Shown here: in pieces, positions 1 through 64,000 of the stretch
How the letters are laid out: each line of letters starts with the position of its first letter
Position numbering within the stretch: position 1 is the stretch's first letter
From: Bacteroidales bacterium
GTDB taxonomy: Bacteria; Bacteroidota; Bacteroidia; Bacteroidales; TTA-H9
DNA: 64,000 nucleotides
Direction of reading: 5' to 3'
Assembly (NCBI GenBank): GCA_049969475.1
Contig: JBMFOU010000005.1
Span: 2,034-66,033 of the forward strand
Notes under the pieces: generated by a model
What the model saw: the letters and a program-made list of their open reading frames with translations, nothing else
Told to the model about the DNA's origin: nothing
Databases searched by the model: none
Made by a program: the position numbers and the translations under genes

Positions 1-76
1 AAAATTTACTAGCCTTGACCTTATAAACAGCTTCTGACGTAGATGCAAGGGTTAAAAACTCTGCTGACGATTTCAT
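1..76 (-). CDS. 5' end of a gene running off the left edge; possibly YigZ/IMPACT family
   Basis: A reverse-strand ATG at 76-74 opens a stop-free frame to position 1: MKSSAEFLTLASTSEAVYKVKASKF. The SE-x-x-YK-x-K-x-SKF stretch resembles YigZ/IMPACT N-termini. Only 25 codons are visible, and it is not in the ORF track. Confidence 0.35.
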   Translation of the reverse strand, partial: MKSSAEFLTLASTSEAVYKVKASKF

Positions 77-266
77 GCAACAAAATTAAAGTAAAATTAA
101 CATATAATTTTTTAACAATTTCCATTCAGGCCTTCCGAAATTATCATTTTGTTATTCAACATTTTAAATTTACTTTGCTTGTTAAATTAGCTTAAAAAGT
201 GAATAACTTTCTTAAAGAATGTTAATTTTTTTTTTGCAAAAGAGTACAAATTATCAAAAGACGTTG

Positions 267-274
267 TACATTTG
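267..274 (+). promoter_or_regulatory. Bacteroidota-type -7 promoter box (TACATTTG)
   Basis: Matches the TAnnTTTG consensus, 31 nt upstream of ATG 305, in an AT-rich divergent spacer. Confidence 0.45.
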
Positions 275-304
275 CATCGTCAAATTTAAAAATCCAAAAC
301 CGCT

Positions 305-556
305 ATGAAAAAACTCAATCTTCTCTTATTGGCAGGTGCAGTTGCCATGATCGCCGCTTGTGGCCCCAGCGCAAAAGAACTCGCAGAAAAAGCAAAACAG
401 GACAGCATTCGTATTGCTGACAGCCTTGCTAAGGTAAAAGCTTACGAAGACAGCGTTGCTGCTGCTCAGGCTGCTGCTGCTAAGGAACAGGCTCGTCTTG
501 ACAGCATTGCCAAGGCTGAAGAAGCTGCTAAAGCTGCTAAAGGAAAGAAAAAGTAA
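305..556 (+). CDS. small Ala/Lys-rich lipoprotein
   Basis: 83 aa. Signal peptide with lipobox (AMIAAC), then a helical low-complexity AEKAK/AAKA region. A strong terminator follows. Confidence 0.75.
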   Translation: MKKLNLLLLAGAVAMIAACGPSAKELAEKAKQDSIRIADSLAKVKAYEDSVAAAQAAAAKEQARLDSIAKAEEAAKAAKGKKK

Positions 557-575
557 TTTTAGCCTCAGTTAAACG

Positions 576-606
576 AAAAAAGGAGTGGAAACACTCCTTT
601 TTTTTA
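576..606 (+). terminator. rho-independent terminator
   Basis: Hairpin AGGAGTG-gaaa-CACTCCT (581-598), preceded by an A-run and followed by T8. Confidence 0.8.
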
Positions 607-631
607 TTTTAGCACCCCATCTCCCTCTATT

Positions 632-2659
632 ATGCCTTTTAAGCTCGTCTCAGATTATTCCCCGACTGGCGATCAACCAGAAGCCATCCGGCAACTTACT
701 GAAGGAATTCTGCGCGGAGATCTTGCACAGGTCTTACTCGGCGTTACGGGCTCAGGCAAGACATTTACAATAGCTAATGTTTTAGCCAACGTCAATCGGC
801 CTGCCCTTGTACTCAGTCATAACAAAACCCTGGCTGCACAGCTCTACGGTGAGTTCAAACAATTTTTCCCGGATAATGCTGTTGAATACTTTGTTTCATA
901 CTATGATTATTACCAACCTGAAGCTTATATCCCATCTACTAACACCTATATAGAAAAAGATCTTTCTATAAATGACGAGATCGAAAAGCTAAGGCTAAGT
1001 ACCACATCCGCATTGCTTTCGGGTAGAAGGGACGTGATTGTTGTCTCATCTGTATCTTGTATATACGGAATTGGCAATCCGGATGATTTCACACGTCAGG
1101 TAGTAGAATTACAGCAAGGCCAGGTATATGGTCGTAACCGATTTCTACTGGACCTCGTGGCTGGCCTTTATGCTAGAACTGAGACTGATTTTAAGCGCGG
1201 AACATTCAGAGTTAAAGGAGATACGGTTGATGTATTCCCTGCCTATGCCGATAAAGCATACAGAATAGTATTTTGGGGCGATGAGGTAGAATCGCTCAGC
1301 ACCTTCGATCCCTTGACGGGTTATCAGATGAGTGAGGAAGAATACCTGAAGATTTATCCTGCCAACATCTTTGTTACCTCTCATGAACAAATGAAGAGAG
1401 CTATAAAAGAAATACAGGAGGACCTGGGGAGGCAAGTGGAGTTTTTCAAACAGATGGGTAAGCATGAAGAGGCCAAACGGCTCTATGATCGTGTTACGTT
1501 TGATGTTGAAATGATGAAAGAGCTCGGATATTGCTCGGGAATTGAAAACTACTCACGCTACTTCGATGGACGAAAACCTGGAAGCAGACCTTTCTGCCTG
1601 ATAGACTACTTTCCTGATGATTTTATAATGGTTATAGATGAAAGCCATGTAACCGTTCCTCAAATTCGAGGAATGTATGGAGGTGATCGCTCGCGCAAGC
1701 AGGTTTTGGTGGATTACGGATTCAGACTTCCATCCGCCCTCGACAACCGCCCACTGAAGTTTGATGAGTTTGAAGCGATGATCAACCAGGTGATTTTTGT
1801 AAGTGCAACGCCAGCTGAATACGAACTTCAGCAGGCAGAAGGAGTTGTAGTTGAACAAATTATCAGACCCACAGGATTGCTCGATCCGGTAATTGAAGTG
1901 AGACCCACGCACAATCAGATTGACGACCTATTGGAAGAAATCCGGAAGACGATAGAGAGAAAAGAAAGAGTATTGGTAACCACACTTACCAAGCGAATGG
2001 CAGAAGAGCTGAGTAAATTTTTGCAAAGCGTAAATCTGAAGACACGGTACATTCATTCTGACGTAGAGACTCTGGAGCGTGTGGAAATAATGCGCGATTT
2101 ACGAATGGGTGAATTTGATGTGCTGGTTGGGGTCAATCTTTTGCGCGAGGGACTCGACCTGCCAGAAGTTTCGCTGGTAGCCATTCTCGATGCCGACAAA
2201 GAAGGTTTTTTGCGCTCGGAACGTTCGCTGACTCAGACTGCGGGCCGTGCAGCAAGAAATATTAACAGTAGAGTCATCATGTATGCCGATGAAATTACAG
2301 AAAGCATGCGTCGAACTATCGACGAAACCAATCGCCGGCGATTGAAGCAGATGGAATACAATCGCCAGCATGGTATAACTCCCACCCCCATCATTAAGTC
2401 CACAACATCAATCCTTACTCAAACTACGGTGGCCGATTCAAGGAAAGCTAAGGGTAAGCCATACATAGAAAAAGAAGAAATAGAAATTGCTGCCGACCCA
2501 GTAGTAGCTTACATGTCGAAGGCAGATATCGTTAAAGCAATTCAGCAGGCCCGCAAACAAATGGAATCTGCAGTAAAAGAACTCGATTTTATCAACGCGG
2601 CCCGCTATCGCGATGAAATCAAGCAACTCGAAAAAAGACTCGACTCCATGCTATCTTAA
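632..2659 (+). CDS. uvrB: excinuclease ABC subunit B
   Basis: 675 aa. N-terminus [19 protein letters not shown], Walker A GVTGSGKT, helicase motifs, and a C-terminal UVR motif ([11 protein letters not shown]). Confidence 0.97.
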
Positions 2660-2765
2660 AAATTAGAGAATTTATAGATCGAACGAAAATACTGTGCTTG
2701 GGTAAATCCATCGAATAAAATAATTTTATTATTTTCGTAAATGAACATTTTTCCAGAATTTGCGA

Positions 2766-2773
2766 TAAATTTG
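2766..2773 (+). promoter_or_regulatory. candidate -7 promoter box (TAAATTTG) for the polysaccharide locus
   Basis: TAnnTTTG match 50 nt upstream of ATG 2824. It is the only such box in the 164-nt gap after uvrB. Confidence 0.4.
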
Positions 2774-2823
2774 TAGAACCCAAAGCTTTTTACATAACTT
2801 TATTTCTTCAAAATTCATAAAAT

Positions 2824-3210
2824 ATGAAATCCAAAATTCTAGCCATAGACGACGAGCAGAGTATCAGATTATTACTTGAAAACTACCTTGGAAAAAACTA
2901 CGAGGTGGTTACTAAAAGTAATGGAGAAGAAGGTTTGATCTGGCTTGAAAAGAACATTCCCAACCTTATCATTTGCGACATTCAGATGCCTAAAATGGAT
3001 GGTTATGAGTTCATTGAAAAGGTGAGGGCCTCAGGCTTTCATAAACACACTCCCATCATCATGCTTTCAGGTGAAGAAAGCAGTGAAAGCAGGGTAAGAT
3101 GCTACCGGCTGGGAGCTCAGGACTTTTTGGTAAAACCTTTCAATGTACTTGAACTCGAGGAGCTTATCAAGAAGAACCTCAATCCTATACATTATGCCAT
3201 TGAATGGTAA
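2824..3210 (+). CDS. stand-alone response-regulator receiver (CheY-like)
   Basis: 128 aa, receiver domain only. D9-D10 acidic pair, acceptor D52 (IICDIQMP), S82 and K104 (LVKPF) are all present. Confidence 0.9.
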   Translation: MKSKILAIDDEQSIRLLLENYLGKNYEVVTKSNGEEGLIWLEKNIPNLIICDIQMPKMDGYEFIEKVRASGFHKHTPIIMLSGEESSESRVRCYRLGAQDFLVKPFNVLELEELIKKNLNPIHYAIEW

Positions 3211-3222
3211 AAAATACAGCCT

Positions 3223-4413
3223 ATGATACCCCTTAAAAAAGAACATTACACAATTCTTTATATAGGTGGCGATACGGGTATAAAGGAAGCTTTCGAGCGG
3301 GACCCCCGAATCAGTCATATTACGGTAGAAAATGGATTGGAAGCTTTGGACGCCTTGCAAAAACACAGCGAGATAGACGGAATAGTGTGTGAAATGTTCC
3401 TCCCGGGAGGCACTGGGTTGGAACTTTACGAATTCTTAAGCAAGTCTGAATTCGCCACTAAATTAAAACTTCCTTTTATCATTGTTGTACACGATTTTGA
3501 TCCCAATTTGTATAAAAAAGCCTTTTGGGCAGGGGTAGATGATTTTTATCTTGCCCCACTCAATCATGATAATCTTTTGTATCGACTTGATTTTATCAAA
3601 GAATACAAGGAGAAACATACCCAAAATCTGGGCCAGGAGGTGAAGCTGAAGCCCTACAAAATGGATTGGAAAAAACGGGCCTTCGATATTGTCTTTGCGA
3701 GCATTGCCCTGATCTTGGTCTCCCCTATTTTACTACTAGCAGCCTTGGCTATTTGGGTGGAGTCAGGGTTCAAAGGCAAAGTATATTACATCTCCAAAAG
3801 ATTTGGCAGATACGAAGTATTCGATTTCTATAAGTTGCGTACTATGTACCTTGATGCTGACAAAAGGTTAAAGGATCTCAAACACCTCAATCAATATGCT
3901 GACCTGATCGATGAGGACAAAGACGAGCCCTGTCCAAGATGTGCTCAATTACCAGCGGGGCAGTTTTGTTCGCAACCCCTCAACTATGGAAATTCTAAAA
4001 TATGTGAATACTGGTTCCTAGAAAAGAAAAAGAAGAAAAATCAGGCTGCATTCATAAAGATTAAAGACGATCCGCGCATTACCAAAGTTGGTAAAATACT
4101 CAGAAATACCAGTATTGATGAATTGCCCCAGCTTATCAATGTGTTAAAAGGCGATATGTCGATTGTGGGCAACCGTCCACTTCCCCTTTATGAAGCAAAC
4201 ATGTTGACTACTGATCAATATAGTAAACGTTTCGGTGCGCCCGCCGGAATTACCGGTCTCTGGCAAGTGGAGCTCAGAGGCAAAAAAGGGAAAATGTCGG
4301 AAGAAGAAAGAAAGATGCTCGACAACAACTATGCCGACAATCACTCTTTCTGGGGTGATATCAAACTCATTCTGAGAACCATCCCCGCACTTTTCCAGAA
4401 AGAAAACGTGTAA
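3223..4413 (+). CDS. degenerate receiver domain fused to a phosphoglycosyl transferase (bacterial sugar transferase family)
   Basis: 396 aa. Residues ~9-125 follow the receiver pattern, but E57 replaces the acceptor Asp (IVCEMFLPG) and Ala replaces the conserved Lys (YLAPL). Residues ~150-396 carry PGT hallmarks: a membrane helix (AFDIVFASIALILVSPILLLAALAIW), KLRTM, and DDPRITKVGKILRNTSIDELPQLINVLKGDMSIVGNRP. A Cys-bearing insert occupies residues ~222-278. Confidence 0.88.
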   Translation: MIPLKKEHYTILYIGGDTGIKEAFERDPRISHITVENGLEALDALQKHSEIDGIVCEMFLPGGTGLELYEFLSKSEFATKLKLPFIIVVHDFDPNLYKKAFWAGVDDFYLAPLNHDNLLYRLDFIKEYKEKHTQNLGQEVKLKPYKMDWKKRAFDIVFASIALILVSPILLLAALAIWVESGFKGKVYYISKRFGRYEVFDFYKLRTMYLDADKRLKDLKHLNQYADLIDEDKDEPCPRCAQLPAGQFCSQPLNYGNSKICEYWFLEKKKKKNQAAFIKIKDDPRITKVGKILRNTSIDELPQLINVLKGDMSIVGNRPLPLYEANMLTTDQYSKRFGAPAGITGLWQVELRGKKGKMSEEERKMLDNNYADNHSFWGDIKLILRTIPALFQKENV

Positions 4414-4414
4414 G

Positions 4415-5182
4415 ATGAACAAGATTTTTAGGATATGCCTTCTTTTCCTGGCCCTTGTGCCGGGCTTTAATTTATCAGGACAAAACAATGCGGGAGGGGG
4501 AGATTTTAGTTTCGACCCCATTATCGACGACATTGCCAAACATATCCCCCCGCTAGAAGCGCTTATAGATTCTGCCATCGCCAATTCTCCCTATCTGAAG
4601 TTCAGGGATGCGCAAATTGTGGTTAACCATTACAAATACATTATCGAAAAGAATCAGTTGCTTAGGGATATTGGTTTTAGCATAGAGGCCCGTTACGGAC
4701 GTTTCGACAATTGGTCTACCAACGAAGGAGCTGGAGGAATACCTGTATATGTTGGTAGCACCCGCGATGAGTGGAGATATGGAGCAGGTGCCTACATTAA
4801 AATTCCGTTGTTCGACATTACAAATCGTAAAACCACCATAAATTTGGCTAAAAAAGAAGTAGAGCAAGCCGTTAATCATCGCAACGAATTGATTCACGAA
4901 ATAAGAAAGGACGTTATCGTGCAATACAACGAACTGTTGATGCGACAACGCTTGATGAAAATAGCCAGTGATAATCAGATTACAGCCGAGATACAGTTGC
5001 GGATGGCAGAAAAGCAATTTCAGAATGGGCAACTACCCTTAGGCGAAATGGCCCGAATGATGGACATTATGGCACGGGCTAAAGCGGAATACGAACAGCA
5101 AAAAACTGCCTTTATTACTGCTTACAGTTTGCTTGAAATTACAACAGGTGTTAAATTTAACCTTTTAAATAAGCTTCAGTAA
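4415..5182 (+). CDS. half-length TolC-like (outer membrane efflux protein repeat) protein
   Basis: 255 aa. Signal peptide, then one copy of the OEP repeat (LEALIDSAIANSPYLKFRDAQI..., beta segment, then long helices to the C-terminus). About half the size of a normal TolC-family protomer. Confidence 0.7.
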   Translation: MNKIFRICLLFLALVPGFNLSGQNNAGGGDFSFDPIIDDIAKHIPPLEALIDSAIANSPYLKFRDAQIVVNHYKYIIEKNQLLRDIGFSIEARYGRFDNWSTNEGAGGIPVYVGSTRDEWRYGAGAYIKIPLFDITNRKTTINLAKKEVEQAVNHRNELIHEIRKDVIVQYNELLMRQRLMKIASDNQITAEIQLRMAEKQFQNGQLPLGEMARMMDIMARAKAEYEQQKTAFITAYSLLEITTGVKFNLLNKLQ

Positions 5183-5185
5183 GGT

Positions 5186-7858
5186 ATGAATCTGGTCAGA
5201 ATACTCAAGCTTTTTCAACGCAATCTGCCACTGCTCATTGGGGTGCCGCTAGTGCTGGTGGCAATTGCAAAATATCTGACCAGAAATCCCACCTTAAAGT
5301 ATGAATCAGAAACCACTATATACACAGGTCTGGCTTCAGGATATACTTTAGAGCAAAGTAAAGGCTTCAACTTATTTGCTACAAACAATGCTTTTGATAA
5401 TCTCATCAATATCATAAAAAGCCGTGAGGTAGCTTCTGAAACAGGGATTCGCCTGTTTACCATGTATCTCATGATGGATAAGCCCGATAGCAGGATTTTA
5501 AAAGTAAACTGGGAAAACCTTCAAAAAAGAACTCCGGCGCACATCAAGGCTCTTTTGATAAAAAAAGGGCAGATGGAACTTTCAGCCGGAACATTCGGAA
5601 ATCAATTCAGTGACACAATTTTTCTTGTAAACAACGATTTCGTTGTTGATGATAAATTATTTCATTTAGTCAAGCCTGATGAAACTATTTTCAGTATAGC
5701 CAAGCAATACAATGTATCGGTAAGCGAATTACTGAATATCAACAATTTAACAAGTTACTACTTAAATCCTGGAAGCAAAATCATTGTTAAAGATGTAAGC
5801 GATGGGAGCCCGGAAGAAAAGATGCAACTTTTCGATAGCGCCAATGTTCAGAAAAAAAGAGACCTCAACAAGGATTTATATGAAAAGAATGTGCAAAAGC
5901 TGATGCAATATGCATATGCTAATGACACAAACTATCTCTATGGTCTTTTGAATTCGGGCAATCCTTATTTCGGCATCAAAGCCATACAGTCAGTAACTGT
6001 AAAAAGAGTTCAGAGCAGTGATCTTATAAATATCAAATATACTTCGTTCGATCCCGGAATTTGTCAGCAGACTCTGATAATTCTCACCGAAGTATTTATT
6101 CGAAAATTTAAATCGGTTAATGAGAACCAATCAGATGCTGTTGTAAGATACTTTATTAACGAGGTTAATAAAGCTGCTGTTCGTTTGCGCCAAGCAGAAG
6201 ATCGTTTATTGGAGTTTAACAAGACGAACAATATTATCAATTACTATGAACAAAGTAAGGCAGTAGCCAACATGAAGGAAGACCTTGATCAAAAATACAG
6301 TGAATCGAGGATGAATTATGAGGCAGCGGCTGCTGTTCTTCAGAAACTTGAAGAAAAGCTGGGCGTTCAGGGGCAAATTCAGCTGAAAACCGATCAAATT
6401 GTCAAAACGCGCAATCGTCTATCAGAAATTACTTCTAATATCACATTGACAGAGGTTTATAACGATCCAGATCCCAAAAACCGGGCAAAACTTGAAGAAT
6501 TGAAAAGCGAAGCTGCACGGCTTAAAAAACAGTTGGAGGATTATGTTTCGCAACTTTATACTTACACCAACACTATCGATGGCCTCCCCTTGAATGACTT
6601 ACTTCAGCAATGGCTCGTAAATGTTATTAAATACGAGGAGAGTAAGGCCACCATGGAGGTTTTAGCTCAACGCATACAAGAATTTTACGAGTATTACAAA
6701 ACGTTTGCTCCTTTAGGTGCTACACAGAAACGCATTGAGCGCGAGATTAATGTTGCAGAGCAAGAATACCTCTCACTCCTGCACAGCCTGAACCTTTCCA
6801 AACTCAAACAACAAGACATAGAGCTTTCCTCTAACATCAAAGCTGTAGACCCGCCATATTATCCACTAAAACCCTTAAAAGGCAAAGAAGGCATTTTGGT
6901 AATTGTGGCGGGTTTGTTCGGTTTCATTTTCGTGGCCTTCCTCATAATAGCTCTTGAATACCTTGACAACACTATCCGAACGGCTGACCGACTCGAAGAA
7001 CTTTCAAAGCTCAGAATTGCCGGTGTCTTTCCCCGCATTATCAACCGCTATGCTGCATACAATTTACCTTTTATTACCAACCGCCTTATTGAACTTACTG
7101 TACACAATATACGCCTTAACGTAAGACAAAACCAAAAACACGTAGGGCCTGCGCTAGTCATTATTTTCAGCTCCCTAAAAAAAGAAGGCAAAACATTCAT
7201 GGGAGCACGGCTTGCAGAAAAGTTCAGGGAATTTGGTGAACAAACCGCATTTTTAACTTTCGTTACCTCCAATAACTTAAATGATAATGAATGGCTTACT
7301 CAGCCAGGTTTTTCTGGTGAGCCTGTTGAAGACAATTCATTACAGGACGACCTCAGAAAGAAAAGCACCAAGGGTAAAGCCAACTTGCGTTCACAAAAGA
7401 AAAAAACTGTTCGCAGGACAACTGCTGAAAAGTTGATTCCCATGCCCATTGCTCATGATGACAATTTCAGATATCTGGTAGATAAGAATTTTACCGAAGT
7501 TTCATCGCTCTCTGAACTGAATTATTTGGAAAGGAGACCTATATTTAGCGACTACAAATTCATTTTGCTCGAATTGCCGGGAACCATTTACAACCCCTAC
7601 CCCATCGATTTAGTTGCACAAGCTGACTCATCTTTAATGATCACACGAAGCAACCGATCGTGGAAAAAAGCTGACACATTAGCTTTATTCACTATGGTCA
7701 AGATTTTCAAAGAGAAACCATTGGCTTTCTTAAATGGGGTAGAAATAGAAGAAATAGAAAACATCTTAGGAGACCTTCCACGTCAAAGAAGTCGCCTTAG
7801 AAGAATATTTAAAAAATTGATTACATTGCAATTAAAAGATAGGACCGCTATAAAATAA
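5186..7858 (+). CDS. Wzc/GumC-like polysaccharide co-polymerase with an embedded LysM domain and a degenerate P-loop domain
   Basis: 890 aa. Wzz-type N-terminal TM, a LysM motif at residues 159-203 (FHLVKPDETIFSIAKQYNVSVSELLNINNLTSYYLNPGSKIIVKD, nt 5660-5794), and a long coiled coil. A Pro-rich PPYYPLKPLKGKE motif precedes a second TM. The C-terminal domain has a Walker-A-like SSLKKEGKT but no Tyr-rich tail. Confidence 0.8.
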   Translation: MNLVRILKLFQRNLPLLIGVPLVLVAIAKYLTRNPTLKYESETTIYTGLASGYTLEQSKGFNLFATNNAFDNLINIIKSREVASETGIRLFTMYLMMDKPDSRILKVNWENLQKRTPAHIKALLIKKGQMELSAGTFGNQFSDTIFLVNNDFVVDDKLFHLVKPDETIFSIAKQYNVSVSELLNINNLTSYYLNPGSKIIVKDVSDGSPEEKMQLFDSANVQKKRDLNKDLYEKNVQKLMQYAYANDTNYLYGLLNSGNPYFGIKAIQSVTVKRVQSSDLINIKYTSFDPGICQQTLIILTEVFIRKFKSVNENQSDAVVRYFINEVNKAAVRLRQAEDRLLEFNKTNNIINYYEQSKAVANMKEDLDQKYSESRMNYEAAAAVLQKLEEKLGVQGQIQLKTDQIVKTRNRLSEITSNITLTEVYNDPDPKNRAKLEELKSEAARLKKQLEDYVSQLYTYTNTIDGLPLNDLLQQWLVNVIKYEESKATMEVLAQRIQEFYEYYKTFAPLGATQKRIEREINVAEQEYLSLLHSLNLSKLKQQDIELSSNIKAVDPPYYPLKPLKGKEGILVIVAGLFGFIFVAFLIIALEYLDNTIRTADRLEELSKLRIAGVFPRIINRYAAYNLPFITNRLIELTVHNIRLNVRQNQKHVGPALVIIFSSLKKEGKTFMGARLAEKFREFGEQTAFLTFVTSNNLNDNEWLTQPGFSGEPVEDNSLQDDLRKKSTKGKANLRSQKKKTVRRTTAEKLIPMPIAHDDNFRYLVDKNFTEVSSLSELNYLERRPIFSDYKFILLELPGTIYNPYPIDLVAQADSSLMITRSNRSWKKADTLALFTMVKIFKEKPLAFLNGVEIEEIENILGDLPRQRSRLRRIFKKLITLQLKDRTAIK

Positions 7859-7872
7859 AGAATTACTGACTT

Positions 7873-9243
7873 ATGATTAAAGTCATCCTCAATAAAACTA
7901 TCTACAACAAAAACTTTCTTTCATTGGCAGGGAATGCCGTGTCGGCAGTTTTTGGTCTAATCGTATTTATGCTTCTGGCACGTACTTTCTCTGCCGATAT
8001 TTTTGGGGAATGGGTAATATATCTTTCTACTGCGACTTTTCTTGAAATGTTCAGGTTTGGGCTCACCCGAACCGGCCTCATCCGTTTTCTTTCTGGAGCC
8101 ACCGGAGAAGAACGTGCGCGACTGAAAGGCACCAATTACGTCGTTGGATTATCTATCACGGCATTAATTTTCATTGTATTATACATCTCCCTACTCATTT
8201 TCCACAAGCCCATCATGGCTTCGCCTTACCGGCTTTTTTTCCTGTGGTATCCCTTGCTGGCCCTAGTCAATTTACCCTTTAACAACGCGCTGAGTGTCTT
8301 GCAAGCAGAAGAAAAATTTCTACAGATACTGATTATTCGTGCGCTCAATGTGGCTTCTTTTGCGTTGCTTCTGGCTCTCAACTATTTCTTGCAATGGAAC
8401 TTGAGTCTTCAACATCTCATATGGTGGCATTTATTTCTCAATTTGTCTACTTCAATGTATGTCATCATAAAAAAATGGGATGGCCTGTTTGATTTGAAAT
8501 ATTTTAACAGGGATACCTTAAAAACCCTTCTAAGGTTCGGAAAATATACAACAGTAACGCTAATTGGCAGTAATTTGCTTCGCAGTGCTGATACCTTTAT
8601 TCTTAGCATTAGTCCCTTGGGAAGCGCCGCTGTGGCCACCTATTCCATCCCGCTCAAACTCATGGAGATGCTTCAGATTCCTTTGAGAAGCTTTGCTGCA
8701 ACGGCTTTTCCCAAACTTTCAAAGGCAAGTATCAATGAGGAATGGGGAAAATTTAAGTTCTTTTTTTATCACTACACAGGGGTGGTTACCTTTCTGTTTC
8801 TTCCGGTAATCATTTTAGGTTTCTTTTTTGCCAAATATTTTGTATGGCTGCTTGGAGGTGCAGAATATTTGAAGCCTTTCCCTGCCACCGGCGAAAGCAC
8901 CGTATTTTTATTTCAGGTATTTGTGCTTTATGGGTTTCTGCTTCCCCTCGATCGTATGACCGGTGTAGGTTTGGATGCCATCAACAAACCTGAAAAGAAC
9001 TTTTACAAAATCATTGCCATGGTAACGGCCAATGTCATCGGCGACCTTGTAGCTGTTTTTATTTTCAAAAAACTACTTTACGTTGCCTATGCCACTTGGC
9101 TATTTACATTTATAGGGGTTATTTTTGGTTATTCATATCTTAACAGGGAAGTTCCCCTCCATTTTATTAAAATCTTCTCTATAGGATGGAAGTCACTCAT
9201 ACAATATTTTTTCAGGAAACAAACCGAGTATGAACTAAAATGA
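7873..9243 (+). CDS. oligosaccharide flippase (Wzx-like, MOP superfamily)
   Basis: 456 aa and highly hydrophobic with about 12-14 TM segments. Its position and pattern are typical of polysaccharide biosynthesis flippases. Confidence 0.78.
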   Translation: MIKVILNKTIYNKNFLSLAGNAVSAVFGLIVFMLLARTFSADIFGEWVIYLSTATFLEMFRFGLTRTGLIRFLSGATGEERARLKGTNYVVGLSITALIFIVLYISLLIFHKPIMASPYRLFFLWYPLLALVNLPFNNALSVLQAEEKFLQILIIRALNVASFALLLALNYFLQWNLSLQHLIWWHLFLNLSTSMYVIIKKWDGLFDLKYFNRDTLKTLLRFGKYTTVTLIGSNLLRSADTFILSISPLGSAAVATYSIPLKLMEMLQIPLRSFAATAFPKLSKASINEEWGKFKFFFYHYTGVVTFLFLPVIILGFFFAKYFVWLLGGAEYLKPFPATGESTVFLFQVFVLYGFLLPLDRMTGVGLDAINKPEKNFYKIIAMVTANVIGDLVAVFIFKKLLYVAYATWLFTFIGVIFGYSYLNREVPLHFIKIFSIGWKSLIQYFFRKQTEYELK

Positions 9244-10763
9244 AACCCCCGGTCATAAAAGACACCGGTAGTGTGATTTTGCAAAAACCCCTAGTTATAA
9301 CAGGCATTTTTGCACTCTCGGTGGTTTTTGCCTATCTCATTGGCACTTATGGAATAGCATTGGGAGGCATGCTCATAAGTGCTATTATTTTTATAGTCTA
9401 CTTCACCATTCAGGTTAAATACCCTCAGCTGGGTTTATACACGGCAATCGCAGTTGGATTTGTGTTGCTGGGAAGCACACGCTATTTTAAAACAGATTTA
9501 CCCATAGGTATGCTGATGGATGCATTGCTGGTGCTTACATTTCTGGCTTTGTTCTTTCATCATTTTCCTCGTCGAATCGATTGGAGCCCGGCCCGCAACC
9601 TTGCCACACTTCTTGCCTTCATTTGGCTAATGTACTGCCTATTGCAAATTGCCAACCCAGAAGCCCGAAGTACAGCTGCATGGTTTTCGGCAGTAAGACC
9701 CCTGGCTTTTTATCATTTTTTCTTTGTTGTACTGGCATTAATGTTTCTAACAACTCCTCAGAGAATCAGGATGATTTTTATTGTTTGGGGAATTTTCTCA
9801 ATTCTTGGTACCCTAAAGGGAGCCATGCAGTTGTGGATAGGCGTTGACCCTTATGAAAAGGCCTGGCTCGATGGAGGAGGGGCTATTACACACGTTCTCT
9901 TTGGCCGTCTCAGGGTATTTTCGTTTTATAGCGATGCAGGGCAGTTTGGTGCCAATCAAGCATATACTGGGGCGGTTTTCACCATGATTGCCCTGGCTGC
10001 TAAAAATAAAAAGGATAAAATATTCTTCTGGATAGTAGCTCTGGCCGGATTTTACGGAATGTTCATCTCGGGTACCCGTGGTTCATTGTTTGTGCCTTTT
10101 GCAGCTTTCGCCCTTTATTTCTTTCAAAGAAAGAATATTTATGTATTGACCAGTGGAATGTTTTTCGTAGTGTTGATTTTCATTTTCTTTAAATATACTA
10201 CGATTGGTCAGGGAAATTATCAAATAAACCGTATGCGCACGGCTTTTAATCCCGATGATCCCTCCCTTCAGGTACGTTTGGAGAATCAACGTAAGCTTAA
10301 AGTTTACATGGCTACACGTCCTTTTGGCGGGGGCTTAGGACATGGTGGGGTGAAAGCACAAAAATATACACCCAATGCGTTTTTGGCCAATGTTCCTACC
10401 GATAGTTGGTATGTTCTCATTTGGGTAGAAACGGGCATTATTGGTTTGATCTTGCATCTTGCCATTCAATTCATTACGCTGGGGTTGGCTAGTTATTATC
10501 TTATGTTCAGGCTTCGCGATCCCATTCTCATTTCACAAATGAGCGCCCTTTCATCAGGAATGCTGGGTATTATGTTAGCATCCTATGGAAACGCCATCAT
10601 AGGTCAGTTACCCACTTCCCCGCTGATTTACACTTCCATGGGCTTGTTGCTAAATTCTCTTACAGTTGATAAATATATCCGAATTAAATTAAGAAAGAAA
10701 AACCTGAGCGATCGGTATAAAAATCGCATGCACAAGTGCAAGCGATTAAGTAAGGCTGCCTAA
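9240..10763 (+). CDS. O-antigen ligase/polymerase family membrane protein (Wzy-like)
   Basis: 507 aa polytopic protein with a Wzy_C-like block (FISGTRGSLFVPFAAFALYFF). ATGA start/stop overlap with the flippase gene. Confidence 0.72.
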   Translation: MKPPVIKDTGSVILQKPLVITGIFALSVVFAYLIGTYGIALGGMLISAIIFIVYFTIQVKYPQLGLYTAIAVGFVLLGSTRYFKTDLPIGMLMDALLVLTFLALFFHHFPRRIDWSPARNLATLLAFIWLMYCLLQIANPEARSTAAWFSAVRPLAFYHFFFVVLALMFLTTPQRIRMIFIVWGIFSILGTLKGAMQLWIGVDPYEKAWLDGGGAITHVLFGRLRVFSFYSDAGQFGANQAYTGAVFTMIALAAKNKKDKIFFWIVALAGFYGMFISGTRGSLFVPFAAFALYFFQRKNIYVLTSGMFFVVLIFIFFKYTTIGQGNYQINRMRTAFNPDDPSLQVRLENQRKLKVYMATRPFGGGLGHGGVKAQKYTPNAFLANVPTDSWYVLIWVETGIIGLILHLAIQFITLGLASYYLMFRLRDPILISQMSALSSGMLGIMLASYGNAIIGQLPTSPLIYTSMGLLLNSLTVDKYIRIKLRKKNLSDRYKNRMHKCKRLSKAA

Positions 10764-10815
10764 AGAGATTAGTTTTTTACAAGATTTATTGCTAATTTAG
10801 CTCAAATTTATATTT

Positions 10816-11742
10816 ATGGAAAGTCAATCATCATTCCCGTTGGTTTCCATCATATCTATTAATTATGACCATCCTGAGGTAACCTGCCAGATGCTTGATT
10901 CTCTGCGTAAGATTACCTATCCCAATATTGAAGTTATTGTAGTTGACAATGCATCGCCTAATGATGATCCTTCCATAATTCCTGCGCAATTTCCTGAGGT
11001 GAAATTCATACAATTGGATAAAAATCTTGGATTTGCCGGGGGCAATAACGTAGCCATCCGGCAAGCCAAAGGAAAATACATCCTGCTTCTTAATAACGAC
11101 ACAGAGGTTACACCAGATTTTTTGGAACCCTTAGTGTCTAAATTGGAAAGTAACCCAGAGATTGGCGTGGTAAGCCCTAAAATTAAATTTTATCATACGC
11201 CTGATACACTGCAATTTACTATTATCACTCCTATCAATAAACTCACCGGGCGTAGCACGGGATTGGGATTTGGTGTAAAAGACGAAGGCCAATGGGAGTT
11301 TGATGCAGAAACTGCATACGCACACGGTGCGGCGATGATGATACCGAGGCATGTCATCGAAAAAGTAGGCTTGATGGCCGAGATCTACTTTCTCTATTAC
11401 GAAGAACTCGACTGGTGCTATCGCATAAGGCAAGCTGGATATAAAATATTTTATGTGCATAACTCTCTGATTTATCATAAAGAGTCTATTTCAACAGGTA
11501 GGATGAGCCCTACCAAGATTTATTGGATGAATAGGGCCCGCCTGCTCTACATTCGTCGCAACGTCAGGCAACCCATTCTTACCCTCTCTCTTCTGTATCA
11601 ATTCGTAATAGCTATTCCCAAAAATGCCCTAATGTATTTGCTGAAAGGTCGTATAGATTTATTTAACGCCTATCATAAAGCCGTGATGTGGCATTTTAAA
11701 AATTGGAACAACCCTCAAATATTTGATAATCCCAAACTATGA
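10816..11742 (+). CDS. family 2 glycosyltransferase
   Basis: 308 aa. VSIISINYD..., VVDNAS, NLGFAGGNN, LLLNNDT (DxD region), and YYEELDWCYR typical of rhamnosyl-type GT2 enzymes. Confidence 0.9.
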   Translation: MESQSSFPLVSIISINYDHPEVTCQMLDSLRKITYPNIEVIVVDNASPNDDPSIIPAQFPEVKFIQLDKNLGFAGGNNVAIRQAKGKYILLLNNDTEVTPDFLEPLVSKLESNPEIGVVSPKIKFYHTPDTLQFTIITPINKLTGRSTGLGFGVKDEGQWEFDAETAYAHGAAMMIPRHVIEKVGLMAEIYFLYYEELDWCYRIRQAGYKIFYVHNSLIYHKESISTGRMSPTKIYWMNRARLLYIRRNVRQPILTLSLLYQFVIAIPKNALMYLLKGRIDLFNAYHKAVMWHFKNWNNPQIFDNPKL

Positions 11743-12509
11743 GAAAATTGCATTTTAACAACGTTACCGATTACAGGCAAGCAGAAGACCTCAAACGGCT
11801 GGGGTATATTCTGGATCAGATAGCAACGCTAGGCCGCAAGCCTCTAAACATTCTGGAAATTGGTTGTGGCAACGGAAATATATGCTATCAGTTAGCTTAC
11901 GAAGGTCATAAAGTAAAAGGTATCGATCATGACGAGGATTCTATTGCCTATGGGAAAAGTCATTTTCAACACGATAATCTGGTATTCGAGGTCAAAGCCG
12001 CTGAAGATGTGGTGAATGGAAATGCCTATGAGGTAATTATTTGCAGCGAAGTGCTTGAGCATCTTTACCATCCAGAAGAGGTTATGAAAACCATTCCTCA
12101 CTTATTGGCAAACGAGGGTGTAGTTATTATAACAACTCCCAATGGAGTAGGCCCCAGAGAGCTATTCATTACCCGGCCAGTGCAATGGATTAAACATAAC
12201 AGCCGACTGCTCTATGCTCTATTAAAATTCGTCAAACGCCTGATGGGATACACTGGGGCTACAATTCAATCGAGCAGTTACTCGCTAGAACACGTTCAAT
12301 TTTTCAAACTGAAGGATCTCAAAAAAATGGCTCAAGCCAGCGGTTTACGTATCGTTGACATGAAACCCGCTTGTTTTCTCGAAAAAGTATTTCCTTTTAG
12401 TCTCATAACCCGCTTTTTCGTCTCCTTGCAGTGGTTCGACTGTAGGATTGCAAACGCTTTGCCTATTACGATAAGTAGCGGGTTTATGCTCACTTTAAAA
12501 AAGAGTTGA
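11739..12509 (+). CDS. class I SAM-dependent methyltransferase
   Basis: 256 aa. Motif I ILEIGCGNGN and post-I/II motifs (ICSEVLEHL). ATGA overlap with the upstream GT2 gene. Confidence 0.85.
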   Translation: MRKLHFNNVTDYRQAEDLKRLGYILDQIATLGRKPLNILEIGCGNGNICYQLAYEGHKVKGIDHDEDSIAYGKSHFQHDNLVFEVKAAEDVVNGNAYEVIICSEVLEHLYHPEEVMKTIPHLLANEGVVIITTPNGVGPRELFITRPVQWIKHNSRLLYALLKFVKRLMGYTGATIQSSSYSLEHVQFFKLKDLKKMAQASGLRIVDMKPACFLEKVFPFSLITRFFVSLQWFDCRIANALPITISSGFMLTLKKS

Positions 12510-12521
12510 AAACCCTCCCAA

Positions 12522-13445
12522 ATGGGGAAAAAAAACTGGCCACTTGTCTCAATTGTAACCGTCAATTACAATCAGACCGACACCACGCTCGAGCTGATTG
12601 AATCCCTGATTAAAATTACCTATCCCAACATCGAATTGCTGGTGGTTGACAACGATTCACCGGAAGCCGATGCTATGCGTATCCGACAAAAGTACCCCAG
12701 GGTTATTTTAGTGCAAAGCCCCATAAATTATGGTTTTGCTGCGGGTAACAACCTGGGCATTATGCGGGCCCGGGGAAAGTATGTAATGATTTTGAACAAT
12801 GATGTAATAGTAACACCAGGTTTTCTTGAACCGCTGGTTGAACTATGTGAATCAAATGCACACATCGGAGCCATCAGCCCCAAAATTCGATTTTACTACG
12901 AACCACAGGTAATTCAATATGCCGGTTTCACTTCCATACATCCCATTACAATGAGAAATAAGGCTTTGGGGTGGAAGGAAAAAGACCGCGGACAATACGA
13001 CTCTGAGGGTACGACTGGATTTTGCCATGGTGCGGCCATGCTGGTTCCCATGGATGTGATTCGCAAGGTAGGCATGATGTCGTATATTTATTTTCTGTAT
13101 TATGAAGAAGCCGATTGGTGCGAGCGCATTAAAAGGGCTGGTTATGAGCTTTGGTACACACACCGTTCCATGGTTTACCATAAAGAGAGTATATCGACGG
13201 GTAAAGATAGCCCTCTAAAAGCTTATTATCTTACCAGAAACCGTATTATATTTTTAAGAAGAAATGCAAAGGGAAAAAATCTATGGTTAGGCGTTCTATA
13301 CCAGGTGTTGGTTGCTGTTCCTCGCAATGCATTGAAATACTTGATAAAAGGCAATTTCAACTATGTTTCAGCTTTTGTAAGGGGTGTTATGTGGCATTTT
13401 TTTCACCTAAAAGACCCCTCCATTTTTGAAAATCCAACTTTATAA
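12522..13445 (+). CDS. family 2 glycosyltransferase (paralog of 10816-11742)
   Basis: 307 aa, colinear with the 10816 product and roughly half the residues identical by eye (VSIVTVNYN, VVDNDS, NYGFAAGNN, ILNNDV, YYEEADWCER). Confidence 0.9.
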   Translation: MGKKNWPLVSIVTVNYNQTDTTLELIESLIKITYPNIELLVVDNDSPEADAMRIRQKYPRVILVQSPINYGFAAGNNLGIMRARGKYVMILNNDVIVTPGFLEPLVELCESNAHIGAISPKIRFYYEPQVIQYAGFTSIHPITMRNKALGWKEKDRGQYDSEGTTGFCHGAAMLVPMDVIRKVGMMSYIYFLYYEEADWCERIKRAGYELWYTHRSMVYHKESISTGKDSPLKAYYLTRNRIIFLRRNAKGKNLWLGVLYQVLVAVPRNALKYLIKGNFNYVSAFVRGVMWHFFHLKDPSIFENPTL

Positions 13446-13492
13446 TTTGTAATTTTAAAGGAAAAACCAGAATCCCTCCAAATTTTTCTTCC

Positions 13493-14698
13493 ATGGATGT
13501 ACTTACATTAATAATCAATATCTTGCAAACCGCCTTGTGGATTTACCTGGCCGTCATCGGGCTTTATTTGTTGCTATTTGCTCTATCCAGTCTTCTGCCT
13601 CACAAAAATGACTATCACGGCGATGATACACCCAAAAGAATAGCAGTGCTTATTCCTGGCTATAAAGAAGACAATATCATTGTAGAGATAGCACGACTGG
13701 CTTTGCAACAGAATTATCCCAAGGACAAGTACGACGTGGTAATCATTGCCGACTCGTTTAAACCAGAAACACTTGAGGCTTTGCGCAAACTGCCGATTAA
13801 AGTTATTGAGGTAAGTTTTGAAATTAGTACCAAGGCCAAGGCCCTTACAGAAGCAGTCAAGCAATTGCCCGACACCTATGACCTTTGCATAATACTGGAT
13901 GCAGATAATGTGATGGAGCCTGAATTTTTACAAAAAATTAGTAAGGCGTGGAAGCCTGGTATGCTTGCCATACAAGGACATCGGATTGCCAAAAATATGA
14001 ACACTCCGTTTGCTATTCTTGATGCTATCAGCGAAGAAATTAACAACCAAGTATTTCGCAAAGGCCATCGTCGGTTAGGCCTTTCGGCTGCTATTATTGG
14101 CAGCGGGGTGGCGTTCGACTATAAATATTTCAGGGATTTAATTCCCCAAGTTACGGCCGTGGGCGGCTTCGACAAAGAAATAGAGCTGAAAATGCTGCGC
14201 GACAGGCAAGTAATTTATTACCTTCACGATGCCTATGTGTATGATGAAAAGGTACAGAAGCCAGAAACCTTCCAGAATCAGCGACGCAGATGGTTGTCGG
14301 CTCAGCTTCATTACCTGAGAAAATACTTTCTACACTCTCTGGGTTACCTAATTTTTAAAGGGAATATAGAATATTTTAACAAAGCTTTTCAATTTCTCCA
14401 ATTACCACGAGTACTCTTATTAGGGATAGTGGTTACTTTATTCCCTTTAATTATTGTTCTCAATTTCGCAATCAACCAGCCTTTGTGGGTCAATCGTTGG
14501 ATTACTCTGGCCTTGATTATTATCTTTGCTATTTGGATTAGTGTTCCACGCAAATTTTACAACCGCAATCTATGGATTGCCCTCACCCACCTTCCCAAGG
14601 GTATTTTCATGATGTTCCTCAGTCTCATGAAGACTAAAGGAGCCAACAAGCGATTTATTCACACCGTCCACGAAACCACACATACCGAAATCCATTAA
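13493..14698 (+). CDS. membrane-embedded GT2, synthase-like (Q-x-x-R-W motif)
   Basis: 401 aa. N-terminal TM, GT-A core (VLIPGYKED, ILDADN), QNQRRRW motif, then about 4 C-terminal TM helices. Confidence 0.85.
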   Translation: MDVLTLIINILQTALWIYLAVIGLYLLLFALSSLLPHKNDYHGDDTPKRIAVLIPGYKEDNIIVEIARLALQQNYPKDKYDVVIIADSFKPETLEALRKLPIKVIEVSFEISTKAKALTEAVKQLPDTYDLCIILDADNVMEPEFLQKISKAWKPGMLAIQGHRIAKNMNTPFAILDAISEEINNQVFRKGHRRLGLSAAIIGSGVAFDYKYFRDLIPQVTAVGGFDKEIELKMLRDRQVIYYLHDAYVYDEKVQKPETFQNQRRRWLSAQLHYLRKYFLHSLGYLIFKGNIEYFNKAFQFLQLPRVLLLGIVVTLFPLIIVLNFAINQPLWVNRWITLALIIIFAIWISVPRKFYNRNLWIALTHLPKGIFMMFLSLMKTKGANKRFIHTVHETTHTEIH

Positions 14699-14712
14699 AA
14701 AATTCAACGACT

Positions 14713-16560
14713 ATGATCAGATTCATTGGATGCCTCGATCCCAAATGCAATATTTCCAACTGCGTGGGTCAACTTCCTATCATCATGACTTCTCATGGCC
14801 CAATAGCTCTCGACCAGGGACTACATTTCTGTGATTGCGATGAATACAACATCGTATGTTTTGGTGAGATATACAATTTAGATGACTTGCGAAAGCAATT
14901 CAACATTGCATCTGATCATCGCTGCAAAGTCATTCACGATCTTTTTGTAATTAAGGGAGATGATTGGATAAAACTTATCGACGGAGAATTTACCGTATTG
15001 ATGTACAATCAAGAAGAGATGTACATTTATCGTGACCGACATGGAGCCGGCCCTCAGGTGTATTATACCGGTACCCACTTTGCCAGTCATCCCGTTTTGC
15101 TGCGCAAAATCTCAGGATTTGAGGCCAAACCAAACCCTAATACTATTGCAACTTTTTTAGGCATCGGCTACATACCAGCACCTGAAACGGCCCTGGAAGG
15201 TGTAAAAAAAATACCTGCCGGTCACCTACTTTATCAGAAAAAAAATGAACAAAATCTCCGGCGCTTATATAGGTTCGAAGAGTTTTTATCTTCGACAGGC
15301 ACTTATAAAGGCACAATTGAAGAGGGAACAGAGCAATACAGGCAGCTGCATCAGCAGGTGATAAACGATAGGCTTGGGCAGGTTCAGAAAGTAGGTTTGC
15401 TTTTGAGCGGTGGCTACGACTCTGGTGGAAATATTTATTCGCTGCGACAAATATACTCCGGGCCAGCCGAAGCCATTTCCATTGGATTTAAAGACAATCC
15501 ATGGACAGAAATTCCCCTGGCTAAACTCATGGCCGATGAATTTAAAACTACCTTTCACAGCTATGAAATTGACGGCAGTGAAATAAAAGAACTACCATTG
15601 GCAGTCAAGCAATTAGGTGATCCTTTCCAGGAAGGTGGACTGATGGTGAACTTTATAGCCATGAAAACTGCCGCAGCTCTTGGATTCGACATCATATTGG
15701 GAGGAGATGGAAACGATCAGCACTTTGGTACTTCAGCCAAAGAATTGGGCCTCAATTGGCGAATCCGGAAAATGGGCTTACAATGGGCTCAGCAACTCTT
15801 CAGCCGCTTGGGAAAATGGAGCTTGTTCGACACGAGTCCTACCCTTTTCAGACTGCGTTTCCACAACGATAAGATTTTACACATCATCGAAAGCGATTGT
15901 TTTGGATTTCCGCTTCATCAGGCTCGTAAAATCATACCTTCCACTCAGTTAGCAGGTTATGAATATTCCAAAGTCTTTCCCAAAGATTTCGAAAGTTTCG
16001 ACCATTTTTATTTTGCAAGAAACTACCTAATTGATATAGAACAAGTTGTTAATGAGGTAATCCTTTTTAAAGCTAGCCGAATGGCTGAACTTTTTGGAAA
16101 CAAAATAACATTCCCCTACATGGCCACGCCTGTCTTCAATTTCTTAAAAACCCTTCCTAGATCTATGAAATGCAAAGGAACACCCGAAGAAATTTCGAAA
16201 GGGAAAGGTGTAGCCAAGTTTCTCCACAAAAACTATCTTAAGCCCGTGTTACCTGCTGAAATTACCTCACGGAAAAAGCAAGGTGGTTTTGCCCCTCTAC
16301 CCTTGTTTTTCAAAGATCCAACCCAGCGACAGCTCATCCAGGCTGTAATTCGCAAATCGGGCTTTTACCGGCAATTTGCGGATAAGCGTCTTATTGAAGC
16401 CTTTTTCAGAGAATATGAAGCCAAAGCACTTAACGAGCATGCCTGGTTCTGGTATCGTCAGTTGAGTGCCTTTAAATACTTCAACCTCTTGGTAATTGCC
16501 CTTTGGTGGGACATTCATATTGATGGAATGGAGGGAAATTTACTGACAGATTTCACCTAA
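14713..16560 (+). CDS. asparagine synthetase B-like amidotransferase/adenylating enzyme without the N-terminal Cys nucleophile
   Basis: 615 aa. PP-loop LLLSGGYDSGG and an AsnB-type C-terminal domain. The N-terminus is MIRFIGC rather than MCG. Confidence 0.8.
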   Translation: MIRFIGCLDPKCNISNCVGQLPIIMTSHGPIALDQGLHFCDCDEYNIVCFGEIYNLDDLRKQFNIASDHRCKVIHDLFVIKGDDWIKLIDGEFTVLMYNQEEMYIYRDRHGAGPQVYYTGTHFASHPVLLRKISGFEAKPNPNTIATFLGIGYIPAPETALEGVKKIPAGHLLYQKKNEQNLRRLYRFEEFLSSTGTYKGTIEEGTEQYRQLHQQVINDRLGQVQKVGLLLSGGYDSGGNIYSLRQIYSGPAEAISIGFKDNPWTEIPLAKLMADEFKTTFHSYEIDGSEIKELPLAVKQLGDPFQEGGLMVNFIAMKTAAALGFDIILGGDGNDQHFGTSAKELGLNWRIRKMGLQWAQQLFSRLGKWSLFDTSPTLFRLRFHNDKILHIIESDCFGFPLHQARKIIPSTQLAGYEYSKVFPKDFESFDHFYFARNYLIDIEQVVNEVILFKASRMAELFGNKITFPYMATPVFNFLKTLPRSMKCKGTPEEISKGKGVAKFLHKNYLKPVLPAEITSRKKQGGFAPLPLFFKDPTQRQLIQAVIRKSGFYRQFADKRLIEAFFREYEAKALNEHAWFWYRQLSAFKYFNLLVIALWWDIHIDGMEGNLLTDFT

Positions 16561-16572
16561 ACAGACACATGT

Positions 16573-17721
16573 ATGCGCATTGGTATAGAAGGGCAACGAC
16601 TCTTTCGTAAGAAGAAACACGGAATGGATATGGTTGCGCTGGAGTTGATACACAACCTCCAGAAAATAGACCGAGAGAATGAATATTTCATTTATGTGGC
16701 TCCTGATGAAGACACGGGTTGCCTCCAGGATACCTCCAACTTCCACATTCGGGTGCTCAAAGGGGGCTTTTATCCGAAATGGGAACAAATTGCGCTTCCC
16801 AAAGCCGCACGGGCTGACGGTGTGGAACTCCTGCATTGCACCAGCAACACTGCACCATTAAGGACCTCCATCCCACTGGTGGTTACAGTGCACGACATCA
16901 TTTACATGGAAAAATCTATCTTTCAGATACTTACGGGGAGAGGAACTCCTTACCAAAAATTTGGTAATGTCTATCGCCGCTTTGTAGTACCGCGCATCAT
17001 CCAGAAAAGTCAAATCATCATTACAGTTTCTCAATTCGAAAAGAAACGCATGGCTGAGTTTTTCGGGATGGACGACCACAAACTCCGGGCTGTTTACAAC
17101 GGTGTGAGTTCTCATTTCAAACCGGTTATCGATGAAAAGGTTCGCCAGCAGGCACGGGAAAAATATCATTTGCCCGAGAAATTCTTTTTCCACTTAGGTA
17201 ATACTGACCCAAAGAAAAATACTTTAGGGGTCATTAAGGCTTACGCAAGGTTTAGAGAGAGAACCGGCCTCGACATTCCGCTGGTCATGCTAGATTTCGA
17301 CCATGATGAGTTGCTGGCTATGGCGAAAGCCAGCGGTGATGTCCATATCATTGATCATATTCATCTTACGGGTTATGTGCCCAATAAGGAACTTCCTGCT
17401 ATTTATTCCATGTGCGAAATATTCCTCTATCCTTCACTGCGGGAAAGTTTTGGCATACCTATTTTAGAAGCCATGGCCTGCGGGGTACCTGTAATCACTT
17501 CAAACACCAGCAGTATGCCAGAGGTTTCTGGGGGAGCCGCGTTACTCGTAGACCCTTTCAAGCCTGATACCATTACCGAAGCAATGATTAATCTTCTCAA
17601 CAATCCAGTCTTACGTAACGACCTCATTCAAAGAGGATTTACTCAGGCTGCCCGGTTTACCTGGGAAGCTATGGCACAGCAAGTGCTAACCATTTACAAG
17701 GAAGTCGCTTCAATAAACTAA
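16573..17721 (+). CDS. GT4 (group 1) glycosyltransferase
   Basis: 382 aa. C-terminal E-x7-E region: RESFGIPILEAMACGVPVITSNTSSMPEV. Confidence 0.9.
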   Translation: MRIGIEGQRLFRKKKHGMDMVALELIHNLQKIDRENEYFIYVAPDEDTGCLQDTSNFHIRVLKGGFYPKWEQIALPKAARADGVELLHCTSNTAPLRTSIPLVVTVHDIIYMEKSIFQILTGRGTPYQKFGNVYRRFVVPRIIQKSQIIITVSQFEKKRMAEFFGMDDHKLRAVYNGVSSHFKPVIDEKVRQQAREKYHLPEKFFFHLGNTDPKKNTLGVIKAYARFRERTGLDIPLVMLDFDHDELLAMAKASGDVHIIDHIHLTGYVPNKELPAIYSMCEIFLYPSLRESFGIPILEAMACGVPVITSNTSSMPEVSGGAALLVDPFKPDTITEAMINLLNNPVLRNDLIQRGFTQAARFTWEAMAQQVLTIYKEVASIN

Positions 17722-17739
17722 AATATTCCTTATTCATCT

Positions 17740-18960
17740 ATGGCTAAGATTGAGGGAAAAAACATTATAGTAGTTGGCATTCAACCCTGGGACATCAAAA
17801 TAGGCAGCAATTGCAAAAATATAGCCCGGGAGTTTGCCCGGCACAACCGTGTGCTGTATGTAAACTTTCCACTCGACAGAGCTACGCTTTTTAAAGAAAG
17901 ACAAACAGAAAAGATTCAGAAACGCCTGGCCGCCCGTCGGGGCAAAATCCCCAGATTGGAGAAGGAGGAAGAAAACTTATGGGTTTATTATCCACCCACC
18001 ATCATAGAGTCGCTTAACTGGTTACCCTGGCCCTGGCTTTTCGACATACTCAATAAGCGCAATAGTCGACTTTTCGCTAAAGACATTAAAGCAGCCCTTA
18101 AAGAACTGGAATTTAATAACTATATAATATTCAATGATTCTTCAATGTTTTTGGGGCTTTATTTGAAGGAATATCTGCAGCCCAAGTTTTACATTTACTA
18201 CATGCGCGACTACCTGGTAAAAAATCCCTATTGGCGTAAACATGGTCTGAGGAACGAACCCCTGCTTATTGCCAAAGCCGATTTGGTAGTTTGCAATTCT
18301 ACGCTTTACGCAGAATATGGTGCCCAATATAACAAACATAGCTACATGGTGGGGCAGGGCTGTGACACAACTCTTTTTAACGATGATATTCAACCTATTG
18401 AAATTGCTGAAGAGCTCACAAAAATTCCTCGGCCCATCATAGGGTATGTGGGGGCTTTGGCTTCCAGACGGCTCGATATAGCCCTGATAGAGTATATAGC
18501 ACGGCAGCGCCCGCAGTGGAGCATCGTTTTGGTTGGTCCTGAGGATGACAATTTTAAAAACTCGGCTCTTCATAACCTTCCCAATGTGTACTTTTTGGGT
18601 CCCAAGCCGGAGCATATTCTCCCTACCTATATCAAAGGATTTGATGTTGCCATGAATCCTCAGCTGGTGAACGATGCTACCATGGGCAACTATCCCCGAA
18701 AAATCGATGAATACCTAGCCATGGGAAAACCCACCATCGCATCAGCTACCAAAGCCATGGAATATTTCGAAGGTTATGCTTACATTGCCCATTCTCACGA
18801 AGAATATATTACACTCATTGAAAAAGCGCTTAAGGAAGATTCTCCAGAGTTGCAGGCTCGTCGGAAAAGCTATGGTCGGAGTCATACATGGGAAAACAAT
18901 GTAGCGCTTATATATCATTACATCGAGCTCGTTTGCAGGGAAAAAGGTATTGAATTATAA
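17740..18960 (+). CDS. glycosyltransferase (GT-B fold, TuaH-like)
   Basis: 406 aa. IGYVGAL...LVGP...LGPKP...NYPRKIDEYLAMGKPTIAS pattern of GT-B enzymes found in polysaccharide loci. Confidence 0.7.
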   Translation: MAKIEGKNIIVVGIQPWDIKIGSNCKNIAREFARHNRVLYVNFPLDRATLFKERQTEKIQKRLAARRGKIPRLEKEEENLWVYYPPTIIESLNWLPWPWLFDILNKRNSRLFAKDIKAALKELEFNNYIIFNDSSMFLGLYLKEYLQPKFYIYYMRDYLVKNPYWRKHGLRNEPLLIAKADLVVCNSTLYAEYGAQYNKHSYMVGQGCDTTLFNDDIQPIEIAEELTKIPRPIIGYVGALASRRLDIALIEYIARQRPQWSIVLVGPEDDNFKNSALHNLPNVYFLGPKPEHILPTYIKGFDVAMNPQLVNDATMGNYPRKIDEYLAMGKPTIASATKAMEYFEGYAYIAHSHEEYITLIEKALKEDSPELQARRKSYGRSHTWENNVALIYHYIELVCREKGIEL

Positions 18961-18972
18961 AAAATTTTGGTT

Positions 18973-19599
18973 ATGAGTTTAAAACAACGTTTAAAATCAG
19001 ACCCCAGGATCAAAAAATTCGTTCTTTGGCTCATTACCCCGGCCAAACGCCCACGTCCCCGTTGGTGGGTCAGAATTTTCGTTAATCCATTTTTTCATAA
19101 AAGAGGAAAGGGTTCACTTATAAGGCGCTATACCCGGATGGATGTATTTCCCTGGAATAGATTTGAACTGGGCCGCGATAGTACCATTGAGAGCTTTTGT
19201 GTAGTAAACAACGGGGCTGGTGACGTAATCATTGGCGACGAATGTCGTGTAGGCATTGGTACGGTTATTATTGGTCCTGTGAAAATGGGCCATGGAAGTG
19301 GAACGGGTCAGCATGTATTCATTGGGGGATTTAACCATGGTTATAAGGATGGAACCCAAAATTCCAAGTATCAACCTCTGGATATTAAACCCGTGGTTAT
19401 TGAAGACGAAGCTCATATCGGGGCTAATTCCGTTGTTCTTGCAGGTGTAACCATAGGAAAACGCACCCAGATAGGAGCCGGAAGCGTGGTTACTAAAAGC
19501 ATTCCGTCCTTTTGCATTGCAGCTGGAAACCCATGCCGGGTTATCAAAAAATATAACTTTGAAACGGGCGAGTGGGAAAGAGTTGATAAAACTAACTAA
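18973..19599 (+). CDS. hexapeptide-repeat (left-handed beta-helix) acyl/acetyltransferase
   Basis: The ORF-track start at 18967 is TTG, so I used the ATG at 18973. Hexapeptide repeats are visible (IGDECRVGIGTVIIGPV, IGANSVVLAGVTIGKRTQIGAGSVV). Confidence 0.85.
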   Translation: MSLKQRLKSDPRIKKFVLWLITPAKRPRPRWWVRIFVNPFFHKRGKGSLIRRYTRMDVFPWNRFELGRDSTIESFCVVNNGAGDVIIGDECRVGIGTVIIGPVKMGHGSGTGQHVFIGGFNHGYKDGTQNSKYQPLDIKPVVIEDEAHIGANSVVLAGVTIGKRTQIGAGSVVTKSIPSFCIAAGNPCRVIKKYNFETGEWERVDKTN

Positions 19600-19613
19600 A
19601 AAAAATTCTGACC

Positions 19614-20807
19614 ATGCTTACACTGAAAGTGATCTTCTGGATATTATTGTTTATAGTTTTTTATGCTTACCTTGGTTATGGAATATTGCTTTTCATTCTG
19701 GTGAGGCTAAAGCGCATTTTTAAACGCAAACCCCACCCGAGCGACACGCATTACGAGCCAGAGGTAACCCTCTTGGTGGCTGCATATAACGAGCGCGAAT
19801 ATGTAGATGCCAAGGTGCAAAATTCACTCTCGCTCGACTATCCCAAAGAGAAGATTAAAATGGTTTGGGTAACCGACGGCTCGGATGATGGAACTCCTGA
19901 ACTTCTAAAAAAATATGAAAATCAGGGAGTAAGAGTTTATCACAAACCTGAGCGGGGTGGCAAAATCGGGGCCATGAACCGGGGTATGCAATTCGTAGAT
20001 ACTCCCATAGTGATATTTTCTGATGCCAACACTATGCTTGGACCGGAAAGTATTCGCCGCATAGTCAATCTATTTGCTGATCCAAAAGTGGGTTGTGTTT
20101 CGGGAGAAAAAAGGATTTTTCAAAAAGAAGCCCAGTCGGCAGCTGCTACCGAAGGAATTTACTGGAAATATGAGTCGAAACTCAAGAAATGGGATGCAGA
20201 GCTATACTCGGTAGTAGGGGCAGCCGGCGAACTATTTGCTATTCGCACCGATCTTTACCAAGAAGTTGAGCAGGACACCCTACTCGACGATTTTATCATT
20301 TCCCTGCGTATAGCCATGAATGGATATACCATTCAATACGACCCGGAAGCATATGCTATTGAGGCCCCTTCGGCCAATGTAAAAGAAGAACTAAAGCGAA
20401 AAATTCGCATTGCAGCCGGCGGCATTCAAAGTATAGTACGCCTGAAGCCTTTGCTTAATCCTTTTAAATATGGCCTACTTTCGTTCCAATACATTTCGCA
20501 TCGCGTCCTTCGCTGGACCCTTGCACCACTCTCTTTACCCCTGATTTTTATCCTGAACCTCATCGTTGCCATCCATGCAGGTTTTGCATCCAACGATCTC
20601 TATACTTGGCTCTTTTTAGCTCAGGTGCTTTTTTATGCTATGGCGCTATTAGGTTGGTTGCTCGAAAGTAAAAGCCTCAGAATTAAAATTCTATTTGTTC
20701 CTTATTACTTCCTTATTATGAATTATGCTGTTTTTCTTGGTTTTGCCAGATACCTGAAAAAACAGCAGTCGGTCAATTGGGAACGCGCTCAAAGGGCGAA
20801 AGCCTAA
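19614..20807 (+). CDS. membrane-embedded GT2, second synthase-like enzyme
   Basis: 397 aa. N-terminal TM, GT-A core (LLVAAYNE, FSDANT), a degenerate QxxRW position (RKIRIAAGG), and C-terminal TM helices. Confidence 0.85.
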   Translation: MLTLKVIFWILLFIVFYAYLGYGILLFILVRLKRIFKRKPHPSDTHYEPEVTLLVAAYNEREYVDAKVQNSLSLDYPKEKIKMVWVTDGSDDGTPELLKKYENQGVRVYHKPERGGKIGAMNRGMQFVDTPIVIFSDANTMLGPESIRRIVNLFADPKVGCVSGEKRIFQKEAQSAAATEGIYWKYESKLKKWDAELYSVVGAAGELFAIRTDLYQEVEQDTLLDDFIISLRIAMNGYTIQYDPEAYAIEAPSANVKEELKRKIRIAAGGIQSIVRLKPLLNPFKYGLLSFQYISHRVLRWTLAPLSLPLIFILNLIVAIHAGFASNDLYTWLFLAQVLFYAMALLGWLLESKSLRIKILFVPYYFLIMNYAVFLGFARYLKKQQSVNWERAQRAKA

Positions 20808-20847
20808 AGAGGCGTTCCCTCTTTTTTAAAAGCTGGGGCAGAAAAAC

Positions 20848-22506
20848 ATGAAAGCTCAATTCTTATTGGGGATTATCTTAGCTTTAATAGGTAGATATGC
20901 AGCGGCCCAGCCTTGTGATATAATTTTCAATCCTTCTCCTAAAAATACCCTATTAATCAAGGCTTCTGATTTCCCCAGCATAGGTCCAGGAAAAACCATT
21001 TGCCTGAAAGCTGGAAAATATTTTAATATCCGCTTCGAAAACTTACGGGGAACTGAGTCTAATCCCATCTTAATTCGTCCTTTGGAGGGTGACGTTATCA
21101 TCGATACAACAAGTCCGTATGGTATTAAATTTAGCGACTGTCAGTTCCTTAAAATCGATGGCCTGGACGAAGGTCAGCGAAAAATACGTATTCTTAAAAC
21201 CAATGGTACAGGGGTATCCATCGATGACCGCTCCACGGATATAGAAGTCGCCTGGTTGGAAATAGGAAATACTGGACTGGCCGGAATTGTTGCTAAATCT
21301 GACCCTGATTGCAGTTTTAACACTACCCGTGACAGTTTTTTAATGAAAAATATCACTATCAGGGACAATTTTCTGCATGATATCGGACTTGAAGGGATGT
21401 ATATTGGCAGTACCTATTTTTTCGGTCGTACCATACATTGCGGTAATCATGATACAACGGTGCTGCCACACGTCAATCACAATATTCATATTTATAATAA
21501 TTTTATATTTAAAACCGGCTACGACGGTATGCAGGTTTCAAGCACAGTTAAAAGTTGTTTTATACACGACAACACTATCTGGTACGATAGCCAACTGAAA
21601 CAGCCCGGACAAATGAGTGGAATTATTGTGGGAGCGGGAAATGCATTGGAATGTTATAATAATACTATCATAAACGGAGCCGGACATGGCATTGAAATCC
21701 ACAGTCAGGGGGGGAGAATATTTAACAATGTAATCGTAAACAACGGAAGAAGTTATAGACCCAACACACAGGGAGTCTACGTTAAACCGGGCATATTCGT
21801 GGGTTACAACCTTTACAATCCTGATAACCTGCCTTATAGAATATATAATAACACCATTTACCGACCAAAGAGTGAAGGAGTTAAATTTTCGAACACCAAC
21901 AGTCCTGTGAACGAGTTTATTAACAATATTATTGTCGATCCCGGGATATGGAAGTATTATGACAGTCTTAATATACCAGTAACAAGGAGCTTTCTCAATA
22001 TTGATCCTGGAATTAGTTATATAAGCCTGACCAACTATTTCACGCAGGATACCCTGGCCCCTCAGTTTGCAAATCCTGAATCGTATAATTTTATGCTACA
22101 AGAAAATAGTCCTTTAGTGGATGCAGGAACACACCTGGGAAATCAAGGGGTAGTTTTCGACCGTAATAACTCTCCCCGACCTCAGGGAAAAGGATACGAT
22201 ATAGGAGCCTTTGAATACTTTGCCCAGCAGGGTTTAGAGTCTCCTAAGGCGAAAGAGAGTTTCAGGTTGTTTTATGACATCAGTAGACAAACTTTGTTAT
22301 TGATGGGTGATGAATTCTCGGCCGAGATCACTGGCGTTGCAGTTTATAACTCCATGGGGCAATGTAACATAAAACAAAAATTCAACCATCAACAAGGAAG
22401 TAAAGTGTCATTGGATGTAAAACACCTGCCAGCAGGGATTTATGTGGTAAATATTGAAACAGCCGAAGGAACTTTTGGAAGATTGTGGATAAAAGGAACA
22501 AGATAA
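20848..22506 (+). CDS. secreted right-handed parallel beta-helix protein with a T9SS C-terminal sorting domain
   Basis: 552 aa. Signal peptide, repeated N-N/I-x-N beta-helix rungs (IYNNFIF, CYNNTIING, IFNNVIVNNG, IYNNTIY, FINNIIV). C-terminal 80 aa end GVAVYNSMGQ...LPAGIYVVNIETAEGTFGRLWIK. Confidence 0.8.
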   Translation: MKAQFLLGIILALIGRYAAAQPCDIIFNPSPKNTLLIKASDFPSIGPGKTICLKAGKYFNIRFENLRGTESNPILIRPLEGDVIIDTTSPYGIKFSDCQFLKIDGLDEGQRKIRILKTNGTGVSIDDRSTDIEVAWLEIGNTGLAGIVAKSDPDCSFNTTRDSFLMKNITIRDNFLHDIGLEGMYIGSTYFFGRTIHCGNHDTTVLPHVNHNIHIYNNFIFKTGYDGMQVSSTVKSCFIHDNTIWYDSQLKQPGQMSGIIVGAGNALECYNNTIINGAGHGIEIHSQGGRIFNNVIVNNGRSYRPNTQGVYVKPGIFVGYNLYNPDNLPYRIYNNTIYRPKSEGVKFSNTNSPVNEFINNIIVDPGIWKYYDSLNIPVTRSFLNIDPGISYISLTNYFTQDTLAPQFANPESYNFMLQENSPLVDAGTHLGNQGVVFDRNNSPRPQGKGYDIGAFEYFAQQGLESPKAKESFRLFYDISRQTLLLMGDEFSAEITGVAVYNSMGQCNIKQKFNHQQGSKVSLDVKHLPAGIYVVNIETAEGTFGRLWIKGTR

Positions 22507-22664
22507 GTTATTTTAAATCATTAAATTAAAACAAACTTGCATCTGGTTGGCAATGCCATGGCAAGCAGTCAGGCTTCGGTAGGAAAATTGTAAGCAATGG
22601 TTGCAGAGGGCTGTCAGACTGAGAACGCTGTCATCCTTTGAATAGAAAGATGATTTCTATTAAA

Positions 22665-22693
22665 TTTTCAAAACACTTGCTTCCGTTTGAAAA
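22665..22693 (+). promoter_or_regulatory. inverted repeat TTTTCAAA-N13-TTTGAAAA, candidate ArsR operator
   Basis: Perfect 8-bp arms at 22665-22672 and 22686-22693, just upstream of a near-consensus -7 box TATGTTTA (22702-22709) and the arsR ATG at 22728. Confidence 0.3.
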
Positions 22694-22727
22694 ATATGTC
22701 GTATGTTTACAACATTAAAAACAAGGA

Positions 22728-23084
22728 ATGAAAAAAGAAGAAAACTTCGATGAAGAATTGCAGGAATTGGCTCGCTTTGCCAAGGTAATCTCTCACCCTG
22801 CACGCCTTGCAATTTTGCAACACTTAGCTCAAACGCATACCTGCATTTCAGGGGATATCAGCGACTCAATACCCTTAAGTCGTACGACAGTTTCCCAACA
22901 TTTAAAAGAGCTTAGAGAAATAGGCTTAATTCAAGGTGAGGTGGAGGGTGTCAAAATCCATTATTGTCTTTGCTCCGAAAACCTGCACAAATTCATTGAT
23001 ATGTTTAATTCTTTCTTCAATCCTATCAAATATGCTTCTGTTGAGTGTAAAATTCGTAAACCATTAAAAAACAAAGAACTATGA
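22728..23084 (+). CDS. arsR: ArsR/SmtB-family metalloregulator
   Basis: 118 aa. Winged-HTH pattern (LARFAKVISHPARLAILQHLAQTHTCISGDISDSIPLSRTTVSQHLKELREIGLI). First gene of the ars cluster. Confidence 0.85.
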   Translation: MKKEENFDEELQELARFAKVISHPARLAILQHLAQTHTCISGDISDSIPLSRTTVSQHLKELREIGLIQGEVEGVKIHYCLCSENLHKFIDMFNSFFNPIKYASVECKIRKPLKNKEL

Positions 23085-23368
23085 GAATCACAACAAATGC
23101 CATGAATGCTTTTGAGCAAATATTGAAAAGTAATGAAACCGCTAATGGTATCCGGATTTTTATTGCCGGAGGTTGTTGCACTCCTGCGTTCCAGTTTGAA
23201 CTTGCTGAGAACCAAGATAAGGAAGAAGTGATCGAACCGGTGGATGGGATTAATTTCTTCTTCACCGAAGAAGTAAAAGAAATACTCGCCCCCGTTACCC
23301 TTGACCATAATGGTTTTGGCTTTTTAATGTCAGGCTTAGTGAAAAATGAGTGTGGTTGCTCGCACTAA
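23081..23368 (+). CDS. IscA/HesB-like small protein with CC...CGC cysteine motif
   Basis: 95 aa. It aligns by eye to A-type carriers (GGCCTPAFQF against GGGCSGFQY), with a C-terminal CGCSH. ATGA overlap with arsR. Confidence 0.7.
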   Translation: MRITTNAMNAFEQILKSNETANGIRIFIAGGCCTPAFQFELAENQDKEEVIEPVDGINFFFTEEVKEILAPVTLDHNGFGFLMSGLVKNECGCSH

Positions 23369-23404
23369 ACGAAACAAAATTATTAGCTTAACAATGATAT
23401 TGCT

Positions 23405-23833
23405 ATGAAAATTCTTGTCCTATGTACAGGTAATAGTTGTCGCAGTCAAATGGCCGAAGGTTTTCTTCGGTCATTTGATTCGAGACTTCATGTTGAATCG
23501 GCAGGAACCGAACCTGCTGCTGAAGTCCATCCTAAAGCCATTAAGGTAATGGCTGAAAAAGCGATCGATATTAGTCACCACAAACCCAAGCTTGCGGATC
23601 AGTTTATCAACGAAGAATGGGATTATGTAATTACAGTGTGCGACCACGCCAATGAGACGTGTCCAGCTTTTCTGGGCCCGGTTAAACATAGATTACATAT
23701 TGGGTTTGAGGACCCTGCAAAAGCCACAGGAACAGAAGAAGAGATTTTGGCTGAGTTTCGGCGTATCCGCGACCAAATCCAATCGGAATTTTATAGGTTG
23801 TTTGAAAAAGAAGTCAAACCTTTTCTTTCATAA
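23405..23833 (+). CDS. arsC: arsenate reductase, LMW-PTP/thioredoxin-coupled type
   Basis: 142 aa. CTGNSCRSQMAEG P-loop plus a downstream Cys pair (VCDHANETCP). Confidence 0.92.
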   Translation: MKILVLCTGNSCRSQMAEGFLRSFDSRLHVESAGTEPAAEVHPKAIKVMAEKAIDISHHKPKLADQFINEEWDYVITVCDHANETCPAFLGPVKHRLHIGFEDPAKATGTEEEILAEFRRIRDQIQSEFYRLFEKEVKPFLS

Positions 23834-23888
23834 AACTCTAATTTTCAGCAAGAAAACAATCACCAACCTATCATAAAACTTTTGCTGT

Positions 23889-24935
23889 ATGGCTAACAAC
23901 CATAAACTTTCCTTTTTCGACCGATATCTTACCCTTTGGATTTTTTTGGTGATGGGAGCTGGAGTTCTTACCGGCTCACTAGCCCCAAGCATTGCACAGT
24001 TTTGGGACTCAATGAGTTCGGGAACCACCAATATACCCATCGCTATGGGTCTGATTCTCATGATGTATCCACCCCTGGCCAAAGTAAAGTATGAAAAGTT
24101 ACCCCTGGTATTCAGCAATTTAAAATTATTAGGGCTATCACTAGCTCAAAACTGGATTGTGGGTCCGCTGGTTATGTTTTTTCTCGCCTTGATTTTCCTG
24201 CCCAACCATCCCTCACTCATGACGGGTGTAATCCTCGTGGGCCTGGCACGATGCATAGCCATGGTACTTGTATGGAACGACCTGGCCAAAGGCGATGCAG
24301 AATTGGCTGCCGGACTTGTAGCTTTTAATGCTCTTTTCCAGGTTTTTCTGTATTCAGTCTACGCATGGATATTTATCACCTTTTTACCCCCATTATTTGG
24401 TTTTCAGGGCAGCATTGTTAAAGTTTCTATTCAAGAAATAGCCATCACCGTGCTCATTTACCTGGGAATACCTTTTATTGCGGGGCTTCTTTCAAGTATC
24501 GTGTTTAGAAAGTTGAAAGGTGAAAACTGGTATTTTCAACGTTTCATTCCCACTGTATCCTGGTTGACGCCCATCGCATTGCTTTTTACCATTTTCGTCA
24601 TGTTCTCACTAAAAGGCGACAAAATTGTAGAATTACCCTTGGATGTTTTTAGGGTAGCGATTCCTTATTCAATATATTTTGCCTTAATGTTTTTCACCAC
24701 TTTCTTTTTGGCCCGAAAAATGGGAACCGGTTACGAACAGTCTACCACGCTGGCTTTTACGGCAGGAAGTAACGATTTCGAGCTAGCCATTGCAGTAGCT
24801 ATAGCAGTATTTGGAATCTCGTCAGGTGAGGCATTCGCAACTGTTATAGGGCCTCTGGTTGAAGTTCCGGTACTTATCCTGTTGGTAAATGTTGCACTGT
24901 GGTTCAGAAAGAAATATTTTGGAATTACATCCTGA
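23889..24935 (+). CDS. acr3: ACR3-family arsenite efflux permease
   Basis: 348 aa, about 10 TM segments. N-terminal [16 protein letters not shown] and ARCIAMV blocks are typical of Acr3. Confidence 0.9.
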
Positions 24936-24982
24936 TAATTCTCTCTCCGTAACCCTGTTTACAAAGGTTGCCGGTCGCGCCG

Positions 24983-24990
24983 TATTTTTG
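24983..24990 (+). promoter_or_regulatory. -7 promoter box (TATTTTTG)
   Basis: TAnnTTTG match 14 nt upstream of the pdxB ATG at 25005. Confidence 0.45.
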
Positions 24991-25004
24991 CAAAAATTTT
25001 ATGC

Positions 25005-26108
25005 ATGCCTGTAATACTTGCCGATCGGCATATTCCTTATCTGGATGTTTTGGCCCAGAGCGAGTTACAAGTTATTCCTTTAAGACCTGAAGAAATCACA
25101 AGGACAAAACTTTTAGAGACTCGGGCTGAAGGGTTATTAATCAGAACACGAACCAAGGTCAACTCAAATCTACTGGACGGGACAGCCGTTCATTTTATTG
25201 GCACAGCCACTATTGGCATGGACCATATCGATACGCTTTGGTGCAAATCCCGGGGAATAGAGGTTGTGTCAGCTCCTGGATGCAATGCGGGAGGCGTGAT
25301 GCAATACATCGCAGCAGCTCTGGCTCAATATTTCACAACTTCCCCAAAAAATCCCGATGGGCTAACGCTGGGCATTGTGGGATACGGGAATACCGGAAGA
25401 TTATCAGCAAAAGTGGGTAATGCGCTTGGAATGAGAATTTTAATAAACGACCCACCACTGGCCGATGCCGGTTACCTGAAGAACGACACTCCATTGAAGC
25501 AACTGCTTTCCGAATCTGATGTAGTTACCTTACACGTTCCATACACTTCCAGGGGAGCCCATCCTACCCGATACCTCCTCAATGAGGGAAATATCAAGTA
25601 CCTCAAGCCCACAAATCTTCTTATCAATACCTCAAGGGGTGGAGTTGTGGATGAAATGTCGCTCTTAAAATTCAAATCTGAACACCCAGCATTTCATTAT
25701 ATTTTGGATGTTTGGGAGAATGAGCCAGACCTCAATAAAGAGGTACTTTATGAGGCATTTCTGGCAACTCCACATATTGCAGGATACAGTCTGGATGGGA
25801 AACGCAATGCCAGTCAGGTGATTTTCAATGCAGTACTGAAACATTTTGGTTTTGGGGAAGATATAGTTTTACCTGATATTATCCCACGCACTCAGCCAGA
25901 AATCAATGCACGGCATCTTATGGAAGCGATTCTTGAGGTGTATCCAATAACTGCGGATGACCGGAGGCTGCGCAGGGAGCCCGGGAGCTTTGAAAAATTA
26001 AGATCAAACTACCCATTCAGGCATGAATTCCATCACTTTACCCTAAGTGGGTTAGATGAAGTGGAAAAGCGAAATGCCCAAGTGTTGGGGTTTAAAATCA
26101 AGGATTAA
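25005..26108 (+). CDS. pdxB: 4-phosphoerythronate dehydrogenase
   Basis: 367 aa. PdxB-like N-terminus (ADRHIPY...), FIGTATIGMDHID, APGCNAGGV, NAD-binding GIVGYGNTG. The size fits PdxB rather than other 2-hydroxyacid dehydrogenases. Confidence 0.8.
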   Translation: MPVILADRHIPYLDVLAQSELQVIPLRPEEITRTKLLETRAEGLLIRTRTKVNSNLLDGTAVHFIGTATIGMDHIDTLWCKSRGIEVVSAPGCNAGGVMQYIAAALAQYFTTSPKNPDGLTLGIVGYGNTGRLSAKVGNALGMRILINDPPLADAGYLKNDTPLKQLLSESDVVTLHVPYTSRGAHPTRYLLNEGNIKYLKPTNLLINTSRGGVVDEMSLLKFKSEHPAFHYILDVWENEPDLNKEVLYEAFLATPHIAGYSLDGKRNASQVIFNAVLKHFGFGEDIVLPDIIPRTQPEINARHLMEAILEVYPITADDRRLRREPGSFEKLRSNYPFRHEFHHFTLSGLDEVEKRNAQVLGFKIKD

Positions 26109-27964
26109 TAATCGAGATATTCCTGGAAAAGAGTTTGAAGAAAAGCCCGGGCATGTTTTTCATGCTTCAAATGAATACCCGAAGGAATAGTCATGCGGAA
26201 AGGTATTTGCAGCTTATGATCCCATATATATTCTCCTTCGGGAATTTTCCAACCTACGCCATAATCGAATGTAAGATACGTGAAATCAGGTGTGGCAGGA
26301 TTTAGCATGTCTCTTCCCCAAAAAAACTCCTGGGTAGAGACTCCAAGCATACTCAAAAGTGTGGTTCCTACATCGGTTTGCGAAACCAGCCTCGAAATTT
26401 GCCTTCCCCTCCATTCCGGTTTAATCACTTCACCATAAAAGAGAATGGGTATCCGGTTGTATTCGAAAGAATTAGGATGCCAGTTGCGATAGGAATTGTG
26501 GCTATGATCGGCTACGAGAATAAAAAGGGTATTAGCATACCATGGCTGCTTTCGCGCCTGCTCGAAGAAACGCCCCAGGCTCCAATCAGTATAAAAGGCT
26601 GAGTTGATATATTTACGTTCGTTGTTCCCCCAGTGTAATTTTTCCTCCATGGGCTGGTCGTAAGGGGAATGAGAAGACAGAGTAAACAAGGACGCAAAGA
26701 ATGGTTGAGGTTCGGTTTTAAGGTCATGCAGAAGTTCGTTGAGAGTAAACTCGTCGTGAATACCCAATTTGCCTTCCTTGCGGGGAAGTTTGAAATCATA
26801 AATCTCTTTAATACGATGAAACTCGTTGAAGATAATGTAGCTCTTTATGTTTCCGTAAATCAGTTGCCCTCCGAAGTAAAAGCTTGAATGGTATCCCAAA
26901 GCATTAATTTTCCGTACGATACTTGGTAAATGTCGGTACTTGTCAGGCTGGACAGTGATAGAAGTGTAAGGATGAGGGGGAAAGGCACTGAAAAGAGCAG
27001 CCATGCCCTGCTCCGAACGTTTTCCCCCGGCGTAGGCCTGAGTGAAAAGAATCCCATTTTTCTCCAATTTTCTGAATTCGGGAGTTATGCCAGGTTCTCC
27101 GCCCAGGCTTTCAATCAGATCGGCCGACCAACTCTCTAAAATGAGCATTACAATATTGGGGCGCTCGTTGATGAGAATTTGCGGGGGACTGATTATTGGC
27201 TTAGCAAATAAAGAGTCCACGATAGCTCTGGCCTCTTCATCAGGCATAAATCGGAATGGATTCTCGTCTTTAAATTGACGGTTTTCGAACCAACTGATAT
27301 AAAGGTTGAAAGCAGAGTTTACTGCGGTGTTGTTGAGTATTTCGTATTGCGAATAATAGCTCTGACTCTGGTTGATAGGAATTTGCTGCAAGCCTCCCCG
27401 AGCTCCTATAACCAGCAAGGGAAGAAATAAAACAAAGGCTAATAAGCCTTTCCACCAAACCCTTGCCTCTCCCACAGATCGAATGGCAACCCACCGATGG
27501 TAGATAAAGACTCCTACAGTGGTCAGTATCCCAAACATCGCAAAAAGCAGTACCAGATTGCTGGTTTGGGCTGAGTTGATAACCTCGGAAGGATGAGCCA
27601 GATATCTCAGAGCCTTAAAGCTGAGCTTGGTCTGCCACTCCTCATAAATACCTGCTTCACCAGCAATAAGGAGGGAATAACATACAATCAGTAAGTAATT
27701 AAAAATCAACAACAGTCGGTCGACCCAGGCTGATCGTGCATAATACTTAATCATAAGCAGGACTAATATTATAAAGGCAGGGTAGCAGAAAGTGGCCGTA
27801 TCGAGGCGAAGCGCAGAGGGGAAAGCCTTTAAAATTTCCATGAAAGGCATACCGGAATGAAACATCAAGCCTGCATAGTAAACAATAAACGCCACCCGCC
27901 CCAGGGCAAAAAAAATGAGCCAGAAAAAATAGTGGCGTAAAAGACTTTTGAATATGAATTTCAT
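26105..27964 (-). CDS. LTA-synthase-family (alkaline-phosphatase superfamily) membrane transferase
   Basis: 619 aa. About 5 N-terminal TM helices, then a sulfatase-type domain (IVMLILESWSADL..., GGKRSEQGM, LVADHS). The stop overlaps the pdxB stop (TTAA, convergent). Confidence 0.8.
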   Translation of the reverse strand: MKFIFKSLLRHYFFWLIFFALGRVAFIVYYAGLMFHSGMPFMEILKAFPSALRLDTATFCYPAFIILVLLMIKYYARSAWVDRLLLIFNYLLIVCYSLLIAGEAGIYEEWQTKLSFKALRYLAHPSEVINSAQTSNLVLLFAMFGILTTVGVFIYHRWVAIRSVGEARVWWKGLLAFVLFLPLLVIGARGGLQQIPINQSQSYYSQYEILNNTAVNSAFNLYISWFENRQFKDENPFRFMPDEEARAIVDSLFAKPIISPPQILINERPNIVMLILESWSADLIESLGGEPGITPEFRKLEKNGILFTQAYAGGKRSEQGMAALFSAFPPHPYTSITVQPDKYRHLPSIVRKINALGYHSSFYFGGQLIYGNIKSYIIFNEFHRIKEIYDFKLPRKEGKLGIHDEFTLNELLHDLKTEPQPFFASLFTLSSHSPYDQPMEEKLHWGNNERKYINSAFYTDWSLGRFFEQARKQPWYANTLFILVADHSHNSYRNWHPNSFEYNRIPILFYGEVIKPEWRGRQISRLVSQTDVGTTLLSMLGVSTQEFFWGRDMLNPATPDFTYLTFDYGVGWKIPEGEYIWDHKLQIPFRMTIPSGIHLKHEKHARAFLQTLFQEYLDY

Positions 27965-28060
27965 GCGATAATTTTTTTTACAGTGGATTCCATATTTTAT
28001 TTAAACAACCTGTGCATGGCTATCAGTGTATCCAGGCATCTACCCAAGGGAAAGTTGTTG

Positions 28061-28972
28061 CTAACATTTATTGAGTTGAAAATCAATAATATTAATCAAT
28101 GAATCTATCTCTTTCGGTGAGAACCATTGATACTGAGGGTCTTTTCGGAACCAGGTGAGCTGACGTTTGGCGTAACGCCGGGTATTGGTTTTAATTTTCT
28201 CAACAGCATCATCCAGCGAATACAAACCATCGAAGTGTGCAAATAATTCTTCGTAGCCCACAGTCCGTAGGGTATTCAAATAGCGGAGATGCTTCAGGGA
28301 GAGGGCTTCTTCTACCAATCCCTCTTCAATCATTGAGTCGGTGCGGTGAGCTATACGTAAAAAAAGTTCTTCACGAGGAAGGTTGAGCGCTAGTTTGAGA
28401 ACCCGGAAAGGACGATGCTTCGCAGTTCCAGTGCGAAGTGAGGAGTAAGGCTGGCCGGTGATAAGGCAAACTTCAATGGCTCGCATCAGCCGGGCTGGAT
28501 TATTAAGGTCAACGAGGGAATAGTAAACCGGGTCGAGCTGGCTAAGCCAGTTGCGAAGCCCATTCAGACCTTCTTTTTGGTAAAATTGGTGTACCTCTTC
28601 CCTAATACGGGGGTCGGGGTCGGGCAGCGTGTCGAAACCTTTACACACTGCATCAATGTAAAGTCCTGATCCACCCACCAAAAAAGCGCAGCGGTGATTT
28701 TTAAAAACATCATCCAGCCTGGCAAGTACTTCATTTTGGTATTGGGAAGCATTACAGGGTTGTGTGATACTTCTATCTCCCACGAAGAAGTGAGGCACTC
28801 TGGCTCTTTGTTCCGCGGTGGGAGCAGCCGAGCCAATAGGAATTTCAAAATACAACTGCCGGCTATCAGCCGAAAGAACCACTGACTGGAAATGAGAGGC
28901 CAGCTGGATGCCCACCTCGGTTTTGCCGGAAGCCGTGGGTCCGGCTACTACCACCAGGAGGGGTTCAGGCAT
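28061..28972 (-). CDS. miaA: tRNA dimethylallyltransferase
   Basis: 303 aa. P-loop VVVAGPTASGKT, SADSRQLY, and C-terminal YAKRQLTWFR. Confidence 0.95.
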   Translation of the reverse strand: MPEPLLVVVAGPTASGKTEVGIQLASHFQSVVLSADSRQLYFEIPIGSAAPTAEQRARVPHFFVGDRSITQPCNASQYQNEVLARLDDVFKNHRCAFLVGGSGLYIDAVCKGFDTLPDPDPRIREEVHQFYQKEGLNGLRNWLSQLDPVYYSLVDLNNPARLMRAIEVCLITGQPYSSLRTGTAKHRPFRVLKLALNLPREELFLRIAHRTDSMIEEGLVEEALSLKHLRYLNTLRTVGYEELFAHFDGLYSLDDAVEKIKTNTRRYAKRQLTWFRKDPQYQWFSPKEIDSLINIIDFQLNKC

Positions 28973-28996
28973 AATTCATGAAAAGGAAAACGGTTA

Positions 28997-29845
28997 TTAG
29001 TAATCGTCCTCATCGTATCCGCGACCTCCCCGGCCACGGCCTCCCGACCTGAAATCGTCCTCATCATCTTCTTCCTCAAAAAAGAAGTCATCGTCATCGG
29101 CAGGTAATTCTTCTTCTTCAAGGTCAGAATCTCCAGGGTCGTAAATTTCGGCAAATTCAGGCCCAAACTGCTCTGCAATTTCTTCGCGGGTCAGTTTTTT
29201 CTTCTTTTCCGGAGCAGGTGCCGGTACATCCTCGCCTTTTATAATGGCCCCGAAAGTTTCGTCATCCTCAAGTTTTTCGATTTCCATTGCTATTTCTTCA
29301 TCGCTAATTTCATCCAGCGATTTGCGCTGCTTGTTCTTTTCTTTATCCTTGCGCTCGAACCGACGAATTTCAATCTCCTGAATTAATTCAATGGGCTTCA
29401 AAGGAATTTCGCCCTCTGCATTCACACATTTGGGGAGGCCGGCCACATCGTCAGCCTGATAAATCTTCTGTAATTCGATGAAGAAGACAAAAGAATCGAC
29501 TCCATTGTATTCGAAAATAATTTTCTGGTGAGGATCCATGATGTAGTCGCGCAGACGGGCCACAGCAATATGCGTAAAAGGAATATTTATGCGACGGTTT
29601 TCTACTCTTATATCCTCATCCTCTTCATGCACTGTCTTCGATAAAAGAGGTTTCTCAGCAATTTCTCTGAGTTTTACCCAGCGGGCATTAGCAATATAAA
29701 ACCACATTTGCGCCTCGGCTCTCAAAGGGGCACACTCCAGAATGGCCTTTTGGAAATCTTCAAAAGTATGGGTGGGGGTAATATCAATTTCCCGCACGTA
29801 TTCGTCAATGGTATCGGTTTTGACCTTAAAACGATAGATATGCAT
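28997..29845 (-). CDS. hypothetical protein with an acidic tail ending in an RGG-type motif
   Basis: 282 aa. The N-terminal ~130 aa are globular (IYRFKVKTDTIDEYVREIDITPTHTFEDFQKAILECA, loosely reminiscent of pRiA4b ORF-3/MM3350-like domains). The C-terminal half is D/E-rich, ending SGGRGRGGRGYDEDDY. Confidence 0.65.
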   Translation of the reverse strand: MHIYRFKVKTDTIDEYVREIDITPTHTFEDFQKAILECAPLRAEAQMWFYIANARWVKLREIAEKPLLSKTVHEEDEDIRVENRRINIPFTHIAVARLRDYIMDPHQKIIFEYNGVDSFVFFIELQKIYQADDVAGLPKCVNAEGEIPLKPIELIQEIEIRRFERKDKEKNKQRKSLDEISDEEIAMEIEKLEDDETFGAIIKGEDVPAPAPEKKKKLTREEIAEQFGPEFAEIYDPGDSDLEEEELPADDDDFFFEEEDDEDDFRSGGRGRGGRGYDEDDY

Positions 29846-29901
29846 AAATAGCTAATATTGATAGAAGTAAAATTAAACGAATTTGCCCAAAACCGGGTGT
29901 G

Positions 29902-29909
29902 CAAAAATA
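29902..29909 (-). promoter_or_regulatory. -7 promoter box (TATTTTTG on the minus strand)
   Basis: Reverse complement of CAAAAATA, 57 nt upstream of the minus-strand ATG at 29845. It shares its T-run with the hemW terminator. Confidence 0.4.
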
Positions 29910-29928
29910 GCGAAAGGAAATTTTCGCT
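29909..29928 (-). terminator. rho-independent terminator after hemW
   Basis: Minus-strand AGCGAAA-atttcc-TTTCGCT followed by ATTTTTG, starting 9 nt after the hemW stop. Confidence 0.6.
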
Positions 29929-29936
29929 GGGAAAAA

Positions 29937-31064
29937 TCAAGCATCAAATTCAAGGAGTTCGCGGATGATGCCATCCGAAATCATGAAATTTCTTACGGGC
30001 ACGTAAATACCTTTATGGGTCAACAGGATACGACCACGGGGCAATTTCCCCACTTTTTGAAGTAAATGTTCCAGCGCTTGTTTTCCCCATCGTTGTTCAA
30101 AGTGATTGAACAGCATTCCTTCCCTGGTTCGAAGGCAAGTCATAAGATATTCATTGAGTTGCATAATGCGACTGAGTTGTTCTTCTTCCCTATCCTGTTT
30201 GTGCGTGACGATTTGCCTCCATTTCGAGATAGAAGCCGGATTCCACCAACGCTTTCTCCCATCAAAAGAATGGGCTGAAGGACCCAGGCCGAGATAAGGA
30301 ACCCCGGTCCAGTAGGAAGTATTATGCCTTGAATGGTATCCTGGTAGACTAAGATTAGAAACTTCGTAAAAGTGATAGCCATGGTGGCGGGCCATTCGCC
30401 TCAAGAGATGAAAATGAGCCAGAGCCAGGTCGTCTGGGGGAGCCGAAACCTGATTTCTGCGCACCCTGAAGTCATAAATCGTTTTTTCTTCCAATGTAAG
30501 GGCGTAGGCAGACATATGTTCTGGCCGGAATTCAAAAACCTGTTCCAGGGTTTTAAGCCAGGCCTGGCGGCTCAAGCCTGGAATGCCATAAATCAGATCC
30601 AGGGATAGGTTGGTAAAACCCACATTCCTTACAAGGCGCAACTTATTCAGCGATTCGCCAGCAGAGTGCAAACGTTCAAGAAAATCCAGGGCTGCTTCAT
30701 CCAGCGACTGAAGACCTACACTTAATCTATTAATTCCAAGGTCTTTCCACAATTTTAACGAGTCAAGCGTTATATCATCAGGGTTCACTTCAAGCGTAAT
30801 TTCAGCCTGAGGACTGATTTTAAATTGGGTTCGGAGGCCTTTAAACAAGGCTCTTAGCTCTTCTTCTGATAACAAAGAAGGTGTGCCCCCGCCCAAATAC
30901 AGTGTTGCCATGGTTTGATCCGACCAGTCTGAAGCAAAATGATTAGCCTCCGACAAAAGCAGTTCAATAAAATCGTTCCTTAATTTATCGGAAACCACCG
31001 AAAAGAAATTGCAGTACGGACACTTTTTGCGACAGAAGGGAACGTGTATATAAAGGCCGGCCAT
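29937..31064 (-). CDS. hemW: radical SAM heme chaperone HemW (HemN-like)
   Basis: 375 aa. LYIHVPFCRKKCPYCNF (CxxxCxxC), LGGGTPS, HemN_C-like tail. Confidence 0.9.
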   Translation of the reverse strand: MAGLYIHVPFCRKKCPYCNFFSVVSDKLRNDFIELLLSEANHFASDWSDQTMATLYLGGGTPSLLSEEELRALFKGLRTQFKISPQAEITLEVNPDDITLDSLKLWKDLGINRLSVGLQSLDEAALDFLERLHSAGESLNKLRLVRNVGFTNLSLDLIYGIPGLSRQAWLKTLEQVFEFRPEHMSAYALTLEEKTIYDFRVRRNQVSAPPDDLALAHFHLLRRMARHHGYHFYEVSNLSLPGYHSRHNTSYWTGVPYLGLGPSAHSFDGRKRWWNPASISKWRQIVTHKQDREEEQLSRIMQLNEYLMTCLRTREGMLFNHFEQRWGKQALEHLLQKVGKLPRGRILLTHKGIYVPVRNFMISDGIIRELLEFDA

Positions 31065-31065
31065 G

Positions 31066-32577
31066 TTATTTTTTTTTCAGAACAACTCTCAGGGTGGTTC
31101 CCTGGCCGAGCTGCGATGATTTCACGAAAATTCTGCCCCGGTGATATTCCTTAATGATGCGCCGGGCCAAAGACAAACCCAGGCCCCATCCTCGCTTTTT
31201 GCTGGTATACCCTGGCTTAAAAATGGTTTTGAATTTTGACCGGGGTATCCCTTTTCCGGTGTCAGTAAAATCTATTATTACACGATCATTTTCTTCCTCG
31301 ATAGCTACAATAAAGGTACCCACACCGCCCATGGCATCTACTGCGTTTTTTACCAGGTTTTCAATAACCCATTCCAGTAATGAGCTATTGCATGGGATTT
31401 GTAATGCTGAACGCCCCGTCTTGTTTTCTATAACATAATTCACTTTACGGGAAGTACGGTTTTTCAGGTATTCAATCGAATCATGGATAATCTTGAGAAT
31501 ATCATGATTTTCTAATTGGGGTCGTGAGCCGATTTTAGAAAACCTTTCCGTGATAATATCGAGCCGGCGGATATCTTTCTCCATTTCACCTATGGCAGGA
31601 TGCTCAATTTCTTCCAGTTTTAGCAGCTCTATCCAGGCCATGAGCGACGACATGGGAGTTCCCAGTTGATGTGCAGTTTCGCGGGCCATACCTACCCATA
31701 CCTGATTTTGCTCGCTCCGTCGTGCTGTGCTGAATAGAAAATAGGCGACCATCAAAAACAAGCCTATGATTCCCAGCTGAACAAATGGATAGTAACGCAA
31801 TTGAGTGAGCAGATAAGAGTCGCGGTAAAAGACATAACAAATACCGTACTGCGAAAGATTGATGCGTATGGGCTCATTTTCGCTTTGGAGGAAATCGGTA
31901 AGAACCTTTACAGAGGGATATTTTTTGAGCAATGCAGAATCAATATTTCCACTGGCAATGATGTGGCTGCGCGTACTATCGGTAATTAATACGGGCACAC
32001 TGGCCGAGTTGATCACCACTTCGTCGATAAACGACCGGTCGAGGTCGTCGAGTACATCCTGGAGCTCTGAAAAAAGCCGGCTATCCGTATAGTAGAGATA
32101 GTGCGTGCGCCCTCTCAGGTATTCAAAAGGGATAGGAGGATACTTGTTGAATTTTTCCAATAATTCTCCCTCGAGTCGTTTCACCTTTTTTACATCAAAA
32201 TCAACATTGGCGGCCCCCTGAATATTCCCTTGGGCATCGGTGAGAACCACAGGAATGGTCTTGTTTTTTTCAATCATTTCAAGAAAAAACGTCAGGTCGG
32301 CCATATCTTCAGAATTGGCCAGTCGGCGATAGGCTCCAGCCAATAATTCGACCCTGCGACGCTCCTCTTCCTTTATCTGCCGGAAAAAAGTTTCTGTATA
32401 GCTCACCATCTGAGCTTTGCGATTCACCGCATCTACCCACAGCCTCAGGTTTTTTTGCTCTTCAAATCTGACTTTTTCTACCAGATGGGCTGTGTAAAGA
32501 AAGGTCCCACCAAAAATCATAAAGGCAGCCAAAAGTAGCAGCCATTTCCATCGTCGTTTTCTGGTGTAAAGTTCCAT
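31066..32577 (-). CDS. sensor histidine kinase (no cognate regulator adjacent)
   Basis: 503 aa. TM1, an extracytoplasmic domain of ~230 aa, TM2, H-box ETAHQLGTPMSSL, N/G boxes (NLVKNAVDAM, DTGKGI, GWGLGLS). The stop lies 1 nt before the hemW start. Confidence 0.9.
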   Translation of the reverse strand: MELYTRKRRWKWLLLLAAFMIFGGTFLYTAHLVEKVRFEEQKNLRLWVDAVNRKAQMVSYTETFFRQIKEEERRRVELLAGAYRRLANSEDMADLTFFLEMIEKNKTIPVVLTDAQGNIQGAANVDFDVKKVKRLEGELLEKFNKYPPIPFEYLRGRTHYLYYTDSRLFSELQDVLDDLDRSFIDEVVINSASVPVLITDSTRSHIIASGNIDSALLKKYPSVKVLTDFLQSENEPIRINLSQYGICYVFYRDSYLLTQLRYYPFVQLGIIGLFLMVAYFLFSTARRSEQNQVWVGMARETAHQLGTPMSSLMAWIELLKLEEIEHPAIGEMEKDIRRLDIITERFSKIGSRPQLENHDILKIIHDSIEYLKNRTSRKVNYVIENKTGRSALQIPCNSSLLEWVIENLVKNAVDAMGGVGTFIVAIEEENDRVIIDFTDTGKGIPRSKFKTIFKPGYTSKKRGWGLGLSLARRIIKEYHRGRIFVKSSQLGQGTTLRVVLKKK

Positions 32578-32679
32578 GGGGTAAAATTAACTTCTTTCTC
32601 GCAGACTTATTGTATACCCGGAGAAGACTAAAACATAGCTTTCGAATGGGCTAATTTTTATGATTTGCCTTCATTGCCC

Positions 32680-32687
32680 TACCTTTG
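32680..32687 (+). promoter_or_regulatory. -7 promoter box (TACCTTTG)
   Basis: TAnnTTTG match 27 nt upstream of the tkt ATG. Confidence 0.4.
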
Positions 32688-32714
32688 CGCTCAAAACTAA
32701 AACATTAATTCATA

Positions 32715-34763
32715 ATGACTGATTATTCTATCGACAGGCGGGTAGCCAATAACATTAGGGCTCTGGTTGTAGCTATGGTAGAGAAAGCCCAGTCGGGGCA
32801 TCCGGGTGGGGCCATGGGAGCCGCCGAATTTATCCATATTCTTTACAGCGATTTTTTAAAATTCGATCCTGATGACCCTTTCTGGCCTGCCCGCGACCGA
32901 TTCTTTCTTGATCCGGGACACATGTCGCCCATGCTGTATGCGCAATTGGCTCTTCTGGGAAAACTCTCCATGGAAGACCTTATGAATTTCAGGCAATTGC
33001 ACTCTCCAACCCCTGGCCATCCTGAAGTGGATGTAGCAAGAATGATTGAGAACACCTCTGGTCCTCTGGGGCAAGGACACGTAATGGCCGTGGGTGCCGC
33101 CATTGCTGAACGTTTTTTGGTAGCCAGGCTGGGAAAGGTTGCAGAGCACAAAACGATAGCCTTCCTTTCTGATGGAGGAATTCAGGAGGAAATTGCCCAG
33201 GGAGCTGGACGAATAGCAGGATTTCTGGGACTGCATAATCTTATTTTGTATTATGATGCTAATAAAGTTCAGCTATCAACGCGAGTGGAGGAGGTAACCT
33301 GCGAAGATACGGCCATGAAATATCGCGCCTGGGGCTGGAAGGTTATAGAGATTGATGGAAACGATCCTCAACAAATCAGGGAAGCTTTGACCCTGGCATG
33401 GAATGAGACCCAATCTCCTACCCTGATTATTGGTCACAGTGTGATGGGCAAAGGTATTAAAGCTTCCGATGGCACTCCCCTTGAAGGGCTTACGAGTACT
33501 CACGGACAGCCCATCAGCAAAGCTGGTGCAGATGTTGGGCTCACCCTCCAATCATTAGGAGCTGATCCCCTTCATCCTTTTATTATTTATGATGATGTAA
33601 AGACCTACTATCAGCAGATTTTACAGAAAAAAGTAGCTCAGGCACGCCAGGCAAAAGCAGATGAGAAAGCCTGGGCCAAAGCAAACCCCGGTCTGGCAGC
33701 CGACTGGATAAATTGGTTGGAAAACCGATTACCCGAAATCAGCTGGAATGATATAGTACTGAAGCCCAAGGCAGCCACCCGTGTTAGCTCAGCTGAGATG
33801 CTAGCCCATTTCAGTGGCCGACTTAAAAACATGCTGGTGATGTCGGCCGACCTGGCCAACAGCGACCGTACCGATGGTTTCCTGAAAAATACCCAACCCA
33901 TACGTAAGGATGATTTTAGCGGGGGCTTCCTTCACGTAGGGGTTTCTGAGCTTACCATGGCAGCCCTGGCCAATGGTATGGCTTTGCATGGAGGGATTAT
34001 TCCAGTTTGCGGCACCTTCTTCGTATTTTCAGATTATATGAAACCGGCTATTCGATTGGCTGCCCTTATGCAATTGCATGTAATATATGTGTGGACCCAC
34101 GATTCCTTCAGAGTTGGAGAAGATGGACCTACACATCAGCCCATTGAGCAGGAAGCACAGATTCGTTTAATGGAAAGCCTTAAAAATCATAAAAATCAAC
34201 ACAGTCTTATTGCATTGCGTCCTGCCGACTGGGCTGAAACCCTCCAGGCCTGGAAATACGCTCTGGAAAATACGCAACGGCCCACGGCTTTAATTTTATC
34301 TCGTCAGGATGTTAACGAATTGCCTGTGGCTGAGGGAACTCGCCGAAGGGAAGAAGCCGCTCAGACTGTTCGGGGAGCGTATCTCCTGTCTATCTCAGAC
34401 CCTGATCCTGAGATTATTCTATTAGGCAATGGTTCTGATGTGGGCCTGATGACCCAGGCAGCCCTAATTCTGAAAGAACAAAACCGTCGGGTGGCGATTG
34501 TATCTTGTCCATCCATTGGGCTTCTTATGGAACATATAGAAACAAACCCCACTGCCAAGGCATCCCTGCTTCCGGCTGGTGTTCCCATTCTGGCTGTTAC
34601 AGCAGGTCTTCCTGATACGTGGTTCAGGTTCACCGATCATGTAATGGGGATGGAAACCTTTGGCTTCTCAGCCCCATCCTCCGCTTTGGATGCTTATCTG
34701 GGCTTTACCCCGGAAAAAATTGCCGAAAAAGCCTCCTCAATACTGCAGGCCCAGGCTGTCTGA
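32715..34763 (+). CDS. tkt: transketolase
   Basis: 682 aa. SGHPGGAMGAAE, the ThDP motif region (LSDGGIQEEIAQGA), and GEDGPTHQPIEQ. Confidence 0.97.
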   Translation: MTDYSIDRRVANNIRALVVAMVEKAQSGHPGGAMGAAEFIHILYSDFLKFDPDDPFWPARDRFFLDPGHMSPMLYAQLALLGKLSMEDLMNFRQLHSPTPGHPEVDVARMIENTSGPLGQGHVMAVGAAIAERFLVARLGKVAEHKTIAFLSDGGIQEEIAQGAGRIAGFLGLHNLILYYDANKVQLSTRVEEVTCEDTAMKYRAWGWKVIEIDGNDPQQIREALTLAWNETQSPTLIIGHSVMGKGIKASDGTPLEGLTSTHGQPISKAGADVGLTLQSLGADPLHPFIIYDDVKTYYQQILQKKVAQARQAKADEKAWAKANPGLAADWINWLENRLPEISWNDIVLKPKAATRVSSAEMLAHFSGRLKNMLVMSADLANSDRTDGFLKNTQPIRKDDFSGGFLHVGVSELTMAALANGMALHGGIIPVCGTFFVFSDYMKPAIRLAALMQLHVIYVWTHDSFRVGEDGPTHQPIEQEAQIRLMESLKNHKNQHSLIALRPADWAETLQAWKYALENTQRPTALILSRQDVNELPVAEGTRRREEAAQTVRGAYLLSISDPDPEIILLGNGSDVGLMTQAALILKEQNRRVAIVSCPSIGLLMEHIETNPTAKASLLPAGVPILAVTAGLPDTWFRFTDHVMGMETFGFSAPSSALDAYLGFTPEKIAEKASSILQAQAV

Positions 34764-34792
34764 TTCTAAATAAGATGTTTTTATGAAATAAC

Positions 34793-35662
34793 ATGGTTAT
34801 GAAAGGGTGGCTGGCTCACGTAGTTAAATCACTGCTTGGGTTCGTTTTAATGGTAACGCAGAATCCCCTACAAGCTCAAACCGAACGGGAGGAAAGCCCG
34901 GAATTAGGCTGGCATTATGGGCTTAATACAGGGTTGATTCTTCCCTACGGCAAACCCGCTTCCTTCTACAACGGTTCACCTCAGAATGATAATAAAATTT
35001 CGTTAATTCTTGATAATCAGTACTACAAAACAATTATTGTTCAGAATATCGGATATAATTACACGGGATATGAACTTCCCGGCCACATGGTTTATCAACC
35101 CAATTTCAGCGTAGGATTTTTTGCCAGGTATCAGTACTCAACTCATTCATCTCTATTTGCGCAAACCTCATACAGTCGTTTGACCGCTACAGATGTGTTT
35201 TTACTAAATTTAGATTTACCCCAGGGCTATAGTTTTGAGCCAACTTATCTGGAATGCGATATTATGGGCCAGGAAAGCCGCACTTACATTGATTTGGGGT
35301 ATAGGCACGATTTTCCGTCCAGCACGGCCCATCATCTATTCCTGGATGTGGGTTTTAGTATGAATAACGTCAAGGTGCTCAAAAATATGATTCGAATAAA
35401 AAATCTGGAATACAACATAAAGTATTCCGGAGAGCATCCCACAGGTCCCTATTCACAGGATCCGCGCTACGATATTTTTCAAGGGGGGATTGGTGTGGGA
35501 GGCTTTGTTAATGTGGGATACGACTTGCAATTCAACGATAATGTCTCGCTTGAGCCTCTTTTAGGAGTGAACTATAGTCAGACGCATCTGGAAGGATACA
35601 CCAAGCCAGGGCCCTCGTGGTACTTTCTGGTTAGATTCAGCTTTCGGAGCTTCAATTTCTGA
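34793..35662 (+). CDS. putative outer-membrane beta-barrel protein
   Basis: 289 aa. Signal peptide (LMVTQNPLQAQ), alternating aromatic/Gly-rich strands, and a C-terminal aromatic residue (SFNF). Confidence 0.55.
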   Translation: MVMKGWLAHVVKSLLGFVLMVTQNPLQAQTEREESPELGWHYGLNTGLILPYGKPASFYNGSPQNDNKISLILDNQYYKTIIVQNIGYNYTGYELPGHMVYQPNFSVGFFARYQYSTHSSLFAQTSYSRLTATDVFLLNLDLPQGYSFEPTYLECDIMGQESRTYIDLGYRHDFPSSTAHHLFLDVGFSMNNVKVLKNMIRIKNLEYNIKYSGEHPTGPYSQDPRYDIFQGGIGVGGFVNVGYDLQFNDNVSLEPLLGVNYSQTHLEGYTKPGPSWYFLVRFSFRSFNF

Positions 35663-35714
35663 AGATTTTAAACTTAATAAACCTTCAATGGTTTAGTAAT
35701 GAAAATCTGCTGAA

Positions 35715-36314
35715 ATGAGAATAGACAGGCAAAAGGCTATCCAACTGATTGATAAATATTTCCCTAAGAGTCATCCGGCACGTGATTATTACATGGTCCA
35801 TGTGGAAGCAGTGGCACATGCTGCCCGGCTCATACTCACTCACAATGCCCATCTAAACCTCGATCCGGATAAAATTGAAGCTATGGCTCTGCTTCATGAT
35901 ATAGGCATTGTAAAAGTGCATGCTCCCGAAATCGGGTGCAATGGAGAATTTCCATACATCTGCCATGGTTACCTGGGCAGAGAAATACTTGAAAAGGAAG
36001 GACTTTTTGAAATTGCTCCTATATGTGAAAGGCACACAGGTGTTGGAATAACTATTCAGGATATCGACAACCAGAAGCTTCCCCTGCCCAGGAGGGATAT
36101 GATTCCACTTACAGCTGAAGAGCGGTTGATTTGTTATGCAGATAAATTTTTCTCAAAATCGGCTCAACAACCCGACCAACCCAAACCCTTGGAGAAAATT
36201 CTCAAGAGTTTGGCTAAATACGGACCTGATAAGCCGGAAAAGTTCATGGAATTGGCCCGTGAATTCGGGTACGATTACATTTATGAGAACTTCCCAAGCT
36301 ATAGGCAAAAATAA
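35715..36314 (+). CDS. HD-domain phosphohydrolase
   Basis: 199 aa. H...HD (ALLHDIG) and later His/Asp ligands (CERHTGVG, CYADKF). Confidence 0.8.
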   Translation: MRIDRQKAIQLIDKYFPKSHPARDYYMVHVEAVAHAARLILTHNAHLNLDPDKIEAMALLHDIGIVKVHAPEIGCNGEFPYICHGYLGREILEKEGLFEIAPICERHTGVGITIQDIDNQKLPLPRRDMIPLTAEERLICYADKFFSKSAQQPDQPKPLEKILKSLAKYGPDKPEKFMELAREFGYDYIYENFPSYRQK

Positions 36315-36378
36315 TTTGCCTCTGGTGTGGAGCTATGTTAACCAGGATTCAAGAAGGGGTGAATAAAACCATTTTTGC

Positions 36379-37512
36379 CTAATCCCACTCCAGACAATAA
36401 AGCCTCAGGCCTCCAAACCACAGTCGCTTCTCCTCAAGCCAGGCTGAAGAACGAATGATGTCGGGAGTGGAGTATTGCCAGAGCTGTTGTCCATCGCTGA
36501 GTTTAAGGGCATACAAAATTCCATCGTCGCAGCCAAACAAGACCCTATTTCCCATAATACTTGGCGAAGAATGAATGGCTCTTTTAAACTTGGTTTTCCA
36601 CAGAAGTCTGCCGGTATTTGGTTCGAGGCAAGTTAATTCGCCCTTTCGATTTCCGAAAACACAATACGATTCACAAACGGCTGCCGAGGAGAAAATAGCT
36701 CCTTCGCTGACATAATTCCATGCTACGGAACCATCCTCTACCTTCAGGCTAAAAAAATGGCCGCGGGTATCACCTACTAAAACCTGTCGCTGATGAATAG
36801 CCGCCGTAGCATGAACAGGCCCCTGCATTTGTTTTTTCCAAATCACGCTACCTGTGTGGGCATCGAGTGCATATAAAAAACCGTCCCTACTACCTATGAA
36901 TACTTTGCCTTCAAACAAAGTAGGACTGGATATCATCCAGCTATCCGTGGTCAATTTCCAGACTAACTTTCCAGTAAACGCATCCAGCGCATAAATACTG
37001 CCATCCATACCTGCCAGATAAACGAGTCCTCCCTGCAGGGCCGGGGAAGAAAAAATCCAGTCGGCCGTGGGAAATTTCCAACGCAAATGTCCCGTATCTG
37101 CATTCAGGCAATAGAAATTGTGATCAAAGCATCCAAAATAAACCGAGGCGTTGCTCACCAGTGGGGTTGAGCGAACCTCGGCCTGCGTTTTAAACCGCCA
37201 GAGTTCTTGACCAGTATTTGCATCAAGACAGAAAAGGGCTTTACTATCAGCCCCAAAAAATACCTTACCCTGAGCGACTACCGGAGAGGAATGCACAGTG
37301 TAAAGGTCATAGAAAGAATAGGCTAAACGAGGCGTGGTGAAAGATTCCTTTCCTTCGAAACATCCTTTTCTCATAGCACTGCCCCTGAACATAGGTAAGG
37401 TTTCAGGCTGGCGCTCCATCGCCCTGATTAGAACCTTTTCCGTAATCTGCACCAGGTTATTGGCATGAAAAAGATCCAGTTCATAAGGCTTTTTCTCCAG
37501 TTTCCCGCTCAT
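36379..37512 (-). CDS. PQQ-like 8-bladed beta-propeller protein without a signal peptide
   Basis: The ORF-track start at 37518 is TTG, so I used the ATG at 37512. An alternative ATG at 37419 would remove the overlap with the upstream gene. Eight repeats of the form G-x-V-(Y/F)-x-G-x-x-D-G-x-(L/F)-Y-A-L-D-x-x-T-G-x-x-x-W. Confidence 0.8.
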   Translation of the reverse strand: MSGKLEKKPYELDLFHANNLVQITEKVLIRAMERQPETLPMFRGSAMRKGCFEGKESFTTPRLAYSFYDLYTVHSSPVVAQGKVFFGADSKALFCLDANTGQELWRFKTQAEVRSTPLVSNASVYFGCFDHNFYCLNADTGHLRWKFPTADWIFSSPALQGGLVYLAGMDGSIYALDAFTGKLVWKLTTDSWMISSPTLFEGKVFIGSRDGFLYALDAHTGSVIWKKQMQGPVHATAAIHQRQVLVGDTRGHFFSLKVEDGSVAWNYVSEGAIFSSAAVCESYCVFGNRKGELTCLEPNTGRLLWKTKFKRAIHSSPSIMGNRVLFGCDDGILYALKLSDGQQLWQYSTPDIIRSSAWLEEKRLWFGGLRLYCLEWD

Positions 37513-38410
37513 ATTCAAGCTTTAAGGCATCATATTCTTGTTGAAATTTTTTTCTTAACCCGGCAAAATAAGCATCGAAATCCGAGATCTGGCGCAGCGT
37601 CTGGTATACAGGGCTTGATATTAGTTCCCTAATTTCATCTTCTACTCTCCTGATTTCTGCATCCAGTCTGCGGATACGGGCTTCGAGTAATGCTGCTTCA
37701 CTCCGCTCATCATCAGAGACTTGAGTAAAAATATTTTGAGAGAGCATGCGGTAGATTTCTTCCACCTTGCGAATATCGTTGAATAAATAGGCGTTATTTA
37801 ATTCCATGAACCACTGCCGGGCTTCTTCGCGCAATTCCTCCGATACCATATCAGGATGGCACCGTTTACTGGCCTCCCGGTATAGTTTTCTCAGGCGATT
37901 TCGCTCTTCCCGGCTGATCTCATGAATGGGTCTTTCCTTTGAGATGTGTTTCCTTTGCTGTTCAAAAGAGGCGTAATCTTTTTTGGCCTGACGATAAGCC
38001 TCCGCATGTCGTTGATCCTTTTGTTGTCGCAGGTAAAAAAGGTCCATCTGCAACCTGAGAATATCGCCCAACAGCATGCCGAGTTCACTGTTGTGTTTAT
38101 GTCTGAAAAAGTTGATTTGTCTCTGAATTTCTGCTTTTTTATTGAGAGCAACAGAAAGATGCGTACTTAAAAGTGACACACTGGTTTTCAAACCCACAAG
38201 CAAGGGTTCCCCCCGGGAAGGCAGAGACAAGTGGTGAATATGACTTTCGAGAAGAGCCTCCAAAGTTTCAAAATCACGGATTTGCAATAAATGCAGCAAT
38301 TTTTCCTTTAAATCTCCCTTATCTTCTTCCAGGGCTGCCACTTCTTCACCCGCTTCCTTCAACTGGCGTTGAGAAACCAGGAACTGAATAGTTTTCAATC
38401 GTTTAATCAT
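37481..38410 (-). CDS. coiled-coil J-domain protein
   Basis: The ORF-track start at 38455 is TTG; the ATG at 38410 (MIKRLK) overlaps the upstream stop as ATGATTAA. The J-domain core is RLRKLYREASKRCHPDMVSEELREEARQWFMELNNAY, with the HPD tripeptide. Confidence 0.75.
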   Translation of the reverse strand: MIKRLKTIQFLVSQRQLKEAGEEVAALEEDKGDLKEKLLHLLQIRDFETLEALLESHIHHLSLPSRGEPLLVGLKTSVSLLSTHLSVALNKKAEIQRQINFFRHKHNSELGMLLGDILRLQMDLFYLRQQKDQRHAEAYRQAKKDYASFEQQRKHISKERPIHEISREERNRLRKLYREASKRCHPDMVSEELREEARQWFMELNNAYLFNDIRKVEEIYRMLSQNIFTQVSDDERSEAALLEARIRRLDAEIRRVEDEIRELISSPVYQTLRQISDFDAYFAGLRKKFQQEYDALKLEYERETGEKAL

Positions 38411-40061
38411 TCGAAGCTCTTTTAAAAACGCATTCTCCTTCAATCCATGTTTCAAGGATGCGAGCTTTAAGAACTTCTTCGCGGGATGCAGTTCTTAGAT
38501 CGGTATCGAGCACAACAAAATCCGCTTTCTTACCCTGAGTAATGCTACCTATTTCATTCTCAAGAAATGAAGCCCTGGCGGCCCAAAGGGTCATACCCCA
38601 AAGGGTTTGATCGCGGGATAGGGCATTTTCTGGTTGAAAACCGCCCCGGGGATAGCCCTCGGAATCGGTGCGAAAGACGGCTGCATGGAAAGTGAGAAAC
38701 GGATTTACTTCCTCAATGGGAAAATCGGTTCCCAAAGGCATCCAGCCATTTTGCTGAAGCAAGTTCTGGTAAGCATATGCATGGCGAATACGATCACCCA
38801 GGCGGGCTGCAGCCCAACTCATATCGGATGTGGCATGTGTAGGTTGAACCGAAGGAATGACGGAAAACTTGCCGAACTTTGAGAGATCATCCGGGTCCAC
38901 TACCTGAGCGTGCTCAATGCGCCAGCGCAAATCATTTGGGCCTTTGAGAAATTCACCATAAATATTCAAAACCAGTCGATTGGCTGAGTCGCCGATAGCA
39001 TGCGTGCAGACCTGGTAACCTGCCTCCAGCGCCCGCTGGCAAATCCTTCGGATTTCATCAGGTGAAGTAACCGCTATTCCATAAGTTTGAGGAAAATCGC
39101 TATAAGGCCTGAGCAAAAGAGCTCCCCGGCTGCCTAACGCTCCATCTGCGTAAAGCTTAATGGCTGTAACCGACAACCGGCCGTTGAAATATTTCCCTTG
39201 AGGTAAAAATTCATGCAAGGTCTCCTCTGATGGGTCGAGCATGGCGGATACTCGAATTTTTAGTTTGCCTTCCCGCTGCATCTCTTCCATCACGCGTATT
39301 ACCTGGGCGTCGAGACCTGCGTCGCATACGGCGGTCAGCCCATTGCGCAGACACTCTTCCTGAGCGGTAAGAAGTGACCCCTCCAGCTCCTGCCGGCTCA
39401 TGGCGGGAATGAGGGAACGAACGGGTTCCATAGCATTGTCAATCAAAACCCCCGTTGGTTTTCCCCCGGCTATCATCATCTGTCCCCCGTCCTGTTGGGT
39501 TTTCCTTTCAAGCCCGGCTCTTCTCAGGGCTTCATCACTTACCAGCGCGGCATGTCCATCAATTCGTACTAGATAGACAGGGACATCAGGGAAAGCTTTG
39601 TTTAATAATTGATTATCAGGAAACTGGCCTCCAGGGAAAAGATTCTGGTCCCATCCCCTACCCAGCAACCATTCCGCTTTATGCGTTTTTCTGAATTCCT
39701 GTAATCTATCCACCACCTCCTCCATGGAACGGCAACCTCTAAGATCAGCCCAACGATACATCATTTCACCGAGTCCCTTGAAATGACAATGGGCATCCAT
39801 AAACCCCGGGTATAGGGATGCACCCTGTAAATCAATTATTTTTTCCGCATGAAATTTCCCTTTGATCTCTTCATTACTTCCAATCCCCACAAACTTTCCA
39901 TCCTTCACAGCCAGGGCATTGGCATCTATAAGGGTTGAATCAGCGGTAAAAATCCTGGCATTCCACACAATGAAATCTGCCGGTTGTTTCATTGTACAAG
40001 ATTGAAAAAGAATAATTAACAAGAACAGGCCAAGGGGCCCTGTGCTTTGTTTCATGGTCAT
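38403..40061 (-). CDS. amidohydrolase-family (YtcJ-like) metal hydrolase, lipoprotein
   Basis: 552 aa. Lipobox LFQSC, metal ligands (GFMDAHCHF ... IEHAQV ... HAIGD) and TDFP near the C-terminus. ATGA overlap with the upstream EEP gene. Confidence 0.85.
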   Translation of the reverse strand: MTMKQSTGPLGLFLLIILFQSCTMKQPADFIVWNARIFTADSTLIDANALAVKDGKFVGIGSNEEIKGKFHAEKIIDLQGASLYPGFMDAHCHFKGLGEMMYRWADLRGCRSMEEVVDRLQEFRKTHKAEWLLGRGWDQNLFPGGQFPDNQLLNKAFPDVPVYLVRIDGHAALVSDEALRRAGLERKTQQDGGQMMIAGGKPTGVLIDNAMEPVRSLIPAMSRQELEGSLLTAQEECLRNGLTAVCDAGLDAQVIRVMEEMQREGKLKIRVSAMLDPSEETLHEFLPQGKYFNGRLSVTAIKLYADGALGSRGALLLRPYSDFPQTYGIAVTSPDEIRRICQRALEAGYQVCTHAIGDSANRLVLNIYGEFLKGPNDLRWRIEHAQVVDPDDLSKFGKFSVIPSVQPTHATSDMSWAAARLGDRIRHAYAYQNLLQQNGWMPLGTDFPIEEVNPFLTFHAAVFRTDSEGYPRGGFQPENALSRDQTLWGMTLWAARASFLENEIGSITQGKKADFVVLDTDLRTASREEVLKARILETWIEGECVFKRASND

Positions 40062-41542
40062 TTCGATTTTGAGTCGACAATTTTAAAATCGGCCACCAGG
40101 GGCAGATGGTCGGAACAACGCTTCATAATGTTTCCATCGAGCCCGAGGGCCGAAAGAGTATCTACATCCAGCATAGAGGTATTCAATATAAAGGAATGAA
40201 CAGGATGAAGGTTCACCGGCGAATAAAAAATATAATCGAGACGGGCTGGCGAAAAGAGCTTTTGTGGATCTCTCCAGGTGATGGCAACCGGGTGATCCAC
40301 CTGTATGGGCACCAGATCTCGGAGCACGGGTTTCTGGCTAAGGTGCAGACTGCCGGTGGTAAGGTTACGATAAGGTATATCGGAGCCCACAATATTGAAA
40401 TCGCCCGCCAGTATGACCGGCATCTTGAGGTTTCCGTCGTTGAAAGTGGCTACCTTATTGATAATAGCCATAAGGGCCTGGGTTTCCATTATCCGCTCCT
40501 GGTCGAAGTAGCAGCAGCTCAGATGACAACTGAAAAACATGATGTCGCGTTTCCCTATCCTAAGTCGAAAGCCGGCAATATTTTCGTTGGCTCCGGGCCG
40601 CACCGGAATAATTTCTTCGATTTTAAAACGGGAGGCCAGAATAACTCCTTCACCGTATTTAACTACATGCCAGGTACCGGGCAATAGTTCTGAAAGGGTT
40701 TGCTTTACTTCATCTGCCGTACTTTTCCAGCATTCAATTAAATTGATGATGTCTGGGTTAAGAAGACGAATGACTCTGTTAAAATCATATTGGCGAATGG
40801 AATCGGTAATCCCATCATTAAAAACATTCCAGCTTAGCAATCTGAAACCATCTTCAGGCTTAGGAGTAATAGCAGGCAGTTTCAGAGAATTTCGACAATC
40901 GCGCTGAATTACGTAGGTAAAGGTTTTTCCCTTGTCAGGAGCCATGTCGCCCCCTTCGGTTCGGTCCCATAGCAATATTTTTACAGTATCTGAGCTAAAC
41001 AGCTTTTTCCCGGGTCGGGGCTCTGCCTCAAGCGAAATCGTGACTTCATATTCCGACGAAGTGAATGGAGGTACATACAAAAAACCCAACCCAAGATGTC
41101 TAACAAAATCAGCCACTTCCGAGTCTTTGTAGTAGCCCCAGCGCTGACCAAACTGCCATCCCAACTCAGCTCCTATCCCGTTGATGAAATAGCCCGTATG
41201 AGGATCATTGTCTGTGTCCAGTTCTAGAAATAATGTATTGTTTTCGCCCAAGGGATAGGGTTTCTGAAGAATCAATCTGAAATACAAATTTTTATCGTCA
41301 TTGGTTACCTGAAGACCCACGATGTCAATATCTTTTCCATCCCCAGGAGCATCCGTCAGAGTGCTAACCCGGTTGTCGTTATTAACTGCTGACTTCCAAT
41401 CGGGCCATTCATGGGTGAATCCATCCACGACCACTGGCAAACATAATTTCTCGTTTTGGGCATAAATGGTCTGAATGAGCAGGAGAAAATACAGAAGTAT
41501 CTTCATCCTAAAGAAATGAGAATTGCGAAAATTTTTAGCCAT
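40058..41542 (-). CDS. secreted endonuclease/exonuclease/phosphatase (EEP) family protein with an N-terminal extra domain
   Basis: 494 aa. Signal peptide (alternative ATG at 41506 gives MKILLYFLLLIQTIYAQ). The C-terminal ~260 aa carry EEP motifs (LLSWNV, LIECW, GDFN, SDHLP). Confidence 0.8.
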   Translation of the reverse strand: MAKNFRNSHFFRMKILLYFLLLIQTIYAQNEKLCLPVVVDGFTHEWPDWKSAVNNDNRVSTLTDAPGDGKDIDIVGLQVTNDDKNLYFRLILQKPYPLGENNTLFLELDTDNDPHTGYFINGIGAELGWQFGQRWGYYKDSEVADFVRHLGLGFLYVPPFTSSEYEVTISLEAEPRPGKKLFSSDTVKILLWDRTEGGDMAPDKGKTFTYVIQRDCRNSLKLPAITPKPEDGFRLLSWNVFNDGITDSIRQYDFNRVIRLLNPDIINLIECWKSTADEVKQTLSELLPGTWHVVKYGEGVILASRFKIEEIIPVRPGANENIAGFRLRIGKRDIMFFSCHLSCCYFDQERIMETQALMAIINKVATFNDGNLKMPVILAGDFNIVGSDIPYRNLTTGSLHLSQKPVLRDLVPIQVDHPVAITWRDPQKLFSPARLDYIFYSPVNLHPVHSFILNTSMLDVDTLSALGLDGNIMKRCSDHLPLVADFKIVDSKSK

Positions 41543-42596
41543 GACGAAGAAAACGACTAAGGAATTTCAGACTTTCAAATGTAATGATTTTGCTATTTCC
41601 ATGCAAAACAAAGGAACCATCGCTTTCGGCAGAAATCACCCAGGCTGGAGCTTCACCAGGGATGGCATGCCGCAGGCAGTGCCTCAGCATAAACAATTCC
41701 CAAGCTGGGTGGGGTGTACCTGCCCAATGAATTTTCACAGGTTTAAAGTCCTTGCTCTCTGGTTCAAAATCCTGGATTTGTGAATTATATACCCAGTCTG
41801 CCCGTTGAAAATAATCAGGAATGATTCCTGTGCCGACCGCCTCCTCGGGCGAAATCATGATAAAAGGTCGCTGATGCCCGGCCACAATCAATTCGTCACA
41901 TAGGCGGAGCGCAAGGGCCACATCGTGTGTGGAAAGGAGTATAGTTTTGTTTTGCGATCGAGTGAGCTGCAGCAACATGTGCATCAATTCAGAACGGCTA
42001 GGAAAATCGAGAAAGGCAGAAGGTTCATCAAGCAAAATGAGGGGTGTTTGTTGCGTAAGTGCCGAGGCAATCCATACTTTTTGCTTTTCTCCGTCGCTTA
42101 GCCGATCAAAAAATTTATGAGCTAGGTGACCTATTCCCACCAAATGCAATGATTGCATAACCCATTCTTTATCGGCCTTCGACATGCGCCCCCAAAATCC
42201 ACTATAAGGATATCGACCCGAGGCTGCCACCTCGAAAGCAGTCATCGAAGGCATGGCTGTGCCGGTAGGAAAAACTACGGCTACTTTTGAAGCCAATTCT
42301 CTACGGCTAAAATGCTGTAGTGTCTTACCCTGCATAAAAATCTCTCCGCCAAGAGGGGGCAGAAGTCCTGCCAGGGTACGTATGAGGGTTGATTTTCCGC
42401 AGCCATTGGGTCCTATTAAGCAGTACAGATAACCCTGTTTCAAATCCAGGTTTATTTGTTCCGATACCACGAAACGTGGGCTGCTATAGCCAATGGCTAA
42501 CTCATGAATAACAACAATATCCTTTATATCAGTAAGAGAAGGCGGTTGTTCAAAGGGGATAGTCATTGCGGGGAGGATTGTTACAGATTTCTCCAT
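41535..42596 (-). CDS. ABC transporter ATP-binding protein (FecE/BtuD type) with a C-terminal extension of ~100 aa
   Basis: The ORF-track entry extends to 42926, but the first ~110 codons overlap the permease gene in another frame. I chose the ATG at 42596 (MEKSV); the ATG at 42566 is an alternative. Walker A GPNGCGKST, signature LSDGEKQKV, Walker B LILLDEPS, H-loop STHD. Confidence 0.9.
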   Translation of the reverse strand: MEKSVTILPAMTIPFEQPPSLTDIKDIVVIHELAIGYSSPRFVVSEQINLDLKQGYLYCLIGPNGCGKSTLIRTLAGLLPPLGGEIFMQGKTLQHFSRRELASKVAVVFPTGTAMPSMTAFEVAASGRYPYSGFWGRMSKADKEWVMQSLHLVGIGHLAHKFFDRLSDGEKQKVWIASALTQQTPLILLDEPSAFLDFPSRSELMHMLLQLTRSQNKTILLSTHDVALALRLCDELIVAGHQRPFIMISPEEAVGTGIIPDYFQRADWVYNSQIQDFEPESKDFKPVKIHWAGTPHPAWELFMLRHCLRHAIPGEAPAWVISAESDGSFVLHGNSKIITFESLKFLSRFLRHG

Positions 42597-43630
42597 TTCC
42601 AAAGAAAAACGATAACCACCGGAGCCCCCACCAGGGCAGTAAGGGCGTTCACGGGAAGAGCACCCCCAAAAATTGGTAAGCGCGAAACGAGGTGTACAGC
42701 GAGGGCCAGCCCTGCTCCCAGCAAGGCAGATAATGGAATGAGTACAAAATGGTCGGCTGAGGCGGTAAGAGATCGGGCTAGATGAGGAACAGCCAACCCG
42801 ATAAAGGCTATAGGACCGCAAAAAGCTGTTACAACTGCCGTAAGAAAACCTGAAACCCAAATAATGTTCATTCTTGTACGGCGTACATTCAAACCCAACG
42901 CTGCGGCTGTTGTTTCTCCCAACCACAACATATTAAGTGGTTTAACTAAGAAAAAGGAAGCCACCAATGCTAACGCCACCGATGACCCTAAAATGCCCAG
43001 ATGGTTACGACTCACGGCTGAAAAACTTCCAAGTCCCCAAACCACATAATATTTCAAATCGTCAGAAAGACTAAAGAACTTTAACAAGCTGATGGCTGAA
43101 AAACTCAGGTAACCTATCATCACACCTAATATGAGCAAGCGGGTGGCTGATTGCATGCGAAGGGCAAAGCTCAATATAACAAGCATGACCCCCATAGCTC
43201 CTAAGAACGAAGCTGCAATGATTCCCAATTGTCCCTGAAAACCGGAGTTAATCAGAGAAAAACCCAGGAGTTTCCCTCCGGTAAGAGTTAAAAGAGCCAC
43301 GCCCAGGCCGGCCCCGGAACTAACCCCCAAAATAGAAGGATCGGCCAGGGGATTTCGAAAAAGGGTCTGCATTAGCAATCCTCCGACAGCAAGGGCCGCT
43401 CCGGCCCATAAAGCAGCCATGGCTCCAGGAAACCGAATCTCTTGTAAAATCATTCGTTGCGTTTCGTTTCCACCACCCTCCATGGCTTCCATCAGTGCCT
43501 TCCAACCCAAATTCACAGTCCCAACTTTCAAATTGAAAAAGAAAAGTACCACGACAACGCTCGTAAGACTGCCAAAAAGCAACCATCGATATGACTTGCG
43601 CCGTCGGATGGGAGGATGAACAGTACTCAT
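42581..43630 (-). CDS. FecCD/BtuC-family ABC permease
   Basis: 349 aa, about 9-10 TM segments. Blocks typical of iron-siderophore/B12 permeases (RNPLADPSILGVSSGAGLG, GPIAFIGLAVPH). Confidence 0.9.
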   Translation of the reverse strand: MSTVHPPIRRRKSYRWLLFGSLTSVVVVLFFFNLKVGTVNLGWKALMEAMEGGGNETQRMILQEIRFPGAMAALWAGAALAVGGLLMQTLFRNPLADPSILGVSSGAGLGVALLTLTGGKLLGFSLINSGFQGQLGIIAASFLGAMGVMLVILSFALRMQSATRLLILGVMIGYLSFSAISLLKFFSLSDDLKYYVVWGLGSFSAVSRNHLGILGSSVALALVASFFLVKPLNMLWLGETTAAALGLNVRRTRMNIIWVSGFLTAVVTAFCGPIAFIGLAVPHLARSLTASADHFVLIPLSALLGAGLALAVHLVSRLPIFGGALPVNALTALVGAPVVIVFLWKWRNL

Positions 43631-44772
43631 GGTAACAGATGATAAAAATAGGGCTGGTAATCAGAATCAAGCCCTGGATGCGTTAGGTGAATCAAGTCAG
43701 AGAGAACTAGATCTGGACGAGCATTGCCTACTTCGTATAAGGGAACTTCCGATACGTTGCAGTACAATATTTTACTGTTGGTAAAAACGGGTAAAAGTTT
43801 GTATCTGGGGTCAAGGTTGAGCAAGTCGCTACGGTTGTTCAGGTTCTTATTGGCCAGCAATAGCCGCCAATATTCTGCCTTTGATGAACGACTCACTATT
43901 TCTTCAAAACTCACAGGTATACTGCCAGGTCCGGGCTTATCTGAAAAAACATAATTCAATCCCGCATCTCTGTAAAGCTCTGCCATATAACTCTGAGATG
44001 CCGATACATACCAGGTATCACCCTGCAGCATTCCATCTATAATTGAGGGCTTATCGTTTATGCTGAGGGCTAACTCTTTCATTCGAAGATAATTAGTTTT
44101 TATTTCTTTGAAAATACTATCGGCTTCATGCTCCTTGCCTAAAAAAATACCGATGAACCGAATCCATTCCGCTCTGCCCAGTGGGGTTGATTCCAGGTAA
44201 TCGGCCAGGGGAAGGGCAACGATTCCTACACTTCTAAAACGTTCAAAATCAGTACCAGGGAATAATGAAAAGAAAGCTGCGTCAGGATCGCAGGCAATGA
44301 GCTGCTCATTGAAGATTCGATCTCCCTGCCCAATTTCAACGATCAAACCTTTTTTTATACGTTTCTTGACTGTTGGATTTATAATAAAGGCCGAATCAGA
44401 AACACCAGTTAGCCTTTGCATGCATCCCAGGCTCTGCAAGGAACTGAAAAGAGTGGATGAGGTGGTAGCCAGCGTTCTGATGGGTTGATAAACGAGCGTG
44501 TAGCCCTTAGGAACTTTATAGTTTTCCTTTCGTGATGCCAGAATATATCGGCCCCACACCTGGTTAGTGTCCCAGGGATTCAAAACGATGACTGCGCGAT
44601 GTCCATCCCTGGTTCCCACCTTAAAGAGCCGGGCATGCTGGGGTGAATAAGCAGTATCAGGGATAAAATTCGGGTCTACGTCGGAAGGACTCTTGTTTCC
44701 GCAGGCATTTAAAAGTGCCAGGGAAATAATGAACATCCCCGTTATCCATAAATTAATCGAAAAGCTCTTCAT
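43627..44772 (-). CDS. periplasmic-binding-protein (BtuF/FhuD-like) lipoprotein
   Basis: The ORF-track start at 44823 is GTG, so I used the ATG at 44772 (MKSFSINLW...LLNAC lipobox). The ABC class III SBP pattern is present. ATGA overlap with the permease start. Confidence 0.85.
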   Translation of the reverse strand: MKSFSINLWITGMFIISLALLNACGNKSPSDVDPNFIPDTAYSPQHARLFKVGTRDGHRAVIVLNPWDTNQVWGRYILASRKENYKVPKGYTLVYQPIRTLATTSSTLFSSLQSLGCMQRLTGVSDSAFIINPTVKKRIKKGLIVEIGQGDRIFNEQLIACDPDAAFFSLFPGTDFERFRSVGIVALPLADYLESTPLGRAEWIRFIGIFLGKEHEADSIFKEIKTNYLRMKELALSINDKPSIIDGMLQGDTWYVSASQSYMAELYRDAGLNYVFSDKPGPGSIPVSFEEIVSRSSKAEYWRLLLANKNLNNRSDLLNLDPRYKLLPVFTNSKILYCNVSEVPLYEVGNARPDLVLSDLIHLTHPGLDSDYQPYFYHLLP

Positions 44773-45127
44773 CGCGTTCGAGTAACAGAATGGAATGATG
44801 GGAGACCACAAAATATTTCTCACCGTCTATCACCACCTCTACGGCTCCTTTTTGCATAAAAACGGCCAGGTCGCCGGGACGAGCCTGCAGAGGGATATAC
44901 ATGGGCTGTTCTTCATGCTTTTTCCAGGGCTCACCATCACTCTCACGAGGTGAAGGTATGGGGTAGCCAGGCCCGGTTTTGATGACATAACCCGTCTGTA
45001 TCTCTTCTTTTTCAGAATAACCGGGAGGCAATACCAACCCACCCCGTGTAGTAGCTTTGGCAGTCTTGAGTTTGATAAGCACCCTGTCTCCTACTACAAT
45101 AATATTTTTTAAGCGTTCAGAGATCAT
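44753..45127 (-). CDS. GroES/Cpn10-like protein (paralog with an insertion; no groEL adjacent)
   Basis: ATG at 45127 (MISERLKNIIVVGDRVLIKLKTAKATTRGGLVLP...), matching the GroES pattern (DRVLIK...T.GGI.LP). 124 aa against about 95 for canonical GroES. The upstream part of the 169-aa ORF-track entry contains the promoter. Confidence 0.75.
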   Translation of the reverse strand: MISERLKNIIVVGDRVLIKLKTAKATTRGGLVLPPGYSEKEEIQTGYVIKTGPGYPIPSPRESDGEPWKKHEEQPMYIPLQARPGDLAVFMQKGAVEVVIDGEKYFVVSHHSILLLERDEELFD

Positions 45128-45143
45128 GCAGTTAAAGTTTCTG

Positions 45144-45151
45144 CAAAAATA
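45144..45151 (-). promoter_or_regulatory. -7 promoter box (TATTTTTG, minus strand) for the eight-gene operon
   Basis: Reverse complement of CAAAAATA, 17 nt upstream of ATG 45127. Confidence 0.45.
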
Positions 45152-45201
45152 CAGAAATGCAATGGGTGGATTGATGTTTCTGCCCCTCCTGAGGTTTTGT
45201 G

Positions 45202-45209
45202 TATCTTTG
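45202..45209 (+). promoter_or_regulatory. -7 promoter box (TATCTTTG) for the small ORF and mutL
   Basis: TAnnTTTG match 24 nt upstream of ATG 45234. Confidence 0.45.
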
Positions 45210-45233
45210 CAGAAGCAAAGAAGACAGTAACAA

Positions 45234-45479
45234 ATGCGACTTAAATTTCTGCATACACCCAAACCCCGGGGCTATAGTTATCAGCCGGTTTATTACAATC
45301 CAGAACAGGAAAAACCAACTGTTGAAAAAAAAGAAACCGAGGGCAGCGACCGCTTGCGACGTGAGATGGAAGCACGATGGAGGGCCAATCGGCGAAAAAA
45401 CCGGGCAAGCACTATCCAGCTTGCGGTTTACCTCCTAATAATACTTGCAGTGCTCTACTTTATTTTCTTTGTGTGGTAA
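45234..45479 (+). CDS. small tail-anchored membrane protein, translationally coupled to mutL
   Basis: 81 aa. Charged N-terminal region, then one C-terminal TM (IQLAVYLLIILAVLYFIFFVW). Its stop overlaps the mutL start as TAATG. Confidence 0.5.
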   Translation: MRLKFLHTPKPRGYSYQPVYYNPEQEKPTVEKKETEGSDRLRREMEARWRANRRKNRASTIQLAVYLLIILAVLYFIFFVW

Positions 45480-47287
45480 TGACAGGTATCATTCAGTTGC
45501 TGCCAGAGGCTGTTGCCAACCAAATTGCTGCGGGAGAAGTAATTCAGCGCCCGGCTTCTGCTGTAAAAGAATTGCTTGAAAATGCGGTGGATGCAGGAGC
45601 AGGCAATATTCAACTCATTATTAAAGACGCAGGAAAAACCCTGATTCAGGTGGTGGACGATGGCTGCGGTATGAGCCCTACAGATGCACGCCTCTGTTTT
45701 GAACGCCATGCAACCAGTAAAATCAGGTCAGCGAATGACCTTTTTGCCATCCGTACCCTGGGATTCAGAGGTGAAGCGCTGGCCAGTATAGCCGCTATTG
45801 CCCAGGTTGAGCTGCGAACTCGCAGGCACGAAGACGAACTGGGTACGCTGGTTATTATAGAAGGGACAGAAGTTAAGAATCAACAACCCGTCCAGTGCCA
45901 GGCTGGAAGTTCATTCGCAGTAAAAAACCTGTTCTACAATGTCCCTGCCCGCAGAGCATTCCTTAAGTCCGAACAGGTTGAAATGCGGCATATAATCGAA
46001 GAATTTCAACGGGTAGCCTTTGTTTATCCACAAATTCAGTTCAGCCTGGTAAGCAATGGCCGCACTATTTACAACTTGCAGAAGGGAAATCTTCGTCAGC
46101 GTATTATTCAACTAATGGGAAACCCAATTAATACAAAAATTATCCCCGTTGAAGAAAAGACACAGCTCGTTACTGTAAGAGGATTCGTGTCGAAACCTGA
46201 ACATTCGCGGAAAATCCGTGGCGAACAATTCCTTTTTACCAATGGCCGCTTTGTTAAGATTCCCTACTTCCAACATGCCATCGAGGCTGCTTACGAAGGT
46301 CTCATCCCACAGGGAAATCTCCCCTCCTACTTCATCTACCTTGAGGTAGATCCGGCTCGTATCGATATTAATATACACCCTACCAAAACCGAGGTAAAAT
46401 TCATAGATGAACAGGCTATTTATGGAATCATTAAGGCAGCCGTACGTAAATCGATAGGGCAGGTAAGTCTGGCCAGCCAATTGGAATTCGACAACCTCCC
46501 ATCGTTCGAGATTCCCGAACCCAAACCCGGTGCCCCCATACGACCACCGGAAATCAAAATCAATCCTGACTATAATCCTTTTCATTCGCCAGTAAAAACA
46601 GGCGACCCCCGAAATCAATCGCAATGGCAGCAATTGTATCAGCCGCCAAAGTCAGAATTGCCAGCCGAATCCCCTTCCCATGAATTGCCATCTTTTTTAA
46701 ATCGGACGAATGACGACAATCCCCAAGAAAAGCCTTTTTTGCAAATATCTTTGGCTTTCATACTCACCAGCGTGAAATCGGGGTTGATGGTGATTGATGC
46801 AGAAAAGGCCTGGGAAAGAATATATTATGATGAAATAATCGCAGCGCTTGATAAACGGGGAATGGCCTCGCAGCAGTTGCTCTTTCCCCATAATGTGTAT
46901 TTTAATGAAGCAGAGGCAGAAATAGTCGCTCAGCTGAAGCCCTTGCTCAGTCAGATGGGTTTTACGCTCGACAACCTCAGTCCCACCACATTGGTTATTC
47001 AAGGCATACCGCAGGGCATGTCGGCTGCTGATGCTCAGGGGGCGTTGGAGCAAATACTGCAATCTGTGCTTCATCAGGGCGATGCGGAAGTAGCTGATGT
47101 TCGCTTACCCGCTGCACGTTCGCTGGCTGCCACCATGGCTGCCCGGCAACTTAAAACTATGACGCAAAACGAAATGCGCTCGCTCACCGACCGCCTTTTT
47201 GCCTCGTCCATGCCTTCTGTGAGCCCATCAGGCAAGAACATTGTAAAAATTCTCAGTGAAGAAGAGCTTCGACAACTTTTCAAATAA
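45479..47287 (+). CDS. mutL: DNA mismatch repair protein MutL
   Basis: Start moved to the ATG at 45479 (MTGIIQLLPEAVANQIAAGEVIQRPASAVKELLENAVDAGA), which is the canonical MutL N-terminus. The ORF-track start at 45377 lies inside the small upstream ORF. Confidence 0.95.
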   Translation: MTGIIQLLPEAVANQIAAGEVIQRPASAVKELLENAVDAGAGNIQLIIKDAGKTLIQVVDDGCGMSPTDARLCFERHATSKIRSANDLFAIRTLGFRGEALASIAAIAQVELRTRRHEDELGTLVIIEGTEVKNQQPVQCQAGSSFAVKNLFYNVPARRAFLKSEQVEMRHIIEEFQRVAFVYPQIQFSLVSNGRTIYNLQKGNLRQRIIQLMGNPINTKIIPVEEKTQLVTVRGFVSKPEHSRKIRGEQFLFTNGRFVKIPYFQHAIEAAYEGLIPQGNLPSYFIYLEVDPARIDINIHPTKTEVKFIDEQAIYGIIKAAVRKSIGQVSLASQLEFDNLPSFEIPEPKPGAPIRPPEIKINPDYNPFHSPVKTGDPRNQSQWQQLYQPPKSELPAESPSHELPSFLNRTNDDNPQEKPFLQISLAFILTSVKSGLMVIDAEKAWERIYYDEIIAALDKRGMASQQLLFPHNVYFNEAEAEIVAQLKPLLSQMGFTLDNLSPTTLVIQGIPQGMSAADAQGALEQILQSVLHQGDAEVADVRLPAARSLAATMAARQLKTMTQNEMRSLTDRLFASSMPSVSPSGKNIVKILSEEELRQLFK

Positions 47288-47329
47288 ATCCTATTTGCTT
47301 AATTTTGTTTCACACCATAAAATATATCG

Positions 47330-48160
47330 ATGAGTAATGGATATTACCGGCCTTCCGGTTTCGGGGGACTTACCCCGGTAGTTAAGAATTTATTGATAAT
47401 CAATGCTCTATTTTTCTTAGGGACCTTTTCTTTATTATCCTTCAGCCGGGGCCAGATTGACCTCACCGAATGGCTTGCCCTGTATTATCCGGCTTCTGAT
47501 AAGTTTAGAACCTGGCAGATTGTAACCTACATGTTCATGCATGCCAACTTCGCCCATATCTTTTTCAATATGTTTGCCCTGTGGATGTTTGGCAATATTT
47601 TGGAACAGGTATGGGGGCCCAAAAGATTCTTAACTTATTATTTGGTAACCGGCATAGGGGCAGCTATCGTTCATATACTGGTGATGTATTACCAATTTTG
47701 GACTCTTGACGCCGAAGTCAGCCGTTTTATCTCCCATCCCAATCCGGTTGATTTTGAAATGCTCATAGAAAAGTATTTTGCAGGGATGTACAATCCGCTG
47801 TGGTTACAGGAAATGGTTAATGCATGGAGTTTATCGCCCCATGATGCCGGAATGACGCATGAAGCAATGCAAGCTATTGGGAAACTCATTTCAACCAAAA
47901 TGGACATACCCACAGTGGGTGCCAGTGGTGCTGTATTCGGTATTTTGCTGGCCTACGGTATGTTGTTTCCTAACACACTGCTCTACATTTATTTCCTTTT
48001 CCCCATAAAAGCTAAATGGTTTGTAATCATCTATGGAGCCCTTGAATTTTATTTTGGCATCAGCGGACATGGAGATAACGTGGCTCATTTTGCCCACTTA
48101 GGCGGAATGATTTTTGGCTATTTCATGATTCGACGGTGGAGAAGACACATGTATTATTAA
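47330..48160 (+). CDS. rhomboid-family intramembrane serine protease
   Basis: 276 aa. HANFAHIFFNM (TM2), GASGAVFG (catalytic Ser), AHFAHLGG (catalytic His). Confidence 0.9.
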   Translation: MSNGYYRPSGFGGLTPVVKNLLIINALFFLGTFSLLSFSRGQIDLTEWLALYYPASDKFRTWQIVTYMFMHANFAHIFFNMFALWMFGNILEQVWGPKRFLTYYLVTGIGAAIVHILVMYYQFWTLDAEVSRFISHPNPVDFEMLIEKYFAGMYNPLWLQEMVNAWSLSPHDAGMTHEAMQAIGKLISTKMDIPTVGASGAVFGILLAYGMLFPNTLLYIYFLFPIKAKWFVIIYGALEFYFGISGHGDNVAHFAHLGGMIFGYFMIRRWRRHMYY

Positions 48161-48174
48161 ATGTAGTTCAAATT

Positions 48175-49068
48175 ATGTACGGAAGTTTCAACGAAAATAC
48201 CCCCTGGCAACAGTTTAAAGCATTTATTAGAAGAAGGGAAATCTTACCCCGACTTATCCTTATCAATGTCGCAATTTGGATTATTATTAGCTTTCTCAGG
48301 GTTCTGGGATTGCTATCAGGAAAAGCTTTCCCCCACTGGACAGGGTTTTTCCTCGATTGGCTCGGAGCTCCAGCCAATCCTATGCTTATTCCTTCCCGTT
48401 TCTGGACCCTTATCACCTATAATTTTGTTCATTTCGATTTTATTCACCTGCTTTTCAATTTATTGTGGCTCTACTGGATGGGGCTGCTTTTTACCGAATA
48501 CCTATCAGGCCGCCGATTACTTTGGGTGTATTTGCTTGGCGGTATCAGTGGCTATCTTGTTTACTTGCTCGCATTCAACATTTTTCCCGGATTACTACCC
48601 ATGGCCGGAAGCGCCCGTCTCATTGGAGCCTCGGCGGCGGTAATGGCAGTGGTCAGCGCACTGGCCTTCTATCTTCCCAACTATACTATTTACCTGCTTT
48701 TCCTGGGTCGAATCCGACTCATTTGGCTGGCTATCGGCCTCTTCGTGCTTGATTTTCTTATGATTAGTTCGAGTAATCCGGGTGGGCATCTGGCACATAT
48801 GGGGGGGTTCTTGTTTGGCTACGTTTACATTGTGCTTTTTAAACACAATCTACTCCCCCGTGTTGATCCGGTAGCCTGGTTCAGACCCAAACCCAAAGTA
48901 ACTTATCGGAGCAGCACCATCAAAACCGACGAAAAATATAATGAAGAAAAAAAGCAGCGTCAGGAAGAAATCGACCGAATACTCGATAAAATCAAAGATT
49001 CGGGCTACCAAAGCTTGACGGAACGGGAAAAAGAAATTCTTTTCAGAGCCAGTCAAAGCAACAACTGA
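48175..49068 (+). CDS. second rhomboid-family protein with a charged C-terminal tail
   Basis: The ORF-track start at 48136 is GTG, so I used the ATG at 48175. HFDFIHLLFNL, GASAAV (Ser retained, following Gly changed to Ala), HLAHMGG. Lys/Glu-rich cytoplasmic tail of ~70 aa. Confidence 0.85.
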   Translation: MYGSFNENTPWQQFKAFIRRREILPRLILINVAIWIIISFLRVLGLLSGKAFPHWTGFFLDWLGAPANPMLIPSRFWTLITYNFVHFDFIHLLFNLLWLYWMGLLFTEYLSGRRLLWVYLLGGISGYLVYLLAFNIFPGLLPMAGSARLIGASAAVMAVVSALAFYLPNYTIYLLFLGRIRLIWLAIGLFVLDFLMISSSNPGGHLAHMGGFLFGYVYIVLFKHNLLPRVDPVAWFRPKPKVTYRSSTIKTDEKYNEEKKQRQEEIDRILDKIKDSGYQSLTEREKEILFRASQSNN

Positions 49069-49071
49069 TAT

Positions 49072-50205
49072 ATGGTTGCAAAGCGAAAAAATTCGACCCG
49101 GAGTAAACATAAACCCTCGGCAGGTGGTGCGGTGCTTCGCATTATTTCGATAGTTTTTGTGACCGGGTTTTTCATATCCTTACTCGCTCCTTATGTGCCC
49201 CCTGACCAGTTCTGGGTGCCGGCTTTTGCAGGCCTCGCCTTTCCTGTATTTTTCATCCTCAATGTTTTTTTTCTGCTTTTATGGATTTTCCGTAGGCGAT
49301 GGTTCAGCCTCTTTCATCTGGCACTTTTTCTTTGGTCGTTGCCCATAGCCTCGAGGCATTTGCAACTGAGAAGTGACCAACCCCAGAGCTACGATTTTTA
49401 TACCACTATCATAAGTTATAATGTGAAAACCCTTTTGGGTGAAGATGGAAAATCGAGTCTGCCTCAGCTTCTCGAATTAATAACCCACGAGAAGCCCGAT
49501 ATTCTCTGTTTACAGGAATTTCGCGACAACTGGTGGCAGAAAGACGACAATACGTTAAAAATCATGCAAAGAGGGGGGTTTATCGACAAAAAATTCGAAT
49601 CCTACTACCCTGTAAAATCTGATCGTAAAGTTGTAGGAATAGCCATTTTCAGCAAGTATCCTATTGTGGGTTCTGGTTCCATAAGGGCAGGTCAACGCCT
49701 GATGGCTATATATGCTGATGTAATTTTAAATCATGACACAATACGCATATTCAGCATGCATCTGCAATCCATTGCTTTCCAAAAAGAAGACTATCAGCTG
49801 GTGGAAGGCATTATGGAAACGAGTAAATCCGTAAACGGGGAGTTAGAGACCGGATCGCGGCAGCTTATGTGGAAATTGAGAAAAGCCTTCATTAAAAGAG
49901 CTTACCAGTCGCGTCTACTAAGTGAGGCCATTGCCCAATCGCCTTATCCGGTAGTGGTTTGCGGCGATATGAACGATACACCTTCCTCGTATGCCTACCG
50001 GAAAGTGCGAGGAAATCTGCAGGATGCTTTTCAGCAGGCCGGCCATGGCGTGGGCAACACATACCTGGGTAAGCTTCCCAAAATAAGAATTGACTATATC
50101 TTTTTGGGTCCCCAGTTTAAATGCCTCTATTTCGATGTTCTTCTCTACCATTTCAGTGACCACTATCCGGTTAGCAGTAAGTTTTACCTGAAAAAGTATG
50201 ACTGA
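49072..50205 (+). CDS. membrane-anchored endonuclease/exonuclease/phosphatase family protein
   Basis: 377 aa. About 3 N-terminal TM helices, then EEP motifs (ISYNV, LCLQEF, CGDMNDTP, SDHYPV). Confidence 0.8.
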   Translation: MVAKRKNSTRSKHKPSAGGAVLRIISIVFVTGFFISLLAPYVPPDQFWVPAFAGLAFPVFFILNVFFLLLWIFRRRWFSLFHLALFLWSLPIASRHLQLRSDQPQSYDFYTTIISYNVKTLLGEDGKSSLPQLLELITHEKPDILCLQEFRDNWWQKDDNTLKIMQRGGFIDKKFESYYPVKSDRKVVGIAIFSKYPIVGSGSIRAGQRLMAIYADVILNHDTIRIFSMHLQSIAFQKEDYQLVEGIMETSKSVNGELETGSRQLMWKLRKAFIKRAYQSRLLSEAIAQSPYPVVVCGDMNDTPSSYAYRKVRGNLQDAFQQAGHGVGNTYLGKLPKIRIDYIFLGPQFKCLYFDVLLYHFSDHYPVSSKFYLKKYD

Positions 50206-50987
50206 TGCAGTTCGATGCCAAAAACCCTGAACCTTTCCGGCAATGGTTTGAAGAACAAGTTAAAAGATACAACCAGCCTGCCTTTATCATACACGATCCC
50301 ATAAGCATTCCCCATAGGTTCACTCGTAAAGAAGACATTGAAATTGCAGGATTTTTTGCTGCCTTGCTGGCCTGGGGCAATCGGACGACTATTTTGCGCA
50401 AGGCCTCTGAATTGATGGAGCGGATGGACAACGCCCCGGCTGAGTATGTTTTATCTACTGATGATAGCAAGTATATTAGCCTACAGGGTTTTGTACACCG
50501 CACCTTCAATGCCGACGATATCATTTTTCTTGTAGAGGGACTTCACCGCATTTATCAAAACGAGGGTGGTCTGGAGGCTGTACTAACCCCTAAAACCGAT
50601 GAAGAATCGACATTTTCGGGGATAATCAGGTTTCGTCAGTGGATGTTAAAAGAAGCCTTTTTGCCGCGTCATAAACGTCTAATACCGAATCCTGCACAGG
50701 GTTCGGCGGCCAAACGCCTAAACATGTTTCTTCGGTGGGTGATAAGAAAGGACAGGCAGGGAGTTGACTTTGGCCTTTGGCAGGCTTCTCCTTCCTCTTT
50801 GATGTGTCCCCTTGACGTTCACAGTGGGCGAATGGCCCGGCAATTAGGGCTTCTGCATCGCAAACAAGACGATTGGAAAGCCGTGGAGGAACTCACTGAA
50901 AACCTGCGCCTGCTCGACCCCGATGATCCTGTTAAATACGATTTTGCCCTATTCGGGTTAAGCACAGATTCTTTCTACGATTCTTAG
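50205..50987 (+). CDS. TIGR02757/DUF2400-like protein
   Basis: 260 aa. Blocks I associate with this family (GFFAALLAWGNR, AAKRLNMFLRWVIRKD..GVDFGLW, PLDVHSGRMARQLGLL). The start overlaps the upstream stop (TGATG). Confidence 0.6.
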   Translation: MQFDAKNPEPFRQWFEEQVKRYNQPAFIIHDPISIPHRFTRKEDIEIAGFFAALLAWGNRTTILRKASELMERMDNAPAEYVLSTDDSKYISLQGFVHRTFNADDIIFLVEGLHRIYQNEGGLEAVLTPKTDEESTFSGIIRFRQWMLKEAFLPRHKRLIPNPAQGSAAKRLNMFLRWVIRKDRQGVDFGLWQASPSSLMCPLDVHSGRMARQLGLLHRKQDDWKAVEELTENLRLLDPDDPVKYDFALFGLSTDSFYDS

Positions 50988-51132
50988 TAGAAAACATGTA
51001 AATCTTTAACTCTAATATTGTGAAAGTTTATTCGTAATGCGGACAATCTGTTGCTTACGAATAATCCTCAAAAAGTCACTGTAATTCTTGAAAATAAAGA
51101 TAAATCGTCTAAGGCTTGATAACTAATTATCA

Positions 51133-52941
51133 TCAATTTTTCACCACTAATCGCCCCCGCGAAAAGGGTACTACCCGGGCCGAAACAATGCCATATCTGT
51201 CGCTAATGTATTCGCGATAGGCTTGCGCAATTTCTTCTTTTACAAATCTACCAGCAAAATAATAATAAACTCCCTCATGATATACCTCTGTGATAGGTTC
51301 AGGAGTTTCGAATAGGGCTTGTAACTCATTTGTTTTCAACCTTATGCCTTCACTTTTACGTATCTCAACCCTATATTCTTCCGCACGCTGGGGTCTGGAT
51401 TCAGTCTGCGTTACGAGTTTCTCTCTCCTCGTTGGCTCATTGACTCGCCAATAGGATGGGCCGGTTTCTGCTCCTTTAAATGAACTGATACGTGTGCCAT
51501 TTTGAAAAAACACTACGTACAAATCATTAATTCCTAGTTCATTACTAAGTTTTTCCTTGAATTTATCAGCCTCCTGAGATGTTTTGAAGCTACCGGCAGT
51601 GTATTGGTAAAATCCATCAGAGAAATCTTCGAATATTTTTTCCTTTATGGGATACAATTGGGCTAGTTTATCCATAGGTATGCGGGCAGGGCTGGCAGTA
51701 AGCTGAACCCGAAATTCCACTCCCATCATCCTATCGGCCAGGGGACGTCCTCCGTCCGGAGAATACATCAGGTCCTTTTCCACATAGTACAGCTTTTTAT
51801 CTCCAGTAGTTTCACCGGCTGCATCAATCACCTTATACCCTATATAAAAAGGATGCGACCCTACGGGTGCTTGCCCCGAGAAAACGGTAAGAACCATTTG
51901 AAGGCTGGTATCGCTGGGAGGTAACGTTGTATAGATATTACCCACCAAATCAGCCGACTCAGAGATCAGTCCTGGGGACTTGGGTAATTTCACCGTAAAT
52001 CCCTGGGGTATTACTACATCAATATCGGCAACGCCACTAACTCCATCATTTCTAAGTTTCAACACAATATTGAAACTGTCTACCACCCCAATTTTGGCGG
52101 GGATTTCCACAGCGAGCATGGGTTTTGCTCCATCGCGCAGTTGACGACTCTTACCTTGCTGAAAACTTAAATTTTTGTATTTATAAGAGATTTTATCAGC
52201 TGAGGTCTGATAATTCAGGGGCTCAAAATGTTTGATGCGCCCCAGATTGAATCGGTACGAAAAGCCCAGAGAAGAATAAAGACCCCGGTCTTTTCCGGTA
52301 AAAACATCCGTGGCGTCCAGTTTGTCAGTACCTATAAAATAATAAATAGTTTCGAGGTTAAGGTTGAATCCTCCATAGAAATTCCACATGAAGCCTAAAC
52401 CAGTCGGAAAGATCCATTCGCGAGTATATCCTTTAATTCCTTTACCATATCCATGACCAAAACCTCCAAGCCATTCCTGGGTATTATTATCCCACACATC
52501 GGATTGAAAATCAATTAAACCAGTACCCGTTAAAGCATATAAATCGATCTTACGATGGACATCATAGCCTCTGAACACGGTAGGAATGCTGAAAATACCT
52601 ATAAGTTGATAACTATAAAATTTCGCCTTGCTGTAAGTGAATAAATCCTGTCCCTTGAAGGTTCCACTTATCAGATTTCCACGCAATGATAACCAGGGTA
52701 AAACCTGCTTCCCCATAAAAATGGAAGTGGCAGTCCCCAGGGTTTTGCCATTTCCCCCAAAACCACTAAGCTCACCCAATTGAAGGGTAGAGCCCGCATT
52801 AAGACCGACTGTCCAATTATCCTTAAATTTATAGCTAAAACTCTCCTGAGCTGTTAACTGAATAGCGTGAAAGAGCATCAACAACAGAGGACAAGAGAAA
52901 ATAAATTTCAATATATGATTTTTATGTCTCATTTTCTGCAT
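51133..52941 (-). CDS. outer-membrane beta-barrel protein with an Ig-like middle region and two C-terminal SPOR-like repeats
   Basis: 602 aa. An alternative ATG at 52932 gives an ATGA overlap with the TPR gene. Signal peptide, an N-terminal ~230-aa barrel-like region, and two SPOR-like segments (FRVQLTAS...YQYTAGSFKTSQEADKF and YRVEIRKS...YYYFAGRFVKEEIAQAY). Confidence 0.7.
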   Translation of the reverse strand: MQKMRHKNHILKFIFSCPLLLMLFHAIQLTAQESFSYKFKDNWTVGLNAGSTLQLGELSGFGGNGKTLGTATSIFMGKQVLPWLSLRGNLISGTFKGQDLFTYSKAKFYSYQLIGIFSIPTVFRGYDVHRKIDLYALTGTGLIDFQSDVWDNNTQEWLGGFGHGYGKGIKGYTREWIFPTGLGFMWNFYGGFNLNLETIYYFIGTDKLDATDVFTGKDRGLYSSLGFSYRFNLGRIKHFEPLNYQTSADKISYKYKNLSFQQGKSRQLRDGAKPMLAVEIPAKIGVVDSFNIVLKLRNDGVSGVADIDVVIPQGFTVKLPKSPGLISESADLVGNIYTTLPPSDTSLQMVLTVFSGQAPVGSHPFYIGYKVIDAAGETTGDKKLYYVEKDLMYSPDGGRPLADRMMGVEFRVQLTASPARIPMDKLAQLYPIKEKIFEDFSDGFYQYTAGSFKTSQEADKFKEKLSNELGINDLYVVFFQNGTRISSFKGAETGPSYWRVNEPTRREKLVTQTESRPQRAEEYRVEIRKSEGIRLKTNELQALFETPEPITEVYHEGVYYYFAGRFVKEEIAQAYREYISDRYGIVSARVVPFSRGRLVVKN

Positions 52942-54104
52942 CTTTTTTTCACCATTTGCTCAGCTTCGGGCAGTCCATACACAGCCGCTCTATGCCAATC
53001 GTCGCAGGCTTGATTGCGGTCATCGAGCTCATAATGCGTCAAGCCCCGATTATATACGGCCCTTACCCAATCGTTTATAAATTCATTATCGGCAGGTTTG
53101 GAGTCTACAGCATCATTATATGCCTGTAAAGCTTTCTGATATTGTTTGAGGTGGAAGTAACAGTTTCCAAGATATGCGTGGACTAGAAAAATCCGTTCCA
53201 ATGGCGCCAGTTTTATAGCTTGCTCAAAATCGTTGATGGCAGCATAAAAATTTTTGCGGTTGAAAAATGCAATGCCTCTTCGATAAAACTCCATGAAGGT
53301 TTGTGGATTGGCTATCAGATCCTCATATACCGGCGCCCTCCTTATAAACTGAGTAAATTCAGCATACGGGATTTCATAATAAAATTTACTTAAGAGATTG
53401 GGCAAATATTCAGGTAAAAAATATCGTTGATAAATGCTTTTTTTATTGAAAACTTCTATTAATCGAAACCTAATCACTTTTCCCTGCCGGGAATCGACAG
53501 GCATAATGGCAAGCAAAAGCGTAAATTGCGAAGGATACATAAGCACAGCCTGTCGCTGTATATGATTGGCTATCTTTTGCAAATAAGTTTTTTTGTCATA
53601 GGCTTTGATGTTGCCCATGCAAAATAGATCGAGATTAATTACATAAGTGAGGCCCGCTCTGGCTGTGTCAGGAAGAATCTGACGAAGTTTGGATGCCTTG
53701 AATACATAGTAGACGACGTCTTCCTGCGATTTCCAGCCTTCGCGAAGCGTTTCGAATTCAAAATATCCCCCTTTGCTATATACTATCATAACCATATATT
53801 GCTCGCTCTTAACGAGCACTTCACGTAATTCGATCTTTTGAAAATTATGTTTCCCAAGCTTATTTTCAGGGTCATTGGTACGATTGAAATCAGCATTCTC
53901 GTTGGGTATATAATTTTTTCCGGATATCCATATACCATTGTCCTGTAGGGTCCAGCCCGTTGCTTTCTCCAAAACGGTAAGAGGCTCAGAAATTTCTGGC
54001 AAATTGGCTGTGGTGCGCTCAAGCGACTGGCCATCAAGATTTAAAGTCGCTTTAAGCCATATAAAAAAGATGACAACTGTTAGTCGAAAATAATTTTTAT
54101 TCAT
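52929..54104 (-). CDS. TPR-repeat protein with an N-terminal uncharacterised domain
   Basis: The ORF-track start at 54113 is TTG, so I used the ATG at 54104 (MNKNYFRLTVVIFFIWL). C-terminal TPR units are present (FYAAINDFEQAIKLAP, AYLGNCYFHLKQYQKALQAYNDAV). A minus-strand TATTTTTG box sits at 54111-54118. Confidence 0.8.
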   Translation of the reverse strand: MNKNYFRLTVVIFFIWLKATLNLDGQSLERTTANLPEISEPLTVLEKATGWTLQDNGIWISGKNYIPNENADFNRTNDPENKLGKHNFQKIELREVLVKSEQYMVMIVYSKGGYFEFETLREGWKSQEDVVYYVFKASKLRQILPDTARAGLTYVINLDLFCMGNIKAYDKKTYLQKIANHIQRQAVLMYPSQFTLLLAIMPVDSRQGKVIRFRLIEVFNKKSIYQRYFLPEYLPNLLSKFYYEIPYAEFTQFIRRAPVYEDLIANPQTFMEFYRRGIAFFNRKNFYAAINDFEQAIKLAPLERIFLVHAYLGNCYFHLKQYQKALQAYNDAVDSKPADNEFINDWVRAVYNRGLTHYELDDRNQACDDWHRAAVYGLPEAEQMVKKRCRK

Positions 54105-54476
54105 ACGCTCCAAAAATAAGTCACTCGGAGCTTTTCATTATATATGTGTTATTAATTATCAGCTGATTTGTTGAAAAGAATTCAACCATCTAAAATGAAC
54201 CCAAAAAATAACTTCAGTAGAGATTTCTTAAGAAATTATATTAAAAATTTAAAAAATTGATAATCAATACTATAAAAAAGATAAATAAAAAAAATTGAAA
54301 TAATAATATTTTATCTATACTTTTTGTTATACATATAAAAAGTATTTTCATATATATTAAACTCATTATCTATACAGACAGGCATATAAAATACTGTTAT
54401 CCAGCGACTAAAGAATAATAAAATAAATAAAGTTATTAACAATCGATAAATATAGTTTATTAACATGTATCTATAA

Positions 54477-54854
54477 ATGGAAAGTTATAACTTTGGGCCA
54501 AAAAGAATGAATCGAATAATTCGCTCGAGGTATCTGACGCTGGTAGGTTTTATAACACTTATTATCAGCGTTTTATTCTTTTTAATGCACAATGAGCTAA
54601 AAAATGCCTTTCTTCAAAGGCATATTCTTCACGTGGCAGGCCTTACAATAGCGATAATAGCAATCGGTTGGATGCTATCTATTAAACACAACCGGGACGG
54701 CGGCACTATCGTCCTTTTTGGAAGCTTAATTATGCTGGCAGAGGCTTTCTATTCAAGTATTTCTTTGCCTATGTTGTTTATTGTCAATAACTTGATGTCT
54801 GCCATTGCCGGGCTTGGTTTAGTACTATGGGCAAGAAACAAGCATAGCGATTAA
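54477..54854 (+). CDS. small 4-TM membrane protein, unknown function
   Basis: 125 aa with four hydrophobic segments. It follows the very AT-rich 363-bp spacer. Confidence 0.55.
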   Translation: MESYNFGPKRMNRIIRSRYLTLVGFITLIISVLFFLMHNELKNAFLQRHILHVAGLTIAIIAIGWMLSIKHNRDGGTIVLFGSLIMLAEAFYSSISLPMLFIVNNLMSAIAGLGLVLWARNKHSD

Positions 54855-54966
54855 AAAACGATATTCCATACTTACCCCAATCTGAACAAATTCCGGGGAA
54901 GCTCAGCACCTTAACAATAGATGTAGAGACTCTGATTGTACTAAAATGTGAAAGATCTACAAATTC

Positions 54967-56043
54967 TTACACATTGAACCGAATATGCAGGATATCCCCG
55001 TCCTGCACGATATAGTTTTTCCCTTCTACATAAAACTTTCCGGCTTCGCGACAGGCATGTTCCGAGCCCAGTGTTATAAAATCTTGATATTTAATAACTT
55101 CAGCACGAATAAAACCTCTTTCCAAATCGGAATGGATTACACCTGCAGCCTGGGGTGCTGTAGCTCCGGCCGGAATGGTCCATGCCCTAACCTCTTTTGG
55201 ACCTGCTGTAAAGAAAGTCTGCAAATTAAGCATACGATAGGCTGAACGTATGAGCTTATTCACGCCGGGCTCCTCAAGACCCACATCTGCCAGGAAAGCC
55301 TTTCTGTCTTCCGGATCATCAAGTTCAGCTATTTCAGCCTCGAGTTTTCCGGCAATAATTAACACTTCCGTAGGTGAACCTTTGAAAAGTTCCCTCACTT
55401 TTTCGCTATAAGCGTTACCGTTAACAGCCGCCTCATCATCTACATTGCAAACATACATAACAGGTTTAGCGCTCAGTAGAAAAATATCGGCTATAAAATG
55501 CCGGTCTTCATCTTTAACCGGAGCAGTGCGAGCAGGTTTGAAATCTTCGAGATGCTGTTTATAAACATGCAACACCTCGATACCTCTTTTGGCCTCTTTA
55601 TCTCCGCTTTTGGCCACTTTTTCGAGCCGGGCGATTTTCTTTTCCAGTGACTCGAGGTCACGGGCAATAAGCTCAAGCTCTACTATTTCGATATCACGCA
55701 CTGGATCGATGCTTCCTTCGGGATGCGGAACCGTTGGGTCGTCGAAGCAGCGAAGCACATGGATCAAGGCATCGGTATTACGAATATCGGACAGGAAACG
55801 GCTTCCGGCTGTAGAGCCCTTTACAAGTCCAGGAATATCAACAATTTCTACAGTTGTGGGGACTACCCGGGCCGATTTAACGAGTGCATCAATTTTATAC
55901 AACCTTTCGTCAGGCACACTGATCATGCCCAGGTTACTTTTTCCTCCACCCGGCGTTGTCTGTGCCCGGCTGCTCGACAAACAATTAAAAATAGTGGTTT
56001 TCCCAACCCCGGCTAATCCTACAATGCCACACTGCAGTCCCAT
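54967..56043 (-). CDS. ychF: redox-regulated ATPase YchF
   Basis: The ORF-track start at 56109 is TTG; the ATG at 56043 gives MGLQCGIVGLAGVGKTTIFN, the canonical YchF start. A -7 box lies inside the longer ORF version. C-terminal TGS-like domain (VRAWTIPAGATAPQAAGVIHSD). Confidence 0.93.
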   Translation of the reverse strand: MGLQCGIVGLAGVGKTTIFNCLSSSRAQTTPGGGKSNLGMISVPDERLYKIDALVKSARVVPTTVEIVDIPGLVKGSTAGSRFLSDIRNTDALIHVLRCFDDPTVPHPEGSIDPVRDIEIVELELIARDLESLEKKIARLEKVAKSGDKEAKRGIEVLHVYKQHLEDFKPARTAPVKDEDRHFIADIFLLSAKPVMYVCNVDDEAAVNGNAYSEKVRELFKGSPTEVLIIAGKLEAEIAELDDPEDRKAFLADVGLEEPGVNKLIRSAYRMLNLQTFFTAGPKEVRAWTIPAGATAPQAAGVIHSDLERGFIRAEVIKYQDFITLGSEHACREAGKFYVEGKNYIVQDGDILHIRFNV

Positions 56044-56063
56044 ACGATGTTTAGTTTTACCGG

Positions 56064-56071
56064 CAAAATTA
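56064..56071 (-). promoter_or_regulatory. -7 promoter box (TAATTTTG, minus strand) for ychF
   Basis: Reverse complement of CAAAATTA, 20 nt upstream of ATG 56043. Confidence 0.45.
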
Positions 56072-56126
56072 CAAAAGCCTTCACGACTCACGAAAACAGG
56101 CTTGGCCAATTTACGGGACGATTCAT

Positions 56127-56134
56127 TAACTTTG
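56127..56134 (+). promoter_or_regulatory. -7 promoter box (TAACTTTG)
   Basis: TAnnTTTG match 25 nt upstream of ATG 56160. Confidence 0.45.
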
Positions 56135-56159
56135 CCATCCTATTAAAAAGGATGAAATC

Positions 56160-56840
56160 ATGAAAGCATCCGGTGTATTCACAGTTCTGTTATTACTTTT
56201 AGCTCTCTCGATTTCCACCACTTCTTGCGTTAAAGAAGTGGAGGACAATGCAAAACCTTACATCATTGTTTTGGGAGCCAATCCTACATACGTCCGACTT
56301 AATGGAACATTTCAGGACACGGGTGTAATGGTAACCGACAATTACGGGGTTTTCAAAGTCTGGTCAGATACTTCACAACTCAATCTGAAGCAGGCTGGCC
56401 GATATAAAGTGCTATACTACGCTGAAGATTTTGCCGGAAATGTGGGTACGGCTGAAAGAACGGTGATCGTAAGAATTGAAGGAGCCAACCTCAAGGGCAC
56501 ATGGAATGGAACGCGCACTTTCCCTTATCCCAGCGGGCAGCAAACGTCTTTCAGCGACTCGTTGGTAAAACCCTCAACCCGCAAAATTTATTTTACAAAC
56601 TTCGGAGGCATCTATCCAGCAGAAATCAGAGCCGACATTTTAGGTGCACTGGGTGATACGCTGGCCCTTGCCAAACAAATTTTATACACCCAGGACTCCA
56701 GCACTTTTTACCTATCCGGATTAGGTACCATTGCCCATGATGGTCAATCTTTCACAATCTACTATCACCTTATTCAGATTAATCCCTCGGGCTCCGACAC
56801 CTTAGCCGGAGAAATTAAGTATTTAAAACCCAGCAGATAA
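56160..56840 (+). CDS. lipoprotein with an Ig-like (DUF5011-type) N-terminal domain
   Basis: 226 aa. Lipobox ISTTSC. KPYIIVLGANPTYVRLNGTFQDTGVMVTDNYG resembles DUF5011 Ig-like domains. Confidence 0.65.
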   Translation: MKASGVFTVLLLLLALSISTTSCVKEVEDNAKPYIIVLGANPTYVRLNGTFQDTGVMVTDNYGVFKVWSDTSQLNLKQAGRYKVLYYAEDFAGNVGTAERTVIVRIEGANLKGTWNGTRTFPYPSGQQTSFSDSLVKPSTRKIYFTNFGGIYPAEIRADILGALGDTLALAKQILYTQDSSTFYLSGLGTIAHDGQSFTIYYHLIQINPSGSDTLAGEIKYLKPSR

Positions 56841-56848
56841 ATTATAAG

Positions 56849-58774
56849 ATGCGCTTGCGATTGGATTTCCGGAGCAGTATCTTACCCCTGGTGTTCTACA
56901 GGATTTTTCTCGCCCTGGCTTTTATAAGCCTAACGAGGCTCATGCTTTATTTTTTCCAGAAACCTTTGTTCAATTTTCCCGATTTTCCAGGATTAAAGAG
57001 CATTTGGCTTTCAGGTTTGCGTTTCGACCTTTCGGCCGTTTTCATGCTAAATCTCCCATATTTGGCCTGGGCGCTCTTCCCCTTCCCTATCCGAAATTCG
57101 GGGCCCTGGCAAAAGACGGGCAACTTCTTGTACTACGCTGCCAACATCGCGGGTATTTTACTGAACATGGTGGATACAGCCTACTACCCTTTCAACCTCA
57201 AAAGACTTACTGCCGACATTTTTTCATTCCTGGGTGCCAACAACAATATCTTTATCCTTATTCCCCAACTTTTATACGATTTTGTACTTAATCTGCTGGT
57301 GTTCCTGCTCATTGTCATTATGTTTATAGTTTTAATAAAAAGAGTCAAACATGGAAAGGAACTCTTTTACCGATCCACTGTTCATTTCGTTTTCTGGAAC
57401 CTCCTGATATGGATGTTCATGATTGCTGGAGCGGTGATTTTTATTAGAGGAGGTTGGCAGCGGAGGCCTATTACCCTCATCAATGCCAGTGAAAAGGTTC
57501 AGCCCCAATTCTCTGCATTGGTTCTCAACACACCCTTTACCATTATAAAAACCTGGAAAAAAGAAGGTTTGCCTGAAAAACATTATTTTACCTCTGAAGA
57601 TCAGGCAACTAAGATTTTTAATCCGGTACAGACCTATTACCGGCCCGATCGGCCTGTAAAAAAAGACAATATCGTAATAATTATCCTGGAGAGCTTTGGG
57701 AGTGAACATTCGGCCTATCTCAATGAGGGATTATATCCTCCACCCTCTCGTGGATACACTCCTTTTCTGGACTCGCTGATGAAAACGGGGCTTACCTTCA
57801 GGGCTTACGCCAACGGAAAACGCAGCATTGAGGGCATCCCGGCCGTAGTAGCAGGCATACCACACCTGCTGCCAATTGAATTTATCAACTCACCTTATGC
57901 CTCCAACGATATAGAATCTCTTCCCGCCATTTTAAAAAATCATGGCTACCAATCGGTTTTTTACCATGGAGGGATAAATGGTACGATGCACTTCGATGCA
58001 TTTGCCAGCAAAGCAGGTTTCGACGCTTATAAAGGAATGAATGAGTACGAAGGGCCACCTGCCTTCGACGGGCAATGGGGCATTTTTGACGAACCCTACC
58101 TTCGATACGTGGCGCGTGAAATGGACCACCTCAAAGAACCTTTCCTTGTAACCATCTTCACCCTTTCTTCGCATCACCCCTATCAAGTTCCCGATAGTTT
58201 GAAGAATCAATTACCCGCCGGCCCATTGAAAATTCAACAAAGCATCGCATACGCCGACCATGCCCTTCGGAGATTTTTTCAAACGATTCGCAATAAAACC
58301 TGGTTCCCTCACACCCTTTTTATCCTAACTGCCGATCATACTTCAGAAGGATACCATCCATTCTATAAAACCTTAGCGGGGCAGTTTAGCATTCCACTCA
58401 TATTTTTAAAACCTGGTGACAGTCTGCCACCGGCTCGCCAAACCCTGGCCCAGCAAATTGATATCCTGCCATCGGTCTGCCAATATCTAAATCTCTACGA
58501 TACCATCATCTCGTTTGGAAAAAGTGTATTCGCCCCTCAAAAACCCGCCTTTGCCATCAACTATCTCAATGGCATCTATAACTTATTCACTGACGGGCGT
58601 CTTTTGCTTTTCGACGGAGACAAAACCACGGGCTGGTACGATTTGAGGGCAGACAGCCTGCAGTTAAAACTTAATAAAAACAGAGATATAAAGCTGGAAG
58701 CTGACGAAATGCTTGTCAAAAGCATCATCCAGCAATTCAATCACCGGATGCGGACCAATCATTTGAAACACTAA
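56849..58774 (+). CDS. LTA-synthase-family membrane transferase (paralog of 26105-27964)
   Basis: 641 aa. About 5 TM helices plus a sulfatase-type domain (IVIIILESFGSEHS, NGKRSIEGIP, LTADHTSEG). Confidence 0.85.
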   Translation: MRLRLDFRSSILPLVFYRIFLALAFISLTRLMLYFFQKPLFNFPDFPGLKSIWLSGLRFDLSAVFMLNLPYLAWALFPFPIRNSGPWQKTGNFLYYAANIAGILLNMVDTAYYPFNLKRLTADIFSFLGANNNIFILIPQLLYDFVLNLLVFLLIVIMFIVLIKRVKHGKELFYRSTVHFVFWNLLIWMFMIAGAVIFIRGGWQRRPITLINASEKVQPQFSALVLNTPFTIIKTWKKEGLPEKHYFTSEDQATKIFNPVQTYYRPDRPVKKDNIVIIILESFGSEHSAYLNEGLYPPPSRGYTPFLDSLMKTGLTFRAYANGKRSIEGIPAVVAGIPHLLPIEFINSPYASNDIESLPAILKNHGYQSVFYHGGINGTMHFDAFASKAGFDAYKGMNEYEGPPAFDGQWGIFDEPYLRYVAREMDHLKEPFLVTIFTLSSHHPYQVPDSLKNQLPAGPLKIQQSIAYADHALRRFFQTIRNKTWFPHTLFILTADHTSEGYHPFYKTLAGQFSIPLIFLKPGDSLPPARQTLAQQIDILPSVCQYLNLYDTIISFGKSVFAPQKPAFAINYLNGIYNLFTDGRLLLFDGDKTTGWYDLRADSLQLKLNKNRDIKLEADEMLVKSIIQQFNHRMRTNHLKH

Positions 58775-58783
58775 AACCCATTC

Positions 58784-59662
58784 ATGCAAAGTATTACTTT
58801 TATTATCAATCCCATATCCGGTGTGCACCATCAGCGCAAAAAAAAGTTGGTGGAACTTATTCCCCAAATTCTACCAGCTCCGGCCTATGAATGCGAGATC
58901 CATTACACTCAGGGTCCTGGTGATGGAATCCGCTTAGCTGGTGAAGCAGTGAAAAGAGGGGCAGATAAGATAATTGCTGTAGGCGGCGATGGTACGGTAA
59001 ATGAGGTAGCACAGGCACTCGTTGGAACAGAAATCCCCATGGGAATCATTCCCTATGGGTCGGGCAATGGACTGGCCAATCATTTAAAGCTACCCCGTCA
59101 CCCTGAGGAAGCCTTGAGGCTTATGGCTAATGGAAAAATAATTGCCATGGATACCCTGAGGATCAACGAGCATTTAGCCGTGAGTATTGCTGGTTTGGGA
59201 TTCGATGCCCGGGTGGCGCGCGAATATGCCCGCGAATCTCAGCGAGGTTTTCTTACCTATGCCCGCATCGCCATAAAAGAATACATCACCTTCAGGCAAA
59301 GGGAATTTCATATCACTGCTCCTGGCATCGACATCCGCCAAAAAGCTATGCTACTGAGTATTGCCAACAGCGACCAGTTTGGCTACAACACCACGATAGC
59401 TCCCGATGCCTCCATAAGCGACGGCCTGGCTGACCTGACCATCATTCGCAAAGTTCCATTCACTACTTTACTGCTCACAGCTTTTTTGCTGTTCACGAGA
59501 AAGATAAATAAAAGCCGTTATGTAAGCACGCTGCGGCTCAGCGAGTGCACCATCACGCGGGAAAAAGGTAAGTATATTAACATTGATGGCGAGCCCATCA
59601 GGATGCCCTACACTATACATTTGAAGGTTGTACCTGCATCGCTTAAAATAATTGTACCTTAG
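58784..59662 (+). CDS. diacylglycerol-kinase-family lipid kinase (YegS/BmrU/DgkB-like)
   Basis: 292 aa. IINPISG, IIAVGGDGTVNEV, PYGSGNGLA motifs. Confidence 0.88.
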   Translation: MQSITFIINPISGVHHQRKKKLVELIPQILPAPAYECEIHYTQGPGDGIRLAGEAVKRGADKIIAVGGDGTVNEVAQALVGTEIPMGIIPYGSGNGLANHLKLPRHPEEALRLMANGKIIAMDTLRINEHLAVSIAGLGFDARVAREYARESQRGFLTYARIAIKEYITFRQREFHITAPGIDIRQKAMLLSIANSDQFGYNTTIAPDASISDGLADLTIIRKVPFTTLLLTAFLLFTRKINKSRYVSTLRLSECTITREKGKYINIDGEPIRMPYTIHLKVVPASLKIIVP

Positions 59663-59680
59663 CTAAGGAAAAACTTTCCT

Positions 59681-60436
59681 ATGGATAAGCCATTCAGTTC
59701 TGATTTCTGGAGTCAGGAAGATTTCATAAAGTTTATTGGCGAAAACGATGATAGACTAAGAGTTGTAGAAGACATCATCAGCCTGAAGACGCAAAATAAA
59801 GCGATGCAGCTGGCTGAAAAATTCAAAGCAGCCTCCATCCCCGATGAAAAAGCCCTGGAGATGGCAGAGCAACTTTGGAATCCCTACACTAAACTTAAGG
59901 AAATTCACAAAATTTTGGTGATACTAGCTTTCAGAAGCAATGTACAAGCCTTTAGGATAATAGAGAAATACAAAGAAAATCCTCATCCCAGGGCAGAAGA
60001 AATGGTCCGCTTTTGTTACCACATTTCAAAAATAAGTCTCGAAGGAGAGCTCACCGATCAGCCCCTGGGACTCATTGCCACCGGTTTGGGAGGGAAAAAA
60101 ACGAAACTCAGGTTTTTGCTGGTGATTTTTCCTGAAAATCCCGTTCCTCTTACTAAAGCCCAGCAAAAGATTATTCAAAACGAGTGGAAGGAAATCTGTG
60201 CAAAATACGACATCGAAACCGAGAGCAAATACTCCTGCCCCGAATATGTTCTATTCAGGTTATTATCGCCCTTGAGGGTCGATTTTGCCGAAGTGGCAAG
60301 AGAATTTGTCACGGAATGCAACCTATACGGCAACTTCCTATCAAATAAAATATTGATAACCAACGTTAGGCTTCTTAAGAAATGGGAAATCTTATCAGCT
60401 CTTGAGCAAATAAGGTCTGAAAAAAAAGGGGGTTGA
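59681..60436 (+). CDS. hypothetical cytoplasmic protein
   Basis: 251 aa with no motif I recognise. It lies 18 nt after the lipid kinase gene, on the same strand. Confidence 0.6.
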   Translation: MDKPFSSDFWSQEDFIKFIGENDDRLRVVEDIISLKTQNKAMQLAEKFKAASIPDEKALEMAEQLWNPYTKLKEIHKILVILAFRSNVQAFRIIEKYKENPHPRAEEMVRFCYHISKISLEGELTDQPLGLIATGLGGKKTKLRFLLVIFPENPVPLTKAQQKIIQNEWKEICAKYDIETESKYSCPEYVLFRLLSPLRVDFAEVAREFVTECNLYGNFLSNKILITNVRLLKKWEILSALEQIRSEKKGG

Positions 60437-60474
60437 GTTAATCCCTTTACGCGTCGAAATTGACCCTAAGCGTC

Positions 60475-60482
60475 TAACTTTG
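60475..60482 (+). promoter_or_regulatory. -7 promoter box (TAACTTTG)
   Basis: TAnnTTTG match 35 nt upstream of ATG 60518. Confidence 0.45.
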
Positions 60483-60517
60483 CGATTAGGATAAAATGAA
60501 ATAACCCATTAATAATT

Positions 60518-62494
60518 ATGAAAAAATATCTCACACTTTTCCTCCTGGCAGGTACTTTGCTATTGACAGTCTATCTACCTGCTCAGCAGTTATTTGAAAA
60601 GGGTTCCTGGCACTGCAGTCAGAAATCTTTACACACTTACAGGCATTTACCCTCTGCAGAGGATGGATATTTCCCCAAATCTTTCGATATCATTAAATAC
60701 GATCTGGATATCGATATCTGGCATTGTTACCAGTTTCCATACCCCCACAATTTCAATGGTTATTTGATAGTTACCCTGAGGGCCGATAGTGCCTTGAACA
60801 TGATTAAACTGGATGCGGTGAATGCTTCCATGGATATATTGGAGGTTGATAGGGCAGGGACCAGTTTTAGTCATACTAATGATAAACTGACTATTAACCT
60901 TAATAGAGTGTATCAGCCGGCTGAGGAATTTCAGGTGGGAATCAAATACTTTCACAAAAATATAGAGGACTATGCCTTTTACGTAAAAAATGGTTGGGTT
61001 TTTACCGATTGCGAACCTGAAGGGGCTCGTAAGTGGTTTCCATGCTACGACCGTCCTTCCGACAAAGCCCAATGGAAACTCAGGGCGAAAGTGCCGAGCA
61101 GCGTTAAACTGGGCAGTAACGGTATCCTGGCCGATTCCACCCGAGTGGGCGATAGCATCTGGTACACCTGGAGCAGCGAAGAAAACGTGGCCACTTATCT
61201 TATGGTGATCTCTTCTAGGGTTAATTATAATCTCGACATTGTTAACTGGACCAATCCCAATAATGCCTCACAGACAGTACCTATAAGGTTTTATTACAAT
61301 CCGGGGGAGGATCCATCCTTTATTAAAAGTATTATTGGAGACATGACCTCATTTTACAGTCAAACCTTTTGCGACCACCCGTTTAGTAAAAACGGTTTTG
61401 CCACACTCAACGATGAATTTGCTTGGGGTGGAATGGAAAACCAGACCCTTACAAGTCTTTGTCAGGGGTGCTGGAGCGAAATGCTGGTGGCTCACGAATA
61501 TGCCCATCAGTGGTTTGGCGACATGATAACATGTGCCACATGGGCCGACATTTTCCTGAACGAAGGCTTTGCCACCTACTCCGAAAGCTTATGGCTCGAA
61601 AACACCCAGGGTTATGCTGCCTACAAGCAAGATGTATTGTCGAATGCCAACTATTACCTGAGTGCCAATCCCGGTTGGGCCATTTCCAATCCTTCCTGGG
61701 CCACCACCACTCCTTCTACAAGTGTACTCTTCAATTACGCTATTACCTATTGCAAAGGAGCAGCCGTTTTGCATATGCTGCGATACACCATCGGAGATTC
61801 GCTTTTCTTTGAAGTTTTGCATCAATATGCATCCAACCCTCTGCTAAAGTACGAGTCTGCCACGATCCCCGACTTCATTAATGTTGTAAACAGCGTTACC
61901 GGTCAGGATTACCAATGGTTTTTCGACCAATGGATTTACGCTCCGAATCATCCGCTTTACGCTAACACCTATAGTTTCGATCAATTACCCGACGGGAAAT
62001 GGGCTGTATATTTCCAGGTAACCCAAACCCAGACCAACACCGTGTTTTTCAAGATGCCGATTGAGATTCGCATTCTGGGACAAGATGGATTGGACACCAC
62101 CGTTCGCGTCTTCAACGAATACAACAATCAGTCTTTCATGTTTGTGGTAGATAAAAAACCTCTTATGGTAAAATTTGATCCCAACAACGACATTGTTCTC
62201 AAGCAGTCAGGCTTGATGGTCGGCACGGAGGAATTAGAAAACAAGGGTTTCAGGGCATATATCGCAGATAACGGAAACCCTCAGAAAGATGTTCTATTAG
62301 TGGTAGAAACAGGAAAAGCTTCACCTTGTAAAGTGACTCTTATGGATCTCATGGGAAAACAGATAGATATACCCTATGCAGGAATGCTCTCGCCTGGATT
62401 GAACGAAATCAAGATAAAGGTCCCCGAAACCAGAAGTTTATATATTATTAATGTAGAAACCGCTGAAAACACTCAAAAAATAAAAGTCTGGTAA
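60518..62494 (+). CDS. M1-family zinc aminopeptidase with a T9SS C-terminal sorting domain
   Basis: 658 aa. GGMENQ exopeptidase motif, HEYAHQWFGD...E zinc site, and a C-terminal ~80 aa beta-sandwich ending LYIINVETAENTQKIKVW. Confidence 0.92.
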   Translation: MKKYLTLFLLAGTLLLTVYLPAQQLFEKGSWHCSQKSLHTYRHLPSAEDGYFPKSFDIIKYDLDIDIWHCYQFPYPHNFNGYLIVTLRADSALNMIKLDAVNASMDILEVDRAGTSFSHTNDKLTINLNRVYQPAEEFQVGIKYFHKNIEDYAFYVKNGWVFTDCEPEGARKWFPCYDRPSDKAQWKLRAKVPSSVKLGSNGILADSTRVGDSIWYTWSSEENVATYLMVISSRVNYNLDIVNWTNPNNASQTVPIRFYYNPGEDPSFIKSIIGDMTSFYSQTFCDHPFSKNGFATLNDEFAWGGMENQTLTSLCQGCWSEMLVAHEYAHQWFGDMITCATWADIFLNEGFATYSESLWLENTQGYAAYKQDVLSNANYYLSANPGWAISNPSWATTTPSTSVLFNYAITYCKGAAVLHMLRYTIGDSLFFEVLHQYASNPLLKYESATIPDFINVVNSVTGQDYQWFFDQWIYAPNHPLYANTYSFDQLPDGKWAVYFQVTQTQTNTVFFKMPIEIRILGQDGLDTTVRVFNEYNNQSFMFVVDKKPLMVKFDPNNDIVLKQSGLMVGTEELENKGFRAYIADNGNPQKDVLLVVETGKASPCKVTLMDLMGKQIDIPYAGMLSPGLNEIKIKVPETRSLYIINVETAENTQKIKVW

Positions 62495-62504
62495 CTGGCG
62501 TGTT

Positions 62505-62535
62505 TTTGGAAATATAAATCTATGCTGTATCTTTG
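62505..62535 (+). promoter_or_regulatory. promoter with -33 TTTG and -7 TATCTTTG
   Basis: TTTG at 62505-62508 and TATCTTTG at 62528-62535 with a 19-nt spacer. This places the transcription start at about the first base of the riboswitch. Confidence 0.6.
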
Positions 62536-62540
62536 CCGCG

Positions 62541-62656
62541 TATTCTTCAGGGCAGGGTGAAATTCCCGATCGGCGGTATAGTCCGCGACTCCCGCATCAG
62601 GGACTGAACCGGTGAAACTCCGGTACCGACAGTTAAAGTCTGGATGGAAGAAGGAT
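62541..62656 (+). promoter_or_regulatory. FMN riboswitch (RFN element) aptamer
   Basis: TTCTTCAGGGCAGGGTGAAATTCCCGATCGGCGGTATAGTCCGCGAC...CCGGTGAAACTCCGGTACCGACAGTTAAAGTCTGGATGGAAGAAGGA. All conserved RFN blocks are present, and P1 is closed by TTCTTC/GAAGAA. Confidence 0.93.
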
Positions 62657-62709
62657 ACGTTCAGAAAATCAGGCAAACAGTGTCTGGGTTTTTGAAGGTA
62701 TTGTGCTTT

Positions 62710-62741
62710 GCCCTGAGGAATCGACTCAGGGCAATTCTTTT
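62710..62741 (+). terminator. riboswitch expression-platform terminator
   Basis: GCCCTGAG-gaatcga-CTCAGGGC (8-bp stem) followed by AATTCTTTT. It ends 15 nt before the ATG. Confidence 0.75.
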
Positions 62742-62755
62742 AAAAACACAATACT

Positions 62756-64000
62756 ATGCGTTACAGACATTGGATTTTAACTGCACTGCTACTCGCGCTA
62801 CTTTTCAATGTTAAAAGTCAGGTAAGGATTGAAGGCCGCATTATCGATGCACTTACCAACAAACCGGTTTACGATGCTAGCATTACAATTTTGGGAAGCT
62901 CAGCAGGCACCGTAGCCGCCAAAGACGGTAGTTTTAGTCTGCAAACTAATCTTAGTGACGGCACCCTTCAAATTACACATGTAAGTTATAAAAATCTAGC
63001 AATCAATTTTAAGACAAAAAACCAGGACTTAATTAATTTAGGGACTCTTGTATTAGAGCCCAAATCGTACACATTGGGAACGACCGACATTCGTGCTTTC
63101 CGTGCAGAGGAAGGGAAAAGCCCGTTGAATGTAAGAAACATCAGTCAAAGGGAGATAAGGCAGTACAACACCGGCCTTTCGTATCCCGAACTTATGCGGA
63201 ATATTCCTGGTATATATGCGAGTGGTCTTGGAGGCGGCGTGGGCGATGCAGCCATCAATATCAGAGGGTTTAAACAGGAGAACCTGGCTCTTACGCTCAA
63301 TGGAATACCCATCGGAAGTGTTGAAAACGGCTTGGTTTATTGGTCAAACTGGGATGGATTGCAGGAAGCCACTCAAAGTCTGCAGGTACAAAAAGGGATG
63401 GGAAGCGCAGAATTGGCGTTCAACGCTCTGGGAGGCACCATAAACATATCTACACATGCGCCAGCAACAGAAGAAGGAGGTCAGATTAGCTACTACACCA
63501 CCGATTATGGGCTGCAGCGTACCTCATTAAGCCTTTCTACAGGAAATCTCAGCAATGGCTGGCGATTCAGCTTTGTGGGTTCGCGCACGGTTGGTAAAGG
63601 ATATGCCGATGGAACACAGGTAAATACCTGGTCCTATTTCCTTTTTGGTGAAAAAGTTTTTAATGCCCGCCATCGTATCATCGTTAGCTTGATAGGTTCA
63701 CCCGACCGCCATGGGCAAAGAGCATCGAAACTATCATTCAACGATATTAAAAGCAGAGGAATCCGATATAATCCTGACTGGGGAACATACTATGGACGGG
63801 CCATCAATTTGCAAGAAAATTTCTACCACAAACCCTTGTTATCGATAAGTCATTACTGGACCCTTGATGAAAAATCGCAGCTAGCCACGAGCCTGTATGC
63901 TAGTTATGGTTCGGGAGGTGGTCGGTGGGCTGAAAACTTCAGCGGAGCCCCTGTTTTTGCCTACAGAACTCTCTCCGGCCAAATCGACTGGGATGCCCTG
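62756..64000 (+). CDS. TonB-dependent outer-membrane receptor (partial, continues past the window)
   Basis: Absent from the ORF track because it has no stop codon in the window. From ATG 62756, 415 codons stay open to 64000. Signal peptide MRYRHWILTALLLALLFNVKSQ, a carboxypeptidase-regulatory-like domain (VRIEGRIIDALTNKPVYDASITILG), and plug motifs (PELMRNIPGIY, DAAINIRGF, LNGIPIG, GGTINI). Confidence 0.88.
   Translation, partial: MRYRHWILTALLLALLFNVKSQVRIEGRIIDALTNKPVYDASITILGSSAGTVAAKDGSFSLQTNLSDGTLQITHVSYKNLAINFKTKNQDLINLGTLVLEPKSYTLGTTDIRAFRAEEGKSPLNVRNISQREIRQYNTGLSYPELMRNIPGIYASGLGGGVGDAAINIRGFKQENLALTLNGIPIGSVENGLVYWSNWDGLQEATQSLQVQKGMGSAELAFNALGGTINISTHAPATEEGGQISYYTTDYGLQRTSLSLSTGNLSNGWRFSFVGSRTVGKGYADGTQVNTWSYFLFGEKVFNARHRIIVSLIGSPDRHGQRASKLSFNDIKSRGIRYNPDWGTYYGRAINLQENFYHKPLLSISHYWTLDEKSQLATSLYASYGSGGGRWAENFSGAPVFAYRTLSGQIDWDAL

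What the first reader, a model, noticed from the sequence alone, without database searches (positions are those of the whole stretch)
62505..64000. Complete FMN-riboswitch attenuator placed in front of a TonB-dependent outer-membrane receptor
A -33/-7 promoter, a full RFN aptamer (62541-62656) and an 8-bp GC terminator with a T-run (62710-62741) form one regulatory unit. It ends 15 nt before a gene that is neither a rib biosynthesis gene nor a known inner-membrane riboflavin carrier. The gene is a TonB-dependent receptor with a plug domain. Riboswitch-gated TonB receptors are established for cobalamin (btuB) and for thiamine in Bacteroides. I am not aware of a characterised flavin-specific TonB receptor. 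This arrangement therefore predicts active outer-membrane uptake of riboflavin, FMN or a related flavin, repressed when FMN is replete. The gene is cut by the window edge, so any partner lipoprotein or inner-membrane carrier is unseen.
Basis: partly seen in the sequence, partly recalled or inferred. Interest (0 to 1): 0.72.

Follow-up and report, generated by a model that had tools for sequence, protein, structure and literature searches.

The report
FMN riboswitch controlling an outer-membrane TonB receptor
A genuine, complete FMN (vitamin B2) riboswitch sits directly in front of a TonB-dependent outer-membrane receptor gene, and the same pairing is kept in every ortholog I could inspect in other Bacteroidota genomes, which points to a so far uncharacterised outer-membrane importer for flavins.

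Summary
Rfam RF00050 matches window 62539-62659 (+) full length at 113.1 bits (threshold 66.2), the only Rfam hit in the window. A Bacteroidota-type promoter (TTTG 62505-08, TATCTTTG 62528-35) precedes it. A 10-bp terminator with a T-run (62708-62741) follows, and the gene starts at ATG 62756. It encodes a signal peptide, a CarboxypepD_reg-like domain and a Plug domain, and is cut at the window end.

The aptamer 5' strand (62543-62554) is perfectly complementary to the terminator 5' arm (62709-62720). This is a classical anti-terminator, so the design is an FMN-OFF transcription attenuator.

Among 164 related loci, all 30 fetched genome-collection members of this receptor's clade with upstream sequence carry the aptamer less than 400 nt upstream, as do seven close metagenome relatives (≥41% identity). 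No paralog has one directly upstream. The promoter motif and the covarying anti-terminator are conserved as well. In one genome an FMN-controlled ribDEBAH operon occupies the same syntenic slot. In the closest relatives the receptor is monocistronic and dnaA follows. In another sublineage a second receptor and exported nucleotide pyrophosphatase/phosphatases follow.

No comparative survey I could read lists a TonB receptor for riboflavin. Regulation is well supported; the flavin substrate (riboflavin, FMN or FAD) is inferred.

The parts
62505..62535 (+). Bacteroidota-type promoter: -33 TTTG (62505-62508), 19-nt spacer, -7 TATCTTTG (62528-62535). The predicted transcript start lies at about the first bases of the aptamer.
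   Evidence: Read directly from the sequence. The full motif is located at 62505. TAnnTTTG lies within 30 nt upstream of the aptamer in 30 of 35 orthologous leaders against a 1.4% background. The full TTTG-N17-23-TAnnTTTG occurs in 9 of 35 against 0.2%.
62539..62659 (+). FMN riboswitch aptamer (RFN element), complete six-helix fold.
   Evidence: RF00050 at 113.1 bits against a gathering score of 66.2, E 1.4e-25, model 1-138 of 138. My own model R1 scores it 127.9 bits. Across 30 orthologous aptamers 95.4% of cells are paired, 14 pairs show compensatory changes, and 0 of 500 shuffles reach this.
62543..62554 (+). Aptamer 5' strand (TTCTTCAGGGCA: P1 5' strand plus J1/2). It is the switching segment and the 5' half of the anti-terminator.
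   Evidence: It forms a perfect 12-bp duplex with 62709-62720 (-20.4 kcal/mol). The ligand-free minimum-energy fold of 62539-62745 uses this long-range helix (-77.7 kcal/mol, z -4.5).
62669..62687 (+). Linker hairpin followed by GTTTTTG. It lies between aptamer and terminator and its role is unknown.
   Evidence: Terminator-like hit with 7 pairs, 3 of them G-C. It is part of a longer hairpin in the minimum-energy fold.
62708..62741 (+). Intrinsic terminator: stem 62708-62717 paired with 62725-62734, loop 62718-62724, T-run 62735-62741. Its 5' arm (62709-62720) is the 3' half of the anti-terminator.
   Evidence: -18.6 kcal/mol, z -4.6. A hairpin with a T-run whose 5' arm has the GCCC(T/C)G type occurs in most orthologous leaders. 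Complementarity to the aptamer 5' strand is found in 35 of 35.
62756..64000 (+). 5' part (415 codons) of a TonB-dependent outer-membrane receptor gene. It encodes a signal peptide (MRYRHWILTALLLALLFNVKSQ), an N-terminal CarboxypepD_reg-like domain, a Plug domain and the start of the barrel. Orthologs are about 855-860 aa long.
   Evidence: Translation. Pfam PF13715 at 4.4e-11 and PF07715 at 1.8e-11. The full-length ortholog in L082 (859 aa) also has the PF00593 barrel.

Best explanation
This is an FMN-sensing OFF riboswitch acting by transcription attenuation. It controls a single gene for a TonB-dependent outer-membrane transporter, whose most likely job is energised uptake of an exogenous flavin (riboflavin, FMN or FAD).

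Proposed mechanism:
1. Transcription starts from a Bacteroidota -33/-7 promoter a few bases before the aptamer.
2. When FMN is scarce, the aptamer 5' strand (62543-62554) pairs with 62709-62720. This anti-terminator keeps the terminator from forming, so the receptor mRNA is made.
3. When FMN is bound, P1 closes and sequesters that strand. The hairpin at 62708-62734 with its T-run then forms and transcription stops 14 nt before the start codon.

Shown here: the aptamer, the promoter motif, the terminator, the alternative pairing and its covariation, the receptor identity, and the strict conservation of the aptamer-receptor pairing.

Inferred: FMN binding, the actual termination behaviour, and the substrate. 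Because the nearest paralogs sit next to exported nucleotide pyrophosphatases, phosphatases and nucleases, I lean towards flavin nucleotides (FAD or FMN) rather than only free riboflavin. That step is the weakest.
For: - Aptamer: RF00050 at 113.1 bits, full length. Ten of ten orthologous elements tested also pass Rfam's threshold at 96-118 bits, and no other family is found in those loci. Structure covariation: 95.4% paired, 14 compensatory pairs, 0 of 500 shuffles.
- Switch logic: the ligand-free minimum-energy fold is the anti-terminated form and the terminator alone folds at -18.6 kcal/mol. In 35 of 35 leaders the aptamer 5' strand has a complementary segment 46-110 nt downstream. The mean duplex energy is -16.1 kcal/mol, against -8.8 +/- 0.29 for shuffled downstream sequence and -14.8 +/- 0.27 when partners are permuted among loci (0 of 200 permutations reach it). 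The aptamer A/G at TTC[A/G]GGGC tracks T/C in the terminator arm.
- Conservation of the pairing: model R1 finds the aptamer in 32 of 80 genome loci and 7 of 80 metagenome loci, exactly those at 41% identity or more to the window receptor. The NJ tree gives one clade in which all 30 fetched genome-collection members with upstream sequence have the aptamer less than 400 nt upstream. No member of the paralogous clades has one directly upstream. More distant homologs from Cloacimonadota and Calditrichota have none.
- Link to flavin supply: in L028 the same syntenic slot holds aptamer, ribD, ribE, ribBA and ribH in place of the receptor.
- Nucleotide theme: a paralogous receptor, a lipoprotein nucleotide pyrophosphatase/phosphodiesterase (PF01663) and a PhoD-like phosphatase or 5'-nucleotidase follow the receptor in 8 or more loci.
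- Literature: surveys of FMN regulons and B2 transporters list only rib genes and inner-membrane carriers (PMC4418817; PMC3766115; PMC6593275; PMC2211319).
Against: - No experiment and no ligand or substrate data exist for this family.
- The gene is truncated in the window. In the closest relatives (L081, L082) nothing flavin-related is adjacent; dnaA follows.
- The second receptor, NPP and PhoD module also occurs without any aptamer (L068, L045, L063, L119, L126). It resembles phosphate-scavenging loci of Flavobacterium (PMC8115612), so its adjacency may reflect inherited synteny rather than function.
- The loci showing that arrangement share upstream synteny and are therefore not independent.
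- Context-based calls of riboflavin transporters have failed before: RfnT turned out to import copper (PMC6362234), although that case had no riboswitch.
- I could not test whether carriers of this gene lack rib genes. The window itself has none, but 64 kb says little.
- Sequence similarity to solved receptors is limited to the N-terminal and plug regions, so homology gives no substrate hint.
- The TonB box of the window protein is divergent.
Confidence: 0.68

Rival explanations
1. The riboswitch is real and FMN-responsive, but the receptor imports something other than a flavin. Candidates are other nucleotides or organophosphates (as suspected for its paralogs) or a metal complex. FMN control would then be an indirect physiological coupling.
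For: - Paralogous clades sit next to endonuclease I, nucleotide pyrophosphatase, PhoD-like phosphatase, deoxynucleoside kinase and acid phosphatase.
- Pho-regulated receptor-plus-lipoprotein-plus-nuclease sets are described in Flavobacterium (PMC8115612).
- The RfnT precedent shows that context predictions can be wrong (PMC6362234).
Against: - In the surveys read, FMN riboswitch regulons consist of riboflavin synthesis and riboflavin transport genes (PMC3766115; PMC2211319).
- The aptamer is restricted precisely to one orthologous clade and is absent directly upstream of all nucleotide- or phosphate-context paralogs. This argues that the clade acquired a distinct, flavin-linked role.
- The swap with an FMN-controlled rib operon at the same locus in L028.
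- No Fur- or Pho-type context surrounds the window gene.
Confidence: 0.2
2. The element belongs to a variant subclass of FMN-like aptamers with altered ligand specificity, sensing a flavin analogue or breakdown product. The receptor would then handle that compound.
For: From my own knowledge, rare FMN-riboswitch variants with changed binding-site nucleotides, associated with transporters, have been described by the Breaker laboratory in 2019. I did not check that paper here. The regulated gene is unusual for this riboswitch class.
Against: - The window element matches all upper-case, highly conserved consensus positions of RF00050 and scores 113 bits.
- The core is nearly invariant across 30 orthologs.
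- The same aptamer type precedes a canonical ribDEBAH operon in L028 at 116.4 bits.
Confidence: 0.05
3. The aptamer controls the receptor mainly at another level (translation initiation or mRNA stability, or Rho-dependent termination) and the hairpin with its T-run is incidental. Alternatively, the element is a decaying relic without function.
For: - About 6-8 of 37 orthologous leaders did not yield a terminator under my simple hairpin-plus-T-run rule.
- Bacteroidota lack strong Shine-Dalgarno use (my own knowledge), so translational sequestration would be hard to see.
- A second U-tailed hairpin exists at 62669-62687.
Against: - Complementarity between the aptamer 5' strand and a downstream segment is present in 35 of 35 leaders and covaries.
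- Most leaders have a G+C-rich hairpin with a T-run ending shortly before the ATG.
- A relic is excluded by scores of 96-132 bits and compensatory changes across 35 or more loci.
Confidence: 0.07

Closest known systems
Bacillus subtilis ribD (ribDEAHT) FMN riboswitch, the classical RFN transcription attenuator (own knowledge; general description in PMC3766115)
   Same: Same aptamer family (RF00050). Same OFF logic, with a terminator and an anti-terminator that uses the aptamer's P1 5' strand.
   Different: It controls a biosynthetic operon in a Gram-positive organism. Here the target is a single outer-membrane receptor gene behind a Bacteroidota -33/-7 promoter.
FMN riboswitches in front of inner-membrane riboflavin carriers (ribU/ypaA, pnuX/ribM, impX, ribN, ribXY, ribZ; PMC4418817, PMC6593275)
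   Same: An FMN aptamer gates a transport gene rather than synthesis. The expected physiology is salvage when FMN is low.
   Different: All of those are cytoplasmic-membrane proteins. The gene here is a plug-and-barrel TonB-dependent outer-membrane protein with no similarity to any of them.
btuB with the cobalamin riboswitch, and TPP-riboswitch-controlled outer-membrane receptors (Bacteroides thetaiotaomicron BT2390-type; omr) (PMC2211319; PMC5317091)
   Same: Same architecture of idea: a vitamin-cofactor riboswitch directly upstream of a TonB-dependent receptor for that vitamin.
   Different: A different riboswitch class and a different receptor lineage. TIGR01779 BtuB scores 29.7 bits against a cut-off of 599.7. 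The vitamin would be B2, for which no such receptor is listed in the surveys read.
Phosphate-starvation-induced TonB-dependent transporters with adjacent lipoproteins, phosphodiesterases and EndA nucleases in Flavobacterium (PMC8115612)
   Same: The paralogous clades of this receptor family have comparable neighbours: an unknown protein plus endonuclease I, or NPP plus PhoD. They share the CarboxypepD_reg plus Plug N-terminus.
   Different: Those loci have no riboswitch. I did not test orthology to the Flavobacterium johnsoniae genes. The window clade is set apart by the FMN aptamer.
PqqU, the TonB-dependent transporter for pyrroloquinoline quinone (PDB 9c4o, listed)
   Same: A TonB-dependent receptor dedicated to a small redox cofactor, which shows that such substrates are handled by this protein class.
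   Different: Only remote plug-region similarity (E 2.7e-5). No riboswitch is involved as far as I know.

Membership tests
FMN riboswitch (Rfam RF00050, RFN element) | Covariance-model score at or above the curated gathering score, full-length match | tested here: met
   113.1 bits against 66.2, E 1.4e-25, model 1-138 of 138, not truncated.
FMN riboswitch (Rfam RF00050, RFN element) | Six-helix junction (P1-P6) supported by compensatory changes among relatives | tested here: met
   30 orthologous elements give 32 pairs in 6 helices, 95.4% of cells paired and 14 pairs with changes on both sides. 0 of 500 shuffles reach this, and slid controls reach 57% paired at most.
FMN riboswitch (Rfam RF00050, RFN element) | Expression platform that converts ligand binding into a genetic decision (terminator and anti-terminator) | tested here: met
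   Terminator at 62708-62741. The anti-terminator pairs 62543-62554 with 62709-62720. It is conserved and covarying in 35 of 35 leaders.
FMN riboswitch (Rfam RF00050, RFN element) | Selective binding of FMN | not testable with these tools
   This needs in-line probing or ITC. All highly conserved consensus positions are kept.
TonB-dependent outer-membrane receptor/transporter | N-terminal plug domain (PF07715) | tested here: met
   Residues 121-228, E 1.8e-11, 44.9 bits against a cut-off of 23.9.
TonB-dependent outer-membrane receptor/transporter | 22-strand beta-barrel (PF00593) with a C-terminal aromatic residue | tested here: inconclusive
   The window gene is cut after 415 codons. Full-length orthologs have it: L082, 859 aa, PF00593 at E 9.9e-11. 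The clade consensus ends in ...FGRTFxFSxxxxF.
TonB-dependent outer-membrane receptor/transporter | TonB box between the N-terminal extension and the plug | tested here: inconclusive
   The clade consensus is LDEIxIxA. The window has the divergent LGTTDIRA at the aligned position.
SusC/RagA-type transporter of a SusCD pair | TIGR04056 above cut-off and a SusD-like lipoprotein gene immediately downstream | tested here: not met
   TIGR04056 scores 38.1 bits against a cut-off of 368. Downstream genes in orthologous loci are dnaA, a second receptor, or unrelated or convergent genes. No SusD-like domain was seen in the neighbours scanned.
BtuB (cobalamin receptor) | Equivalog model TIGR01779 or NF007926 above cut-off; cobalamin riboswitch upstream | tested here: not met
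   29.7 bits against 599.7 and 20.6 against 836. The upstream RNA is RF00050, not RF00174.
Known riboflavin carriers (RibU, PnuX/RibM, ImpX, RibN, RibXY, RibZ, RfuABCD) | Cytoplasmic-membrane transporter fold of one of these families | tested here: not met
   Pfam and NCBIfam report only TonB-receptor-type domains for the window protein.

The most novel reading that the evidence does not exclude
This clade is the first TonB-energised outer-membrane importer family for flavins, probably taking flavin nucleotides (FAD or FMN).

In one Bacteroidales sublineage it would form an FMN-controlled salvage unit with a second receptor and exported FAD/FMN-hydrolysing enzymes (a nucleotide pyrophosphatase lipoprotein, plus a PhoD-like phosphatase or a 5'-nucleotidase). 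These would deliver riboflavin to an unlinked inner-membrane carrier.

The same chromosomal slot can instead hold an FMN-controlled ribDEBAH operon. Related genomes would therefore toggle between making and scavenging vitamin B2.
Probability: 0.5. Interest if true: 0.75.

Novelty: new variant of a known kind. Interest (0 to 1): 0.62.

Why it matters
How Gram-negative bacteria move flavins across the outer membrane is essentially unaddressed. All catalogued riboflavin transporters are cytoplasmic-membrane proteins (PMC4418817, PMC6593275). FMN riboswitches were reported absent from Bacteroidaceae (PMC3766115).

A receptor clade that is always gated by an FMN aptamer gives a concrete, testable candidate for outer-membrane flavin uptake. 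It would extend the riboswitch-plus-TonB-receptor theme from B12 and B1 to B2. It would also allow B2 auxotrophy and cross-feeding to be predicted better in anaerobic Bacteroidales from sludge, sediment and groundwater communities.

The family currently carries only generic or misleading database names, such as 'iron complex outermembrane receptor protein'.

Tried and rejected
- Extending the window. Exact-protein look-ups with the two complete upstream genes (60518-62494 and 59681-60436) and with P0027 found nothing on record. The metagenome scan did not contain the window's own contig; the best hit was 56% identical. What follows the gene is therefore inferred from L081 and L082 by synteny.
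- The sigma-70 promoter scan found 0 sites. I rejected it as uninformative for Bacteroidota and used the TTTG/TAnnTTTG motif instead.
- Another riboswitch in front of the paralogous receptors: Rfam at gathering threshold found nothing in 11 non-aptamer loci, nothing besides RF00050 in 10 aptamer loci, and nothing in 4 distant loci.
- rib genes in the window or other loci: tblastn with the L028 RibD, RibE, RibBA and RibH proteins hit only L028.
- A partner lipoprotein or inner-membrane carrier: no gene is consistently next to the receptor. The MFS gene near L011, L020, L026 and L027 lies beyond a convergent gene and was not pursued. The 473-aa protein 9 nt downstream in L011 has no Pfam hit and occurs once.
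- Substrate hints from solved structures: only the N-terminal extension and plug align, best with 9gbc_A; siderophore receptors, BtuB and PqqU are remote. I rejected this as uninformative.
- Structure prediction was not run.
- Whether the second receptor is co-transcribed with the first: the intergenic gaps are 180-330 nt, mostly without a terminator-like hairpin or a -7 motif. This is left undecided.
- Literature: ten full-text searches found no paper linking an FMN/RFN element to a TonB receptor. Vitreschak 2002 and Romine 2017 were not held.
Full report
**Observation**

Rfam release 15 scanned over the whole 64 kb gives a single hit at gathering threshold. It is RF00050 (FMN riboswitch aptamer) at 62539-62659 on the + strand, 113.1 bits against a family threshold of 66.2, E 1.4e-25, covering model positions 1-138 without truncation. 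Every upper-case consensus position in the printed alignment is matched.

Downstream, the terminator scan finds a hairpin at 62708-62734 (10 pairs, 6 G-C, 7-nt loop) followed by TTCTTTT. Folded alone it gives -18.6 kcal/mol, z -4.6. The open reading frame starts at ATG 62756, 14 nt after the T-run, and runs off the window end (415 codons).

The product begins with a typical signal peptide. It carries a CarboxypepD_reg-like domain (residues 25-98, E 4.4e-11) and a TonB-dependent receptor Plug domain (121-228, E 1.8e-11). NCBIfam gives only weak, sub-threshold hits to SusC/RagA, siderophore, heme and BtuB models.

The sigma-70 scan finds no promoter. The Bacteroidota-type motif is present: TTTG at 62505-62508, a 19-nt spacer, and TATCTTTG at 62528-62535, ending 4 nt before the aptamer.

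**How the switch is built**

The aptamer's 5' strand TTCTTCAGGGCA (62543-62554) is perfectly complementary to TGCCCTGAGGAA (62709-62720), which is the 5' arm of the terminator (-20.4 kcal/mol). The minimum-energy fold of the whole leader without ligand (62539-62745) uses this long-range helix and leaves the terminator's 3' arm and the T-run unpaired (-77.7 kcal/mol, z -4.5, 0 of 200 shuffles as good).

The design is therefore the classical one:
- With FMN bound, P1 closes and holds the 5' strand, the terminator forms and transcription stops.
- Without FMN, the anti-terminator forms and the gene is read.

That it is an OFF switch is inferred from structure, not measured.

**Relatives**

A word-index protein search returned 63 relatives, all with generic names and a best identity of 54%. 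A scan of one genome per GTDB species gave at least 589 relatives, of which 80 loci were fetched (L001-L080). A metagenome scan gave another 80 (L081-L160).

I built a covariance model from 30 aptamers and searched all loci with it:
- The aptamer is present in 32 of the 80 genome loci and 7 of the 80 metagenome loci, at 75-132 bits, always on the receptor's strand.
- The hits are exactly the loci whose receptor is at least about 41% identical to the window protein. Loci at 36% or less have none.
- Ten of these elements, tested with Rfam itself, all pass the RF00050 threshold (96-118 bits), and no other Rfam family occurs in those loci.
- Eleven loci without the aptamer have no Rfam hit of any kind. 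More distant homologs from Calditrichota and Cloacimonadota contigs have none either.

A neighbour-joining tree of 90 receptors over the 415 window-aligned positions separates one clade containing the window protein. All 30 fetched genome-collection members of that clade for which upstream sequence exists have the aptamer less than 400 nt upstream. The two members without it (L032, L073) are cut by the contig start. L013 was flagged only because my ORF call over-extended across the aptamer. No member of the other clades has an aptamer directly upstream.

Across the 30 aligned aptamers, 95.4% of base-pair cells are standard pairs and 14 of 32 pairs show changes on both sides (0 of 500 shuffles reach either value). 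Sliding the partners drops pairing to 31-57%.

**The leader as a whole is conserved**

- TAnnTTTG starts within 30 nt upstream of the aptamer in 30 of 35 leaders, against 1.4% of random positions in the same loci. The full TTTG-N17-23-TAnnTTTG occurs in 9 of 35, against 0.2%.
- In 35 of 35 leaders the aptamer 5' strand finds a complementary segment 46-110 nt downstream. The mean duplex energy is -16.1 kcal/mol. Shuffled downstream sequence gives -8.8 +/- 0.29. Permuting the downstream regions among loci gives -14.8 +/- 0.27, and none of 200 permutations reaches the observed value.
- The difference reflects covariation. Leaders with TTCAGGGC have GCCCTGA-type arms and leaders with TTCGGGGC mostly have GCCCCG-type arms. 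The odd L031 (TTCGAGTC) has CCTCGAA.
- Most leaders also show a G+C-rich hairpin with a T-run shortly before the start codon.

**Genomic context**

The window shares its upstream gene order (Ig-like surface protein, sulfatase-family enzyme, YegS-type lipid kinase, a 251-aa protein, M1 aminopeptidase) with L082, L081, L002 and L017. In the two closest relatives (L081 at 56% and L082 at 54%) the receptor is 859-884 codons long. It is followed, after about 0.5 kb, by dnaA and housekeeping genes. The unit there is monocistronic, with no SusD-like partner and no inner-membrane carrier.

Elsewhere the next gene varies: convergent genes, a hydrogenase operon, a hybrid kinase.

One sublineage is different (L003, L014, L015, L019, L022, L023, L029, L036). 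There the aptamer-gated receptor is followed by a second, paralogous receptor. L002, L007, L017 and L021 instead have a 1,080-aa plug-plus-barrel protein at that position. Next comes either a PF01663 nucleotide pyrophosphatase/phosphodiesterase (E 1.9e-88) and often a PhoD-like phosphatase, or, in L003, a 5'-nucleotidase-type metallophosphoesterase. The pyrophosphatases and the 5'-nucleotidase have lipoprotein signal peptides and the PhoD-like proteins have Sec signal peptides.

The gaps between the two receptors (180-330 nt) mostly lack a terminator-like hairpin or a -7 motif, so co-transcription is possible but unproven. The same module of second receptor, pyrophosphatase and PhoD-like phosphatase also exists without any aptamer (L068, L045, L063, L119, L126).

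Two loci are especially informative:
- In L028 the syntenic slot between a thioredoxin-reductase-like gene and that module holds aptamer, ribD, ribE, ribBA and ribH instead of the receptor.
- In L024 an intact aptamer is followed by two fragments (190 and 88 aa) of the receptor, apparently a pseudogene, and then the module.

More distant paralogs, mostly Flavobacteriaceae, lie in a conserved pgi, receptor, unknown protein, endonuclease I arrangement. A Cloacimonadota homolog lies next to a deoxynucleoside kinase and a class B acid phosphatase. This resembles the phosphate-starvation-induced receptor, lipoprotein and EndA sets of Flavobacterium (PMC8115612).

**Interpretation**

The regulatory claim is strong. 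This is a canonical FMN aptamer with a conserved promoter and a conserved, covarying terminator/anti-terminator platform. It is dedicated to one orthologous group of TonB-dependent receptors in Bacteroidota.

Three points support a flavin substrate. In the surveys I read, FMN regulons consist of riboflavin synthesis and riboflavin transport genes (PMC3766115, PMC2211319, PMC4418817). The OFF logic means the receptor is made when FMN is scarce. A rib operon can replace the receptor behind the same aptamer at the same locus. The most economical reading is therefore uptake of an exogenous flavin.

The wider receptor family is embedded in nucleotide and phosphoester-processing contexts, and exported FAD/FMN-capable hydrolase families follow the receptor in one sublineage. 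From this I lean towards flavin nucleotides as the substrate. FAD, at 785 Da, is also above the usual porin limit (my own knowledge). That preference is an inference, and the neighbouring module may be an unrelated phosphate-scavenging unit kept by synteny.

The RfnT case, predicted from gene clustering to carry riboflavin but shown to import copper (PMC6362234), is a reminder that the substrate needs an experiment. That case lacked a riboswitch.

**Comparison with what is known**

The RNA is an ordinary member of RF00050. The protein is a TonB-dependent receptor by its plug domain, and by its barrel in full-length orthologs. It is not a SusC/RagA-type, BtuB-type or siderophore-type member by the curated models. 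It has no close solved relative; only the N-terminal extension and plug align, best with 9gbc_A.

The arrangement works like btuB with the cobalamin riboswitch and like the TPP-riboswitch-controlled receptors of Bacteroides and others (PMC2211319, PMC5317091), transferred to vitamin B2.

The literature I could read shows the following:
- Sun et al. found no FMN regulon in Bacteroidaceae (PMC3766115).
- Gutierrez-Preciado et al. (PMC4418817) list no outer-membrane component among riboflavin transporters.
- Rodionov et al. (PMC6593275) likewise list none.
- Kazanov et al. found RFN elements only before rib genes, while noting outer-membrane receptors behind B12 and thiamine elements (PMC2211319).
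- Ten full-text searches found no paper connecting an FMN element with a TonB receptor.

I cannot exclude a mention in papers or databases that are not held.

**Verdict**

I class it as a new variant of a known kind: a vitamin riboswitch gating a TonB receptor, here with FMN and a receptor clade that has no functional annotation. Confidence that the RNA regulates the receptor in response to FMN is about 0.9. Confidence that the receptor imports a flavin is about 0.65-0.7. Confidence that the flavin is FAD or FMN, and that the downstream hydrolases belong to the same pathway, is about 0.35-0.5.

Noticed in passing
window 62659-62697 (hairpin core 62669-62687, then GTTTTTG): A second, weaker U-tailed hairpin lies between the aptamer and the main terminator. 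It forms in the minimum-energy fold of the leader. I could not tell whether it is a pause site, a first terminator or just a linker.
   Followed up: partly
beyond window end (inferred from L081 7051-8508 and L082 13127-14584); window 36001-60000: In the two closest syntenic relatives dnaA follows the receptor after about 0.5 kb. The window end is therefore probably within about 3 kb of dnaA and the replication origin. GC skew is negative over 36-60 kb and turns at about 60 kb.
   Followed up: partly
L028 1893-5624 and 5995-11259: An FMN aptamer followed by ribD, ribE, ribBA and ribH occupies the same syntenic slot that holds the aptamer-gated receptor in sister genomes. The slot lies between a thioredoxin-reductase-like gene and the module of second receptor, nucleotide pyrophosphatase and PhoD-like phosphatase.
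   Followed up: yes
L024 4438-5597: An intact aptamer (96 bits by Rfam) is followed by two receptor fragments of 190 and 88 aa. The receptor looks like a pseudogene while the RNA is still intact. The paralogous receptor and the pyrophosphatase follow.
   Followed up: partly
L030, L035, L037, L041 and about 30 other Flavobacteriaceae-type loci (e.g. L041 4185-12490): Paralogous receptors lie in a conserved string. It runs pgi, receptor, a 370-570-aa protein with no Pfam match, then a secreted endonuclease I with Big_9/cadherin-like repeats. No riboswitch is present. This is a likely nucleic-acid or organophosphate uptake unit, reminiscent of PMC8115612.
   Followed up: partly
L162 34-3132 (Cloacimonadota MAG contig): A distant homolog of the receptor sits directly after a deoxynucleoside kinase and a class B acid phosphatase. 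This again gives a nucleoside/nucleotide context.
   Followed up: no
window 3223-22506 (+): There is a long same-strand run of about 17 genes. The ten I scanned (3223-14698) look like an exopolysaccharide or O-antigen-type cluster with a flippase, a Wzy-like polymerase, several GT2 glycosyltransferases and a methyltransferase. It opens with a sugar transferase fused to a response-regulator receiver domain (3223-4413).
   Followed up: no
window 47330-49068 (+); 26105-27964 (-) and 56849-58774 (+): Two adjacent rhomboid-family protease genes overlap by 25 nt, and the second carries DUF6576. Two separate sulfatase-family (LtaS-like) membrane enzymes also lie in the window.
   Followed up: no
one search hit table: Members of this aptamer-gated clade are named in source databases as 'iron complex outermembrane receptor protein' or 'outer membrane receptor for ferrienterochelin and colicin'. 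Nothing in the context supports these names.
   Followed up: partly
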